Virus record (IMG/VR): IMGVR_UViG_3300010376_000866 | Span: 1 to 27,400 of that record | Source of the DNA: a virus | Lineage: Duplodnaviria > Caudoviricetes | Direction: 5' to 3' (one strand) | DNA length: 27,400 nucleotides | Shown here: in pieces, positions 1-27,400 of the stretch | How positions within the stretch are numbered: position 1 is the first letter of the stretch | Layout of the letters: every line of letters starts with the position of its first letter | Notes under the pieces: model-generated | The model's database searches: none | What the model saw: the letters and a program-made list of their open reading frames with translations, nothing else | What the model was told of the DNA's origin: nothing | Translations under genes and position numbers: made by a program

Positions 1-578
1 CGCAGGAAGCCACTGCGGAGGTTCTCGGCGTTCATGAACCAGTTGAGTTCCTCCGCGTGAGCAGCCATCCAGTTCTCGAACTTGTCACGCTTGGTAGCCT
101 CGCGCTTGAGTTCGAGCTTCTCCTGCGCCACGCGGTACCTGGCGACCTCAGCCTCGAACAACTCCCGGTGGTCCAGCATGTACTGGCGCGTCCAGTGGTC
201 GCCGTGGTTGATGCCTCCGCAACCGCATGAGCAGAATCGCCCACGCGCCGCACGGCACTGGCTGTCACAGTCGAGCGTCGTGTCAACTGCGATCAGCTTC
301 TCTCCCAGGATTTCATGTTCCTGGTCTGGTCCGCCGATGAAGCAGAGGACACGGCTGTGCTTCGGGGCCAGGTGCGGGTACAGGCCCAGCTTGCTCTCGC
401 GTACTGGGACGTTGTGAACGTCGCATACCCCGAGATAGATCGTGGTCTGAGTGGCGTCCGTACTCGCATGGGCTGACCGTCGCACCTGCCTGTCGCCAAG
501 GTGCAGCGTCTCTGAGTCGGCCGTGTAGCTTGAACCATACATGCCTTTGGGTGTCATGGTCCGATAGGTGCTGCTCAT
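1..578 (-). CDS. Hypothetical protein with Cys/His metal-binding motif (partial, runs off window)
   Basis: Not in ORF track; hand-translated from ATG 578 after GGGAGAGGAGCCCAAG: MSSTYRTMTPKG...CDSQCRAARGRFCSCGCGGINHG...; open to window edge. Confidence 0.85.
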   Translation of the reverse strand, partial: MSSTYRTMTPKGMYGSSYTADSETLHLGDRQVRRSAHASTDATQTTIYLGVCDVHNVPVRESKLGLYPHLAPKHSRVLCFIGGPDQEHEILGEKLIAVDTTLDCDSQCRAARGRFCSCGCGGINHGDHWTRQYMLDHRELFEAEVARYRVAQEKLELKREATKRDKFENWMAAHAEELNWFMNAENLRSGFL

Positions 579-666
579 CTTGGGCTCCTCTCCCTAGGCG
601 TAAGCAGACCCCGCAACCTACCCTACCCGCGCGGGGCCGGGGCAGGGTAGGCTCCGGGCATGCTCA
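579..666 (-). promoter_or_regulatory. Intercistronic RNA module E1 (long hairpin plus SD hairpin)
   Basis: Minus strand AGCCTACCCTGCCC pairs with GGGTAGGGTAGGTT (2 G-U); flanks TGAGCATGCCCGG/GCGGGGTCTGCTTA. Confidence 0.75.
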
Positions 667-852
667 TCCGTAGTTGATCTTCTGATTGTAAGCGGACCAG
701 CCGTTGGGTCGGCCCTGGCCGGTACGCCTCTCGCGTTCCCGCCAATAGCGCTTGCTTTCTGCTGTGTTCCAGGCCTGGCAGAGCGGGCACCGACACTTCC
801 AGTATCGGTACCCGCTCCTGGTGCCGTGCCTGATATTAGCGGTTGGGGTCAT
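664..852 (-). CDS. Small HGT-x-CRC-x2-C zinc-binding phage protein
   Basis: RHGTRSGYRYWKCRCPLC motif; overlaps the stop of the upstream gene. Confidence 0.8.
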   Translation of the reverse strand: MTPTANIRHGTRSGYRYWKCRCPLCQAWNTAESKRYWRERERRTGQGRPNGWSAYNQKINYG

Positions 853-1267
853 TGTAGTACCCTGGCCTTATGGCCAGAATACCATGTATGACGCTCTCGA
901 TGGCCTCTGGGTCCAGCCATGTCTCGAACTTCATGACCACATCAGTGATCTCGTCTGATAGCACAGAGCGGAAGGCAGCGATGACGTGGCCTTTGATGCT
1001 GTGAAATCCGTGTCCGTTCGGGTTGTCATTATCAGCGCCGTACTTCTCCACCTGCTCCAGGACTTCCATGTACACTTCAGGAGGTACCATTGGTGCACCA
1101 GAATCAGTCTTGTAGGCAGCTTTCAGCGCTGCCAGGAAAGCAGACTTGGCCAGCCCGAGGGTCGTGGTATTGGCCCCGCCTGCATCTGCAATCGATGCCA
1201 GATAGAAGTCTCCAGCCTGCTGGGCTAGGTTCTCCTTGGGCGTAAGCCGCTTGTCGGTTAGATCCAT
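836..1267 (-). CDS. Hypothetical protein (143 aa)
   Basis: Start moved to ATG 1267 after GATGGGAAGGAGCCCATC. Confidence 0.8.
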   Translation of the reverse strand: MDLTDKRLTPKENLAQQAGDFYLASIADAGGANTTTLGLAKSAFLAALKAAYKTDSGAPMVPPEVYMEVLEQVEKYGADNDNPNGHGFHSIKGHVIAAFRSVLSDEITDVVMKFETWLDPEAIESVIHGILAIRPGYYNDPNR

Positions 1268-1362
1268 GATGGGCTCCTTCCCATCCCGTGCGCTAGCTTC
1301 TGTAACTAGCACCGGCAGCAGAGGCAGGGATTACCGGCCCTGCCCCGCTGTCTCGCGCTACT
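1268..1362 (-). promoter_or_regulatory. Intercistronic RNA module E2
   Basis: CGAGACAGC-GGGGCAGGG...CCCTGCCTCT-GCTGCCGG hairpin, alternative hairpin GTGCTAG/CTAGCGC, then SD hairpin. Confidence 0.75.
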
Positions 1363-1633
1363 CACATGTGCAGCATGGTTGCGGCACCGTTGGCTCTCCG
1401 TACAGGAGAGCGTCCGGCTCTGGGTCGATCATGGTTGGCTCGATACCTGGCAGGTGACAACCGCACTCACACGGCTCACCAGGCTCATCACGCGGGTCAG
1501 TGATGCACTCCCAGCAACCGCAGCCGGGCTTATGCTCATCATTAGGAGGCCAAAGGATTGAGCGGCATCCTGTTGGCCCCTGGTGCGGATAGGTGCCCAG
1601 GCAGTACGGGCACTGCTCAACCTGGTTAGCCAT
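1358..1633 (-). CDS. Cys-rich hypothetical protein (91 aa)
   Basis: MANQVEQCPYC...CGCWEC...CECGCH...CCTCE; start overlaps the upstream gene end. Confidence 0.7.
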   Translation of the reverse strand: MANQVEQCPYCLGTYPHQGPTGCRSILWPPNDEHKPGCGCWECITDPRDEPGEPCECGCHLPGIEPTMIDPEPDALLYGEPTVPQPCCTCE

Positions 1634-1808
1634 GAAGATCTGGGATGAGGAGGATGAACGGTGACCCATCATTGATCAGCGGATCGCTCTCATCGGTCAC
1701 CTCGATGACGGGCTTGGGACCTTTTGGAGTATCGACATACACCGGCAGGTGATCGCCGTACTCCTCTTCAATTGTCCCCTTGACCTGGGCGGCTGTTAGT
1801 GGTGGCAT
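1626..1808 (-). CDS. Hypothetical protein (60 aa)
   Basis: ATG after ATGGAAGGAGTCCATA. Confidence 0.8.
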   Translation of the reverse strand: MPPLTAAQVKGTIEEEYGDHLPVYVDTPKGPKPVIEVTDESDPLINDGSPFILLIPDLHG

Positions 1809-1890
1809 TATGGACTCCTTCCATCCGGACTCACTGTGAGCCGGCAGCTACCCTCCCGGCCCCTGTGTCGGGAGAGCGCTGTCTCGCTAG
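1809..1890 (-). promoter_or_regulatory. Intercistronic RNA module E3
   Basis: GCGAGACAGC-GCTCTCCCG...CGGGAGGGT-A-GCTGCCGGC; alternative hairpin CCGGCTCAC/GTGAGTCCGG; SD hairpin. Confidence 0.75.
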
Positions 1891-1893
1891 CAG

Positions 1894-2097
1894 CTAGTCT
1901 GCGCAAGCGAAGTGCTTGGGATTGGCGAAGTAGTTGAACGGACAATCTGAGTTGTAAGACGGCTCATAGGTGATTGTCCACTGGTACGAGACGTACCTGG
2001 TGTGATGGAAGTGCGCTGACACCATCATGCTGGTAACCATCACCGCGAAGCAGAGGATGAACCACATCAGCAGCTTGCCGAGCAGGTCCCTGTTCAT
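1894..2097 (-). CDS. Small membrane protein
   Basis: Hydrophobic N-terminus LLGKLLMWFILCFAVMVTSMMV; ATGA overlap with the upstream gene. Confidence 0.7.
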   Translation of the reverse strand: MNRDLLGKLLMWFILCFAVMVTSMMVSAHFHHTRYVSYQWTITYEPSYNSDCPFNYFANPKHFACAD

Positions 2098-2333
2098 AGC
2101 TTCTGATCGAACTCCTGTCCCAGAGTCTGAACGATCAATTCATTCATGCTGGCGTGAGCCGCCTTGGCCGTTCGGTCGGTCTTGCCGGTGATCTGGTTTG
2201 CCAGCTTGATCATGCTGGTACCACGGCTCAGTACCATCCCGGTACGCACCTGCGTCCGCAGGCCCATACGTATGGTAAGCCATCGAGCCGCCTCGATCTT
2301 CTCTGGCGTATCCAGAACGAATCCTTCTGACAT
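2094..2333 (-). CDS. Hypothetical protein (79 aa)
   Basis: ATG 2333 after ATGGGAAAGGAGCCCATA. Confidence 0.8.
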   Translation of the reverse strand: MSEGFVLDTPEKIEAARWLTIRMGLRTQVRTGMVLSRGTSMIKLANQITGKTDRTAKAAHASMNELIVQTLGQEFDQKL

Positions 2334-2421
2334 TATGGGCTCCTTTCCCATGGGCTGCTTCCTAAGCAGTCCCCGCTACCCTCCCCCGCCGGAATCCAGG
2401 GAAGGGCACCGGGCGTGCTCA
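2334..2421 (-). promoter_or_regulatory. Intercistronic RNA module E4
   Basis: TGAGCACGCCCGG-TGCCCTTCCC...GGGGGAGGGTA-GCGGGGACTGCTTA (flanks nearly identical to E1); alternative hairpin CTGCTT/AAGCAG. Confidence 0.75.
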
Positions 2422-2439
2422 GAACACGCGGTCTGGCTA

Positions 2440-2580
2440 CTAGACGAATGCGATAAAGTTGAACCCCTTCCATATGCCATAGTAGCACCAGAGGAGGATC
2501 ATGTTGACTAGGTTGCTGACCGTAACGGCCATCCGAACCATGAAGGTTATGGTACAACCTAGGCAACCGTGGCTGTTCAC
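2440..2580 (-). CDS. Small hydrophobic protein (46 aa)
   Basis: Below track cutoff; GTGA overlap; MNSHGCLGCTITFMVRMAVTVSNLVNMILLWCYYGIWKGFNFIAFV. Confidence 0.55.
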   Translation of the reverse strand: MNSHGCLGCTITFMVRMAVTVSNLVNMILLWCYYGIWKGFNFIAFV

Positions 2581-3587
2581 TCCACGCCCTTGCGACCGGA
2601 GTCACCGGCCGCTCTGTGGACGTGCAGGTTCAGCTCATTGGCCCGATCCACGCCACGCTGGTACGCGGTCATGTTCGTCTCGGGCCGCCGGTAGATACGA
2701 CCAGGAGGGTGCTGACGGCAGTGACCCGACGGGTTCGACTGGCATCGTGGGCAGGGTGGAGGTGGAGTCCAGGTTGACGTCCTGAACAAGTCCTCATTCT
2801 GCTCCCGGAAGAATGCCTCCAGGCTATCCGTCTGGCCATGCAGGACCAGCTCATACCCGACAGGCCGCTCACGCTCTGCCTCGCGCAGACGCTGCTCGAT
2901 GCGGTCGGTGTAACCGTCCGCAGCTGAGCTCCGGTAGGTGGCGGTACCCCCAGCAGCTATCCTGGGAGCATTCTCGCCAAGAGCAGCGGCCGCCCGGTAG
3001 CAGGCACGCTTGAAGCTAGAGCCGACACGGCCCTCAGTGGACTCCTCCAGAACCGTATAGCTCTGAGGGTCCCTGCGCTCCCAGATTGCCTTCTGCCCGG
3101 ACTTCTCACCATACCGGCGACTCCAGCCTGCTTCCTGCGCAATCTGAAGCCAGTTGTAACCGGCCTCATGCAGGTTGTAGCTGTTCGCGTCCACGGACAG
3201 GCTCGGGTCCCACTTGGGGGCCAGGACCTTGACCATGTGGAGCATGGTCTCTGTGTACAGCAACTCAAAGAAGCGCAGATCTGACTCAAAGCCATAGATC
3301 TTGCTCTTCGGGTAGCTGTGGCGGACCTTGCACCGGCAGTGCTTCGCCAGGTGATCGATCACCCAGGACACGAACATGACGTCTGGACGTTCGATCAGGA
3401 TGACCTCAGGCTTGCTCTTCTCAGCCTCGGGCCGGGACTCGTTGAGCAGAGCCTGGTCTATGGCGTACTTGAGCATCAGAGCATCAGCTGCACGCTGAGC
3501 CTGGGCCTCCTCCTCCGGGGTACACCCGTTCTCCACTGTCTTGGAGACCAGGCCTCGCACCTTCCGCAGGACATCCGACAGTTCCAT
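2577..3587 (-). CDS. DUF2786-domain protein
   Basis: N-terminal KVRGLVSK...TPEEEAQAQRAADALMLKYAID is the DUF2786 pattern; later IYGFESD and AYQRG..RA motifs; SAS-type SD. Confidence 0.8.
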   Translation of the reverse strand: MELSDVLRKVRGLVSKTVENGCTPEEEAQAQRAADALMLKYAIDQALLNESRPEAEKSKPEVILIERPDVMFVSWVIDHLAKHCRCKVRHSYPKSKIYGFESDLRFFELLYTETMLHMVKVLAPKWDPSLSVDANSYNLHEAGYNWLQIAQEAGWSRRYGEKSGQKAIWERRDPQSYTVLEESTEGRVGSSFKRACYRAAAALGENAPRIAAGGTATYRSSAADGYTDRIEQRLREAERERPVGYELVLHGQTDSLEAFFREQNEDLFRTSTWTPPPPCPRCQSNPSGHCRQHPPGRIYRRPETNMTAYQRGVDRANELNLHVHRAAGDSGRKGVE

Positions 3588-3700
3588 TGTGGGCTCCTTT
3601 CCCGCCTGGGACTGCTTGTAACCGGGGCAGATACCCCGGCCGCTACCCTACCCGCTCCCGCTCGCGCGGACGAGGGTAGGGCACGGTCTGAGGGACCTAC
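3588..3700 (-). promoter_or_regulatory. Intercistronic RNA module E5
   Basis: TGCCCTACCC...GGGTAGGGTA hairpin; alternative hairpin GGCCGGGG-TATCTG-CCCCGGTT; GGGAAAGGAGCCC. Confidence 0.75.
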
Positions 3701-3996
3701 TTAACGCACCCGTCGCGGCCGTGATGGTTCCTGGCCTCGGTCGAGCACTTCGGGCACGGCTGGAACCGTGTCTCATACCGTTCCGTCAGCCGGAAGCGGC
3801 GAATCCACTTGACCCTGTTGGCCCAGGTGAATGCCGGCTGCCCGACCATCTTGCGAGCGGTCTTCATGGTGTTATTGCGGACATCGTCCAGGACCAGGCC
3901 ACAGAAGGTCTGCTTGCCAAAGTCATGGATGGCGTGGCTGTAGGTAGCGTTGGGGGTTGCCACCCAACAGCCTGGCCAGATGTCAATCTGATCCAT
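3697..3996 (-). CDS. Putative zinc-binding protein (H..CG...CPKC, 99 aa)
   Basis: ATG 3996 after TGGGAAAGGAGTCCCA; SHAI..TFCG and PCPKC motifs. Confidence 0.75.
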   Translation of the reverse strand: MDQIDIWPGCWVATPNATYSHAIHDFGKQTFCGLVLDDVRNNTMKTARKMVGQPAFTWANRVKWIRRFRLTERYETRFQPCPKCSTEARNHHGRDGCVK

Positions 3997-4096
3997 TGGG
4001 ACTCCTTTCCCAGGGCTGAGATGCCCCGGCAACCTGCCTGCCCTCTTCCCAGGTTTCTACATCCCTGGAGGGGAAGGTAGGCTGCCGGCTGTCTCA
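3997..4096 (-). promoter_or_regulatory. Intercistronic RNA module E6
   Basis: CCGGCAGCCTACCT.../...AGGCAGGTTGCCGG long hairpin closed by TGAGA/TCTCA; alternative hairpin CCGGGGC/GCCCTGG. Confidence 0.75.
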
Positions 4097-4399
4097 GAAA
4101 CAGCCATCTCCGGTATTGGGCTTGCCGCCAATTTCCAGCAGCGTACCCTCCGGAATGACCAACTCGCCGAAGTGAATCAACTCGGCTAGCTGCATGAAGT
4201 CCTCACGCTCTTCAAGTACTTCATTGATCAGGAGTATGTCCTCGCCATCCTCCTGGGTGTCGCCGAAGATCCATCCTAGGCGTACACACCGGACGCTCAC
4301 GAATGAGGCTACCAGGTAGTTCGCCAAGTCTGGGTCCGGCTGGTAGATGATAACCGGCTCCGGATTATCGCCGACGATCCAACTGAGGTCAGTCGTCAT
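4094..4399 (-). CDS. Acidic hypothetical protein (~101 aa; start 4399 or 4420)
   Basis: C-terminal part of track ORF 4094..4540; start overlaps the end of the leader ORF at 4389-4439. Confidence 0.7.
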   Translation of the reverse strand: MTTDLSWIVGDNPEPVIIYQPDPDLANYLVASFVSVRCVRLGWIFGDTQEDGEDILLINEVLEEREDFMQLAELIHFGELVIPEGTLLEIGGKPNTGDGCF

Positions 4400-4439
4400 C
4401 GCAGAAATCCGATCGGTCATCTGTAAACTCACAACGCAT
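4389..4439 (-). CDS. 16-aa leader ORF MRCEFTDDRSDFCDDD
   Basis: The ATG directly after the SAS-type SD CTGGGAAGGAGCCTAGG opens this frame, not the long downstream frame. Confidence 0.45.
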   Translation of the reverse strand: MRCEFTDDRSDFCDDD

Positions 4440-4607
4440 CCTAGGCTCCTTCCCAGGGTCTTGCTTCCCGGCCCGAACGCCGGCAGCAGGAACCGGGGGT
4501 TGCCGCCCCGGCCGTCGCGACTCGGCACACCCCACAACAACGACTCTTCCCAGAGTCCCCTATGCGGCTATGCCCCCAGTCCCTACTGTCTAGATTCGGA
4601 TGGGTTT

Positions 4608-4736
4608 TCATCGATGTAGCCATACCATCAGGTGGTACAGGCGGAAGGTCGGGCCGGGTCCGATGACGTCGGCCGGTGAGCCGACGTACAAGGACACGTG
4701 CTGGACCAGGTACACCAGTACCAGGATCAGTATCAC
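4608..4736 (-). CDS. Small membrane protein (42 aa)
   Basis: GTGA overlap; MILILVLVYLVQHVSLYVGSPADVIGPGPTFRLYHLMVWLHR. Confidence 0.5.
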   Translation of the reverse strand: MILILVLVYLVQHVSLYVGSPADVIGPGPTFRLYHLMVWLHR

Positions 4737-4870
4737 TTGCCCACCACGATCGGGTGGATGTAGCGGTCCACGGTGAGGACAGCGCCGAAGCAGACACCCT
4801 TGACATCCTGGAGGATGACCACGGGGCCGTTGGTGCCGACGCCCAGCTCAGGGGACATGATCCTTGCCAT
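4733..4870 (-). CDS. Hypothetical protein (45 aa)
   Basis: MARIMSPELG... after AGGGAAAGGAGCCCAAA. Confidence 0.7.
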   Translation of the reverse strand: MARIMSPELGVGTNGPVVILQDVKGVCFGAVLTVDRYIHPIVVGK

Positions 4871-5062
4871 TTTGGGCTCCTTTCCCTTCTGGCTCTTTTC
4901 TTGGCTGGGGTACCCAGGCCAGCAGTGGTTGCGGGGACTTACGCATTTCGCCCACGGCAGCCCCTTGCGCTGCCTCGTAACTAATCGCCACTGCTGGGGT
5001 CTGAGTACCCCTCGCTGCCCTCCCCCTCGCGCGGGAGGGGAAGGGCACCGGGCTAGCACTCA
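4871..5062 (-). promoter_or_regulatory. Intercistronic RNA module E7 (extended, multibranch)
   Basis: TGAGTGCT..TGCCCTTCCCCT/AGGGGGAGGGCA..GGTACTCA hairpin overlaps a second structure GGGGTACTCAG..CCAGCAGTGG/CCACTGCTGG..CTGGGTACCCC. Confidence 0.75.
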
Positions 5063-5263
5063 GGCTACATGTAGAACCAGGTTGGGCCTAGCACACCGGG
5101 CGCAGAGGCAGCCGCCGCTCCCTCGCGCCATCTCGTACCGGAAGCGGCGATCCACCTCATGGGTGAGCTTGCTGGCCCGCTGGACGCTAATACCCAGCTC
5201 AGCAGCTAGCTCTCGCTCAATCCGGCTGCGGACAGATTCCGTGACTACACGGTTCGCGGACAT
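5060..5263 (-). CDS. Hypothetical protein (67 aa) with C-terminal CxCxxC
   Basis: ATG after TGGAAGGAGCCCAT. Confidence 0.75.
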   Translation of the reverse strand: MSANRVVTESVRSRIERELAAELGISVQRASKLTHEVDRRFRYEMARGSGGCLCARCARPNLVLHVA

Positions 5264-5296
5264 ATGGGCTCCTTCCAGGTCCGCTTGTTTCTTGCG

Positions 5297-5357
5297 CGCG
5301 CGGGGCCGGGGTCGAACCGGCCGCCCCTCCCGGAAGGGGAGGGGCCGCCTGCCGCGC
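5297..5357 (-). ncRNA. Minimal tRNA-like element (no true D-arm or anticodon)
   Basis: GCGCGG-CAGGCG-[GCCCCTCCC/GGGAGGGGC]-GGCCGG-TTCGACC-CCGGCC-CCGCGC: 6+6 bp acceptor/T helix with a TTCGA loop. Confidence 0.65.
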
Positions 5358-5364
5358 TATCTCC

Positions 5365-5814
5365 CTAGGCCGCGTTGACCCCGGAGATCTTTCCGGCCCA
5401 GTCGCTCCGGGCCGGAACAGGAATGGCACCTTCCGGCCAAACCCCACCGACCGGAAGGTAGTGGAGGATCTGGGCGGCCCATGCCAGCGCCGCGTCGCGG
5501 CCGGCAAGGTCGGTACCACGGACCTTGAGGGCGAATCCCTCAAAGGTCGAATCGGGCATGGCCTTGAGGGCGTCGCCCGCCGCTACGATCATCGCGCGAG
5601 CCAAGGAGTTCTTGGTCTCGTTGACGTTGACCTTTGGCTCCTTCGGAGCGGCCGGGACGCGGCCGGTTCCCTTGGCGCCGCTCGCCTTGATAACGGCGGC
5701 CATAGGGTCCGTAGCCGGAGCGGCCGGGGCCGGGGCGGGCGTACGGGTACCGGTGCCACGCCGGTTGCTTTTCGGGGCGGCCGGGGTAGCGGTTGAACGC
5801 GTGCGAGTAGCCAT
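5365..5814 (-). CDS. First gene of leftward operon; basic Ala/Pro/Thr-rich N-terminus (149 aa)
   Basis: ATG 5814 after TGGTAAGGAGACCAAA; codons avoid CAG/CTG over most of its length. Confidence 0.8.
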   Translation of the reverse strand: MATRTRSTATPAAPKSNRRGTGTRTPAPAPAAPATDPMAAVIKASGAKGTGRVPAAPKEPKVNVNETKNSLARAMIVAAGDALKAMPDSTFEGFALKVRGTDLAGRDAALAWAAQILHYLPVGGVWPEGAIPVPARSDWAGKISGVNAA

Positions 5815-5865
5815 TTTGGTCTCCTTACCAATAGCTACCAAAGGTCCCGGCGGTTACCGGGTCCG

Positions 5866-5986
5866 TGGACGTCCTAGGGGTCGAACCTAGTCCGAAAGGA
5901 GCGGAAAGGCCAAAACGCCCGGCCCGCCCCGGAACCGCTATTTGATCCGGGTAGGAGTCGGGACGCGCGCTTATTCCAAAACGTCC
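5866..5986 (-). ncRNA. tRNA-like element with enlarged interior
   Basis: 5' GGACGTT pairs with 3' GACGTCC(A); T-arm CTAGG-TTCGACC-CCTAG adjoins it directly (7+5 bp); ~90-nt interior with hairpins. Confidence 0.65.
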
Positions 5987-5989
5987 GAT

Positions 5990-6525
5990 TTGAGCTATTT
6001 ACCGAACCCCGCGACGGGTCCGCCCCCCGATACCTCCGGCGCGCCCGGAGCCGCCCGTAGGGGCCGCTTCCGGCTCGTACCCGTCGCTCCCTTCCCTCGC
6101 CCCGGGTCCGGAGATCCCGGCGGCCTAGGCCGCCCGGACGTCTCGCCCGTTTACGCCGATAAGGCCCCTTCGGGGCGGCCCCTCGTATCGCGTATTTTTG
6201 GCTAGGGAGATCGGCTCTAGATCGTAACCGGACCCCTACGGACCCCCTCCCCGCGACGGTCGCCCGGTAGCTCCTTCCCGACGCGGACCCGGCCGCCCTA
6301 GGACGGTCGGGGCCGGTTACGACGGCGAGAGGTTCGCCCCTCGCGTAGGGCCGGGAGATCGGTAACGGACGGCCCGGAAGAGGGGGCCGCGCGCTCCCCC
6401 GAGGGGGAGCGGTACCAAGATCGAGTTAGGTCGAATCGGGGCCGGCGGGGCGGCCCCGCTCGGAGCGGGACCCGGCCGGCGCTCCCTCCGGGCGGTCCGG
6501 AGGGGGACCCCTTCGGGGTCTACCC
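5990..6525. other. GC-rich, hairpin-dense non-coding leader
   Basis: No ATG on either strand; about 10 stems, e.g. GACCCC-GAA-GGGGTC, CGCTCCCC/GGGGAGCG, TCGTAACCGG/CCGGTTACGA, GGCGGCCTAGGCCGCC. Confidence 0.7.
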
Positions 6526-6528
6526 CCG

Positions 6529-6557
6529 ACCCTAATCACGGGTTTTGTACGGGCAAA
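6529..6557 (-). promoter_or_regulatory. Putative SigA/HrdB-type leftward promoter
   Basis: (T)TTGCCC-16/17 nt-TAGGGT directly upstream of the first hairpin of the leader. Confidence 0.5.
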
Positions 6558-7011
6558 ATTTTCCGGAGTTAGCCGAGGTAGATTGTTTAGCGGCGCTAAT
6601 TACTACGCACGGTAGAGTCCTACACTCTAGTAGGAATAGCCTCCGAAGTGCGGAAACGTCTTTAGTTAATTTGCCTACCTAATAAGCCGCGCTAAGCAAA
6701 TTTCGTACGGGTTTAGGTCCTAGCGAGTGTTATCGGAGATAAGTCCGATTGGAAGAGTCCGATTGCTACCCTAGATTCGTCTTCGCCCGGTTAAGTGTTT
6801 AAATTCGGACTTATCCCGATTTGTTATCCATAAGCCTCTGACCTGTGGAAATGGATAGCTCTGGGCAGGGTAGGTCCTAGTACACGAGAGGGGGTACGTC
6901 CATGCAGTGTGGCTCCTAGCCACAGCGAGAGGGTATCCGTGGCTGACCTGTGGCGACGCTCCGGGCCGCTCGGGGGCCGGGGTCGATGGGGTACAAAAGG
7001 TATTTTGCGTA

Positions 7012-7404
7012 CTAGAATACCTAGAATACGAGATAACCGGTATTCTAGCCAGAATACGGGTAATACCCGTAAGGGGGACACTGGTACTGTAATCGTAGTT
7101 TGTAGGTCGAAATAGGACGTAATTCTTGTAGAGGGAGAATGTATACAATACCAGTCTAAACGATCTTGAAATTCTAGTATGTATGCCATTCGGACCTGTG
7201 GGTATATACGATATGCAACCACCAGAATACGGGTTTTCTGGGTCCCTAAGGGGTACTCGTATTCTAGTGGGTGAATACCAGTGCAAACTGGTACTCTGGT
7301 AGCCTAGTATGGTATACCCACCTACACTGGTATCATATAAGTCTTAGGGGACTAGTAGAACCAAAGCTAGAATACCAGTGTAAAAGGGGTAACTGGGATT
7401 CTGG
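7012..7404. repeat. Array of CYAGARTAC(CAGT) repeats, mostly as inverted pairs
   Basis: AGAATAC at 7014, 7023, 7051, 7224, 7369; GTATTCT at 7040, 7259; variants at 7273, 7287, 7325, 7393. Confidence 0.75.
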
Positions 7405-8079
7405 TAGTGTAAAACGGCCGAAACAACGTGCAGGGGATAAATTGGACTTTGGGCCGATTGACCCGGACCCCTCGCGAGCGGCCCCTACGGGGCCGGGCCG
7501 GGGCCGGGCCGCGCTGCCCTAGGGCCGGGGCGAGGGGCCGCCCGTAGGGCGGGGGAGCGGGAGGGGCCGCCGGGCTAGGGGTGGAGGGGCCGGGGGAGGG
7601 TCAGGCCAGGAGTCGGCGCGCCGACGTTTGGTTAGCTAGGGTAATGGTTTGTAGGACGGATCATTTGAGCGAGGGATAGTTTGAGGTGGAGATCGTATGG
7701 ACTCAAGATCTTTTGGGGAAGAGATCTTATGGTTAACATATCGTTAGCTTGGGGAAAGATCTAACAAAACGATCTTGGTCCCGCAAAATGGTTGGAAGTT
7801 CCGGCGCATCGGCGCGGACTCAAACACAATTTTGCTCATTTTGAACTGCATTTCCTGAAAAGTTGGCCACAAAAACACCAAAACCCAAAAAACTACAACA
7901 CTATTTCACTCAAAATGGGTTTTGCACAGTCAAAACCCAACGGAACCATCATATAACACAGATAAACCCCACCAAAACTAGGATTTACTAGCTAACCAGC
8001 AGCGAAAGGGGGTACGATAGCGGAGCGCCCGGCCGCAGCCCGGAAAAGCGCACCAGACCAAAGCAGAGCAGGAGCGAGC

Positions 8080-8583
8080 ATGGCACGGATGGCACGCATC
8101 CCGAGAACAACTAAACGCAGCATAAGCAAGGAGGCAACCCCATTGGCTCCGGACAGGACGACAGCAGAAGTGAACATGGCCTGGGAACAGTACAAGTCGG
8201 CGACCAATGATGCTCTTCTCGTGTACGAGCAGAATGTCGATGAGGCCCGCATGCAGAGGGATAAAGCCACTGCTGTGGCCAGGGCCGAGTTCAACGAGAA
8301 GATGGATGAGATTGACTCCACATTTGATCTCGCGTTGGCGGCCGCTTGGACACAGCACCGGCAGGCCTCTGATACGGCGCGGACTATTCGCGACCATATC
8401 ACCGACAGCATCCGGCACTCCCTGACCGCTGAAGAGCTTGAACATGCCCAGAGGATGGCGCAAGCTGCACAGCAGGCCAGCTACGCTCAGGATGAGGACT
8501 CTCAGGTCATCATTGCCAATGTAACCGACGCAGGATCTGCAGGCTCCCCGCAGTCTGCTGCGGTGGACCCGCCCACCCCCTAG
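8080..8583 (+). CDS. Coiled-coil hypothetical protein
   Basis: 167-aa ORF, helical and Ala/Glu-rich; GGAG upstream. Confidence 0.75.
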   Translation: MARMARIPRTTKRSISKEATPLAPDRTTAEVNMAWEQYKSATNDALLVYEQNVDEARMQRDKATAVARAEFNEKMDEIDSTFDLALAAAWTQHRQASDTARTIRDHITDSIRHSLTAEELEHAQRMAQAAQQASYAQDEDSQVIIANVTDAGSAGSPQSAAVDPPTP

Positions 8584-8628
8584 GCCGCGACACCTAGGAC
8601 ACGGGTCTACTGACTGCGGGTCGAGGAA

Positions 8629-8736
8629 GGAGGGGTGGTCCAGTGGGGCTGCCGCTAACGCCAAGTCCGAATGCTGGCGAGCCGGACAAGGAACACGCCC
8701 CCGAGTCCGGCGGTGCGGTGCCTGGGCCACCCCTCC
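8629..8736 (+). ncRNA. Candidate structured RNA (multibranch)
   Basis: 15-bp closing stem GGAGGGGTGGTCCAG/CTGGGCCACCCCTCC enclosing CGCCA/TGGCG and GCCGGAC/GTCCGGC hairpins. Confidence 0.5.
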
Positions 8737-8771
8737 ACTTCTTCCCAAAATTTCACTGGGGCGGCATACTG

Positions 8772-8939
8772 TTGTTGCCGGTCCTAATTTTGGATGATGA
8801 GCCGGCCATTAGGAGCTACATTCGAACCATTGCTGGGAAAGAGCATTACCGTTATGTGTGCCCGGCTGTGCCACAGACAGATTGGGCCAGCGAGATGGAT
8901 GATATTTTTGGACCATACTGTTGGGTGGAGGTTTGGTAA
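8772..8939 (+). CDS. Small protein resembling the N-terminal part of a receiver domain
   Basis: TTG start after the RNA element; VLILDDEPAIRSYIRTIAGKEHY; TAATG coupling to the next gene. Confidence 0.5.
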   Translation: MLPVLILDDEPAIRSYIRTIAGKEHYRYVCPAVPQTDWASEMDDIFGPYCWVEVW

Positions 8940-9253
8940 TGGAAGAGACCCAAGGGCCATTTTTGCATCAGGACATTATTGTACAGGCTGCTGTCAGGGC
9001 AGCTCTTGAAGAGGAAGCTGTCGCCAAGCAGGCACAGGCGATTGTCAGGCCCATGATGCTGGCCCCCGGCAATGGTCCCAAGGCCATAGAGGTTCATTTC
9101 CTGGACAGAGATGTTAGGCATTTCAGGAGCCAGGATTTTGTTTGCCTAGATGGAGCAGTGTGGCTGCGGGGCTTGCTGGGGCCGGGCAACACCGTGACGG
9201 ACAAGGATGTGCTAATTCCCTTTTCTGCCATTAAGGAGATTTATGTCACCTAG
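8939..9253 (+). CDS. Hypothetical protein (104 aa)
   Basis: TAATG overlap, GGAGG upstream; C-terminal VLIPFSAIKEI is Sm/PRC-like. Confidence 0.75.
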   Translation: MEETQGPFLHQDIIVQAAVRAALEEEAVAKQAQAIVRPMMLAPGNGPKAIEVHFLDRDVRHFRSQDFVCLDGAVWLRGLLGPGNTVTDKDVLIPFSAIKEIYVT

Positions 9254-9257
9254 CAGA

Positions 9258-9389
9258 ATGCTGTTTCTTGTAGGCACAGTTCTCCTAGCGGCGATTGCGG
9301 CCGCGCTGCTCTATGCCGGCAACGGGCATGCCGTGCCCATTCCAGCGCCGCAGCCGACTCCAGATGCACCAGGATGGGTGAACCCGTGA
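9258..9389 (+). CDS. Small membrane or secreted protein (43 aa)
   Basis: Below cutoff; MLFLVGTVLLAAIAAALLYAGNGHAVPIPAPQPTPDAPGWVNP; fills the gap and has a GTGA overlap. Confidence 0.6.
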   Translation: MLFLVGTVLLAAIAAALLYAGNGHAVPIPAPQPTPDAPGWVNP

Positions 9390-9589
9390 GCCAGCCGCCA
9401 CCCCCGGATATCATCCCGGTGCACGCTGATGATCCGGTTGATCCTGGCAGTACCGCTGCCCTCATTCGGGATCAGGTCCCTGTGGGCACTCCTTTGTGCA
9501 TGCACCCATGGGGGCCTGGCGGCCACTACTGTGCCCAGAACGCAGGGCACTCGACCAGCCACATATGTAACTGTGGAGCAACAACATGA
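9386..9589 (+). CDS. Cys/His-rich small protein
   Basis: GTGA overlap; C..HYC...GH..SHICNCG. Confidence 0.65.
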   Translation: MSQPPPPDIIPVHADDPVDPGSTAALIRDQVPVGTPLCMHPWGPGGHYCAQNAGHSTSHICNCGATT

Positions 9590-9813
9590 TGGATCGTAAT
9601 GAGGCCGATGAAGCGGCCATCGCGAGAGCCATGCCCGAGGCCGAGCTAGTTGCCATCGCGAGGGAGTCTGGTGCCGTGCCGGAAATGGCATGCGCCTGCG
9701 TTGGCCCGCCTGAAGGTTGCACGATTTGCCACTGCCACATCCGCGCCGAGGCACTATCTATTGTTATGGGACGCCCCTGCGCATGGTGCGAACCGGCACA
9801 TCCAACCCGTTGA
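9586..9813 (+). CDS. Cys-rich small protein
   Basis: ATGA overlap, GGAG SD; CACVGP..GC..CHC, CAWC. Confidence 0.7.
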   Translation: MMDRNEADEAAIARAMPEAELVAIARESGAVPEMACACVGPPEGCTICHCHIRAEALSIVMGRPCAWCEPAHPTR

Positions 9814-9817
9814 ACGT

Positions 9818-10186
9818 ATGAGACTGGAGCCTGAAATGACGCCCGAGGAGCGCGCAATTGAAGCAAGGCGCGGCATTCTTATGCAACATCTTGCAAGAGC
9901 TAAAATGGAGCAGGGCGAAACCGGTGACGCGGGCGTGTTTGCTAGCTACAGCAGCGAAACCGGTGATGCAGGTGGGTTCCTGCTGGAGGAACAGACCGCG
10001 ACTCCGGATCGCCACATTACCAAGACTGAGGCCGAGTACCAGTTTGCTGGGATCGGGGCTAACATGCATTGCGGCAACTGCGCTATGTATAACCCCTATG
10101 CTAGCAACCCCAGCGCGGGCCGCTGTGATCTCGGCTGGCAGGCCAAGGCCACCTACGTTTGCAACCAGTGGGTGGCGAAAACATAG
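9818..10186 (+). CDS. Protein with C-terminal HiPIP-like 4Fe-4S domain
   Basis: TKTEAEYQ..HCGNCAMY..GRC..YVCNQWVAK fits the HiPIP Cys pattern; duplicated ETGDAG in the N-terminal part. Confidence 0.65.
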   Translation: MRLEPEMTPEERAIEARRGILMQHLARAKMEQGETGDAGVFASYSSETGDAGGFLLEEQTATPDRHITKTEAEYQFAGIGANMHCGNCAMYNPYASNPSAGRCDLGWQAKATYVCNQWVAKT

Positions 10187-10220
10187 ACTTCTGCCAAATT
10201 GGCAGGGGAGGAAGGCAAAA

Positions 10221-10730
10221 ATGAGGAAATGGCTCCTGGCCGGCGCAGCGCTTTTGGCGCTGACTCTGGCTAGCCCGCTGGTGGCGATTTCGGCAAGTGC
10301 CTCACCAGCAACCCAGGCGACCCCGGCTATTGCGCAATCTTGCGCCTATGCCTCGATTCACGGGTTCAGCGACCCGTGGTACCTGTGGAATAGCGGGTCT
10401 GCGGATTACGTGATCGAGCAGGGGCATAGCCCGACGAACTTCTGTTACACCACCAGCGCGACGCTGCAGCAGGTAGGCACATCCTCCTGTCTCGCTTGGA
10501 ACCAGAGTGGCGGGTATGTGTACGAGCACTCTTGTGCGCCGGGCGCTGCCTACCAGACTTGGAACCTGATTTTCATCAAGACAGGTTCGGTGTGCTATGC
10601 CTGGGCTCTGCAGAACCTATACAACGACCAGTACCTGACAGCGATAGCCATCGGTTCACCGGCGTCTCTGCGAGCCAAGATCGTGAGAAACGGCAGCTTC
10701 TCGAACACCCAGACTTGGTGCGCTCCGTAA
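10221..10730 (+). CDS. Secreted ricin-B-type lectin
   Basis: Signal peptide MRKWLLAGAALLALTLA..ASA; SSCL..C..YQTW and TQTW (QxW) motifs; GGAGG SD. Confidence 0.75.
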   Translation: MRKWLLAGAALLALTLASPLVAISASASPATQATPAIAQSCAYASIHGFSDPWYLWNSGSADYVIEQGHSPTNFCYTTSATLQQVGTSSCLAWNQSGGYVYEHSCAPGAAYQTWNLIFIKTGSVCYAWALQNLYNDQYLTAIAIGSPASLRAKIVRNGSFSNTQTWCAP

Positions 10731-10733
10731 CAA

Positions 10734-10791
10734 GTCGCCCGAGACGGCCCGCCCCGGTACGCGACAGCCGGGGCGGGTCCCAGGGAGTGAA
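10734..10791 (+). promoter_or_regulatory. Intergenic hairpin resembling the left-arm modules
   Basis: CGAGAC-GG-CCCGCCCCGG...CCGGGGCGGG, then GGGAG SD; no U-tail. Confidence 0.45.
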
Positions 10792-11079
10792 ATGCCTAGC
10801 GAGCGTAAGACGCTACTGGAACTGATAGGCCAGGACGAGATCAATCGCATTGCGGCCGAGAGCATTGAGGTCCTGGATCATGAGCCAGGGCCGGCAGACA
10901 TCTGGGACCACACCAGACGATTGCCACCCACGGGCGGGTATAGCAGCGAGTGGGAATACATTTGCAATCACTTCTTTGTCTGGGATGTGAAGTTGTATTG
11001 CCGCGAGTGTGGCTGCGAAGTTCTGGCGGCATGGGTAGTCCCCCACTATAGATCACACACGAGTCACTTTTCATTCTAG
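10792..11079 (+). CDS. Hypothetical protein with C2H2-like motif
   Basis: YCRECG..PHYRSH; GGGAG SD. Confidence 0.7.
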   Translation: MPSERKTLLELIGQDEINRIAAESIEVLDHEPGPADIWDHTRRLPPTGGYSSEWEYICNHFFVWDVKLYCRECGCEVLAAWVVPHYRSHTSHFSF

Positions 11080-11087
11080 GAGACGAA

Positions 11088-11432
11088 ATGGCATTCAAGT
11101 TCACCGCAGTCGGCAGCAAGGAAGAGGCTACCGCCCAGCTGCGTGACATCGCCAACGGACTGGTAGAAGTTGGCAATGATCGAATGGCCCAGCGCGTGGC
11201 ATACCTCCTCGCGGATGAACTGGGCAAGCACCCAGACTTTGAGCACACCGGCTATGAGTACCGCTACATGGTGCAGGCCGAGGGCAACGGCAATGCTACG
11301 ATGGGGCCGACCGAGCTACGGGCAGTGATACAGAACTACTGGATCCATCCTGCGAAGCTGGTGGTTAAGCCAGTCGATTCCGAGGGTAGAGTTATCGAGA
11401 TACCTCTGATGCCGGAGCAGCAAGATGGATGA
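11088..11432 (+). CDS. Hypothetical protein (114 aa)
   Basis: AGGAG SD; GC-ending codons. Confidence 0.8.
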   Translation: MAFKFTAVGSKEEATAQLRDIANGLVEVGNDRMAQRVAYLLADELGKHPDFEHTGYEYRYMVQAEGNGNATMGPTELRAVIQNYWIHPAKLVVKPVDSEGRVIEIPLMPEQQDG

Positions 11433-11640
11433 ACCGCTGTTCATAGCAGGGATCATATTCTTTTTCCTGCTGGGGTTCGCCGGCCAGTTCGAGAGGATGT
11501 ACAAGATCGAGCGGGGGAAGCAGATTGAGCGGGCACAACGAGACCAGTACTACATCGGCCTCTACAATACCAACCGGCCTCGGCTCCGATACCCACCATA
11601 TCCAGTACGTCGAAGCAAGACGGGCTTGGGGCCTCATTAA
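11425..11640 (+). CDS. Single-TM membrane protein
   Basis: LFIAGIIFFFLLGFAG; GGAG SD; overlaps the upstream stop. Confidence 0.65.
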   Translation: MDEPLFIAGIIFFFLLGFAGQFERMYKIERGKQIERAQRDQYYIGLYNTNRPRLRYPPYPVRRSKTGLGPH

Positions 11641-11806
11641 ATCTGGCCCCAACTTCGGCAAGAAGTCCAACCTTTTCATAGTACGCGGGAAGTGCGTTTG
11701 TGAGCAGTGGGAACATGAGGTTACCACTGCGGTCTCCTTCGCATATGCACGCTCCCGGCTCCGTGAGGCATTCAGGCCTCACAGGGCGGCAGCCGACGCG
11801 GCCTGA
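11525..11806 (+). CDS. Possible hypothetical protein (start uncertain)
   Basis: HHI..GKCVCEQW..AFRPH looks metal-binding and fills the gap, but overlaps the previous ORF by 116 nt. Confidence 0.35.
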   Translation: MSGHNETSTTSASTIPTGLGSDTHHIQYVEARRAWGLIKSGPNFGKKSNLFIVRGKCVCEQWEHEVTTAVSFAYARSRLREAFRPHRAAADAA

Positions 11807-11825
11807 TCGCCCGGTTCGCCCGGAT

Positions 11826-11936
11826 AGCGCCCCGTATCACCTGGTTCGCGTAACCGAGATTCTGGTCCATAGGAGGTTGGTCCTAGACTCGGCTCCCAGC
11901 TTCGGCTAGGGTACGCGCCGGGAGGTACGGGGCGTT
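11826..11936 (+). promoter_or_regulatory. Structured 5' leader sequestering the SD and start of putative terS
   Basis: 11826-11852 pairs with 11912-11936 (13+5+6 bp); internal C-UUCG-G hairpin. Confidence 0.65.
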
Positions 11937-12435
11937 GTCAACTGCTGCAAGTCTCGACAAGCTCATTGCAAGGTCAGGTCACACTGAGCAACAGCTGCGT
12001 GTGGAACTTGCGCGTGGAGCGAAGTCAGATCGGGACCTTTGCCGGCAGTATGGTATCAACACAACCCATCTCAAGGCGTTCATTGAACTGAACGCCGATG
12101 CCATCGCAGAGATAGGTGCTCATCTCGCGAAGGGTGACCCGATAGGGCTGGCTGGCCTGTGGGTGAGCGCAAAGAACATGCGCATAGCCGAGATGCAGGG
12201 TGACATCGAGGACATCAACCGATCCATAAATTTCTTCCGTGATGAAGATGGTGTCCTGAGCCCGCAGTTCGGCACAGACAAAGAGTATGCGAATCTCATC
12301 CGGACCAAGACTGGCCTCTTGCGATCCGTTGCCGATGAAATTGATGGCACACGCCGCGCTATCCTCTCGCCCGAGGATGAGCGGAAGATGGTGCGCTTTG
12401 TCATCGACGGCGACATCGCAGGCGGTCTTACATGA
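11935..12435 (+). CDS. Putative terminase small subunit
   Basis: N-terminal HTH-like segment (SDRDLCRQYGINTTHL), central helices, C-terminal beta strand VRFVIDG; lies upstream of terL; GGGAGG SD. Confidence 0.6.
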   Translation: MSTAASLDKLIARSGHTEQQLRVELARGAKSDRDLCRQYGINTTHLKAFIELNADAIAEIGAHLAKGDPIGLAGLWVSAKNMRIAEMQGDIEDINRSINFFRDEDGVLSPQFGTDKEYANLIRTKTGLLRSVADEIDGTRRAILSPEDERKMVRFVIDGDIAGGLT

Positions 12436-12917
12436 GGACGCAAGAGGGCTGGTTCTGCGATCTGAGGTTTGAGGGCTGTGGCACGGACGCACTCAGTGCC
12501 TGGCTCTGTGCCGTAGAACAGATTGAGGTTTCAGCCTGTCGGCCTTGTAGAGAACAGTGGCAGGAGCTAGCCCGTAATGAGCCTGCGCTCCGGGTTCGCT
12601 GCCCACGTTGTGCTGACCGGCAAATCCGCGAGGCAAGGCGGAAGCCACAGGACCCAGGACCGCTTACCGGCCTGGTAGCGAATGCCCTTGATGAAGCTAT
12701 GCGAGTTGAGGGCATTCTTGTAGACGCCCGCATCCGTGTGCTACGCCGTCTGGCCAGGGACGCAGCGTGGCTGAATGGATGGGGGTCCAGTTCGGCGGGG
12801 GCAGCTGCACCTGAGGATGCGGGCCAGCGCGGAATCGTGAGTGCGCCCCCTGTCGAGCCGGTCCTGGGCAGAGGTCGGCTGCCTGGGGCCGGTATGGGAG
12901 CCGCGTTATGCCCGTGA
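12432..12917 (+). CDS. Cys-rich hypothetical protein between terS and terL
   Basis: ATGA overlap; CRPC and CPRC motifs. Confidence 0.55.
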   Translation: MRTQEGWFCDLRFEGCGTDALSAWLCAVEQIEVSACRPCREQWQELARNEPALRVRCPRCADRQIREARRKPQDPGPLTGLVANALDEAMRVEGILVDARIRVLRRLARDAAWLNGWGSSSAGAAAPEDAGQRGIVSAPPVEPVLGRGRLPGAGMGAALCP

Positions 12918-14269
12918 TGCTTGAGCACAAATACGGCCCTCGGGGTGCCTGTAGCGTTGTATTCAAAGCACGGGACCCTGAGGTTCTCATTTCTGGACCG
13001 GCCGGCACAGGGAAGTCGAGAGCATGTCTGGAGAAGCTCAACCTGATGTGCCTCAGCAATCCGGGGATGCGGGGCCTGATCGTCCGGAAGACTGCCACAA
13101 GCCTCTCATCGACTGCTCTCGTTACCTGGAAGAAGTTTGTTATAGCGGAACTCCTCCAGGTGGGAGATGTCAGGTACTACGGTGGCAGCGCTTCAGAGCC
13201 TGCGGCTTTTCTGTACCGTAACGGTTCCAGCGTCTCCATCGCGGGCATGGACAAGCCTACCAAGGTCATGTCATCGGAGTATGACGTCATATATGTTCAG
13301 GAAGCTACTGAGCTAACTGAGACTGACTGGGAGTCATTGATATCCCGGCTCCGTAACTGGGTGGTTAGCTTCCAGCAAATCATTGCCGACTGCAACCCTA
13401 GTCATCCGACGCACTGGCTAAAGTTGCGGTGTGATACCGGCAAGACTCGTATGCTGGAGAGCCGACACGAGGACAACCCGGTACTATTTGATGACGATGG
13501 AGAACTAACCGAGAAGGGTTATGACTACATCGGCAAGCTAGACCGGCTGACGGGCGTACGGAGATTGCGCCTGCGGCTGGGCATGTGGGCGAGCGCTGAA
13601 GGCATCATCTATGAGGACTGGAGTGCCTCCCACATCATTACGCAAATCCCGGCTGGTGACGGTGAGGCGCGTGATCCGTTTGGGGTTCCAATGGCCTGGC
13701 CGCGCATTTGGAGCGTTGACTTTGGGTTTGTGAACCCCTTCGTCCTGCAGTGTTGGGCGGAGGATGGAGATGGACGCCTGTATTTGTATCGTGAGCTGTA
13801 CCACACTCACAGAACTGTGGATGTTCACGCGAAGACGATTCTCAATATTGTTGCTCCAGAGCTTCCTGACGGCCGGCGCGTATGGCTTGAGCCCCAGCCA
13901 GTCGCTGTTGTTTGCGACCATGACGCTGAAGGTCGAGTTGTCCTTGAGCGCGAACTTGGGGTGTCCACACAGGCAGCTCACAAGTCTGTACTTGAAGGCA
14001 TCGACTCTGTACAGGCTCGTATGAAGGATGCGGGCGATGGCAAAGCCCGTGTTTATCTGGTAGCTAACTCCCTCGTGGAACTGGATGAGGAACTGAAGGA
14101 ATCTGGCAAGCCTTCTTGTACGGTCGAGGAAATCCCCGGCTATGTCTGGAAGTCAAATGAGAAGGATGAGCCGCTCAAAGCCGATGACCACGGCTGTGAC
14201 GCTATGCGGTATGCCGTTGCCGACCGCGATTTTGGCATCCGCGCTATCTACAGGAGTTTTTCGGCATGA
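12908..14269 (+). CDS. terL: Terminase large subunit (PBSX/SPP1-like)
   Basis: Walker A GPAGTGKS, Walker B VIYVQEATE, DCNP..HWL, nuclease motifs VDFGF and DDHGCDAMRY. Confidence 0.95.
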   Translation: MPVMLEHKYGPRGACSVVFKARDPEVLISGPAGTGKSRACLEKLNLMCLSNPGMRGLIVRKTATSLSSTALVTWKKFVIAELLQVGDVRYYGGSASEPAAFLYRNGSSVSIAGMDKPTKVMSSEYDVIYVQEATELTETDWESLISRLRNWVVSFQQIIADCNPSHPTHWLKLRCDTGKTRMLESRHEDNPVLFDDDGELTEKGYDYIGKLDRLTGVRRLRLRLGMWASAEGIIYEDWSASHIITQIPAGDGEARDPFGVPMAWPRIWSVDFGFVNPFVLQCWAEDGDGRLYLYRELYHTHRTVDVHAKTILNIVAPELPDGRRVWLEPQPVAVVCDHDAEGRVVLERELGVSTQAAHKSVLEGIDSVQARMKDAGDGKARVYLVANSLVELDEELKESGKPSCTVEEIPGYVWKSNEKDEPLKADDHGCDAMRYAVADRDFGIRAIYRSFSA

Positions 14270-14556
14270 CAGCGATACCACTAATGGCAGTGCCTGAGCA
14301 GCCGGAATCGACCCGGCTAGATCGGGCGGCACGCCGGTTCGCGCGAGCGGGCCGTGCCGGGGCCGTCCTAGCGGCGCGCGTCCTAGGCGCGCGGTCGCGG
14401 GCCGGGATCGGAGCGCTTAGGGAACATCTTTATGCAGCATGCGGGCTAGGGGCGTTCACGGCTGCGGGGTTCGTGCACAGTACCTTTACCGGACTGCTGG
14501 TTCTGGGCGCTTCGTTCCTGGTTTTTGAGTTTAAGACTGAGAGGCCGGAAGACTGA
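14266..14556 (+). CDS. Small membrane protein between terL and portal
   Basis: ATGA and TGATG coupling; two hydrophobic segments. Confidence 0.75.
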   Translation: MTAIPLMAVPEQPESTRLDRAARRFARAGRAGAVLAARVLGARSRAGIGALREHLYAACGLGAFTAAGFVHSTFTGLLVLGASFLVFEFKTERPED

Positions 14557-16034
14557 TGGGCCAGAGTCTTATTGGCAAGGTGTTGAACGCCACTAAGGCT
14601 CCTGCACGTCCAATTCCGTTCAATGACCGGTACAGCGCTAGTCCAGGGGGACTGTTCGGTGCAGGGCCGCAGGATCGGTACACGCAGCTCAATGCCATGT
14701 CTGGACAGGGCACCTTGTTCGCGGTCATCCAGTTGCTGTCTACCGGAGCACAGGCTACTGGCGGCTGGAAACTCTACAGGAAGAATATTGATGGTCGTGT
14801 CCGCTACACTACTTCTGACCGTGGTAGTGATCAGAGGATGGAAGTTCTCAGGCACGCGGCCCTGAAACTTTGGAATCAACCTAATCCCTTTATGACCGGG
14901 CCAGAGTTCCGCGAGATTGGCTGGCAGCATCTCGAACTCGTGGGCGAGTGGTACTGGGTAATGAATCGAGGCGTCAGTGGTAAGCAAGTCCCGACGGAGA
15001 TGTGGCCAGTGCGGCCGGATCGAATGGAGCCTGTCCCTCACCCTAAGAATTTCCTTTCCGGGTATGTCTATACGGGACCGAATGGTGAGCAGGTTCCTCT
15101 CCTTCACTCGGAAGTCATCCAGATCAAATATCCGAATCCAATGGATATCTATCGAGGGCTTTCAGCTGTGCAGGCCCTGCTGGCTGACATTGACAGCGCA
15201 AAATACACTGCGGAGTGGAGCAGGAACTTTTTCCTCAACTCCGCTACTCCCGGCGGAATTGTTCAATTCAACAAGCGACTAACTGATCCAGAATTCAATG
15301 AGTTTGTCTCCAGGTGGCGAGAGCAGCATCAGGGCGTAGCAAGGGGGCATCGTGTTGGGGTTCTTGAACAGGGCGCGGTATGGGTCCCGAACACATATAC
15401 CATGCGAGACATGCAATTCATTGAACTACGACGGCTTGCCGCGAACAACATCCGCGAGGCTTATCGTATTCACCCCAGCATGCTTGGAATGGTCGAGGAT
15501 GTCAACCGGGCGAATGCGGAGACGGCCGAGGAAGTCCATATCAGGTGGCACGAGGTCACAAGGCTGAAGCGGCTCCGGTCGATCCTGAATCACAAGTACA
15601 TGGAGTTTTTCGCCAACACCGATGTAGAGTTTGACTTTGATGATCCATCGCCGGCCAGCGCAGCGGACGCCAATGACGAACTCACGGCTAAGTCAAACGC
15701 GGCGAAACTACTGAGGGAGGCAGGCTGGGACCCGGATGATGTGCTAGAAGTTGTGGGCCTGCCGGCAATGCGATACTCGGGGCCGCCCGCCCCTGCGATC
15801 GGTGGTCAACCCGGTCAGGGCAGTCTCGGCGCACCGGCAGCGCGCCCGGCTCTGCCGGCAGGTCGTAACAACCAGCCTGCTCGTCGGTCTGAGTATGAGG
15901 GGACCGAGGGGGATCAGTCCCAGAATCATAGCCAGAACAAGTGGGACCGAGGCGTGATTGACTTTGATCTCGCGGGCATGCTCCGCGAAAGCGTGCAGGA
16001 CGCCATCCTGCTAAACTCAGTTGGGAGTAGATGA
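14556..16034 (+). CDS. Portal protein, HK97 family
   Basis: L..QPNPFMT..EF, WPVRPDRM, YRGLSAV, NFFLNSATPGGIV, VLEQG motifs. Confidence 0.93.
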   Translation: MGQSLIGKVLNATKAPARPIPFNDRYSASPGGLFGAGPQDRYTQLNAMSGQGTLFAVIQLLSTGAQATGGWKLYRKNIDGRVRYTTSDRGSDQRMEVLRHAALKLWNQPNPFMTGPEFREIGWQHLELVGEWYWVMNRGVSGKQVPTEMWPVRPDRMEPVPHPKNFLSGYVYTGPNGEQVPLLHSEVIQIKYPNPMDIYRGLSAVQALLADIDSAKYTAEWSRNFFLNSATPGGIVQFNKRLTDPEFNEFVSRWREQHQGVARGHRVGVLEQGAVWVPNTYTMRDMQFIELRRLAANNIREAYRIHPSMLGMVEDVNRANAETAEEVHIRWHEVTRLKRLRSILNHKYMEFFANTDVEFDFDDPSPASAADANDELTAKSNAAKLLREAGWDPDDVLEVVGLPAMRYSGPPAPAIGGQPGQGSLGAPAARPALPAGRNNQPARRSEYEGTEGDQSQNHSQNKWDRGVIDFDLAGMLRESVQDAILLNSVGSR

Positions 16035-16037
16035 GAT

Positions 16038-17387
16038 ATGTCTCGTAATACTCCCTGGCGCACCACCAGGTCGCTGATGGCACTCCACAGGGGAGGGCCG
16101 GGCACTGACTGGTACAGAATCAAGAACCAGGTCAGTGGCGGTCCAACCCAGGTGCACATCTACGATGAGATCGGCTACTTTGGCGTCGGTGCCATGGCGC
16201 TGATCCGCGACCTGGCGGACGTACAGGGACCGATCGACGTCCACATCAACTCGCCAGGTGGCGAGGTGTTTGAGGGGCTGACCATCTACAATGCTCTGAT
16301 GCAGCGTAAGGATGTTACCGTCTACATTGATGGTCTCTGCGCTTCCATCGCTTCTGTCATCGCAATGGCCGGTAATCCAGTGCTCATGGCGCGCCAAGGC
16401 ACGCTGATGATTCACGAGGGGCACGCCATGGCTATTGGCAACGCTCAGGACCTTCGGGACCTGGCGGAGCAGGTTGATCGGCAGTCCAACAACATCGCCA
16501 CCATATACAGTGAGCACACCGGCAAGCCAGTTGCTTTCTGGCGTGATCTGATGAAGGCCGAAACTTGGATGTCGGCTGACGAGGCCATCGGCCACGGCCT
16601 GGTTGACAGGCTGGTTGACTCTGGGGCAGGAAGGGTCCCTGCGGCTGTCAGCGACAGCTGGGACCTGAGTCAGTTTCGGAACTCGACCAAGCTAACCAAT
16701 ACGCGTAATGCGGCGAGCCACCCGTATGTCGGCCATAGCGATCACATGCACGAGCCGATGCGGGGGCTCCACTCACACAACCATGCTGCCTTCGGGCACG
16801 AGGATGGCGATGACGGTATCCACAATCACTCGCACAGCCATGACGGAGATGCCTCTCACGGCCACGGTCATGTTACGCATGTACATGATCACGAGCACGA
16901 AGGGGAGCACATCCATGCTCATGACGCGGGCGAGAATGACTGGGGAGAGCACGGTCACGCGCACACGCACCACGCTGGATTCAATGACCATGACGGTGAT
17001 GAGGGCATGGAGAATAAGAACTCCAGTGCCGTATACAACCGTTCCAACGCTCTGCTTTTGGCTAAGTATCCCGAGGCGCGGTTCTATGCCAAGGACTACA
17101 GCCAGGATGAGCGTGACTCTATGGCCAAGTCGGGCGAGGCTTTGTCTGACGGGTCCTATCCCATCAAGACTTGCACGGACGCGCACAACGCCCGGCAGGC
17201 CTATGGGCGTTCCAACGAGGGTGACCGTAGCAAGGTCGCCTCTCACATCCGTAGTCGTGAGAAGGCATTGGGCGGGTGCGGTCGCGAGCCGTTCCAGTCC
17301 GGCACTGACGACTCCACAGACCTGGTCATCGATGACGCCTTCATGACCAGTTTCCAGAACAGCCTACGGGCACTGAGAGGAGTGTAG
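16038..17387 (+). CDS. ClpP-type prohead protease with His-rich insert and C-terminal extra domain
   Basis: VHINSPGGEVFEG, GLCASIAS (Ser), MIHE (His), ETWMSADEA; His tract 16719-16991. Confidence 0.92.
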   Translation: MSRNTPWRTTRSLMALHRGGPGTDWYRIKNQVSGGPTQVHIYDEIGYFGVGAMALIRDLADVQGPIDVHINSPGGEVFEGLTIYNALMQRKDVTVYIDGLCASIASVIAMAGNPVLMARQGTLMIHEGHAMAIGNAQDLRDLAEQVDRQSNNIATIYSEHTGKPVAFWRDLMKAETWMSADEAIGHGLVDRLVDSGAGRVPAAVSDSWDLSQFRNSTKLTNTRNAASHPYVGHSDHMHEPMRGLHSHNHAAFGHEDGDDGIHNHSHSHDGDASHGHGHVTHVHDHEHEGEHIHAHDAGENDWGEHGHAHTHHAGFNDHDGDEGMENKNSSAVYNRSNALLLAKYPEARFYAKDYSQDERDSMAKSGEALSDGSYPIKTCTDAHNARQAYGRSNEGDRSKVASHIRSREKALGGCGREPFQSGTDDSTDLVIDDAFMTSFQNSLRALRGV

Positions 17388-17390
17388 TAC

Positions 17391-18809
17391 ATGGCGCCAA
17401 CCAAGGTCCGGACGGCTGAGGAACTGGAGGATTTCATCTCCGACCCGTCCAACGTCCGGAAGCTCATGAGCGAGCCTGGAGAGTTCAAGAACTATATCCA
17501 GGAGTACGCACAGAGGATCGTGGACCGCGATGTGGCCATGAAGAACCAGGTCACGGAGCAGGTCCAGCTGACCATGCAGGAGTTCCTGCGTGACAACGGC
17601 TTTGAGCGCGAGCGGCGTCTGGACATCAGCAACAATGTTCAGGCCCCCGGCTTCGGCATGGCTAACAACCAGCGGCGTGTCTCGCATGGCAAGGGGGCCG
17701 TCTACAACAAGGCGTCCTACGGCGCCAAGGTCGAGCAGGAGATGGGCTCGGATGCATTCGAGTCTACTGCTGAGTTCTTCCAGGCCTGCTGGCCGCGCTA
17801 TGAGACGCTGCGCAACGCTGAGACACTTGGTCGCAAGCGTGCGGCGGCTCTCAAAATCCAGAACAGCTACGGCTCTGAGGTTCCCGCTGACGGTGGGTTC
17901 CTGATTCCGGAGACGCTGCGATCTGGCATCCTTCAGGTCGCACTGGAGTCGGCGGTTGTCCGGCCCCGTGCGCAGGTCATCCCGATGGACTCGCTCCGTG
18001 TGCCCATCCCGATGATCGATGTGACAAGCAACGTGTCCAGCATCTTCGGAGGCGTGGTTTGCTACTGGACAGAAGAGGCCGCGCAGCTTGTCGAGTCTCA
18101 GGCCACCTTCGGCCGCGTCGTCCTTGACGCCAAGAAGCTGACTGGGTATGCTGAAGTGCCGAACGAGCTGCTTGCGGACGCCCCGGCGTTCTCCAGCTTC
18201 TTCGACAACGTCTTCCCCAGGGCTATCGCCTGGTTCGAGGACATCGGATTCATCACCGGAACCGGCGTGGGGGAGCCTCTGGGCTTCGTCAACTGCCCGG
18301 CTTCCGTCGCGGTTGCTTCTGAGTCCGGCCAGGCCACGAAGACCATCGTCTGGGAGAACATCGTCAAGATGTACGCCCGCATGCTTCCGACGGCTCTGGG
18401 CTCGGCGGTCTGGATTGCTTCCATCGATACCTTCCCTGAGCTGGCCACTATGGCTCTTTCGGTTGGTACTGGTGGCGGACCGGTCTGGATCGGCAACTTC
18501 GCCGGTGGCCAGGGCGGTGCGCAGTCCCCGCCTGTCACGATCCTCGGGCGGCCGGTGTTCTTCACTGAGAAGACCCCGGCTCTTGGCACCACGGGTGACA
18601 TCAACTTCGTGGACTTGTCGTACTACCTCATCGGCGACCGCCAGATGATGCAGACGGCATCGAGCGAGCAGTACAAGTTCCAGAATGACAAGACCGCGTT
18701 CCGTGTCATCGAGCGTGTTGACGGGCGTCCGTGGTTGCAGTCAGCCATCACTCCCCACAACAACAGCACCAACACCCTCACTGCGTTCGTCCAGCTTGCC
18801 AGCCGGTAA
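17391..18809 (+). CDS. Major capsid protein (HK97 fold, N-terminal scaffold region)
   Basis: DGGFLIPE, WTEEA, LDAKKL, GTGVGEPLG, TILGRPV, DLSYYLIGDR, RVDGRP. Confidence 0.95.
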   Translation: MAPTKVRTAEELEDFISDPSNVRKLMSEPGEFKNYIQEYAQRIVDRDVAMKNQVTEQVQLTMQEFLRDNGFERERRLDISNNVQAPGFGMANNQRRVSHGKGAVYNKASYGAKVEQEMGSDAFESTAEFFQACWPRYETLRNAETLGRKRAAALKIQNSYGSEVPADGGFLIPETLRSGILQVALESAVVRPRAQVIPMDSLRVPIPMIDVTSNVSSIFGGVVCYWTEEAAQLVESQATFGRVVLDAKKLTGYAEVPNELLADAPAFSSFFDNVFPRAIAWFEDIGFITGTGVGEPLGFVNCPASVAVASESGQATKTIVWENIVKMYARMLPTALGSAVWIASIDTFPELATMALSVGTGGGPVWIGNFAGGQGGAQSPPVTILGRPVFFTEKTPALGTTGDINFVDLSYYLIGDRQMMQTASSEQYKFQNDKTAFRVIERVDGRPWLQSAITPHNNSTNTLTAFVQLASR

Positions 18810-18887
18810 GCTGTAACCTCGTCCGTACCCTACGGGGAGTAGGACAAATCCGCCGGCATTCACACCCCGGCAGGAAGGTAGCCAGAA

Positions 18888-19367
18888 GTGGCAGGAATGG
18901 AAGCACTGGGAAGGTTGAACAACCTGGTGCACATGAACATCTCGACCAACGTGGTGTTCAAGATGCGAGGCCAGAGCGTCGTCATGTTCTTTGTGACCGG
19001 CGCAACGGCCGTCCTCACCCTTGCTCAGGACAGCACCTTCGGTGGCTCGTTCTCGACCGCACTTGCGGCTATCAAGAACGTGTACTGGAGGGCCTCTCCG
19101 GGCGACGGCACCGTGGTATGGAACAAGCTAACTTATGTCAACGGCACTGCGCCGTTCGGCTCGGGTCCGCTTTCCACCTACACCCACGGTACCACCACGG
19201 GCCTCACCACGGCCGTGACAACCTGTGCGCAGGTGTTCACATCTGAGATGTCAGACCCGTTCAACTACATCAAGGCGACGGTCAGCGGCTCCGGCAACAT
19301 GACCATCGTCACGGCTGACCTGGTGCACCAGCGTGCCCCGGCCAACCTTGAGATCATCTCGGCGTAA
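18888..19367 (+). CDS. Virion protein (possible capsid decoration protein)
   Basis: Beta-rich, directly after MCP; exact start 18888 or 18897. Confidence 0.7.
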   Translation: MAGMEALGRLNNLVHMNISTNVVFKMRGQSVVMFFVTGATAVLTLAQDSTFGGSFSTALAAIKNVYWRASPGDGTVVWNKLTYVNGTAPFGSGPLSTYTHGTTTGLTTAVTTCAQVFTSEMSDPFNYIKATVSGSGNMTIVTADLVHQRAPANLEIISA

Positions 19368-19370
19368 GCC

Positions 19371-19859
19371 ATGGGGACCACCGCCAGGGCATTCAACCTA
19401 CGCGATTTGAGCCAGCACGGCAAGGCTGAGATTTCCAGGTACAACGCGAACGTCGGTAAGACCCTGCCGGCGTCCACGACTGGGAACCTGTTCACCGTCA
19501 CTGGCTCCATCGTGGTCCACGGCCTGATCGGGGTGGTAAGCACGATCCTGCAGGCAGTCAACGTTAGCCCGACGCTGGGTTATACAAACAACCCGGCAGC
19601 AATCGCGGCTGCGCCGGCAGCGCCGTACAACGGCACAGCAGTGGGCAGCGTTATCGAGATGCCGCTCACTCTGGGCGGTGCGCTTCCTGCACCGGTCACG
19701 TCTACCGGTACGGCTGTTGCTGCCGCCGGCTTCGTCGTGTCCAACACCACGATCACTATCACGACGGCATCCACTGTTACGGGTGCCATCACTTGGCTCC
19801 TCTTGTGGGAGCCGGTATTCCCCAAGTCGCTCACCTCTACCGCAGTGGCGAACAACTGA
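19371..19859 (+). CDS. Thr/Ala-rich beta virion protein, paralog 1
   Basis: LPASTTGNLFTVTG...TGAITWLLLWEP. Confidence 0.75.
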   Translation: MGTTARAFNLRDLSQHGKAEISRYNANVGKTLPASTTGNLFTVTGSIVVHGLIGVVSTILQAVNVSPTLGYTNNPAAIAAAPAAPYNGTAVGSVIEMPLTLGGALPAPVTSTGTAVAAAGFVVSNTTITITTASTVTGAITWLLLWEPVFPKSLTSTAVANN

Positions 19860-20332
19860 TGTCCGCCAAACAACTCGTTGTGCCGGGAGTCCAGGTCGTC
19901 AAGAGCGCCCTGGCACTCCCGGCTACGGCCACAGCCAACTTGTTTGTGGTTACGGGCGCTGTCCTGGTAACGGGAATTCTCGGCCGCGTGACCACTGCAA
20001 CAGGCGCCACGGCGACTACGCTAGCGCTTGGGACTACTGGTTCAACCACAACCTCCCTCGCGACAGCTACCGCCATAACGAGCAAGGCAGCAGGCACCTG
20101 GATCTATCAGACTATTGCCTCTACCGCGTTCGCGGCGCTTACGGTAGTATCCGCCCCAGCGCCGCTAATTACCACGTATCCGGTTTCTGGAGAACTTCAG
20201 CTGCCTGGTCTTGTGGCGCCCTTCCTGATAGCAAATGATACCATCACCTGGACTACCTCGGCGACGGACACAGGTAACATAACTTGGTACTTGTGGTACG
20301 CGCCGATTGACGCGGGAGCGGGGGTTGCCTGA
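19859..20332 (+). CDS. Thr/Ala-rich beta virion protein, paralog 2
   Basis: TGATG coupling; LPATATANLFVVTG...TGNITWYLWYAP. Confidence 0.75.
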   Translation: MSAKQLVVPGVQVVKSALALPATATANLFVVTGAVLVTGILGRVTTATGATATTLALGTTGSTTTSLATATAITSKAAGTWIYQTIASTAFAALTVVSAPAPLITTYPVSGELQLPGLVAPFLIANDTITWTTSATDTGNITWYLWYAPIDAGAGVA

Positions 20333-20505
20333 TGTGGGATTGTGAACACTGCGGCTGCCAGGCAATCGCAGGGAGTCTGGAGGATTGTCCTGTGTGCTGG
20401 AAGCCGAAGGGGTCTGCGGCGGTTCTGGCCGTAGAGGAGACTCCTGCGGAATCCACGGAAGTACCCGCTGGCAACGGCACATCTGATGACAAGAAAGGAT
20501 GGTGA
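20332..20505 (+). CDS. Small zinc-ribbon protein (RanBP2-like spacing, 57 aa)
   Basis: Below cutoff; TGATG coupling; MWDCEHCGCQAIAGSLEDCPVCWKPK. Confidence 0.7.
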   Translation: MWDCEHCGCQAIAGSLEDCPVCWKPKGSAAVLAVEETPAESTEVPAGNGTSDDKKGW

Positions 20506-20510
20506 CCCAG

Positions 20511-20657
20511 ATGGCAAAGATTACCGCTTGGGGAATCACCAACAACCAGGTGAACAACGAGCCACAGTCGGCTAATGCAGCAAACAGCCAGGTCAGCGAG
20601 GCTGTTGCTCATACCGGCAAGGTCCACCTGATCGCTTCGCAGGCAAGGCCATCCTAG
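20511..20657 (+). CDS. Hypothetical protein (48 aa)
   Basis: Below cutoff; MAKITAWGITNNQ...; GGATGGTGA upstream; fills the gap exactly. Confidence 0.6.
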   Translation: MAKITAWGITNNQVNNEPQSANAANSQVSEAVAHTGKVHLIASQARPS

Positions 20658-20658
20658 C

Positions 20659-21225
20659 ATGCCGAGCGCGACCGATGCTGGAGCCGCTAACGGCCTTGAG
20701 GCCAAGTGGGCTCAGTACTATGCAGACAATGCACCACCGGAGCCGGTGATGCAGCAGGCACCTGAGGAGGAGCCATCAGCTGGTACCAGCTCCTTGACAT
20801 CCGCAAGCACGCCCGACAAGAGTGGATCCTCAGCCCAGGCAACGGAATCACCCCTCCAGTCGCCTGCCCCCGCTGCGGAGAACCCCTCCTCAACGGACCA
20901 ACCAGCGGACCCAGCCCCATCCTCTACTGCCGATTTGACTTCTGGCAGTACCCAAGAGACTGGACCCAGCCCAGCCGACCAGCCGGACTCTTCGGTGGAC
21001 TCTCCAGCGAAGACAGAAACTACGCCGGCCCCTACTGACGACGCACCAAGGCTCATGGCCGAAGGACTTGTCGATGACGCCCGTACGGCGTACAACAACA
21101 AGGACTACGCCCTGGCCAATGATCTGATCAACAAGGCAGAGCAGGTCTATCCACAGATAGCAGAGACCACCGGCGCGGCTCACAAGGCCATCGACGCGGC
21201 TCTGGCTCAGCCCAAGACAATTTAA
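20659..21225 (+). CDS. Hypothetical protein with Ser/Pro/Thr-rich middle and helical C-terminus
   Basis: 188-aa ORF; the low-complexity part coincides with the nested frame. Confidence 0.65.
   Translation: MPSATDAGAANGLEAKWAQYYADNAPPEPVMQQAPEEEPSAGTSSLTSASTPDKSGSSAQATESPLQSPAPAAENPSSTDQPADPAPSSTADLTSGSTQETGPSPADQPDSSVDSPAKTETTPAPTDDAPRLMAEGLVDDARTAYNNKDYALANDLINKAEQVYPQIAETTGAAHKAIDAALAQPKTI
20775..21038 (+). CDS. Nested overlapping zinc-ribbon-like protein with ATC start (87 aa)
   Basis: GAGGAGGAGCC-ATC; ISWYQLLDIRKHARQEW..PPVACPRCGEPL..LYCRFDFWQYPRDW; mostly C-ending codons; in-frame TGA at 20763 upstream. Confidence 0.7.
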   Translation: MSWYQLLDIRKHARQEWILSPGNGITPPVACPRCGEPLLNGPTSGPSPILYCRFDFWQYPRDWTQPSRPAGLFGGLSSEDRNYAGPY

Positions 21226-21286
21226 TAGTCAGGTTGTTCCCACGGCGGGCTTAGCCGCGCCGACGCCAAGACAGCAAGGGACAGGA

Positions 21287-22390
21287 ATGGCCGTCATCAC
21301 TAGGCCGTGCTATTGCACGCGCGAAGAGGCACGCCGCGCGGCAGACATTCAGCTGGCGTCCTACTCAGACGCTAAGCTCGACCGGGCGATTCATTCTGCG
21401 TCGTCTGATGTCGACAGGTTGTGCATGCGCAACTTCATGCTGATTGACAAGACGGTCCACTTTGACTGGCCAAACTACCAGTATGCTTATCCCTGGCGTC
21501 TCTGGTTCGACGCGGCTGAGCTAGCTGATGTAACGGTAAACCCTCCTGTGGTTAATTCCGGCGGGGTTGTAATCCCGAACTCGGCGATATTCTGGGGCGA
21601 CCCAAACTACCCTGAGCCACCTTTCACATACTTGGAACTGGACCGATCCAAGAACTACAGCTTTGGTAATGGGCCGACCCCGCAGCGTGAAGTTGCCATC
21701 ACTGGCTCTTTCGGATACTGGCGGGTTACTGAGCAGGCCGGTACGCTCGCTGCAGCTATTACTGATACAGTCAGTCAATCTGTCACTGTTAGCGACGGGC
21801 ACACCCCTGGTGTCGGCGACATGATGTTTGTCGACAACGAGCGCATGCTGGTGACCAACTCAAGTTTTGCTAGCTTGAGTCTGGGATTCACGGCCGGCAT
21901 AACCTCTGCCTTTGCTTCTGATAACAGCGGGACTACTGCTGCGACCCTGGTCCCTGATGAGGTTATCTCGGTTGATCAGGAGTTCATGTTGGTGCAGCAG
22001 GTTAGCCCCTTCCTTGTAATCAAAAGAGCTTGGGGCGGTTCGACGCTAGCTAGTCACGCTGCAAACACACCGATCTATGCTAGGCGACAGCTCACAGTTA
22101 ACAGAGGTGTGAACGGGAGCACGGCTGCTACCCACAGCAACTCTGCTGCCGTTAGCATATTGTCGATTCCTGCCCCGGTCAAGCAACTTGCGATAGCTGA
22201 ATCCATCGTGTTTCTGACGCAAGAGGCTAGCTCCTATAGCGCAATCCAGACCCGTGTGTCCGAGGATAGCGCACTGGGCGGTACCGGCCGCTCGGCTATC
22301 CGCGAGCCACAGCCGGGAGCCGGACTGGACACCTTGAGATTTGAGGTTGTCCAGGGCTACGGACGGCAGGCAAGGAGTCGAGTGATATGA
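21287..22390 (+). CDS. Head-to-tail adaptor with inserted beta domains
   Basis: YCTREE..LDRAIHSAS..VDRLCMRNF, ITGSFGY, PAPVKQLA; duplicated VD.E.MLV / R...GST.A.H inserts. Confidence 0.75.
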   Translation: MAVITRPCYCTREEARRAADIQLASYSDAKLDRAIHSASSDVDRLCMRNFMLIDKTVHFDWPNYQYAYPWRLWFDAAELADVTVNPPVVNSGGVVIPNSAIFWGDPNYPEPPFTYLELDRSKNYSFGNGPTPQREVAITGSFGYWRVTEQAGTLAAAITDTVSQSVTVSDGHTPGVGDMMFVDNERMLVTNSSFASLSLGFTAGITSAFASDNSGTTAATLVPDEVISVDQEFMLVQQVSPFLVIKRAWGGSTLASHAANTPIYARRQLTVNRGVNGSTAATHSNSAAVSILSIPAPVKQLAIAESIVFLTQEASSYSAIQTRVSEDSALGGTGRSAIREPQPGAGLDTLRFEVVQGYGRQARSRVI

Positions 22391-22737
22391 CGAAGGCAAT
22401 CCTGATTGGCATATCGTCTGCTTGCTTTGTGATACTCTTCTGGGTTGGGATGTACTTCCTCTTCAAGGTAACTGGCGGCGAAAATCAGGCCAGTGGGATG
22501 TACGGTTTCACGTCTGGCCCCGGTCCCATGATCCTGACTGCTATCGGGATGGGTTCTATCGTGGGTAGTCTCTGGCACAACCTGAACTGCCATAAGCCTG
22601 GTTGCTGGAACATGGGGAAGCACAAGGTCAACGGGACCCCGTGGTGTAACGTACATCATGAAGAGGCTAGGCACGAGAAGACCCAGGAGCAGCTGCTATC
22701 TGAAATTCTGGAGGTGCTACGTGCCGATAGAGGGTAA
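22387..22737 (+). CDS. Two-TM membrane protein with Cys/His C-terminal motif
   Basis: ATGA overlap; NCHKPGCWNMGKH..WCNVHH. Confidence 0.75.
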   Translation: MTKAILIGISSACFVILFWVGMYFLFKVTGGENQASGMYGFTSGPGPMILTAIGMGSIVGSLWHNLNCHKPGCWNMGKHKVNGTPWCNVHHEEARHEKTQEQLLSEILEVLRADRG

Positions 22738-23098
22738 CAAGACTGGCCATCGCAATATGGCCGTAGTTTGCTGGGTAGCCTCCTGGATTCTGGCTATCGT
22801 CGGGGGCATGCTGTTTGCTGTGTTTGAGAACATTGGATGGGACCGGGGGATCTACTGGGCCCTGACAACTGTTACCACAGTGGGGTACGGCGACATAACT
22901 CCTCACAACTTGATGGGATATGTAATTGCCGACTCGACTATGGTACTGACTATTCCGATCTGGTCTGTAGCCATAGCATTCGCTACCTCGTGGTTTACAT
23001 CCTGGCACATCTGGGATTCTCATGATCAGCAGATTGCTGATCGAAGAAACATGCACGAGCAGACGCAAGCGCACATCTCCTCGGTGGTGAACCCTTGA
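22721..23098 (+). CDS. Two-TM potassium channel (KcsA-like, Ion_trans_2)
   Basis: GGAGG-6nt-GTG; TM1, pore helix IYWALTTVT, filter TVGYGD (22877-22894), TM2. Confidence 0.9.
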   Translation: MPIEGNKTGHRNMAVVCWVASWILAIVGGMLFAVFENIGWDRGIYWALTTVTTVGYGDITPHNLMGYVIADSTMVLTIPIWSVAIAFATSWFTSWHIWDSHDQQIADRRNMHEQTQAHISSVVNP

Positions 23099-23523
23099 GG
23101 ATCACATTCGATGTAGACGCGCACGGCCCGATTTTCAAAGGTCTGGCACCTCTGATTATGGAGAGGGCCAAGTACGCGATTACGGCCGAGCTAGGCGAGG
23201 AAGGCGTGAACATGATTCACAACTACTTGCCTACCGTGTACAAGTACCCGCATGATCCTGCGTCGCTACACGGCACCAAGCACTTTATGCCAGGTCTGTA
23301 CCAATCCGACATTCACACAGACCGGCAAACCCCGAGTATCAATCTGGTCCATGATACTCCCGTCGTATATGGGCCCTGGCTGGAAGGAGTCGGGAGCAGG
23401 AATCAGGTGACCCGGTTCAAGGGGTATCACACCTTCCGGATCATCGCACAGCAACTGGAAGCTGAAGCCGCTGCGATTGCCGACCGAGTGATCCAGCCTT
23501 TCATAGCGGAGTTGAACGGATGA
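23095..23523 (+). CDS. Neck/tail completion protein (HK97 gp10-like)
   Basis: TTGA overlap; G.YQSDI, VVYGPWLEG, FKGYHTF; position in the head-tail module. Confidence 0.7.
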   Translation: MRITFDVDAHGPIFKGLAPLIMERAKYAITAELGEEGVNMIHNYLPTVYKYPHDPASLHGTKHFMPGLYQSDIHTDRQTPSINLVHDTPVVYGPWLEGVGSRNQVTRFKGYHTFRIIAQQLEAEAAAIADRVIQPFIAELNG

Positions 23524-23798
23524 ATGATCTTTGCCTACAGTGCGTAGGGGAACACCTATCAGCACACAAATCAGAAAATGGCGAGCAGTACAACCCAAAC
23601 CGTGAGCAGCTACTAGCGGCCGGAGTTATGGAGTCTGTTACCAGCGCTCCCTCATGGCAGGGCACCATGGTAGGACCGGGTCAGCAGGTAGTTTCATGCG
23701 TGCCGACCCCGACCTGTGCAGGTCACATTGCTATTGCCGGCCCCCAGCAGACAGGCCGGAGCGGTAGCGGTCTGTTGGTTCCGGGAGGCATGAACTGA
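23520..23798 (+). CDS. Small Cys-containing hypothetical protein
   Basis: ATGA overlap; CLQC...PTCAGH. Confidence 0.65.
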   Translation: MNDLCLQCVGEHLSAHKSENGEQYNPNREQLLAAGVMESVTSAPSWQGTMVGPGQQVVSCVPTPTCAGHIAIAGPQQTGRSGSGLLVPGGMN

Positions 23799-23799
23799 C

Positions 23800-24300
23800 A
23801 TGACCACTCCTGTCCTGAACTTCAATGACGCAGCGGTAAACCAGGTGTTCGACCACATCCTGAGCTTCGCGTCGCAGTCAGGCAGGTTTGACAGTGTGAA
23901 TGGACATGAACCCAAGAACACTCCGCCGACGCCCAGCGGGCTTGTCTTTGGGACTTGGATCCAGGACATAGTCCCGCTGGGCAAGGCAAGCGGTCTCCAG
24001 TCTGTCTCCGGAGTAGTCGTCATCTTGGCTCGGGTTTACATGGGGTTCCGTACGCAGCCGTACGATATCATCGATCCTACAGTGGTTTCTGCTACTATGG
24101 AGATTATGGCTCGATTCGGCGGCGACTTCAACTTCGGTGGAGTTGCCGGGACTCGCAATGTAGATATCTTCGGTGAGTCGCGGTACAAGTTGTCTGCGCA
24201 GGCAGGATATGTAGAGATTGACCGGGCGGTGTTCCGGGTCTTGACGACGACAATACCAATTATCATCAATGATATGTTCATGCTAAAGACTGGAGCGTAA
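23800..24300 (+). CDS. Putative tail terminator
   Basis: GGAGG SD; size and position just before the tail genes; VNGHEPKNTP. Confidence 0.65.
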   Translation: MTTPVLNFNDAAVNQVFDHILSFASQSGRFDSVNGHEPKNTPPTPSGLVFGTWIQDIVPLGKASGLQSVSGVVVILARVYMGFRTQPYDIIDPTVVSATMEIMARFGGDFNFGGVAGTRNVDIFGESRYKLSAQAGYVEIDRAVFRVLTTTIPIIINDMFMLKTGA

Positions 24301-24301
24301 G

Positions 24302-25258
24302 ATGGCCAAGCAGTCCGGCCTCGGTGACAACTTCTTCCTGCAGGGTTCGGACCTGACCGGGGACGTGTCGGCCATTGACTCGTTCAGCGCTCCGATCAAT
24401 CTTCAGGATGGGACCACTATAAAGCAGTTTGCTCACTCAAGGATTCCCCTCCTTCGTGATGCCAACTGGCAATTCAGCAGCTTCTTTGATGTCACGAGCG
24501 GGGCGGCGTCTGGCGCGACTGCTACCCTTATCACGCTGCCGCGTACGGATGTAGTTTGCAACTACTTCCATGGCTCGGCTATCGGAAATGTAGCTGCCGG
24601 TGCAGTCATGAAGCAACTGAACTACGACCCGACCAGAGGCAATGATGGAAGCATCACGACCAAAACAGAACTCGATGGAAACGCTTTCGGAATGGATTGG
24701 GGTGAACAGCTCACCCCAGGCATTCGGACTGATTCGGCTGCCACCAACGGTACTTCTATCGACGACTCAGCTGGAGCAACTACGCCAGGAGTTCCGCTCA
24801 GCGGTACTCCAGTCACAAATACTTCCCCTCTACCATCTACCGTCGTGGTCAGTGGCGGAACTGGAACCAACGTCACCATCAACGGCGTGGCACAGGGTAC
24901 CTTTGACGGTACGTATGTGGTGCCTGCGAATGGCGGTACGATCACTCTCACTTACTCTTCGGCTCCTACCTGGACTTGGACATACAAGACTACGTTTGGT
25001 GCGTCTATCTATCTACAAGCGTTCGCTCCTTTCACGGGAACGTCTTGTACTGTCACCGTACAGAGCGCGCCGGACAACTCGACTTGGGCAACGGTAGGAT
25101 CTGCTTTCACGGCGTTCACCGGAGCGACAGCGCAGCGTATCGGCCCGACTTCAGGGCAGACAATCGACAAGTGGCTCAGGGTCATCACTACCGGGACGTT
25201 CACGGTGGCGTCCTTCGCGGTGATGGTGGCCCGGTATCCGATAGCGGTGGCATTCTGA
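24302..25258 (+). CDS. Tail-tube-like protein with C-terminal beta extension
   Basis: MAKQSGLG start shared with 25750; DLTGDV, GTTI...RI.LLRD, YDPTRGNDGSI. Confidence 0.7.
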   Translation: MAKQSGLGDNFFLQGSDLTGDVSAIDSFSAPINLQDGTTIKQFAHSRIPLLRDANWQFSSFFDVTSGAASGATATLITLPRTDVVCNYFHGSAIGNVAAGAVMKQLNYDPTRGNDGSITTKTELDGNAFGMDWGEQLTPGIRTDSAATNGTSIDDSAGATTPGVPLSGTPVTNTSPLPSTVVVSGGTGTNVTINGVAQGTFDGTYVVPANGGTITLTYSSAPTWTWTYKTTFGASIYLQAFAPFTGTSCTVTVQSAPDNSTWATVGSAFTAFTGATAQRIGPTSGQTIDKWLRVITTGTFTVASFAVMVARYPIAVAF

Positions 25259-25746
25259 TGGGTGGCATGATAAGGCGTCCGTTTGGGCGTGGTAGTGTAA
25301 GCGTTATAGAGCCTGTGGCCGACCCACGGGCGTACATGACGTTCAAGGCGTCGGCTCCGGTCAGTAGCCACTGGACTCGGGTCCCTTGTGGCGAAGGAAA
25401 CTGTTCTGATTACCGCAATGGGTTCTTCATTGATGTAGATATCAGTACAGAGCTAGGTGCCGCCCAGCATAACTACCTAGCTAACAAAGACAAGAAACGT
25501 AAGGGTACCATGCAGAAGATAAGTGCGACTGTTTATCGTTTCACTTATCCTCCCGGCAGCCAGCCCTTCGCCGGAAACAATCATGAGCATTACGCTCCGA
25601 TTGACCGCCCTGCCTATTATCTGGTCCATGATGGGGACTGGCGCGGCAACCCGACCGGGAACAAGAGGTTCTTGGATGTCGATGATTGGGTCGACATGTT
25701 CGCAAACCATCAGGATCGGCTAGCTACAGAGAAACAGAAGGGATAG
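25258..25746 (+). CDS. Hypothetical tail-region protein
   Basis: TGATG coupling; VHDGDWRGNP. Confidence 0.75.
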   Translation: MGGMIRRPFGRGSVSVIEPVADPRAYMTFKASAPVSSHWTRVPCGEGNCSDYRNGFFIDVDISTELGAAQHNYLANKDKKRKGTMQKISATVYRFTYPPGSQPFAGNNHEHYAPIDRPAYYLVHDGDWRGNPTGNKRFLDVDDWVDMFANHQDRLATEKQKG

Positions 25747-25749
25747 GGC

Positions 25750-26187
25750 ATGGCCAAGGTCAGTGGTCTCGGTGGCGTCATAACCATCGCAGACAGTACG
25801 GGCACCAATCAGGTGCTCTCGGGTTCCAACTCGGATGACATCACCAACTTCTCCCTGACGACCCCGAGGGGCGTCCAGGAGACTACGGGTATTAACAAGT
25901 CTGCGATTGAGCGCTTGCTCCTTCTCGCGGACACCAGCGTCACTCTCAATGGCGTGTTCAACTCATCGGTCATCTCCGGGTTCGGAGCCAGCCATGAGGT
26001 GTTTGCCACTGTGCCGAGCACATCGGTAGCTCGTGCTAGTATCTTCAGCGTTACTAGCACAACGAGCCCAAAGCTGACGGGCAACATTTACTACAGCGAC
26101 TACCAGATCACAAGAGCCAATACCGGGGAGTTGACCTGGCAGGTGCCGGGCGCGCTCGCCGATGGCGCAGTTCCAACCTGGTCCTAG
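25750..26187 (+). CDS. Major tail (tube) protein
   Basis: MAKVSGLG, DITNF, ETTGI..ERLLLLAD, YQITRANTGEL, DGAVPTW; directly upstream of the chaperone. Confidence 0.75.
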   Translation: MAKVSGLGGVITIADSTGTNQVLSGSNSDDITNFSLTTPRGVQETTGINKSAIERLLLLADTSVTLNGVFNSSVISGFGASHEVFATVPSTSVARASIFSVTSTTSPKLTGNIYYSDYQITRANTGELTWQVPGALADGAVPTWS

Positions 26188-26245
26188 AGTACCAGGCTCT
26201 CAGTTATACTGGTATTCTGGGCCGACCACCAGAAAGGAAGAGGAA

Positions 26246-26659
26246 GTGTTTGTACCGCAGAAGACTGTGTACAACCTTCACTTTGAGGATGAGTCACTGT
26301 CTGAACTTGAAGTGAAGGTGAATGCGTGCTCGGTCGAGGAGTTCAATCAGATTGTGGCCGACTCTGTCCTCGTCGGGCAGGAAGCGCTGGAAGCTGCCAA
26401 CGGACTCATCGCCCTATTCGTGTCCAACCTCGTGTCCTGGAACATTTCCCTTGACGGAGAGAACCTTCTGCCGAAGACGGTTGACTCCATTAAGAAACTG
26501 GACCAGCCGCTCGTTGTACGTCTGATCTCGTCATGGCAGGCGGCGATGATGACTATCCCAAATCCCTCGAATCGGAAATCCTCCTCTGGCGGAATTTCCG
26601 AGGAGCTATCACTCGGACTGGCGAACGGGTCCGTAAGCCAGCCGAGTTGGCCGCAGTAG
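26246..26659 (+). CDS. Tail assembly chaperone (gpG-like)
   Basis: GTG after AAAGGAAGAGGAA; LVSWNI motif; lies between tail tube and tape measure. Confidence 0.85.
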   Translation: MFVPQKTVYNLHFEDESLSELEVKVNACSVEEFNQIVADSVLVGQEALEAANGLIALFVSNLVSWNISLDGENLLPKTVDSIKKLDQPLVVRLISSWQAAMMTIPNPSNRKSSSGGISEELSLGLANGSVSQPSWPQ

Positions 26660-26808
26660 AACTAGAGATTGGTCTCTGCAAGGCTTTCCCTGGTGTGGCC
26701 CCGAGCGAGATCCGCAAGGAAGGTGCCGACTTGGCTAGGAAGTTGCTAATCTACGACCTGGCCTATGGCAAGCAGGAGGGAGGTGACGGCGATGCCGAAC
26801 TTGGTTGA
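26557..26808 (+). CDS. -1 frameshift extension of the chaperone (gpGT-like)
   Basis: Slippery heptamer C CCA AAT at 26557-26563 in correct phase; -1 frame open to 26808. Confidence 0.8.
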   Translation, partial: PKSLESEILLWRNFRGAITRTGERVRKPAELAAVELEIGLCKAFPGVAPSEIRKEGADLARKLLIYDLAYGKQEGGDGDAELG

Positions 26809-27400
26809 GATCACGATCAAGGCGGATGACGAGACTGGCGGCGCATTTGCAAGCGTGCTGGCCAAATATTACGCCATGAAGAATGCCATGCGTGGCGGCA
26901 TAGTCCTGGGCGGGGCTGAGGAGAACCCTGGTGCCGTTACCTCCACCCTGGTGAATATCAAGCAGAAGATGCAATCCCTGGGGGTTGCTGACATTGCTGA
27001 TGTTAACGTCCAGCCTGGTATGATATACCAGAGGATGCTGTTTATCAAGCGGGTGATGCAGCAGGTTGGACTCGGTGATCTCCTCGGGGTCGGCGCGCGG
27101 ACCCTGCCGATTATGGGGCCATTCCAGACGTTCAGCTTCGGACAGGGTCCCGTCTCAGACATACATAATAATTTCATAGGCGCTGGTGGTGGCGGCAGGG
27201 GTGACAAGGGTGGCGGCGGTGGTATCGGTGGGTTCTTTGGAGGCCTGGCTGGTGCTGCTGGAGGCGGCCTGAATGCTGTAGCCAATAACAACTTGTTTGG
27301 CGGGGCAGGAATCGGCTGGCTCACAGGGATTGGCGGGATAGCCGGATGGCATGTACTCACCGACCTCATCGTGGAGGGTCTCATTTCCATAGGCACGGCC
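26792..27400 (+). CDS. Tape measure protein (partial)
   Basis: Not in track; GGAGGTG SD; MPNLVEITIKADDETG...; Gly/Ala-rich; open to window end. Confidence 0.85.
   Translation, partial: MPNLVEITIKADDETGGAFASVLAKYYAMKNAMRGGIVLGGAEENPGAVTSTLVNIKQKMQSLGVADIADVNVQPGMIYQRMLFIKRVMQQVGLGDLLGVGARTLPIMGPFQTFSFGQGPVSDIHNNFIGAGGGGRGDKGGGGGIGGFFGGLAGAAGGGLNAVANNNLFGGAGIGWLTGIGGIAGWHVLTDLIVEGLISIGTA

Follow-up and report, generated by a model that had tools for sequence, protein, structure and literature searches.

Do the structured spacers between the small genes of this phage serve as sites at which one long message is cut, and what would then protect the pieces? Processing of phage message RNA has been well studied in T7 and SP82, and the original prediction likened seven spacers of the minus strand (E1-E7) to the T7 signals. 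From the modelled folds, we give about an even chance to the reading that the spacers process and stabilise mRNA in the manner of the T7 and SP82 signals, to which an extra refolding step is added.

The phage and its gene setting

The window, which is the whole stretch of 27,400 nucleotides analysed here (IMG/VR record IMGVR_UViG_3300010376_000866), comes from a tailed phage of soil origin and carries on its minus strand a run of small genes with spacers between them. The genes needed below are as follows.

12908..18809, plus strand: terminase, portal, ClpP protease and capsid (tailed-phage genes)
2577..3587, minus strand: DUF2786 gene, the marker for finding relatives
3..578, minus strand: ORF sharing 97.5% identity below position 513 with a gene of phage L194; its start and spacer differ

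The best isolate match of the phage was Thermobifida phage P1312 (62%), with Streptomyces phages next, and the host is probably an actinobacterium. The genome scan gave a single match, to an assembly carrying the label Planctomycetota, and no host inference was drawn from it. No phage-encoded RNase III was found among the 37 proteins of the window, and the first gene of the array had no usable relative.

Two predicted alternative folds of the spacers

In the modelled design, an arm a bearing a stop codon is followed by a hairpin (P2), by a segment with two pairing options, and by a hairpin whose loop contains the Shine-Dalgarno sequence (SD). In fold A, the segment pairs back with arm a (the a:a' helix) to give one long irregular helix, and in fold B the same segment pairs forward into a hairpin (P3) directly behind P2. 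The predicted parts are listed below.

579..666, minus strand: E1; stop TGA of ORF 664-852 in the basal arm, P2 610-658, no clear P3
582-594, minus strand: SD hairpin of E1
1268..1360, minus strand: E2; basal arm with stop TAG, P2 1316-1350, P3 1287-1315, 6-bp SD hairpin
1809..1896, minus strand: E3; P2 1845-1881, P3 1826-1844, 5-bp SD hairpin
2334..2421, minus strand: E4; P2 2372-2413, P3 behind P2, 5-bp SD hairpin
3588..3699, minus strand: E5, preceding the DUF2786 gene; P2 3640-3686, P3 3622-3639, SD hairpin
3997..4096, minus strand: E6; basal arm with stop TGA, P2 4030-4084, P3 4010-4029
4871..5062, minus strand: E7; basal arm with stop TGA, P2 5013-5050, SD hairpin
4440..4610, minus strand: Ex, an additional spacer; long G-U-rich hairpin, 6-bp SD hairpin, folding z -3.9
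5264..5364, minus strand: E0, the first spacer; weak SD hairpin, folding z only -1.0
5816..5831, minus strand: SD hairpin of the first gene, UUGGU/ACCAA around AAGGAG

All seven predicted spacers are structured (folding z-scores from -1.7 to -4.9 against dinucleotide shuffles), and the three-part design holds with the exception of E1, which has no second hairpin. The set of seven was itself incomplete, as the last three entries above lie outside it. The long hairpin had been placed at or near the upstream stop codon, and in 6/7 spacers a stop does fall inside arm a or no more than about 10 bases away; the ORF upstream of E4 ends at another stop, and the TGA in the arm of E4 sits 21 bases behind it. 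The G-U pairs had been said to work only in the mRNA orientation; the mRNA strand folded clearly better than its complement in 5/7 spacers, whereas the two strands were equal in E6 and nearly equal in E3. Recurring flanks were also seen in part, with the TGAGCAYGCCCGG type in E1 and E4 and the CGAGACAGC type in E2 and E3; E6 has a near match to the CGAGACAGC type, and E5 and E7 match neither exactly. The SD hairpin was present in 7/7 spacers, with the SD core in the loop and not in the stem.

The mutually exclusive downstream hairpin was found in 6/7 spacers, starting 0-2 bases behind P2. It had been called weakest in E1, where indeed none was found (p=1). Against shuffles, the p-values for P3 were 0.007-0.09 in the six spacers and 3e-5 combined over all seven, and those for the basal pairing of fold A were 0.005-0.045 in 5/7 spacers, 0.11 in E4 and 0.30 in E1; the P2 boundaries were drawn by eye, so that these p-values lean in favour. 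The P3 of E6 overlaps the 5' arm of its SD hairpin. That of E7 has 11 bp (5001-5011 with 4907-4917) and encloses a branched 79-base insert (4919-4997; folding z = -1.6), while Ex holds a hairpin with stem letters identical to those of the P3 of E5. By eye, the layout of the E7 insert resembles a hammerhead, but the hammerhead core is absent and there is no Rfam match.

Over 11 spacers, including those of the related phages described below, the predicted pairs number 11-20 in P2 and 22-30 in fold A. At 3-7 pairs from its base, P2 has a bulge or a G.G mismatch on the 3' strand. The energies of folds A and B differ by no more than 6 kcal/mol in 11/12 spacers, and in several intact spacers B has the lowest energy. 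A piece made by a cut behind P2 would be predicted to start with 0-2 unpaired bases in 12/12 spacers. A loose two-fold pattern also passes 106/714 upstream regions, and therefore single spacers prove little.

The near-equal energies could also suit a translation-sensing switch, in which a ribosome at the upstream stop opens a:a' and permits P3, altering downstream translation, decay or Rho access. Fold B does result when 12 bases from the stop are blocked, and the stop lies as close to arm a in 3/4 spacers of L194 and in N5994 and N7470 of L284 as in the window, although this position may merely reflect genome compactness. We consider such a switch unlikely. In most of 10 spacers the exposure of SD and AUG is alike in folds A and B, or shifts little or in no fixed direction, so that the spacers are not a simple translation switch. 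In addition, spacer M2 of L194 stands directly behind a promoter-like site and is itself about 50 bases away from the upstream stop, and thus needs no upstream ribosome. The switch could be combined with the processing model by gating the cut.

The same design in other phages

The same design with different letters and compensatory changes was found in two further uncultured phages, L194 and L284 (L193, being the window itself, was excluded throughout from the counts, and L195, which shares 98% identity with L194, was not treated as independent). With a descriptor tuned on the window and L194, and with one cut-off loosened after L284 was seen, the full design was detected at 5/10 starts of the window's arm, 4/7 of L194 and 3/25 of L284, as compared with 5/800 starts of other relatives and 0/27 on the other strand of the window. 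E4 is the orthologue of spacer M1 of L194, with identical flanks and different stem letters, and the slot of E5 is that of M2 in L194 and N5994 in L284. Both pairings are maintained in two further phages, and the structural premise replicates out of sample.

For the alignment and covariation check proposed with the original prediction, MAFFT gave no usable family-wide alignment of the spacers, and therefore no covariance model was made; the covariation given here consists of pair counts from two small alignments and is not a family-wide statistic. Between the paralogues M3 and M4, compensatory changes occur in 3/5 pairs of a:a' and in 3/14 pairs of P2, and the P3 stem is invariant while the a:a' helix covaries. 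The a:a' pairing reached p 0.01-0.015 in three L284 spacers. The SD hairpin showed compensatory changes in 5/6 pairs over 6 sites (0/500 shuffles). Which arm is rich in purines, the 3' or the 5' one, changes from spacer to spacer, from which it follows that the shape is kept and not the letters.

Pattern scans of viral contigs returned nothing or chance matches without arrays (80 loci; 10 loci), and the SD-hairpin array was absent from terminase relatives (80 loci) and from five whole records. BLAST found no spacer homologues in isolated phages, and an nhmmer spacer profile recovered the SD word only.

An invariant P3 stem beside a covarying a:a' might instead indicate a self-cleaving or pseudoknotted RNA, in which a pairs with the loop of an intact P3 and the resulting tertiary fold keeps nucleases out or cleaves its own strand. 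In E5, E6, M2, M3, M4, N5994 and N7470, the P3 loop contains the partner of a, but in E2, E3, E4 and E7 this partner is in the P3 stem, and a 5-base loop should be unable to take 5 pairs while P3 is closed. There is also no conserved unpaired core, and no family of Rfam 15, self-cleaving ribozymes included, reached the gathering threshold in the window, seven loci or L284. This possibility is very improbable.

Promoters and terminators

As the original prediction stated, the spacers have no U-tail: no 8-base stretch of E1-E7 has more than 3-4 T, and no U-tract stands directly behind a hairpin as in an intrinsic terminator. In the early region of phiC31, U-less terminators are each followed by a phage-specific promoter. 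An arrangement of this kind, or decayed promoter-hairpin cassettes, might be considered here, because the relatives are rich in promoter-like TAGC-17/18-TANNNT sites (128 + 45 matches at spacings 17 and 18 versus 7-30 at others), 50/173 of which have the -35-like word in the 3' arm of a hairpin. Such a site lies within 150 bases of 23/62 DUF2786 homologues, as compared with 0/204 coding controls. In the window, GGGTAGC does occur in the 3' arm of P2 in E3, E4 and E5. However, no TANNNT lies 17-18 bases behind these words, none at all is present in E2, E3, E4, E7, M1 and M4, the GGGTAGC word is missing where the arms are swapped, and no family-type promoter-like site was found between 579 and 5400. 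In PMC3993855, mycobacterial RNA polymerase did not stop without a U-tract. From the sequence, promoter and terminator readings of the spacers are disfavoured, and that of terminators paired with promoters is distinctly unlikely; it may describe the origin of the modules rather than their job.

A proposed model of mRNA processing

The spacers are intergenic, co-oriented and without internal family-type promoters, and would lie on one, presumably early, transcript. In the processing model, a host endonuclease, with host RNase III as the leading candidate, would cut this long and probably early message into pieces of a single gene or a few genes. Fold A would form first, during transcription, and would receive a single nick on its 3' side, close to the foot of P2. 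The upstream mRNA would retain P2 as a 3' barrier. The downstream mRNA would refold to P3 and have hardly any unpaired bases left at its 5' end, a feature that would impede RNase J and RNase E; a uniform start would then be set by the SD hairpin. Such modules would stand in for the many-promoter layout of the relatives. Ribosomes that terminate at the stop codon would shift the balance towards fold B and, as B is also often the minimum-energy fold, fold A may be short-lived.

In this respect, the spacers would work like the known processing signals of T7, SP82 and the cip-cel operon and would not be a new kind. The early mRNA signals of T7 (R1.1 and its kin) and those of the Bacillus phage SP82 are likewise irregular hairpins between small genes of one message (PMC1540722, PMC8708148, PMC3867540, PMC4838370). 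In 11 spacers, the predicted helix reaches the minimum of 11 pairs given in PMC1540722 and includes a bulge or internal loop; such bulges restrict RNase III to a single cut, after which a protective 3' hairpin remains (PMC1540722, PMC3867540). The window differs in its GC-rich stems with E. coli antideterminants, its built-in second fold giving a 5' hairpin, its fixed SD hairpin and its likely actinobacterial host, and its cut sites are predicted ones. The antideterminant G-C at position 2 of the proximal box was found in 7/11 spacers in our register, and a G-C adjoining the cut in 8/11 in the register of the original prediction, although these E. coli rules may differ in a GC-rich host.

In the cip-cel operon of Ruminiclostridium cellulolyticum, intergenic stem-loops are cleavage signals that protect both ends of the pieces; this operon is chromosomal, and the abstract of PMC10311766 describes neither a repeated two-state design nor an SD hairpin. 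An RNase III cut in the 5' leader of Staphylococcus aureus cspA mRNA leaves a shorter, stabilising 5' hairpin (PMC3386247), in one chromosomal leader as compared with a repeated intercistronic module here. RNase III and RNase J are both present in Streptomyces coelicolor (PMC4681348). Our literature searches found no paper on RNA processing of messages in actinophages. If the processing model is true, the module would be a portable part for GC-rich hosts that guards the two ends made by a cut, and one phage group would offer a natural comparison of many-promoter and cut-per-gene layouts.

It is doubtful, though conceivable, that P2 and P3 are passive REP-like barriers, which halt exonucleases from the 3' or the 5' end once ordinary decay has cut the message, and so segment it by stability. 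The equilibrium fold is often B, the RNase III sequence rules are poorly obeyed, and P3 with the SD hairpin would block 5' attack whatever made the end. However, passive barriers leave the compensatory upkeep of a:a' and the recurring bulge in the 3' strand of P2 unexplained.

The SD hairpin and start-associated sequences

The start-associated sequences (SAS) of cluster K mycobacteriophages and cluster EF Microbacterium phages resemble the SD hairpin; the cluster K word has 13 bases and lies at the ribosome-binding site, in one orientation, before ATG and after long gaps (PMC3203893, PMC7302621). In the window, 5/10 sites (E1, E4, E5, E6 and E7) are within two mismatches of the cluster K consensus, compared by eye with PMC3203893, and the remaining sites differ by compensatory stem changes. 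The placement is similar: 7/7 matches are on the minus strand and 10/10 sites precede ATG, after gaps of more than 50 bases and outside the structural genes. On the plus strand, 2/27 SD sites have such a loop. In contrast to the SAS, the flanks here vary with compensatory changes, which indicates a hairpin. The upstream element also differs from the ESAS of cluster K, whose conserved 17-base inverted repeats were judged non-pairing as RNA, whereas the stems here change letters and keep pairing. The role of the SAS, a question from 2011, is still open in PMC12699233, the main text of which mentions no hairpin, stem-loop or secondary structure. The covarying SD hairpin makes this role directly testable, independently of any cut.

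The leader and tRNA-like folds

Two further features lie upstream of the array.

5884..5913, minus strand: candidate promoter for the array, TTGGCC-18-TAGGTT (pattern match only)
5867..5920, minus strand: leader, with a second T-arm-like hairpin (5874-5890) and a hairpin at 5891-5905

The candidate promoter and the leader fold overlap, and thus exclude each other in one transcript. A tRNA-like drawing that lacks the D-arm is possible for E0, with a 6-bp acceptor-like stem (5352-5357 with 5298-5303) and a T-arm (5304-5322, loop UUCGACC). A T-arm and a 12-pair stack can be drawn for both E0 and the leader, while D-arm and CCA are absent from both. The drawing of the leader lies 2.7 kcal/mol above its minimum-energy fold, the stability of the 450-base leader is not unusual (z -0.4), and ARAGORN found no tRNA in the window. 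The leader hairpin at 5891-5905 has a 7-base loop, CUCCUUU, complementary to the loop of the SD hairpin.

A wider reading, which we regard as quite unlikely, would be that this lineage swapped many promoters for one transcript cut by ribosome-gated two-state modules with a pre-programmed 5' hairpin, that RNase P acts on the tRNA-like folds at the first gene, and that the loop-displayed SDs can be silenced by a leader-derived CUCCUUU-loop RNA via loop-loop pairing. If true, the start-associated sequences of actinophages would be RNA hairpins read by an anti-SD RNA.

Strain variation at the spacers

A junction with other strains lies at the edge of E4.

2427..2431: five-base junction, with about 598 and 46 extra bases in contigs of two other runs (X2 record 11, X3 record 17)

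The window likely lost a spacer-plus-gene unit here, as judged from the aligned contigs. Gene loss at a cassette edge, and repeated hairpin cassettes among small variable genes, are described for the PeSL cassettes of T4-like phages in PMC2839356. These have a sigma-70 promoter and a terminator, neither of which was seen in the window spacers, and such a promoter-cassette layout fits the distant relatives of the phage better. The extra DNA might suggest DNA-level joints for the exchange of gene cassettes, attC- or PeSL-like, but we judge this highly unlikely: the other junctions (511-513 and 1537) fall within coding sequence with no common crossover word, DNA folding is about equal for both strands in most spacers, and the design is SD-linked and strand-specific. 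A loose end at 513 was considered as a longer sibling strain and rejected, its sequence being that of L194, with which the adjacent variants also match. Among the strain variants within spacers, 1/4 breaks a pair (E7, 5025).

The leftward gene array and its spacers

Two blocks of genes are relevant in the 27.4-kb window.

12908 rightward, plus strand: terminase, portal, ClpP and capsid genes of a tailed phage
5814 to the window's left edge, minus strand: array of small genes, read leftward

The best isolate matches were to Thermobifida phage P1312, at 62% in the terminase, and to phages of Streptomyces, and the DUF2786 gene of the array was found in actinophages only, among the matches listed. 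The host is probably actinobacterial, and an early role is suggested for the leftward array. Among the late genes, the plus-strand gene at 22658-23098 has a two-helix ion-channel domain (Pfam Ion_trans_2). The AT-richer region 7000-7400 is non-coding; short words recur in it, and it contains a long hairpin (7208-7281).

The original prediction described seven structured intergenic spacers on the minus strand of the array (E1-E7), and all seven were present. Compared with shuffled sequences, folding gave z values of -3.1 to -4.9 in six spacers and a weaker value of -1.7 in E3. A core hairpin of 13-20 pairs (P2) is predicted in every spacer. The segment 3' of P2 can pair back to an upstream arm, a, in fold A (shuffle p ≤0.045 in 5/7 spacers), or forward into an alternative hairpin, P3 (fold B), that begins 0-2 bases 3' of P2 in 6/7 (combined p 3e-5), but these p-values are biased in favour because the P2 boundaries were chosen by eye. 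The mutually exclusive second hairpin described for each spacer is thus predicted in all except E1, which has no P3. The predicted lack of a U-tail held, as no U-tract was present in any of E1-E7. The hairpin had also been described as beginning at or near the upstream stop codon, and a working stop lies in or adjoining arm a in six of the seven spacers; the exception is E4, in which the TGA of the arm is 21 bases behind the true stop of the upstream ORF. The spacers matched no family in Rfam. Two other minus-strand structures were observed: a 79-base branched insert of E7 (4919-4997) with a possible 5-pair pseudoknot and no Rfam or BLAST match, and a 17-pair near-perfect hairpin (772-835) inside or over the 62-codon ORF 664-852, in a region with z -6.3.

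Shine-Dalgarno hairpins

Ahead of ten leftward starts, a hairpin of 3-6 pairs has the Shine-Dalgarno (SD) core in its loop. These include the first gene and two spacers missed by the original prediction, Ex (4440..4610) and E0 (5264..5364). Over the six sites with a six-base loop, double changes were found in 5/6 pairs, which none of 500 shuffles reached. The hairpin is close to the start-associated sequence of cluster K and EF phages, whose authors remarked on the symmetry of its flanks and left the function open (PMC3203893, PMC7302621, PMC12699233). The SD hairpin appears to be lineage-specific, because the DUF2786 starts of two relatives (L199, L229) have the 3' half of E5's SD word and lack the pairing 5' arm. 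Many relatives have AGGCGA instead of AGGAGG at the ribosome-binding position of DUF2786 (L162, L170-L175, L180, L185, L234 and others). On the minus strand of the window, an acidic 16-codon mini-ORF (4389-4439) lies behind the Ex SD hairpin and runs into the start of the following gene, and an SD-hairpin-like word that is not followed by a start codon occurs at 6266-6282, in a GC-rich region upstream of the array.

Recurrence in other phages

Thirty-five DUF2786 proteins were aligned and used to scan for relatives, which yielded 31 loci from viruses and 79 from metagenomes. Four spacers of L194 (M1-M4) repeat the design, with a combined p of 0.01 (fold A) and 0.003 (P3); the DUF2786 of this locus is 47% identical to that of the window, and L195 is 98% identical to L194. 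M1, the E4 orthologue, has the same flanks, different stem letters and its own P3. Between the paralogues M3 and M4, a comparison of two sequences only, double changes occur in 3/5 pairs of arm a with its partner a' and in 3/14 P2 pairs, and P3 is invariant. The locus L284 has a DUF2786-like gene (27% identical) and SD hairpins at about ten starts, and both folds were supported in the three spacers tested out of nine (fold A, p 0.01-0.015; P3, p ~0.04). In its spacers lacking the two-fold module (L284 4816-11793), a word containing CTGCAG recurs near -10-like hexamers.

Of 714 upstream regions from these GC-rich phages, 106 passed a loose two-fold descriptor, and therefore a single spacer is little proof. 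The full descriptor combined the two folds, the stop codon and the SD in a loop; it had been fitted to the window and L194, with the P3 cut-off loosened from -4.5 to -4.0 after inspection of L284, and was passed by 5/10 starts on the window's arm (E2-E6; E7 exceeded the length limit), 4/7 in L194, 3/25 in L284, 5/800 in other relatives and 0/27 on the window's plus strand.

Proposed processing of the transcript

The energies of folds A and B differ by no more than 6 kcal/mol in 11/12 spacers, with A favoured in ten. Exposure of the SD and AUG was alike in both folds for most of ten spacers and had no fixed direction in the rest; therefore, the switch bears more on the RNA ends than on access by ribosomes. 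M2 sits behind a promoter-like site, not behind a stop. From the fold energies, the SD exposure and the position of M2, we favour endonucleolytic processing that would protect both new RNA ends, and give this reading an even chance, the cut and its enzyme being presumed. In 12/12 spacers, a cut behind P2 would release a downstream piece beginning with 0-2 unpaired bases. Bulges limit RNase III to one cut, leaving 3' hairpins, and its minimum helix is 11 pairs (PMC1540722, PMC3867540, PMC8708148), a protective 5' hairpin arises from an RNase III cut in cspA (PMC3386247), and S. coelicolor has both RNase III and RNase J (PMC4681348).

RNase III cutting in the 3' arm had been proposed. The cut register was analyzed by aligning spacers on a W-G-C word of our choice, using sequence rules from PMC1540722 and PMC6212723. 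In this register the pair adjoining the cut was never G-C (11/11), yet box position 2 was G-C in 7/11; at the originally predicted cut site, the adjoining pair was G-C in 8/11. Either arrangement argues against RNase III as the enzyme. Processing via fold A is also opposed by the stability of fold B, the most stable fold in several of the intact spacers; B would be favoured as well when a ribosome terminates there. Terminators without a U-tract occur in phiC31. The spacers are unlikely to be terminators, as they lack U-tracts (PMC3993855) and downstream promoters.

As a putative processing element, the spacer resembles the T7/SP82 processing signals and the stem-loops of the cip-cel operon in apparent working (PMC10311766). 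One tested feature of the T7/SP82 family was absent from the spacers and Rfam gave no match, and therefore they were not filed as members. The hairpin cassettes of T4-like phages (PeSLs) hold promoters (PMC2839356), unlike the window spacers. No description of this three-part module was found in the literature searched, which covered few subscription papers.

Promoter-like sites and tRNA-like folds

In the 110 loci, TAGC[GCT]N-gap-TANNNT occurred on the gene strand 128 times at gap 17, 45 times at gap 18 and 7-30 times at other gaps, while the opposite strand gave no clear gap peak. The pattern lies within 150 bases of 23/62 DUF2786 starts, including that of L194, and in 0/204 coding windows. 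In the window this pattern is absent ahead of DUF2786, and 579-5400 has no site of the family type; by pattern, promoter candidates are predicted at 5884-5913 or farther upstream. E3, E4 and E5 retain a -35-like word in the 3' arm of P2 with no -10, which hints that the spacers may descend from promoter-hairpin cassettes. L162-L271 have a strong family promoter-like motif, often several per locus, with the -35-like word TAGCGN in place of TTGACA.

Only two T-loop-like words occur in the window (5874-5890 and 5304-5322), one on each side of the first gene. Each has a complete stem of five pairs, and a tRNA-like fold can be drawn at each.

5867-5920, minus strand: D-armless tRNA-like fold, UUCGACC loop
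5298-5357, minus strand: D-armless tRNA-like fold, same loop

Neither was called as a tRNA by ARAGORN or found in the relatives. The fold at 5867-5920, in the leader, has an anti-SD loop, which is complementary to the loop of the SD hairpins, and it shares bases with the nearest promoter candidate.

Differences between strains

At 2427-2431, the contigs of two further soil runs are longer by ~598 and ~46 bases. Because the window joins a spacer start to a gene end there, it has likely lost a spacer-plus-gene unit. The other strain junctions (511-513, 1537) fall within genes, and below 513 the gene body shares 97.5% identity with that of L194 but heads a different spacer; therefore, the spacers are not fixed recombination sites. 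The junctions at 511-513 and 1537 differ among strains and phages of the same soils, with recent exchange with the L194 phage. Of the four strain variants that fall in spacers, two preserve a pair, one disrupts a pair and the fourth is at an unpaired position.

Follow-up and report, generated by a model that had tools for sequence, protein, structure and literature searches.

The window, the whole stretch of 27,400 nucleotides of viral DNA analysed here, represents the genome of a soil phage that is 39% complete, the remaining 61% being missing. On its minus strand an array of leftward genes is encoded, ten starts of which are preceded by a short hairpin (3-6 bp) that holds AGGAG in its loop, 5-6 nt ahead of the ATG at 10/10 sites. 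These Shine-Dalgarno (SD) hairpins are located at 579..597 (loop AGAGGAG, ATG 578), 1268..1285 (loop AAGGAG on a 6-bp stem, ATG 1267), 1810..1824 (loop AGGAG, ATG 1808), 2335..2351 (loop AAAGGAG, ATG 2333), 3589..3605 (ATG 3587 of a DUF2786/phrog_421 gene), 3997..4012 (ATG 3996), 4440..4457 (ATG 4439), 4874..4886 (3 bp, ATG 4870), 5265..5277 (ATG 5263) and 5816..5831 (ATG 5814, the first gene of the array). All ten had been proposed in a sequence-only reading and were recovered where it had placed them, the five hairpins quoted there being exact to the letter. Predicted stem energies range from -1.2 kcal/mol at the weakest site (5263) to -9.5 kcal/mol (1267), an eightfold spread, and the sites at 578, 3587, 4870 and 5263 consist of little more than a 3-bp core. 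The loops comprise 5 to 8 nt, with two main registers of 6 and 7 nt. AGGAG is invariant in the loops, while the stems are variable; a conserved loop on free stems suggests that it is the loop sequence that is read. In the predicted fold of the local context, the SD loops are unpaired at most sites. The ATG at 4439 opens an ORF of 16 codons only, which overlaps a longer ORF ending at 4094; a frameshift caused by a sequencing error was ruled out here, as contigs of two runs (X2 and X3) span the site without an indel. For the 149-aa first protein of the array, neither a homologue nor a fold match was found.

The combination of hairpin, AGGAG and ATG was found ten times on the minus strand of positions 1-8000, compared to a mean of 0.072 and a maximum of 2 in 1000 dinucleotide shuffles, and was not detected on either strand of 8000-27400. 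The predicted folds at seven rightward AGGAG starts reach only 0 to -2.9 kcal/mol, in line with the earlier statement that rightward genes do not use the motif. The compensatory change of the flanks, likewise claimed before, was confirmed by permutation: pairing as good as that between the cognate arms was rare once arms had been swapped between sites (137/200,000 for 7-nt arms, 3585/200,000 for 5-nt arms). Arm covariation was seen at 14/14 sites of a larger set (0/500 shuffles), and a further hairpin-covariation test gave 0/200,000. One arm test covered six of the 14 sites, picked for their hexaloop, and is therefore biased upwards; the heptaloop register was not significant over all 14 sites (81/500). 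The stem at 4439 contains a G-U pair.

The phage is not a cluster K mycobacteriophage, as blastn of 1-8000 against phage records gave no match and its terminase is nearest to those of Thermobifida and Streptomyces phages. Its closest relative (L130) keeps the SD loop on different stems. In the L130 ortholog of gene 2333 (79 aa, 63% identity), all five stem pairs differ and the loop is still of the AAGGAG type. The body of one gene shares 99% identity with its L130 counterpart, with a different leader. Among 81 DUF2786 loci (de-duplicated from 110, with L129, the window itself, left out), the array was found only in L130 and its near-copy L131. AGGAG starts folding at -3 or better account for 63/295 in relatives compared to 8/9 in the window. 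None of 15 related records, 14 of which had been found by their capsid, showed the pattern. A scan of viral contigs for the exact start-associated sequence (SAS) followed by ATG yielded 12 loci, all of them isolated matches outside any array; a tag/anti-tag census of five capsid relatives was too noisy. Streptomyces phage Rooney carries SD hairpins together with six hammerhead-like elements directly upstream and has no stand-alone antisense copy. At gathering level, no Rfam match was obtained in Rooney, Krampus or L001. Selection for an RNA hairpin structure at the sites is supported in the phage, in L130 and in Rooney.

A tRNA-like module (module 1, 5866..5920) is predicted in non-coding DNA on the array strand, 60 nt upstream of the first SD site. 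It consists of a 7-bp acceptor-like stem with two G-U pairs, a T-arm (5874-5890, loop UUCGACC) and a 4-bp arm (5891-5905), the loop of which, CUCCUUU (5895-5901), is exactly complementary to AAAGGAG, the SD loop that occurs most often. The second predicted module (5297..5357, minus strand) follows the first gene of the array, which is flanked by the two, and has a 6-bp acceptor-like stem, a long middle hairpin and a T-arm (5305-5321) with the same loop on a different stem. Two such T-arms compare to 0.012 expected (0/1000 shuffles). The sequence-only reading had mentioned neither the module with the complementary loop nor the second T-arm module nor the long gap hairpins described below. The motif GAAAGGAGC occurs five times in the window (0.17 expected): three copies are located at SD sites, one lies inside a rightward ORF and one is reversed at 5894-5902. 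Since the reversed copy complements only the loop and its closing pair and has a stem of its own, it is no simple inverted duplicate.

For module 1, both the T-loop motif and the presence of two G-U pairs favour the mRNA strand. ARAGORN identified no tRNA gene and did not call module 1, which has no D-arm, and hence no full cloverleaf, and which carries U at both positions following the anticodon-equivalent instead of a canonical anticodon loop. An Rfam search of 1-8200 gave no credible family; YrlA/Y RNA was not matched, and C4 antisense RNA was absent among the 12 matches up to E 10. Taken alone, the anti-loop, which was noticed post hoc, is only weakly significant: of 1000 shuffles, 138 contained a CUCCUU loop with a stem of at least 4 bp and 24 contained the exact 9-mer. 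The MFE structure (-19.4) is more stable than the tRNA-like fold (-16.7), the accessibility of the loop varies from about 0.9 to below 0.15 depending on the chosen 5' boundary, and the stability of 5830-6560 does not exceed that of shuffled sequence (z -0.79 and +0.36). Two pattern scans found no homologue of module 1 from the phage's group; the L130 sequence stops short of this region. Predicted duplexes between module and SD sites range from -11.6 to -14.3, with only -8.0 for gene 5814, whose site has the worst anti-loop match, and two rightward SDs give overlapping values (-11.6 and -12.8). Module 1 is located on the early strand and not evidently within a late transcript.

Long hairpins on the minus strand, with approximate bounds, are found in the gaps of the array: an imperfect one beginning at the upstream stop codon (600..670), further ones before genes 1267 (1318..1352), 1808 (1840..1885), 2333 (2360..2424, of which L130 retains the internal loop and the lower stem), 3587 (3640..3687) and 3996 (4015..4097), a branched long stem before site 4439 (4478..4590) and a hairpin after the stop codon of gene 5263 (5000..5064). 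On the mRNA strand, seven of ten gaps fold better than shuffles (z <= -2.5), and in eight of ten this strand is lower in energy than the opposite one. The G-U versus A-C asymmetry of the long hairpins was not significant (43:30, p = 0.08; 19:12, p = 0.14), and RNAalifold on ten of them returned no pairs and no consensus structure. A sigma-70 scan gave one site (2.6 expected) and identified no array promoter. The GTAGC-type promoter of the relatives, modelled on 62 distinct training sites, has, with a spacer of 18, 88 matches on the gene strand compared to 2 on the other. Between 500 and 6000 on the minus strand it scored no higher than 3.8, compared to 18.8 for the 10th percentile of the training set, so that the GGGTAGC of the long hairpins is no intact promoter. 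Because the relatives' internal promoters are absent, the array is probably transcribed as one leftward transcript.

SAS were reported by Pope et al. in 2011 for mycobacteriophages of cluster K (PMC3203893) and are also described for Microbacterium phages of cluster EF (PMC7302621). Pope et al. call them non-palindromic, leave their reader open and note a single reversed copy (PMC3203893). Their function was still unknown in 2024, when Freeman et al. speculated that SAS genes might be acted on by a protein of the phage (PMC11373665), and in 2025 (PMC12699233). The likeness of the window sites to the cluster K SAS was recognised correctly before, and the cluster EF motifs are likewise similar. 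With both, the window shares an over-conserved SD repeat 3-9 nt ahead of the ATG of non-structural genes, wide upstream gaps, a single orientation and one reversed copy off any start, and four window sites are one position off either published 13-mer (K or EF). Only 5/10 sites are within two mismatches of the cluster K 13-mer; the other five differ at three or more positions. The arms in the window covary, in contrast to the near-invariant K and EF sites, which give no covariation signal. For cluster K, the case is weaker than the sequence-only reading had it: the SAS of Anaya, Pixie, TM4 and Krampus have 3-bp stems, but no arm covariation. About half of the cluster K sites have an upstream ESAS, a 17-bp inverted repeat with a SigA-like promoter, whereas no ESAS-type promoter was found in the window gaps by the sigma-70 and GTAGC-type scans, and the long inverted repeats are of another form.

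The reversed SAS of cluster K1 is predicted to form the apical loop of a long covarying hairpin. Of 12 aligned genomes, 7 retain a CU-rich loop, and in these the stem is 97% paired with four doubly changed pairs; among the 11 cluster K genomes having the region, 4 have lost the loop. In Adephagia, the reversed SAS is located between genes 92 and 93, the gap in which late transcription appears to start (PMC11373665). An exact antisense SAS copy was absent from Pixie, TM4 and Krampus, and Rfam gave only sub-threshold matches for six cluster K loci. In the literature searched, which lacked most subscription papers, neither a hairpin form of the SAS nor an RNA antisense to them was found to be described.

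The SD hairpins may be the kissing-loop targets of an anti-SD RNA encoded by the phage, the predicted module 1 (5866-5920); we assign this reading a probability of about 0.4. The loop CUCCUUU would pair loop-to-loop with the SD hairpins and thereby reduce translation throughout the array, which is presumably early. A stable tRNA-like RNA would be released by tRNA-processing enzymes of the host and might serve as a timer as it accumulates; the long hairpins could be sites of processing or 3'-protection. In favour of this reading are the covarying stems around a conserved loop, the reversed copy with its own stem, the two T-arms and the parallel in cluster K1. Against it stand the weak signal of the anti-loop, the dependence of its accessibility on the 5' boundary, the failure to find a homologue of the module, the overlap in duplex energy with rightward SDs, the absence of exact antisense copies from Pixie, TM4 and Krampus and of a stand-alone one from Rooney, the loss of the loop in part of cluster K, the position on the early strand and the failure to identify an array promoter.

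It is somewhat less probable that the hairpins function without any trans-acting reader, keeping each SD locally folded and exposed among very stable GC-rich neighbours and setting the initiation rate gene by gene, while modules and long hairpins mark RNase P/Z- and RNase III-type cuts of a polycistronic transcript, as in the early regions of T7 and SPO1. The strand-biased stability of the gaps, the unpaired SD loops, the eightfold spread in stem strength and the example of Rooney, with SD hairpins and hammerhead-like elements but no stand-alone antisense copy, would all fit. The exact match of the module 1 loop to the commonest SD loop is left unexplained by it, however, and the long hairpins yielded neither a significant G-U:A-C asymmetry nor a consensus structure.

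Rather unlikely is a protein of host or phage, either of the CsrA/RsmA kind or a nuclease that cuts at GGAG as T4 RegB does, which would read GGA(G) in the loop and control the genes jointly. An invariant AGGAG loop on variable stems is the pattern expected of a loop-reading protein, although the SD role explains this invariance equally well, and the loop size varies. Of the earlier proposal of an RNA structure read by a CsrA-type protein, the structure is supported, but not the reader: neither the window nor any of 17 records that are related or carry SAS, Anaya, Pixie, TM4, Krampus and Rooney among them, gave a match to the CsrA family (PF02599), and a Pfam scan of 30 window proteins revealed no RNA-binding family. 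Such a protein could still come from the host or from the missing 61% of the genome. Freeman et al. speculate on one of phage origin (PMC11373665), and Actinobacteria are listed among phyla possibly regulating CsrA through FliW (PMC4682653). It is highly improbable that the repeats act at the DNA level, as operators, stoperators or recombination sites, with a dyad symmetry incidental to RNA folding. The gaps are cassette-like, and the nearly identical gene body with a different leader in L130 suggests shuffling at cassette borders, but the distance to the ATG is fixed, the orientation is single, and the arms change fully and yet stay complementary, including the G-U pair at 4439.

There is strong evidence that some SAS-type sites at least are RNA hairpins, the phage and its relative supplying the compensatory variation that is absent in cluster K. 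More tentatively, actinophage SAS in general might be SD-display hairpins that form a common address for a phage anti-Shine-Dalgarno RNA, an RNA-only loop-loop switch shutting an early gene class, with a tRNA mimic in this phage and a late-leader hairpin in K1 mycobacteriophages. For elements unexplained since 2011, this would turn the reversed copy, a known oddity of K1, into a concrete candidate regulator in the gap where late transcription appears to start, with Adephagia on M. smegmatis as a tractable test case.

Among known systems, the C4 antisense RNA of phages P1 and P7 is a structured RNA cut out by RNase P, the loops of which pair at ribosome-binding sites. The RNA predicted here would likewise be phage-encoded, structured and aimed at ribosome-binding sites, but its putative targets are about ten separate genes, reached via the SD itself, whereas C4 acts on one operon. 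CsrA/RsmA targets are short hairpins that overlap the SD and expose GGA in the loop, and T4 RegB is a nuclease cutting at GGAG. The window sites likewise expose the GGA of the SD in a hairpin loop; they differ in their variable loop length, in the absence of CsrA from the window and the 17 records, and in the complementary RNA loop encoded in the same genome. In the early or host-takeover regions of T7 and SPO1, RNase III sites are located between genes. The array of small genes described here is similarly split by long imperfect hairpins with internal loops, at which cleavage is putative, and adds to this arrangement the SD-display hairpins and the tRNA-like modules.

The window, a 27.4-kb fragment of an uncultured tailed phage genome (39% complete), carries terminase, portal, protease and capsid genes rightward from 12.9 kb. 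The host is probably an actinobacterium, given that the terminase has its nearest matches in phages of Thermobifida and Streptomyces and that relatives of the DUF2786 gene occur in phages of Streptomyces, Gordonia and Microbacterium. Positions 1-5830 are occupied by small leftward genes without known function, with gaps of 85-190 nt between them. By their position and by analogy with cluster K mycobacteriophage regions these would be early genes, presumably read as one long leftward transcript; no promoter was found for the array. The protein encoded at 1-578 is 99% identical over 170 residues to that of L130:2224-3315 (L130 being the closest relative with the same array), while N-terminus and leader differ, which suggests a recent cassette exchange. 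The stretch 6550-7950 is non-coding and AT-richer, with repeats of AATACCAGT and TAGAATAC, an inverted repeat of 23 nt (7212-7277) and words near 6824-6850 that we take to be DnaA-box-like; it is possibly a replication origin.

Upstream of the minus-strand ATGs at 578, 1267, 1808, 2333, 3587, 3996, 4439, 4870, 5263 and 5814, the sequence-only reading had described start-associated sequence (SAS)-like hairpins displaying the Shine-Dalgarno (SD) motif in the loop, with compensating flanks. All ten are present as described. A hairpin that has at least 3 bp in its stem and AGGAG in its loop, with ATG following the AGGAG after 5-6 nt, occurs ten times on the minus strand of positions 1-8000 (1000 shuffles: mean 0.072, maximum 2) and on neither strand of positions 8000-27400. 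The ten hairpins, with stems spanning -1.2 to -9.5 kcal/mol, surpass in stability those formed at the remaining 76 AGGAG of the window (p = 6e-5). The compensatory changes were borne out as well, permuted arms matching or beating the cognate arms in only 137 of 200,000 permutations (3585 of 200,000 with 5-nt arms). We regard the hairpins as real RNA-type structures with a probability of about 0.9. SD hairpin 7, at 4439, opens an ORF of 16 codons (4389-4439, minus strand), which is overlapped in another frame by a longer one of 108-112 codons (4094-4432, minus strand); no indel was seen at this site in contigs from two runs, and a leader peptide or translational coupling is possible. A contig of sequencing run X3 has about 41 extra bases at 2427-2431, in the gap before gene 2333; among the 40 listed substitutions (42 in total), none lies in an SD hairpin or in the tRNA-like module 1 (5866-5920, minus strand).

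DUF2786 homologues were present at 81 loci after de-duplication; of these, the same array recurs only in L130 and in L131, which is nearly a copy of it. In L130, the AAGGAG-type loop is retained at all four true starts, on different stems. An orthologous gene of 79 amino acids is 63% identical between window and L130, with all five stem pairs differing, and the long hairpin upstream of it keeps its lower stem and internal loop. Over all 14 sites of both, the arm permutation test gave 0 of 200,000. The hexaloop register contains 15 doubly changed cells (reached by 0 of 500 shuffles); covariation in the heptaloop register was not significant for the 14 sites. Streptomyces phage Rooney (L004, MZ648033.1) has another sequence in the same geometry, which covaries (12 of 50,000) over 22 sites, some of them not annotated starts. 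On the minus strand of Rooney, six repeats (13271, 14707, 17283, 18266, 18647 and 19680) are located directly upstream of SD hairpins; each combines two variable stems with the cores GAAA and CUGA-N-GA, and its closing strand also serves the SD hairpin as 5' arm. We take these cores and stems to be a hammerhead ribozyme motif; the repeats gave no Rfam match at gathering level, and no relevant paper was found.

Most gaps of the array contain a long imperfect hairpin with a G-G mismatch or bulge, its upper stem being pyrimidine/purine-rich and its start often lying at the upstream stop codon. On the mRNA strand, z was -2.5 or lower in 7 of 10 gaps; the G-U versus A-C asymmetry of these hairpins was not significant, and no consensus structure was obtained for them. 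The GTAGC-N-TA..T promoter found before such genes in relatives is absent from the window gaps. Family-wide, a promoter-like GTAGC(G)-N18-TA..T precedes small genes on the gene strand of the relatives L097-L207, and also in Krampus and Rooney. Many relatives have an AGGCGA tag near starts (757 versus 183 on the other strand).

As reader of the SD hairpins we tentatively favour an antisense RNA, at somewhat less than even odds. The 9-mer GAAAGGAGC is present five times in the window (0.17 expected): three of the copies are SD sites and a fourth falls within a rightward ORF. The fifth, at 5894-5902, is in reverse orientation and precedes the first SD hairpin by about 60 nt. Read on the mRNA strand, it is predicted to form a 4-bp arm with the loop CUCCUUU (anti-loop), and a T-arm with the loop UUCGACC comes immediately after it; closed by an acceptor-like stem of 7 bp that includes two G-U pairs, the two arms would make up a 55-nt tRNA shape without D-arm, module 1. 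A second module after the first gene (5297-5357, minus strand) has this T-loop too, carried by another stem. Two T-arms within 8 kb were reached in 0 of 1000 shuffles. For the anti-loop alone the count is 138, and for the exact 9-mer 24, of 1000. The tRNA-like fold of module 1 lies 2.7 kcal/mol above the MFE, with the arm present in both folds, and the predicted exposure of the loop varies with the chosen 5' boundary. Predicted pairing of module 1 amounts to -11.6 to -14.3 at nine sites and -8.0 at the first gene, and to -11.6 and -12.8 with two rightward SDs. No homologue of module 1 was found.

Such an RNA can coexist with intrinsic display of the SD combined with processing, which taken as the explanation of the hairpins is doubtful. 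For reading by a protein, a CsrA type had been proposed from the sequence; this found no support, as neither the window (39% complete) nor 17 records gave a CsrA match, and no RNA-binding family occurs among 30 window proteins. The host might provide such a protein. According to one passage (PMC4682653), Actinobacteria belong to the phyla in which CsrA may occur together with FliW. We hold a protein reader to be improbable. That the repeats are a DNA site is very hard to believe.

A second hairpin with GGAG in the loop lies on the plus strand at 5945-5962, about 50 nt from the anti-loop; read on the minus strand, its loop contains CUCCU. It is not followed by a start codon. A capsid relative (L220:12575-12600, plus strand; G005) has a hairpin with the loop CCUCCUUUA, a candidate anti-SD loop. 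Six phage tRNA-like genes (L244, L288, L290, L293, L297 and L303) were called tRNA-Arg(CCT) by ARAGORN, with an anti-SD-like anticodon loop CU-CCU-UU; in the small control scan, both stems were found in 4 of 99 contexts, two of these four with CCT.

In cluster K, one reversed SAS per phage is described for four K1 phages in passages of Pope et al. (PMC3203893). That of Anaya forms the apical loop of a long sense-strand hairpin in the 96-97 intergenic gap, a region matched by 144 phage records. Among 11 aligned genomes having the region, the loop is exact in five, near and CU-rich in two and lost in four (Yuna, Marshawn, Keshu and Pixie); TM4 lacks the region. In the seven loop-keeping genomes, whose sequences are related, the stem is 97% paired and contains four doubly changed pairs, as reached by 1 of 500 shuffles. 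In Adephagia the hairpin lies between genes 92 and 93, where late transcription appears to start according to passages of Freeman et al. (PMC11373665); this timing would suit a brake on early genes. Since no exact antisense SAS copy occurs in Pixie, TM4 and Krampus, all SAS-bearing, and no stand-alone one in Rooney, an anti-SAS RNA cannot be the sole reason for such sites. At their right end, cluster K mycobacteriophages also carry a non-coding leader of about 270 nt (L228:34690-35070 and homologues) that is conserved and structured and for which there is no Rfam family.

A literature search covering passages of the main papers found no paper with a hairpin or antisense reading of the SAS. SAS-type repeats themselves are known, with their function stated as unknown in those passages (PMC3203893, PMC7302621, PMC11373665, PMC12699233). 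The covariation expected across SAS-bearing phages held for the window, L130 and Rooney and gave no signal in Anaya (21,783 of 50,000), Pixie (7983), TM4 (27,180) and Krampus (20,435). The SAS of these four phages form 3-bp stems, and a hairpin there is compatible with the data.

Follow-up and report, generated by a model that had tools for sequence, protein, structure and literature searches.

A strongly selected, recurrent CA/TG-poor zone at the head of a phage early arm, possibly a modification-free first transcription unit

Phages T5 and T7 bring their genomes into the cell in stages, and in kinetoplastids base J, a glucosyl-hydroxymethyluracil, plays a role in stopping transcription. Avoidance of restriction-modification (R-M) sites in first-injected DNA is described for plasmid leading regions, for T5 and T7 and for murciaviruses, which reportedly escape a Type I system because its motif, containing CAC/GTG and CTCT, is absent from the first-injected region (PMC12455610). 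In another set of phage systems, 5mYOX/TET enzymes are combined with glycosyltransferases for post-replicative DNA glycosylation, and DNA is modified in specific contexts, for which the available portions of the reports give GpC, NTC and NTG (PMC8256090; bioRxiv 10.1101/2023.12.21.572611; PMC13229309). Here, we analyse a 27,400-nt stretch of DNA (hereafter, the window) from the 39%-complete IMG/VR virus record IMGVR_UViG_3300010376_000866. It contains a zone which, as far as the accessible text describes those systems, resembles R-M avoidance in murciaviruses (PMC12455610) and plasmid leading regions, in that a motif is avoided locally at the head of the early region and the probable first-expressed gene is covered. 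Literature searches in a library of mostly open-access papers brought up no published phage unit that is free of one dinucleotide.

The zone (5488..6837, unstranded) encompasses a control region and most of the first leftward gene. Counting across the whole window bore out what had been seen by eye. Consecutive CAG/CTG sites at 5485 and 6838 leave a gap of 1,353 nt, compared to 239 and 136 nt for the next-longest gaps among the 1,252 sites in 27.4 kb; the gap in CAT/ATG spans 5812-6829 (next-longest, 310), exactly accommodating the absence claimed for 5815-6828, and the tally of only three CA/TG steps in 6001-6540 (6199, 6416 and 6537) is also exact. The sliding-window check that had been proposed puts the CA/TG odds ratio of 6001-6500 at 0.04, compared to a window median of 1.18 (z -8.8), with TA odds of 2.36 and CG of about 1.2 in the same stretch. 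Base composition as the sole cause is refuted by the trinucleotides of 5488-6837, where CTG is found 0 times versus 50 expected, ATG 6 versus 27 and GTG 11 versus 50. With 30 occurrences versus 27 expected, TTG/CAA is exempt from the purge, in line with the earlier impression that most survivors are CAA/TTG, and CTAG is indeed common, with 9 copies versus 3.2 per 1,350 nt elsewhere in the window. The zone core (5992..6536) has two CA/TG steps in 545 nt, is palindrome-rich, with a GC content of about 70-75%, and includes no credible ORF. Beyond the zone, milder CA/TG depletion extends over about 5000-7750, including a shoulder of partial depletion (6838..7790; CA odds 0.66-0.88, TA 1.5-1.7) with a second CAG/CTG gap (7607-7846); the right boundary (7800..7960) consists of an A-tract and a CA-containing segment with TGCACAGTCAA at 7923. 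Core, shoulder and boundary are likewise unstranded. The shoulder also contains a hairpin with 23-bp arms (7212-7277), and pieces within 7200-7800 fold somewhat better than shuffled sequences (z down to -3.0).

The plus strand of the window encodes the large terminase (12908-14269), portal, Clp protease and capsid proteins, and the position of the plus-strand gene 11935-12435 suggests that it encodes the small terminase; the terminase pair (11935..14269) lies 5-6 kb from the zone. An actinobacterium is the probable host, since the nearest cultured terminases are those of Thermobifida phage P1312 (62%) and Streptomyces phage Dagobah (52%). Among the virion genes, we also found a potassium-channel-like gene (22658-23098; Ion_trans_2, E 4e-10), and the Clp-type head protease (16038-17387) has a long His/Asp-rich insertion in its C-terminal half. 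All genes left of the zone are leftward. This early arm (3..5263, minus strand) is composed of small unknown genes and a DUF2786 gene (2577-3587), and its CA/TG content is normal. The first gene of the leftward arm (5365..5814, minus strand) encodes a 149-aa basic protein rich in Ala, Pro and Lys and is preceded by a Shine-Dalgarno (SD) element (5818..5828, minus strand). Related strong SD elements precede the leftward genes at 1272, 2338, 3592, 3998, 4444 and 4875 on the same strand and resemble the 13-bp start-associated motif that the accessible text on cluster EF phages describes (PMC7302621). By eye, TTGGCC and TAGGTT, 18 nt apart (5884..5913, minus strand), form a possible promoter; a consensus promoter scan returned 0 promoter-like sites.

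The protein encoded by 5365-5814 has no Pfam, PHROG or Atlas assignment, but 12 distant homologs share the C-terminal motif W-HYLP...WP...P-RS(D/E)W; close viral loci were found neither for it nor for the product of 8080-8583. The purge extends into the codon choice of this gene, as originally proposed: it has 34 CA/TG steps versus 51.8 +/- 5.0 expected and 4 CAG/CTG versus 19.8 (0 of 2,000 simulations as low), whereas all seven other left-arm genes tested are normal. Homologs in the three other contigs examined are not CA/TG-poor either. The bias is selected at the DNA level and on both strands, in line with the earlier suggestion of strand symmetry and probable action on double-stranded DNA.

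Similar zones recur in related uncultured soil phages, whose packaging modules are of two unrelated kinds. Across 80 terminase-related loci, most of them distant or short of upstream DNA, a strong zone is present only in L048, where the layout is as in the window, with weaker ones in L009 and L004 (the latter contig being G001). The lowest CA odds are 0.00 in G013 and G017, 0.04 in G011 (locus L129), 0.25 in L048 and 0.26 in G020, and there are CA/TG-free runs of 689 and 684 nt in relatives. G013, G017 and G020 have a terminase without a match to that of the window and an SPP1-type portal, and the family of the window's first gene has no detectable homology to that of the zone genes in the relatives. 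The occurrence of the zone is therefore tied neither to a packaging module nor to a single gene family. Nevertheless, the proteins of both families are small, basic and rich in Ala, Pro and Lys. In G011, G013 and G017, the zone corresponds to a promoter region and one small basic gene, with sharp edges on both sides and normal or dense CA/TG DNA directly beyond. These zone genes have 3, 4 and 3 CA/TG steps, respectively, versus 47, 35 and 37 expected, and the encoded proteins alone force 1, 3 and 3, showing that the purge reflects selection at synonymous sites. Furthermore, the zone genes of G013 and G017 differ at 25% of positions (75% DNA identity), yet the purge is kept, and where the zone copy has 0-1 CA/TG per 100 nt, its paralogs from the same genomes reach 8.5-13. 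Upstream of the conserved N-terminal part, all three genes are devoid of ATG, GTG and TTG starts, and each has an in-frame ATC with an SD-like element 8 nt in front of it, suggesting that they probably start at AUC; given that ATG, GTG and TTG all contain TG, this start would be an outcome of the same selection, and it would explain why gene callers miss these real genes. Overall, the zone is real, recurrent and strongly selected.

Very dense CA/TG is also encountered in non-coding DNA. The control region of G014 contains such a block (G014:100-860; 57 per 200 nt versus a median of 25), which adjoins CA/TG-free stretches, and G001 has one beside its early arm (28100-28300; 54 versus 26), both with about twice the normal CA/TG. 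We dropped dense blocks as constant flanks of the zone, because dense flanks within 1.5 kb occur in controls too. The G014 contig begins in CA/TG-free DNA, followed by its extremely dense block, and that of G015 stops before the expected place of the zone, so that the zones of both may be cut off at contig ends. Two further patterns were observed: mild genome-wide CA/TG depletion in G018, G022, G021 and G025-G028, all encoding the glycosyltransferase described below (median odds 0.73-0.85; 0.73 and 0.80 in G018 and G022), and, in a complete relative without this enzyme, a TA-rich patch (G005:40251, equivalent to L021 2700-3400; odds 2.7) with mild CA loss.

The dinucleotide loss could be a by-product of a structural element (a folded RNA, a hairpin origin or stiff DNA) or the scar of CpA-to-TpA mutation. 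CA/TG steps are flexible DNA steps, and the zone is rich in TA (2.4) and in short palindromes, all of which would fit this explanation. However, 200-nt pieces across 5800-6999 have folding z-scores of -2.0 to +1.2 and no Rfam match reaches the gathering score, and the purge continues through protein-coding DNA. As to mutation, CG rises alongside TA (1.5 and 1.7, pooled), as expected of selection rather than of C>T decay, and in 10 genome pairs C/T differences are no more frequent before A (0.097) than before G (0.114) or T (0.113). RIP-like CpA hypermutation was accordingly rejected, there being no C>T excess at CpA and no GC loss (core GC 75%), as was a structured non-coding RNA, with no Rfam match and no unusually stable fold. 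Given the codon and paralog controls, we consider a structural or mutational origin largely refuted and very unlikely.

A candidate modifier is found in the replication module of many relatives. G001 encodes a TAGT-like glycosyltransferase as well as a flavin enzyme, HAD, SDR and ThyX; the Pfam TAGT match of the glycosyltransferase P0002 scores 23 bits, under the cut-off of 27.5, and PF20691 is present in many of its homologs. Alignment of 39 of 85 homologs led to 36 viral loci, the 18 longest of which were taken further, and 20 carriers were scanned in all, some minus their last 0.1-2.3 kb. In most carriers, the gene lies between a DUF6011 gene and the helicase gene; in G001 and G006, it is located 1.1 and 0.45 kb past the helicase. 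Its neighbours encode a dCMP deaminase (six loci), a flavin enzyme, HAD, SDR and ThyX, and in G011 (L129:16917-17762) a ParB-like gene lies directly upstream, with no dioxygenase detectable. A 5-methylpyrimidine dioxygenase (Tet_JBP) was found in none of 10 records, six of them from carriers, and C5-methylase and ThyA-type enzymes in none of five records each, so that no source of the sugar acceptor was found in the records checked; the dCMP deaminase in six loci hints at a uracil derivative.

Four of the 14 carriers of at least 37 kb (G011, G013, G017 and G020) have a CA odds minimum of 0.26 or lower, compared to one (G030) of 14 contigs without a glycosyltransferase match, and none of 10 complete relatives without the enzyme has a strong zone (lowest value, 0.40). 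A rank test on the 14 carriers and 14 non-carriers gives a one-sided p of 0.037, for genomes that are not independent, G013 and G017 being close kin. Several of the 10 long carriers without a strong zone are fragments or mildly depleted genome-wide (G018, G022). G012, however, is a real carrier in which the region upstream of the terminase is included and there is no zone (minimum 0.76). Conversely, G030 combines a CA-poor zone (0.26) with the lack of any glycosyltransferase match across 50 kb that span the replication module; a 328-aa gene beside its paralog was considered and showed no detectable relation to the enzyme. The concentration of strong zones in carriers points to the phage's own modification, and that the zone relates to self-modification, for whichever of the two purposes considered below, appears probable.

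Whether the window phage is itself a carrier bears on this argument. Contigs L183 (117-nt overlap, 100%) and L188 (1,921 nt, 100%) extend the window by 6 kb up to an SNF2 helicase, and the glycosyltransferase was not found in the resulting 33 kb. These 33 kb include the interval between the DUF6011 gene and the helicase, where most carriers have it. L183 ends after a secreted-protein gene, about where the enzyme of G001 and G006 lies, and of the positions occupied in carriers only this one, just past the helicase, is outside the DNA covered. Three of the four closest long relatives by capsid protein (71-74%) encode the enzyme, the fourth being a 53% fragment. The window helicase shares 44-48% identity with its counterparts in 17 of the 18 carriers matched versus 31-35% with those of cultured non-carriers, its best match being G030, and the genome-wide TA odds (0.77) fall within the range of all 20 carriers (0.68-1.13), outside that of the 10 complete non-carriers (0.42-0.60), although the TA signature may be only a lineage marker. 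Together, the capsid relatives, helicase identity and TA signature place the window among carriers, against which stands its best helicase match G030, with a zone and no enzyme detected; the window phage may thus encode the glycosyltransferase. A spermidine-synthase-like SAM-binding protein encoded in the extension (L188:3535-4356 / L183; 132 homologs) is an alternative candidate modifier; its gene is common to G006 and G012, whereas the strong-zone genomes are without it.

The original prediction held that the zone is the first-entering genome end, carrying a protective first gene. This stands insofar as the zone, a few kilobases upstream of the terminase genes, heads the early arm and takes in what is probably the first gene to be expressed; for the genome end itself, the indications are mixed. 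TGCA(CA)GTCAA marks the zone boundary in three phages (window 7923-7933, L048 1960 and G002 5910) and not in G001, G011, G012 and G013, and is a candidate packaging or terminus signal. Positions 4800-8700 of the window contain no terminal or long repeat, the available contigs bridge the zone without break, and a Logan contig covering 6965-9426 has a depth of 9.6 versus 6.2-7.5 in its neighbours in one run, which is too weak for a terminal-repeat call. In G011, the 97-nt end repeat falls within the tandem repeat of the zone gene itself. In Dagobah, the terminase relative, a terminal repeat of 1,187 bp directly precedes the terminase genes, which favours a genome end near the 7800 boundary of the window.

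Type IV nucleases cut sugar-modified DNA. The island could thus belong to the same self-modification but be left unmodified so that these nucleases cannot cut the first-entering DNA before a small protein inhibits them. All of the evidence on association with the glycosyltransferase would apply to this purpose, as would the Dagobah repeat; moreover, the distance from the zone to the probable small terminase downstream is 1.6-6 kb in the window, L048, G001 and G011, and in the first three of these the depletion becomes gradually weaker along the early arm. Yet, the zones of G011, G013 and G017 are sharply bounded on both sides, primase genes lie in the roughly 9 kb between zone and terminase in G013 and G020, and cultured cluster EF phages, which share the replication module, are circularly permuted (PMC7302621). 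We regard evasion of Type IV nucleases as unlikely.

The prediction further attributed the depletion to purging of CA/TG-containing host recognition sites (Type I/III R-M or BREX-like) from the first-entering DNA until the first gene product protects the rest; an unknown short-motif defence would act in the same way. The murciavirus precedent and the proximity to packaging genes are in its favour, and it accounts for G030 and does not require the enzyme in the window genome. However, palindromic sites are enriched 2-3 fold rather than purged (CCGG 34 versus 11, GGCC 23 versus 11 and CGCG 17 versus 7), as are most 4-mer palindromes without CA/TG, and it is the whole dinucleotide, not particular motifs, that is removed. 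All four NTG triplets, the start codon included, are gone in G011, G013 and G017, which no set of 5-7 bp motifs demands, and the two sharp edges match one transcription unit. Finally, such a zone occurs in 0 of the 10 complete relatives, seven of which are cultured phages with the same replication module. The zone is not ordinary restriction-site avoidance; purging of generic R-M sites is not supported, and host-site avoidance in its wider form appears about as improbable as the Type IV scenario.

We tentatively favour, at close to an even chance, the interpretation that the phage modifies its own CA/TG sites with a sugar and that the zone is its modification-free first transcription unit. This is the simplest reading of something that acts on both strands at CA/TG and must spare one unit. 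With a two-letter target, a host system would be unable to leave the remaining genome untouched except where entry is staged, whereas a modifier of the phage's own accounts for the shortness of the target, the ranking of contexts and the dense blocks of G014 and G001. The TAGT-like enzyme would attach a bulky sugar at CA/TG, probably to the T of TG, with the preference CTG > ATG > GTG >> TTG in the window phage; a phage T-dioxygenase prefers NTG (PMC13229309). The sugar would hinder host RNA polymerase, so that the CA/TG-free island, as one unmodified unit, would be transcribed first, and its small basic protein would then open the remaining genome to expression. Bacterial RNA polymerase is blocked by bulky groups in the major groove, probably at the initiation step (PMC4838386), but it still transcribes glucosyl-5hmC templates (PMC11550810). 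Against the modification-free unit count the absence of the enzyme from the window's 33 kb, the zone without enzyme in G030 and the enzyme without zone in G012, as well as the 10 of 14 long carriers that have no strong zone, the sub-threshold Pfam score of P0002 and the failure to find an acceptor-making enzyme in the records checked. A more ambitious version, in which an actinophage lineage encodes a positional epigenetic program, with virion DNA sugar-modified at every CA/TG and poorly readable, one exempt unit (with an AUC start where needed), a small basic protein that unlocks the rest and CA/TG-dense blocks as barriers, is possible but doubtful.

If the favoured interpretation is true, it reveals how armoured DNA is paid for by a phage in terms of transcription, and the sequence target of an uncharacterised DNA glycosyltransferase would be predictable from genome sequence alone. 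It would also offer a general screen, in which islands lacking a dinucleotide would reveal the modification context and the gene expressed first in uncultured phages. Under the defence readings, the zone would instead point to a defence with a two-letter target and to two small protein families as candidate inhibitors.

Several known systems share parts of this arrangement. Compared to R-M avoidance in first-injected DNA, the whole dinucleotide is removed over 0.7-1.3 kb with palindromic sites enriched, the edges may coincide with a single transcription unit, and ATC apparently takes the place of the usual start codons. Actinophages with a DnaE/ThyX/oxidoreductase module (mycobacteriophage KandZ/PBI1, Microbacterium phage Krampus, Streptomyces phage Wentworth and Gordonia phage Lambo) have the same replication module and a similar start-associated SD motif, and none of the nine cultured genomes of this kind tested has the glycosyltransferase or a strong zone. 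Like the 5mYOX/TET clusters, as presented in the accessible parts of their reports (PMC8256090; bioRxiv 10.1101/2023.12.21.572611; PMC13229309), which contain no mention of a modification-free island, the carriers have a TAGT-like glycosyltransferase in the replication module, and we count the ParB-like gene before the G011 enzyme as a further likeness; unlike them, the carriers have no TET/JBP dioxygenase or C5-methylase in the records checked, the neighbours being instead dCMP deaminase, the flavin enzyme, HAD, SDR and ThyX. Base J involves a related glycosyltransferase family and a sugar-modified base proposed to gate transcription by its position, whereas here, with a putative base identity, the positioning would be hard-coded by where a dinucleotide is present and where it is missing, in a phage transcribed by bacterial polymerase.

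Follow-up and report, generated by a model that had tools for sequence, protein, structure and literature searches.

An 87-codon gene with a probable AUC start nested within a second reading frame in the head module of a putative actinomycete phage

The window analyzed here is a complete virus record of 27.4 kb. Its plus strand carries a head module comprising, in order, genes for a terminase, a portal, a Clp-type protease and an HK97-type capsid protein (17391..18809; capsid-motif residues about 158-173), small genes, and a head-tail adaptor-like gene of 367 aa (21287..22390). The adaptor-like gene is the constant downstream neighbour of the gene pair described below: it lies within about 2 kb downstream in 180 of 200 loci and in eight of nine fused forms, with phrog_442 found in 59 of 111 homologues. 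The relatives of the pair are prophages of Streptomyces, Nonomuraea, Kitasatospora, Actinomadura and other actinomycetes, as well as uncultured soil-type viral contigs; thus, the window phage probably infects an actinomycete. The Clp-type head protease (16038-17387) has a long His-rich insert behind the protease domain, and two genes, one potassium-channel-like (phrog_14690; 22658-23098) and one for a small membrane protein (22387-22737), are inserted between the adaptor and tail genes. All 15 plus-strand genes terminate at normal stops and together contain a single TTA codon, at codon 15 of ORF 26162-26659, the start of which is uncertain. A scan for promoters and terminators gave a signal at chance level.

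The pair lies on the plus strand within the head module, between the capsid and adaptor-like genes. Its outer member (20659..21225, 188 aa), whose ATG is separated by a single base from the TAG that precedes it (20655-20657), encodes a diverged copy of the family N-terminal motif M[PA][KR][IAV][TS]xxGGx[STN]N (20659..20694), an acidic linker, an overprinted Ser/Thr/Pro stretch and a TPR-like three-helix tail (21040..21222). It is preceded on the same strand by a small Cys-rich ORF (20332..20505) and by a short ORF (20511..20657) that carries the N-terminal motif once more (MAKITAWGITNN, MAKIT). These two upstream ORFs usually form one ORF in relatives, in many of which a similar CxxC..CPxC segment is fused before the N-terminal motif; the Cys-rich ORF is not homologous to the inner protein. 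The inner gene (20775..21038, plus strand) encodes 87 aa, an amphipathic helix (residues 3-19) followed by a CPxCGEP..CxxD zinc-ribbon-like part, and ends with TGA at 21036-21038. As originally predicted, it occupies the -1 frame of the outer ORF and lies wholly inside it; an in-frame TGA three codons 5' of the ATC (20763..20765) closes the frame upstream; the frame contains neither ATG, GTG nor TTG, and CTG is absent too; and the outer ORF runs past the inner stop with a helical tail of its own. The near-cognate start ATC (20775..20777) is read in the outer frame as TCA (Ser), and an ATG there would create an outer TGA. It is preceded by the Shine-Dalgarno (SD) sequence GAGGAGGAG (20764..20772), likewise predicted, in which GGAGG stands 4 nt ahead of the ATC and which encodes Glu-Glu-Glu in the outer frame.

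A search for homologues of the inner frame, suggested with the original prediction, returned 17 proteins with a word-indexed query and, in addition, 559 cluster representatives at E<=0.001. The frame is no chance ORF and is under purifying selection, with pN/pS of 0.31 in 31 disjoint nested pairs and 0.25 in 10 un-nested pairs. The companion expectation of selection in both frames held in another form for the outer one: its pN/pS in the overlap is 1.6, against 1.72 in the un-nested control, and its constraint appears in codon exclusion and composition. Four variants fall within the overlap in contigs of three sequencing runs, one of which is possibly the source of the record; the inner protein is unchanged by three of them, and each of the four alters an outer residue. 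The letters at 20775-20777 do not vary in these contigs, and ATC stands at the Met position in 175 of 322 distinct loci of both census sets described below; therefore, the ATC is not an assembly error. The inner gene was also said to share the phage's C-ending codon bias. It is indeed C-rich at third positions (C 54, A 19, G 9 and T 4 of 86), but this is not the general bias of the phage (C 36% and G 32% in 10 large window genes). None of its 43 four-fold sites ends in G, against 30% expected (p=3e-7), and the bias is what the overlap has imprinted. Of the two frames the inner one is probably the older, and the change would have run from un-nested to nested, because the inner family is the more widely spread; the tree behind this question (FastTree of the neighbouring gene) is unrooted, and the start class changes 22 times on it.

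Across 111 aligned loci, L6, C31, P32, G35, P37, L38, C52 and D55 of the inner protein are invariant and position 34 is C or D, so that both ligand knuckles of a zinc ribbon are conserved. The AlphaFold model (pLDDT 81) consists of a helix at residues 3-19 and a compact Cys-bearing part. Foldseek with this model found no match at E<=0.001; the best had E=1.0, and the weak ones were mostly zinc ribbons, as were the weak sequence matches. No family model fitted the window protein in Pfam and PHROG searches, a PDB sequence search named no family for it, and in a profile search with 35 family members no family was matched by more than two of them. The best ESM Atlas match is an unnamed viral cluster, with zinc-ribbon families as minority labels only. 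Inner homologues often begin with MSW or MAW. Among the 150 homologues listed, 43 were long enough to scan and have the inner domain near the C-terminus; in 18 of these it follows DUF4082 (14 proteins, 12 over the cut-off), laminin-G (three) or Spherulin4 (one). Two or three tandem inner domains occur in one group of homologues (P0021, P0030, P0033, P0036, P0037, P0039-P0041, P0055, P0103, P0105 and P0125).

The suspicion that annotators would miss the gene was borne out, as for this window the protein collection contains the 188-aa outer ORF. Related inner proteins are seemingly mis-started upstream (e.g. P0005, P0020 and P0122), and an exact look-up of eight outer and one inner prophage proteins gave no matches. 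Among 50,697 cultured-phage records, the inner family is matched in Streptomyces phage Dagobah only, and a plasmid search for the family found none.

Start codons were compared in two censuses, in which loci were ranked by likeness to the queries and at most the best 80 per scan were taken, so that the counts are not population frequencies. The first (IMG/VR, GTDB and Dagobah; seven ORF matches without an anchor dropped) comprises 200 distinct anchored loci, the window included: 113 with ATC, 9 ACG, 1 ATT, 32 ATG, 26 GTG, 3 TTG and 16 other. For the second, 240 loci were drawn, of which 111 duplicates and a further 7 were dropped; the 122 new distinct loci have ATC in 62, ACG in 8 (three set aside as an internal Thr behind a canonical start), ATG in 18, GTG in 14 and other forms in 20. 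Most 'other' rows of the first set represent fusions or N-terminally extended proteins, and in three of these rows SD and ATC are shifted upstream; the two shift together with N-terminal extensions (L018, L097, L160, L434 and L499). The residue encoded at the Met position varies (Ile, Thr, Met, Val or Leu), and the position and the SD are constant. No canonical start occurs back to the in-frame stop in 100 of 123 near-cognate loci of the first set and in 57 of 67 of the second. A canonical start within 10 codons was found in 9 of the 123, mostly a GTG inside the SD; such a GTG, four codons upstream, is present in five ACG loci and one ATC locus. One locus whose true start is probably an upstream GTG (L090) was retained in the counts. 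An HMM search of 401 Streptomyces genomes, with 15 candidates scored in each, gave nine strong matches, seven of them already in the set; weak matches (E>1e-6; 24 genomes and a second match in one) were left out of the family.

SD pairing energies were calculated with what we take to be the anti-SD string. The median in the first census is -12.8 kcal/mol for near-cognate starts, -7.8 for canonical starts and -4.1 for 1845 control ATC triplets; in the second it is -12.6 for near-cognate and -8.9 kcal/mol for canonical starts. The window SD (-11.5 kcal/mol) is the strongest of the 15 plus-strand gene starts scored and ranks 4 of 426 among plus-strand ATC triplets. In all five prophage-bearing genomes compared, the host infC start reads GGAGG-N4-ATC AGC and equals the window context, so that the near-cognate codon stands at the canonical spacing from a strong SD, as at infC. 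According to the accessible part of PMC5472188, ATC is the start codon of infC in Streptomyces, non-canonical starts are subject to IF3 repression in S. coelicolor, and sigR is expressed less when IF3 is raised and more in infC* mutants. With the start-like codons at this position, a strong conserved SD and the census, the proposed initiation at AUC gains support, and the inner gene is likely translated from its ATC.

The outer frame, too, appears to be read. Its N-terminal motif is present in 103 of 123 loci by a loose pattern, and the inner ORF lies wholly inside the outer ORF in 109 of 123 near-cognate loci of the first set and 57 of 67 of the second; an outer stop falls within the inner gene in 14 of the 123. 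Of 109 nested loci, 74 have an outer ORF whose end is no more than nine codons from the inner stop, against 16 of 109 for the third frame. A tail of at least 50 codons past the inner stop, aligning as a TPR-like unit, is found in 24 of the 109; its TPR profile matches are below the cut-off, and its TM of 0.8 to TPR proteins is under the tool's bar for naming. A homologue search with the window tail returned only itself, the tail homologues being found via the loci. Among Leu and Val codons of the inner gene, CTG, GTG and TTG make up 2 of 810 in nested loci and 202 of 395 in un-nested loci, whatever base follows; the corresponding counts in the second set are 4 of 446, the four belonging to a single locus, and 133 of 245. 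Their usage is normal in the adaptor genes on the same contigs. Where an internal outer stop occurs, NTG codons number 0 of 58 before it and 9 of 22 after it (p=2e-6); for G-ending four-fold codons as a whole, no increase is seen beyond the stop (p=0.9). The outer frame has 0.17 Cys and Trp per nested locus, against 2.8 expected, and is open in 102 of 115 nested loci against 55.8 expected, the loci being related; in 18 tree-independent pairs, taken with an unrooted FastTree tree of the adaptor protein (159 rows), the median p is 1e-4 for the NTG ban and 1e-3 for the open frame. The ban is obeyed even where a nested gene begins canonically: the six loci of this kind (L107, L116, L118, L180, L209 and L239) have an outer Trp at the start and no internal NTG and are natural controls. 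Since its pN/pS of 1.6 resembles the un-nested value and the constraint lies in composition only, the outer overlap is best described as a compositionally constrained linker. The N-terminal motif, the TPR-like tail and the NTG ban agree with the predicted use of both frames, and the Ser/Pro/Thr filler of the outer frame does look like an overprint of the inner gene.

These data bear on three alternatives to a nested pair with both frames translated. In one, only the inner gene would be translated here, and the outer ORF would be two genes, a short one for the N-terminus and another for the tail, that are joined on paper. An ATG at 21056 could start such a tail gene, the overlap pN/pS is the passive value, and in the window alone an outer frame open by chance has a probability of 0.20 with window codon usage or 0.07 with adaptor codon usage, which is not significant; however, there is no stop between the two pieces, a canonical start close to the tail is missing from 6 of the 24 long-tail loci, among them the close relative L002, and the NTG ban and the depletion of Cys, Trp and Arg follow outer translation, which makes this explanation very improbable. 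Still less probable is a programmed -1 frameshift that would reach the inner frame from the outer ORF and yield a fusion. It would accommodate the SD-like purines upstream of the ATC, and the inner domain does exist fused behind other domains, but the site near GAG CCA TCA put forward as an alternative contains no slippery sequence. Such a shift was rejected as a tandem slip site, expected to be conserved where both frames are open, occurs in 1 of 123 near-cognate loci only. Moreover, an in-frame stop falls within two codons of the ATC in 53 loci, in one of which -1 re-pairing is possible; the A-T/C-C letters of the start are fixed while flanking bases vary; and no stimulatory RNA structure was found at the inner start, where folding is not unusual (z -0.15). 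That the inner gene is a silenced relic that lost its start, or its ATC an artefact, would explain the absence of a canonical start; this is the least credible of the three, given the pN/pS of 0.31 in nested pairs, the invariant Cys, Pro and Asp residues behind a conserved strong SD, and the identical letters in contigs of three runs.

Thus, our favoured reading (probability roughly 0.66) is a nested 87-codon gene that would be initiated at AUC under the lead of its SD, with the outer frame also read and the ATC imposed by the overlap. It rests on sequence comparison and can be described as two states of one locus. In the separated state, the upstream 'MPKIT' gene, usually SAP-ended, would stop at or just before the ATG or GTG of the inner gene; ATGA or GTGA overlaps of this kind occur in L100, L101, L105, L109, L162, L168, L211 and Dagobah, and Pfam places a SAP domain over the cut-off in six of seven upstream proteins so coupled. 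A SAP-like end on the MPKIT-motif protein was seen in the separated loci L072, L078, L086, L100, L101, L105, L109 and L110, and the same ending in L115, L142, L147, L150, L162, L168, L183 and L184; no SAP domain was seen in the nested forms inspected. In the nested state, the 'MPKIT' gene, without SAP, would run through the inner gene in +1, usually ending within nine codons of the inner stop, and the Ser/Thr/Pro stretch would therefore be an overprint. The inner start codon would then fall under the same exclusion as every other NTG of the nested gene, since each of ATG, GTG, TTG and CTG places TG-N in the outer frame, that is a stop, Cys or Trp; with the usual second codon AGC, a canonical start gives an outer TGA. 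ATC, ACG and ATT are the near-cognates that would escape TG-N. A stronger SD may compensate for the near-cognate codon, thereby recreating the host infC start, and the inner output is predicted to be below that of an ATG allele and IF3-sensitive as a by-product; the lower output might be tolerated because the product is probably a low-copy part of the virion.

Near-cognate starts lie under an outer ORF in 122 of 123 loci of the first set and in all 67 of the second, against 26 of 61 canonical starts; the sole exception probably has a real GTG start. Canonical starts are NTG codons, and CTG, which initiates like AUC in E. coli (bioRxiv 10.1101/063800, accessible part), is absent among the near-cognate starts of either set; hence the overlap has most likely dictated the ATC, with the SD making up for it, and selection of the codon as an IF3 dial is the less likely account. 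A rival reading, which we consider unlikely, holds that the AUC itself was selected, the phage copying the host infC start for a low or IF3-tied virion protein; nesting would in addition abolish stop-start coupling. In its favour are the identical infC context in five of five host genomes, the repression of non-canonical starts by S. coelicolor IF3 (PMC5472188, accessible part), the ATC in all nine strong Streptomyces matches, and the retention of ATC or ACG in 56 of 123 loci where ATG would make no stop. Against it, canonical starts serve 61 of 184 relatives, no convincing near-cognate start is un-nested, CTG is absent though about as weak as AUC in E. coli and one step from ATG, GTG and TTG, and the SD is stronger, not weaker. 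The proposal of a deliberately low, IF3-sensitive start is therefore plausible in that the host infC context is the same, but a codon imposed by the overlap with a strong SD fits better. Imposition by the overlap is not absolute, because ATG at the nested near-cognate starts would give an outer stop in 67 of the 123 loci but Cys in 40 and Trp in 16, and the six nested loci with canonical starts tolerate Trp. The loss of output with AUU/AUC is reported as 50-100 fold in one E. coli study (bioRxiv 10.1101/063800) and as 6-8 fold in another (PMC3592434), both accessible in part. Some selection for low inner output may be needed besides the overlap, because one linker residue seems to cost little beside a start that would be 6- to 100-fold stronger by these E. 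coli figures. Less probable again is the bolder form, in which this actinobacterial phage family copied the infC start box and the hidden virion protein is IF3-gated; if so, the translation-initiation state of the host would set virion assembly or decoration.

The inner protein had been proposed to be a head-completion factor. This assignment found no support, since PHROG and Pfam gave no match to adaptor or stopper profiles, phrog_442 being the next gene, no family or structure was matched, and the inner domain also ends carbohydrate-binding-type proteins. Adaptor synteny and these fusions instead suggest a virion anchor at or near the neck. We give even odds to a small anchor that binds metal and docks close to the head-tail junction; it would act alone here and, in other phages, would tether carbohydrate-binding-type proteins by their C-terminus. 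The capsid protein's SEVPADGGFLIP motif recurs behind the inner gene in 26 near-cognate relatives but not in the window, whose outer protein lacks it; such copies point to a capsid link for the outer protein. The capsid motif (Y/F)GSEVPADGGFLIP, which we take by HK97 analogy to be the start of the mature capsid N-arm, lies at or near the outer C-terminus in 16 relatives (L004, L006, L007, L034, L035, L037, L040-L043, L048, L051-L053, L055 and L069). In 10 other loci (L009, L010, L013, L016, L033, L049, L054, L056, L065 and L081), a capsid-like motif stands in another frame after an A-run (mostly CCAAAA), just past the inner stop; seven would need +1 from the outer frame, and three -1 or read-through of the inner stop. 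The A-run is a candidate second recoding site.

Many other soil actinobacterial phages and prophages share the nested arrangement with ATC, as judged from the genomic sequences compared. To our knowledge, natural AUC or ACG starts are known for few bacterial genes; this one family comprises about 190 distinct phage loci with an AUC/ACG-type start. As the family also has canonical and un-nested forms, the costs of the overlap and of the weak start are directly comparable. A simple rule emerges, that a gene overlapped in +1 loses its NTG codons, the start codon included, and overprinting by stop loss can be followed with both end states in one family. A conserved protein of the virion module has been replaced in annotation by its Ser/Pro/Thr shadow, and standard gene calling would miss a nested ATC-started gene. 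Lysogens of named Streptomyces and other actinomycetes carry the family, which makes tests of initiation and of IF3 feasible.

Several known systems resemble this one in part. The Rz/Rz1 embedded spanins of lambda are likewise same-strand genes of a tailed phage with one fully inside another frame, usually missed by gene callers, and the spanin paper (PMC6139136) envisions, in its accessible part, that the upstream gene loses its stop and acquires another immediately beyond the downstream gene, which is the pattern of the inner/outer pair. In contrast to the spanins, this pair belongs to the head module of actinobacterial phages and not to lysis, with neighbouring capsid and adaptor genes; neither protein has a lipoprotein or membrane signal; the start is near-cognate; and the structured partner is the inner gene. 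Embedded and separated forms coexist in one family here, whereas the spanin survey, as far as that part of PMC6139136 goes, found no such case. The infC (AUU/AUC) and Streptomyces sigR (GTC) genes also combine a strong SD with a near-cognate codon (PMC5472188 and PMC5499595, accessible parts), and sigR, like some loci here, has a misleading GTG within its ribosome binding site (PMC5472188, same part); the inner gene differs in being a viral structural-module gene that is not known to take part in a feedback loop and whose codon is seemingly tied to an overlapping frame. The hypothetical protein HUN42_00015 of Streptomyces phage Dagobah (MT711977) is a homologue with 47% identity to P0101 and is also encoded between capsid and adaptor-like genes, but it starts with ATG, which forms an ATGA overlap with the gene before it, an unrelated one, and is not nested; the accessible part of the Dagobah paper (PMC7650747) contains nothing on it. 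The zinc ribbons of L37Ae, RNA polymerase Rpb9/C11 and NudC share the CPxCG..CxxD/C spacing, whereas in the inner family the fourth ligand is usually Asp, the second often Asp, and the N-terminal helix and WQYPRD tail are specific. The accessible parts of PMC10732093 and PMC11302927 have nothing on the inner gene, and the open literature, as far as its text was accessible and with subscription papers and supplements outside the search, showed no description of the inner family, nor of any nested phage gene that is conserved and starts at AUC. Embedded phage genes and IF3-repressed starts are each known separately, and their conserved combination at this locus appears to be new.
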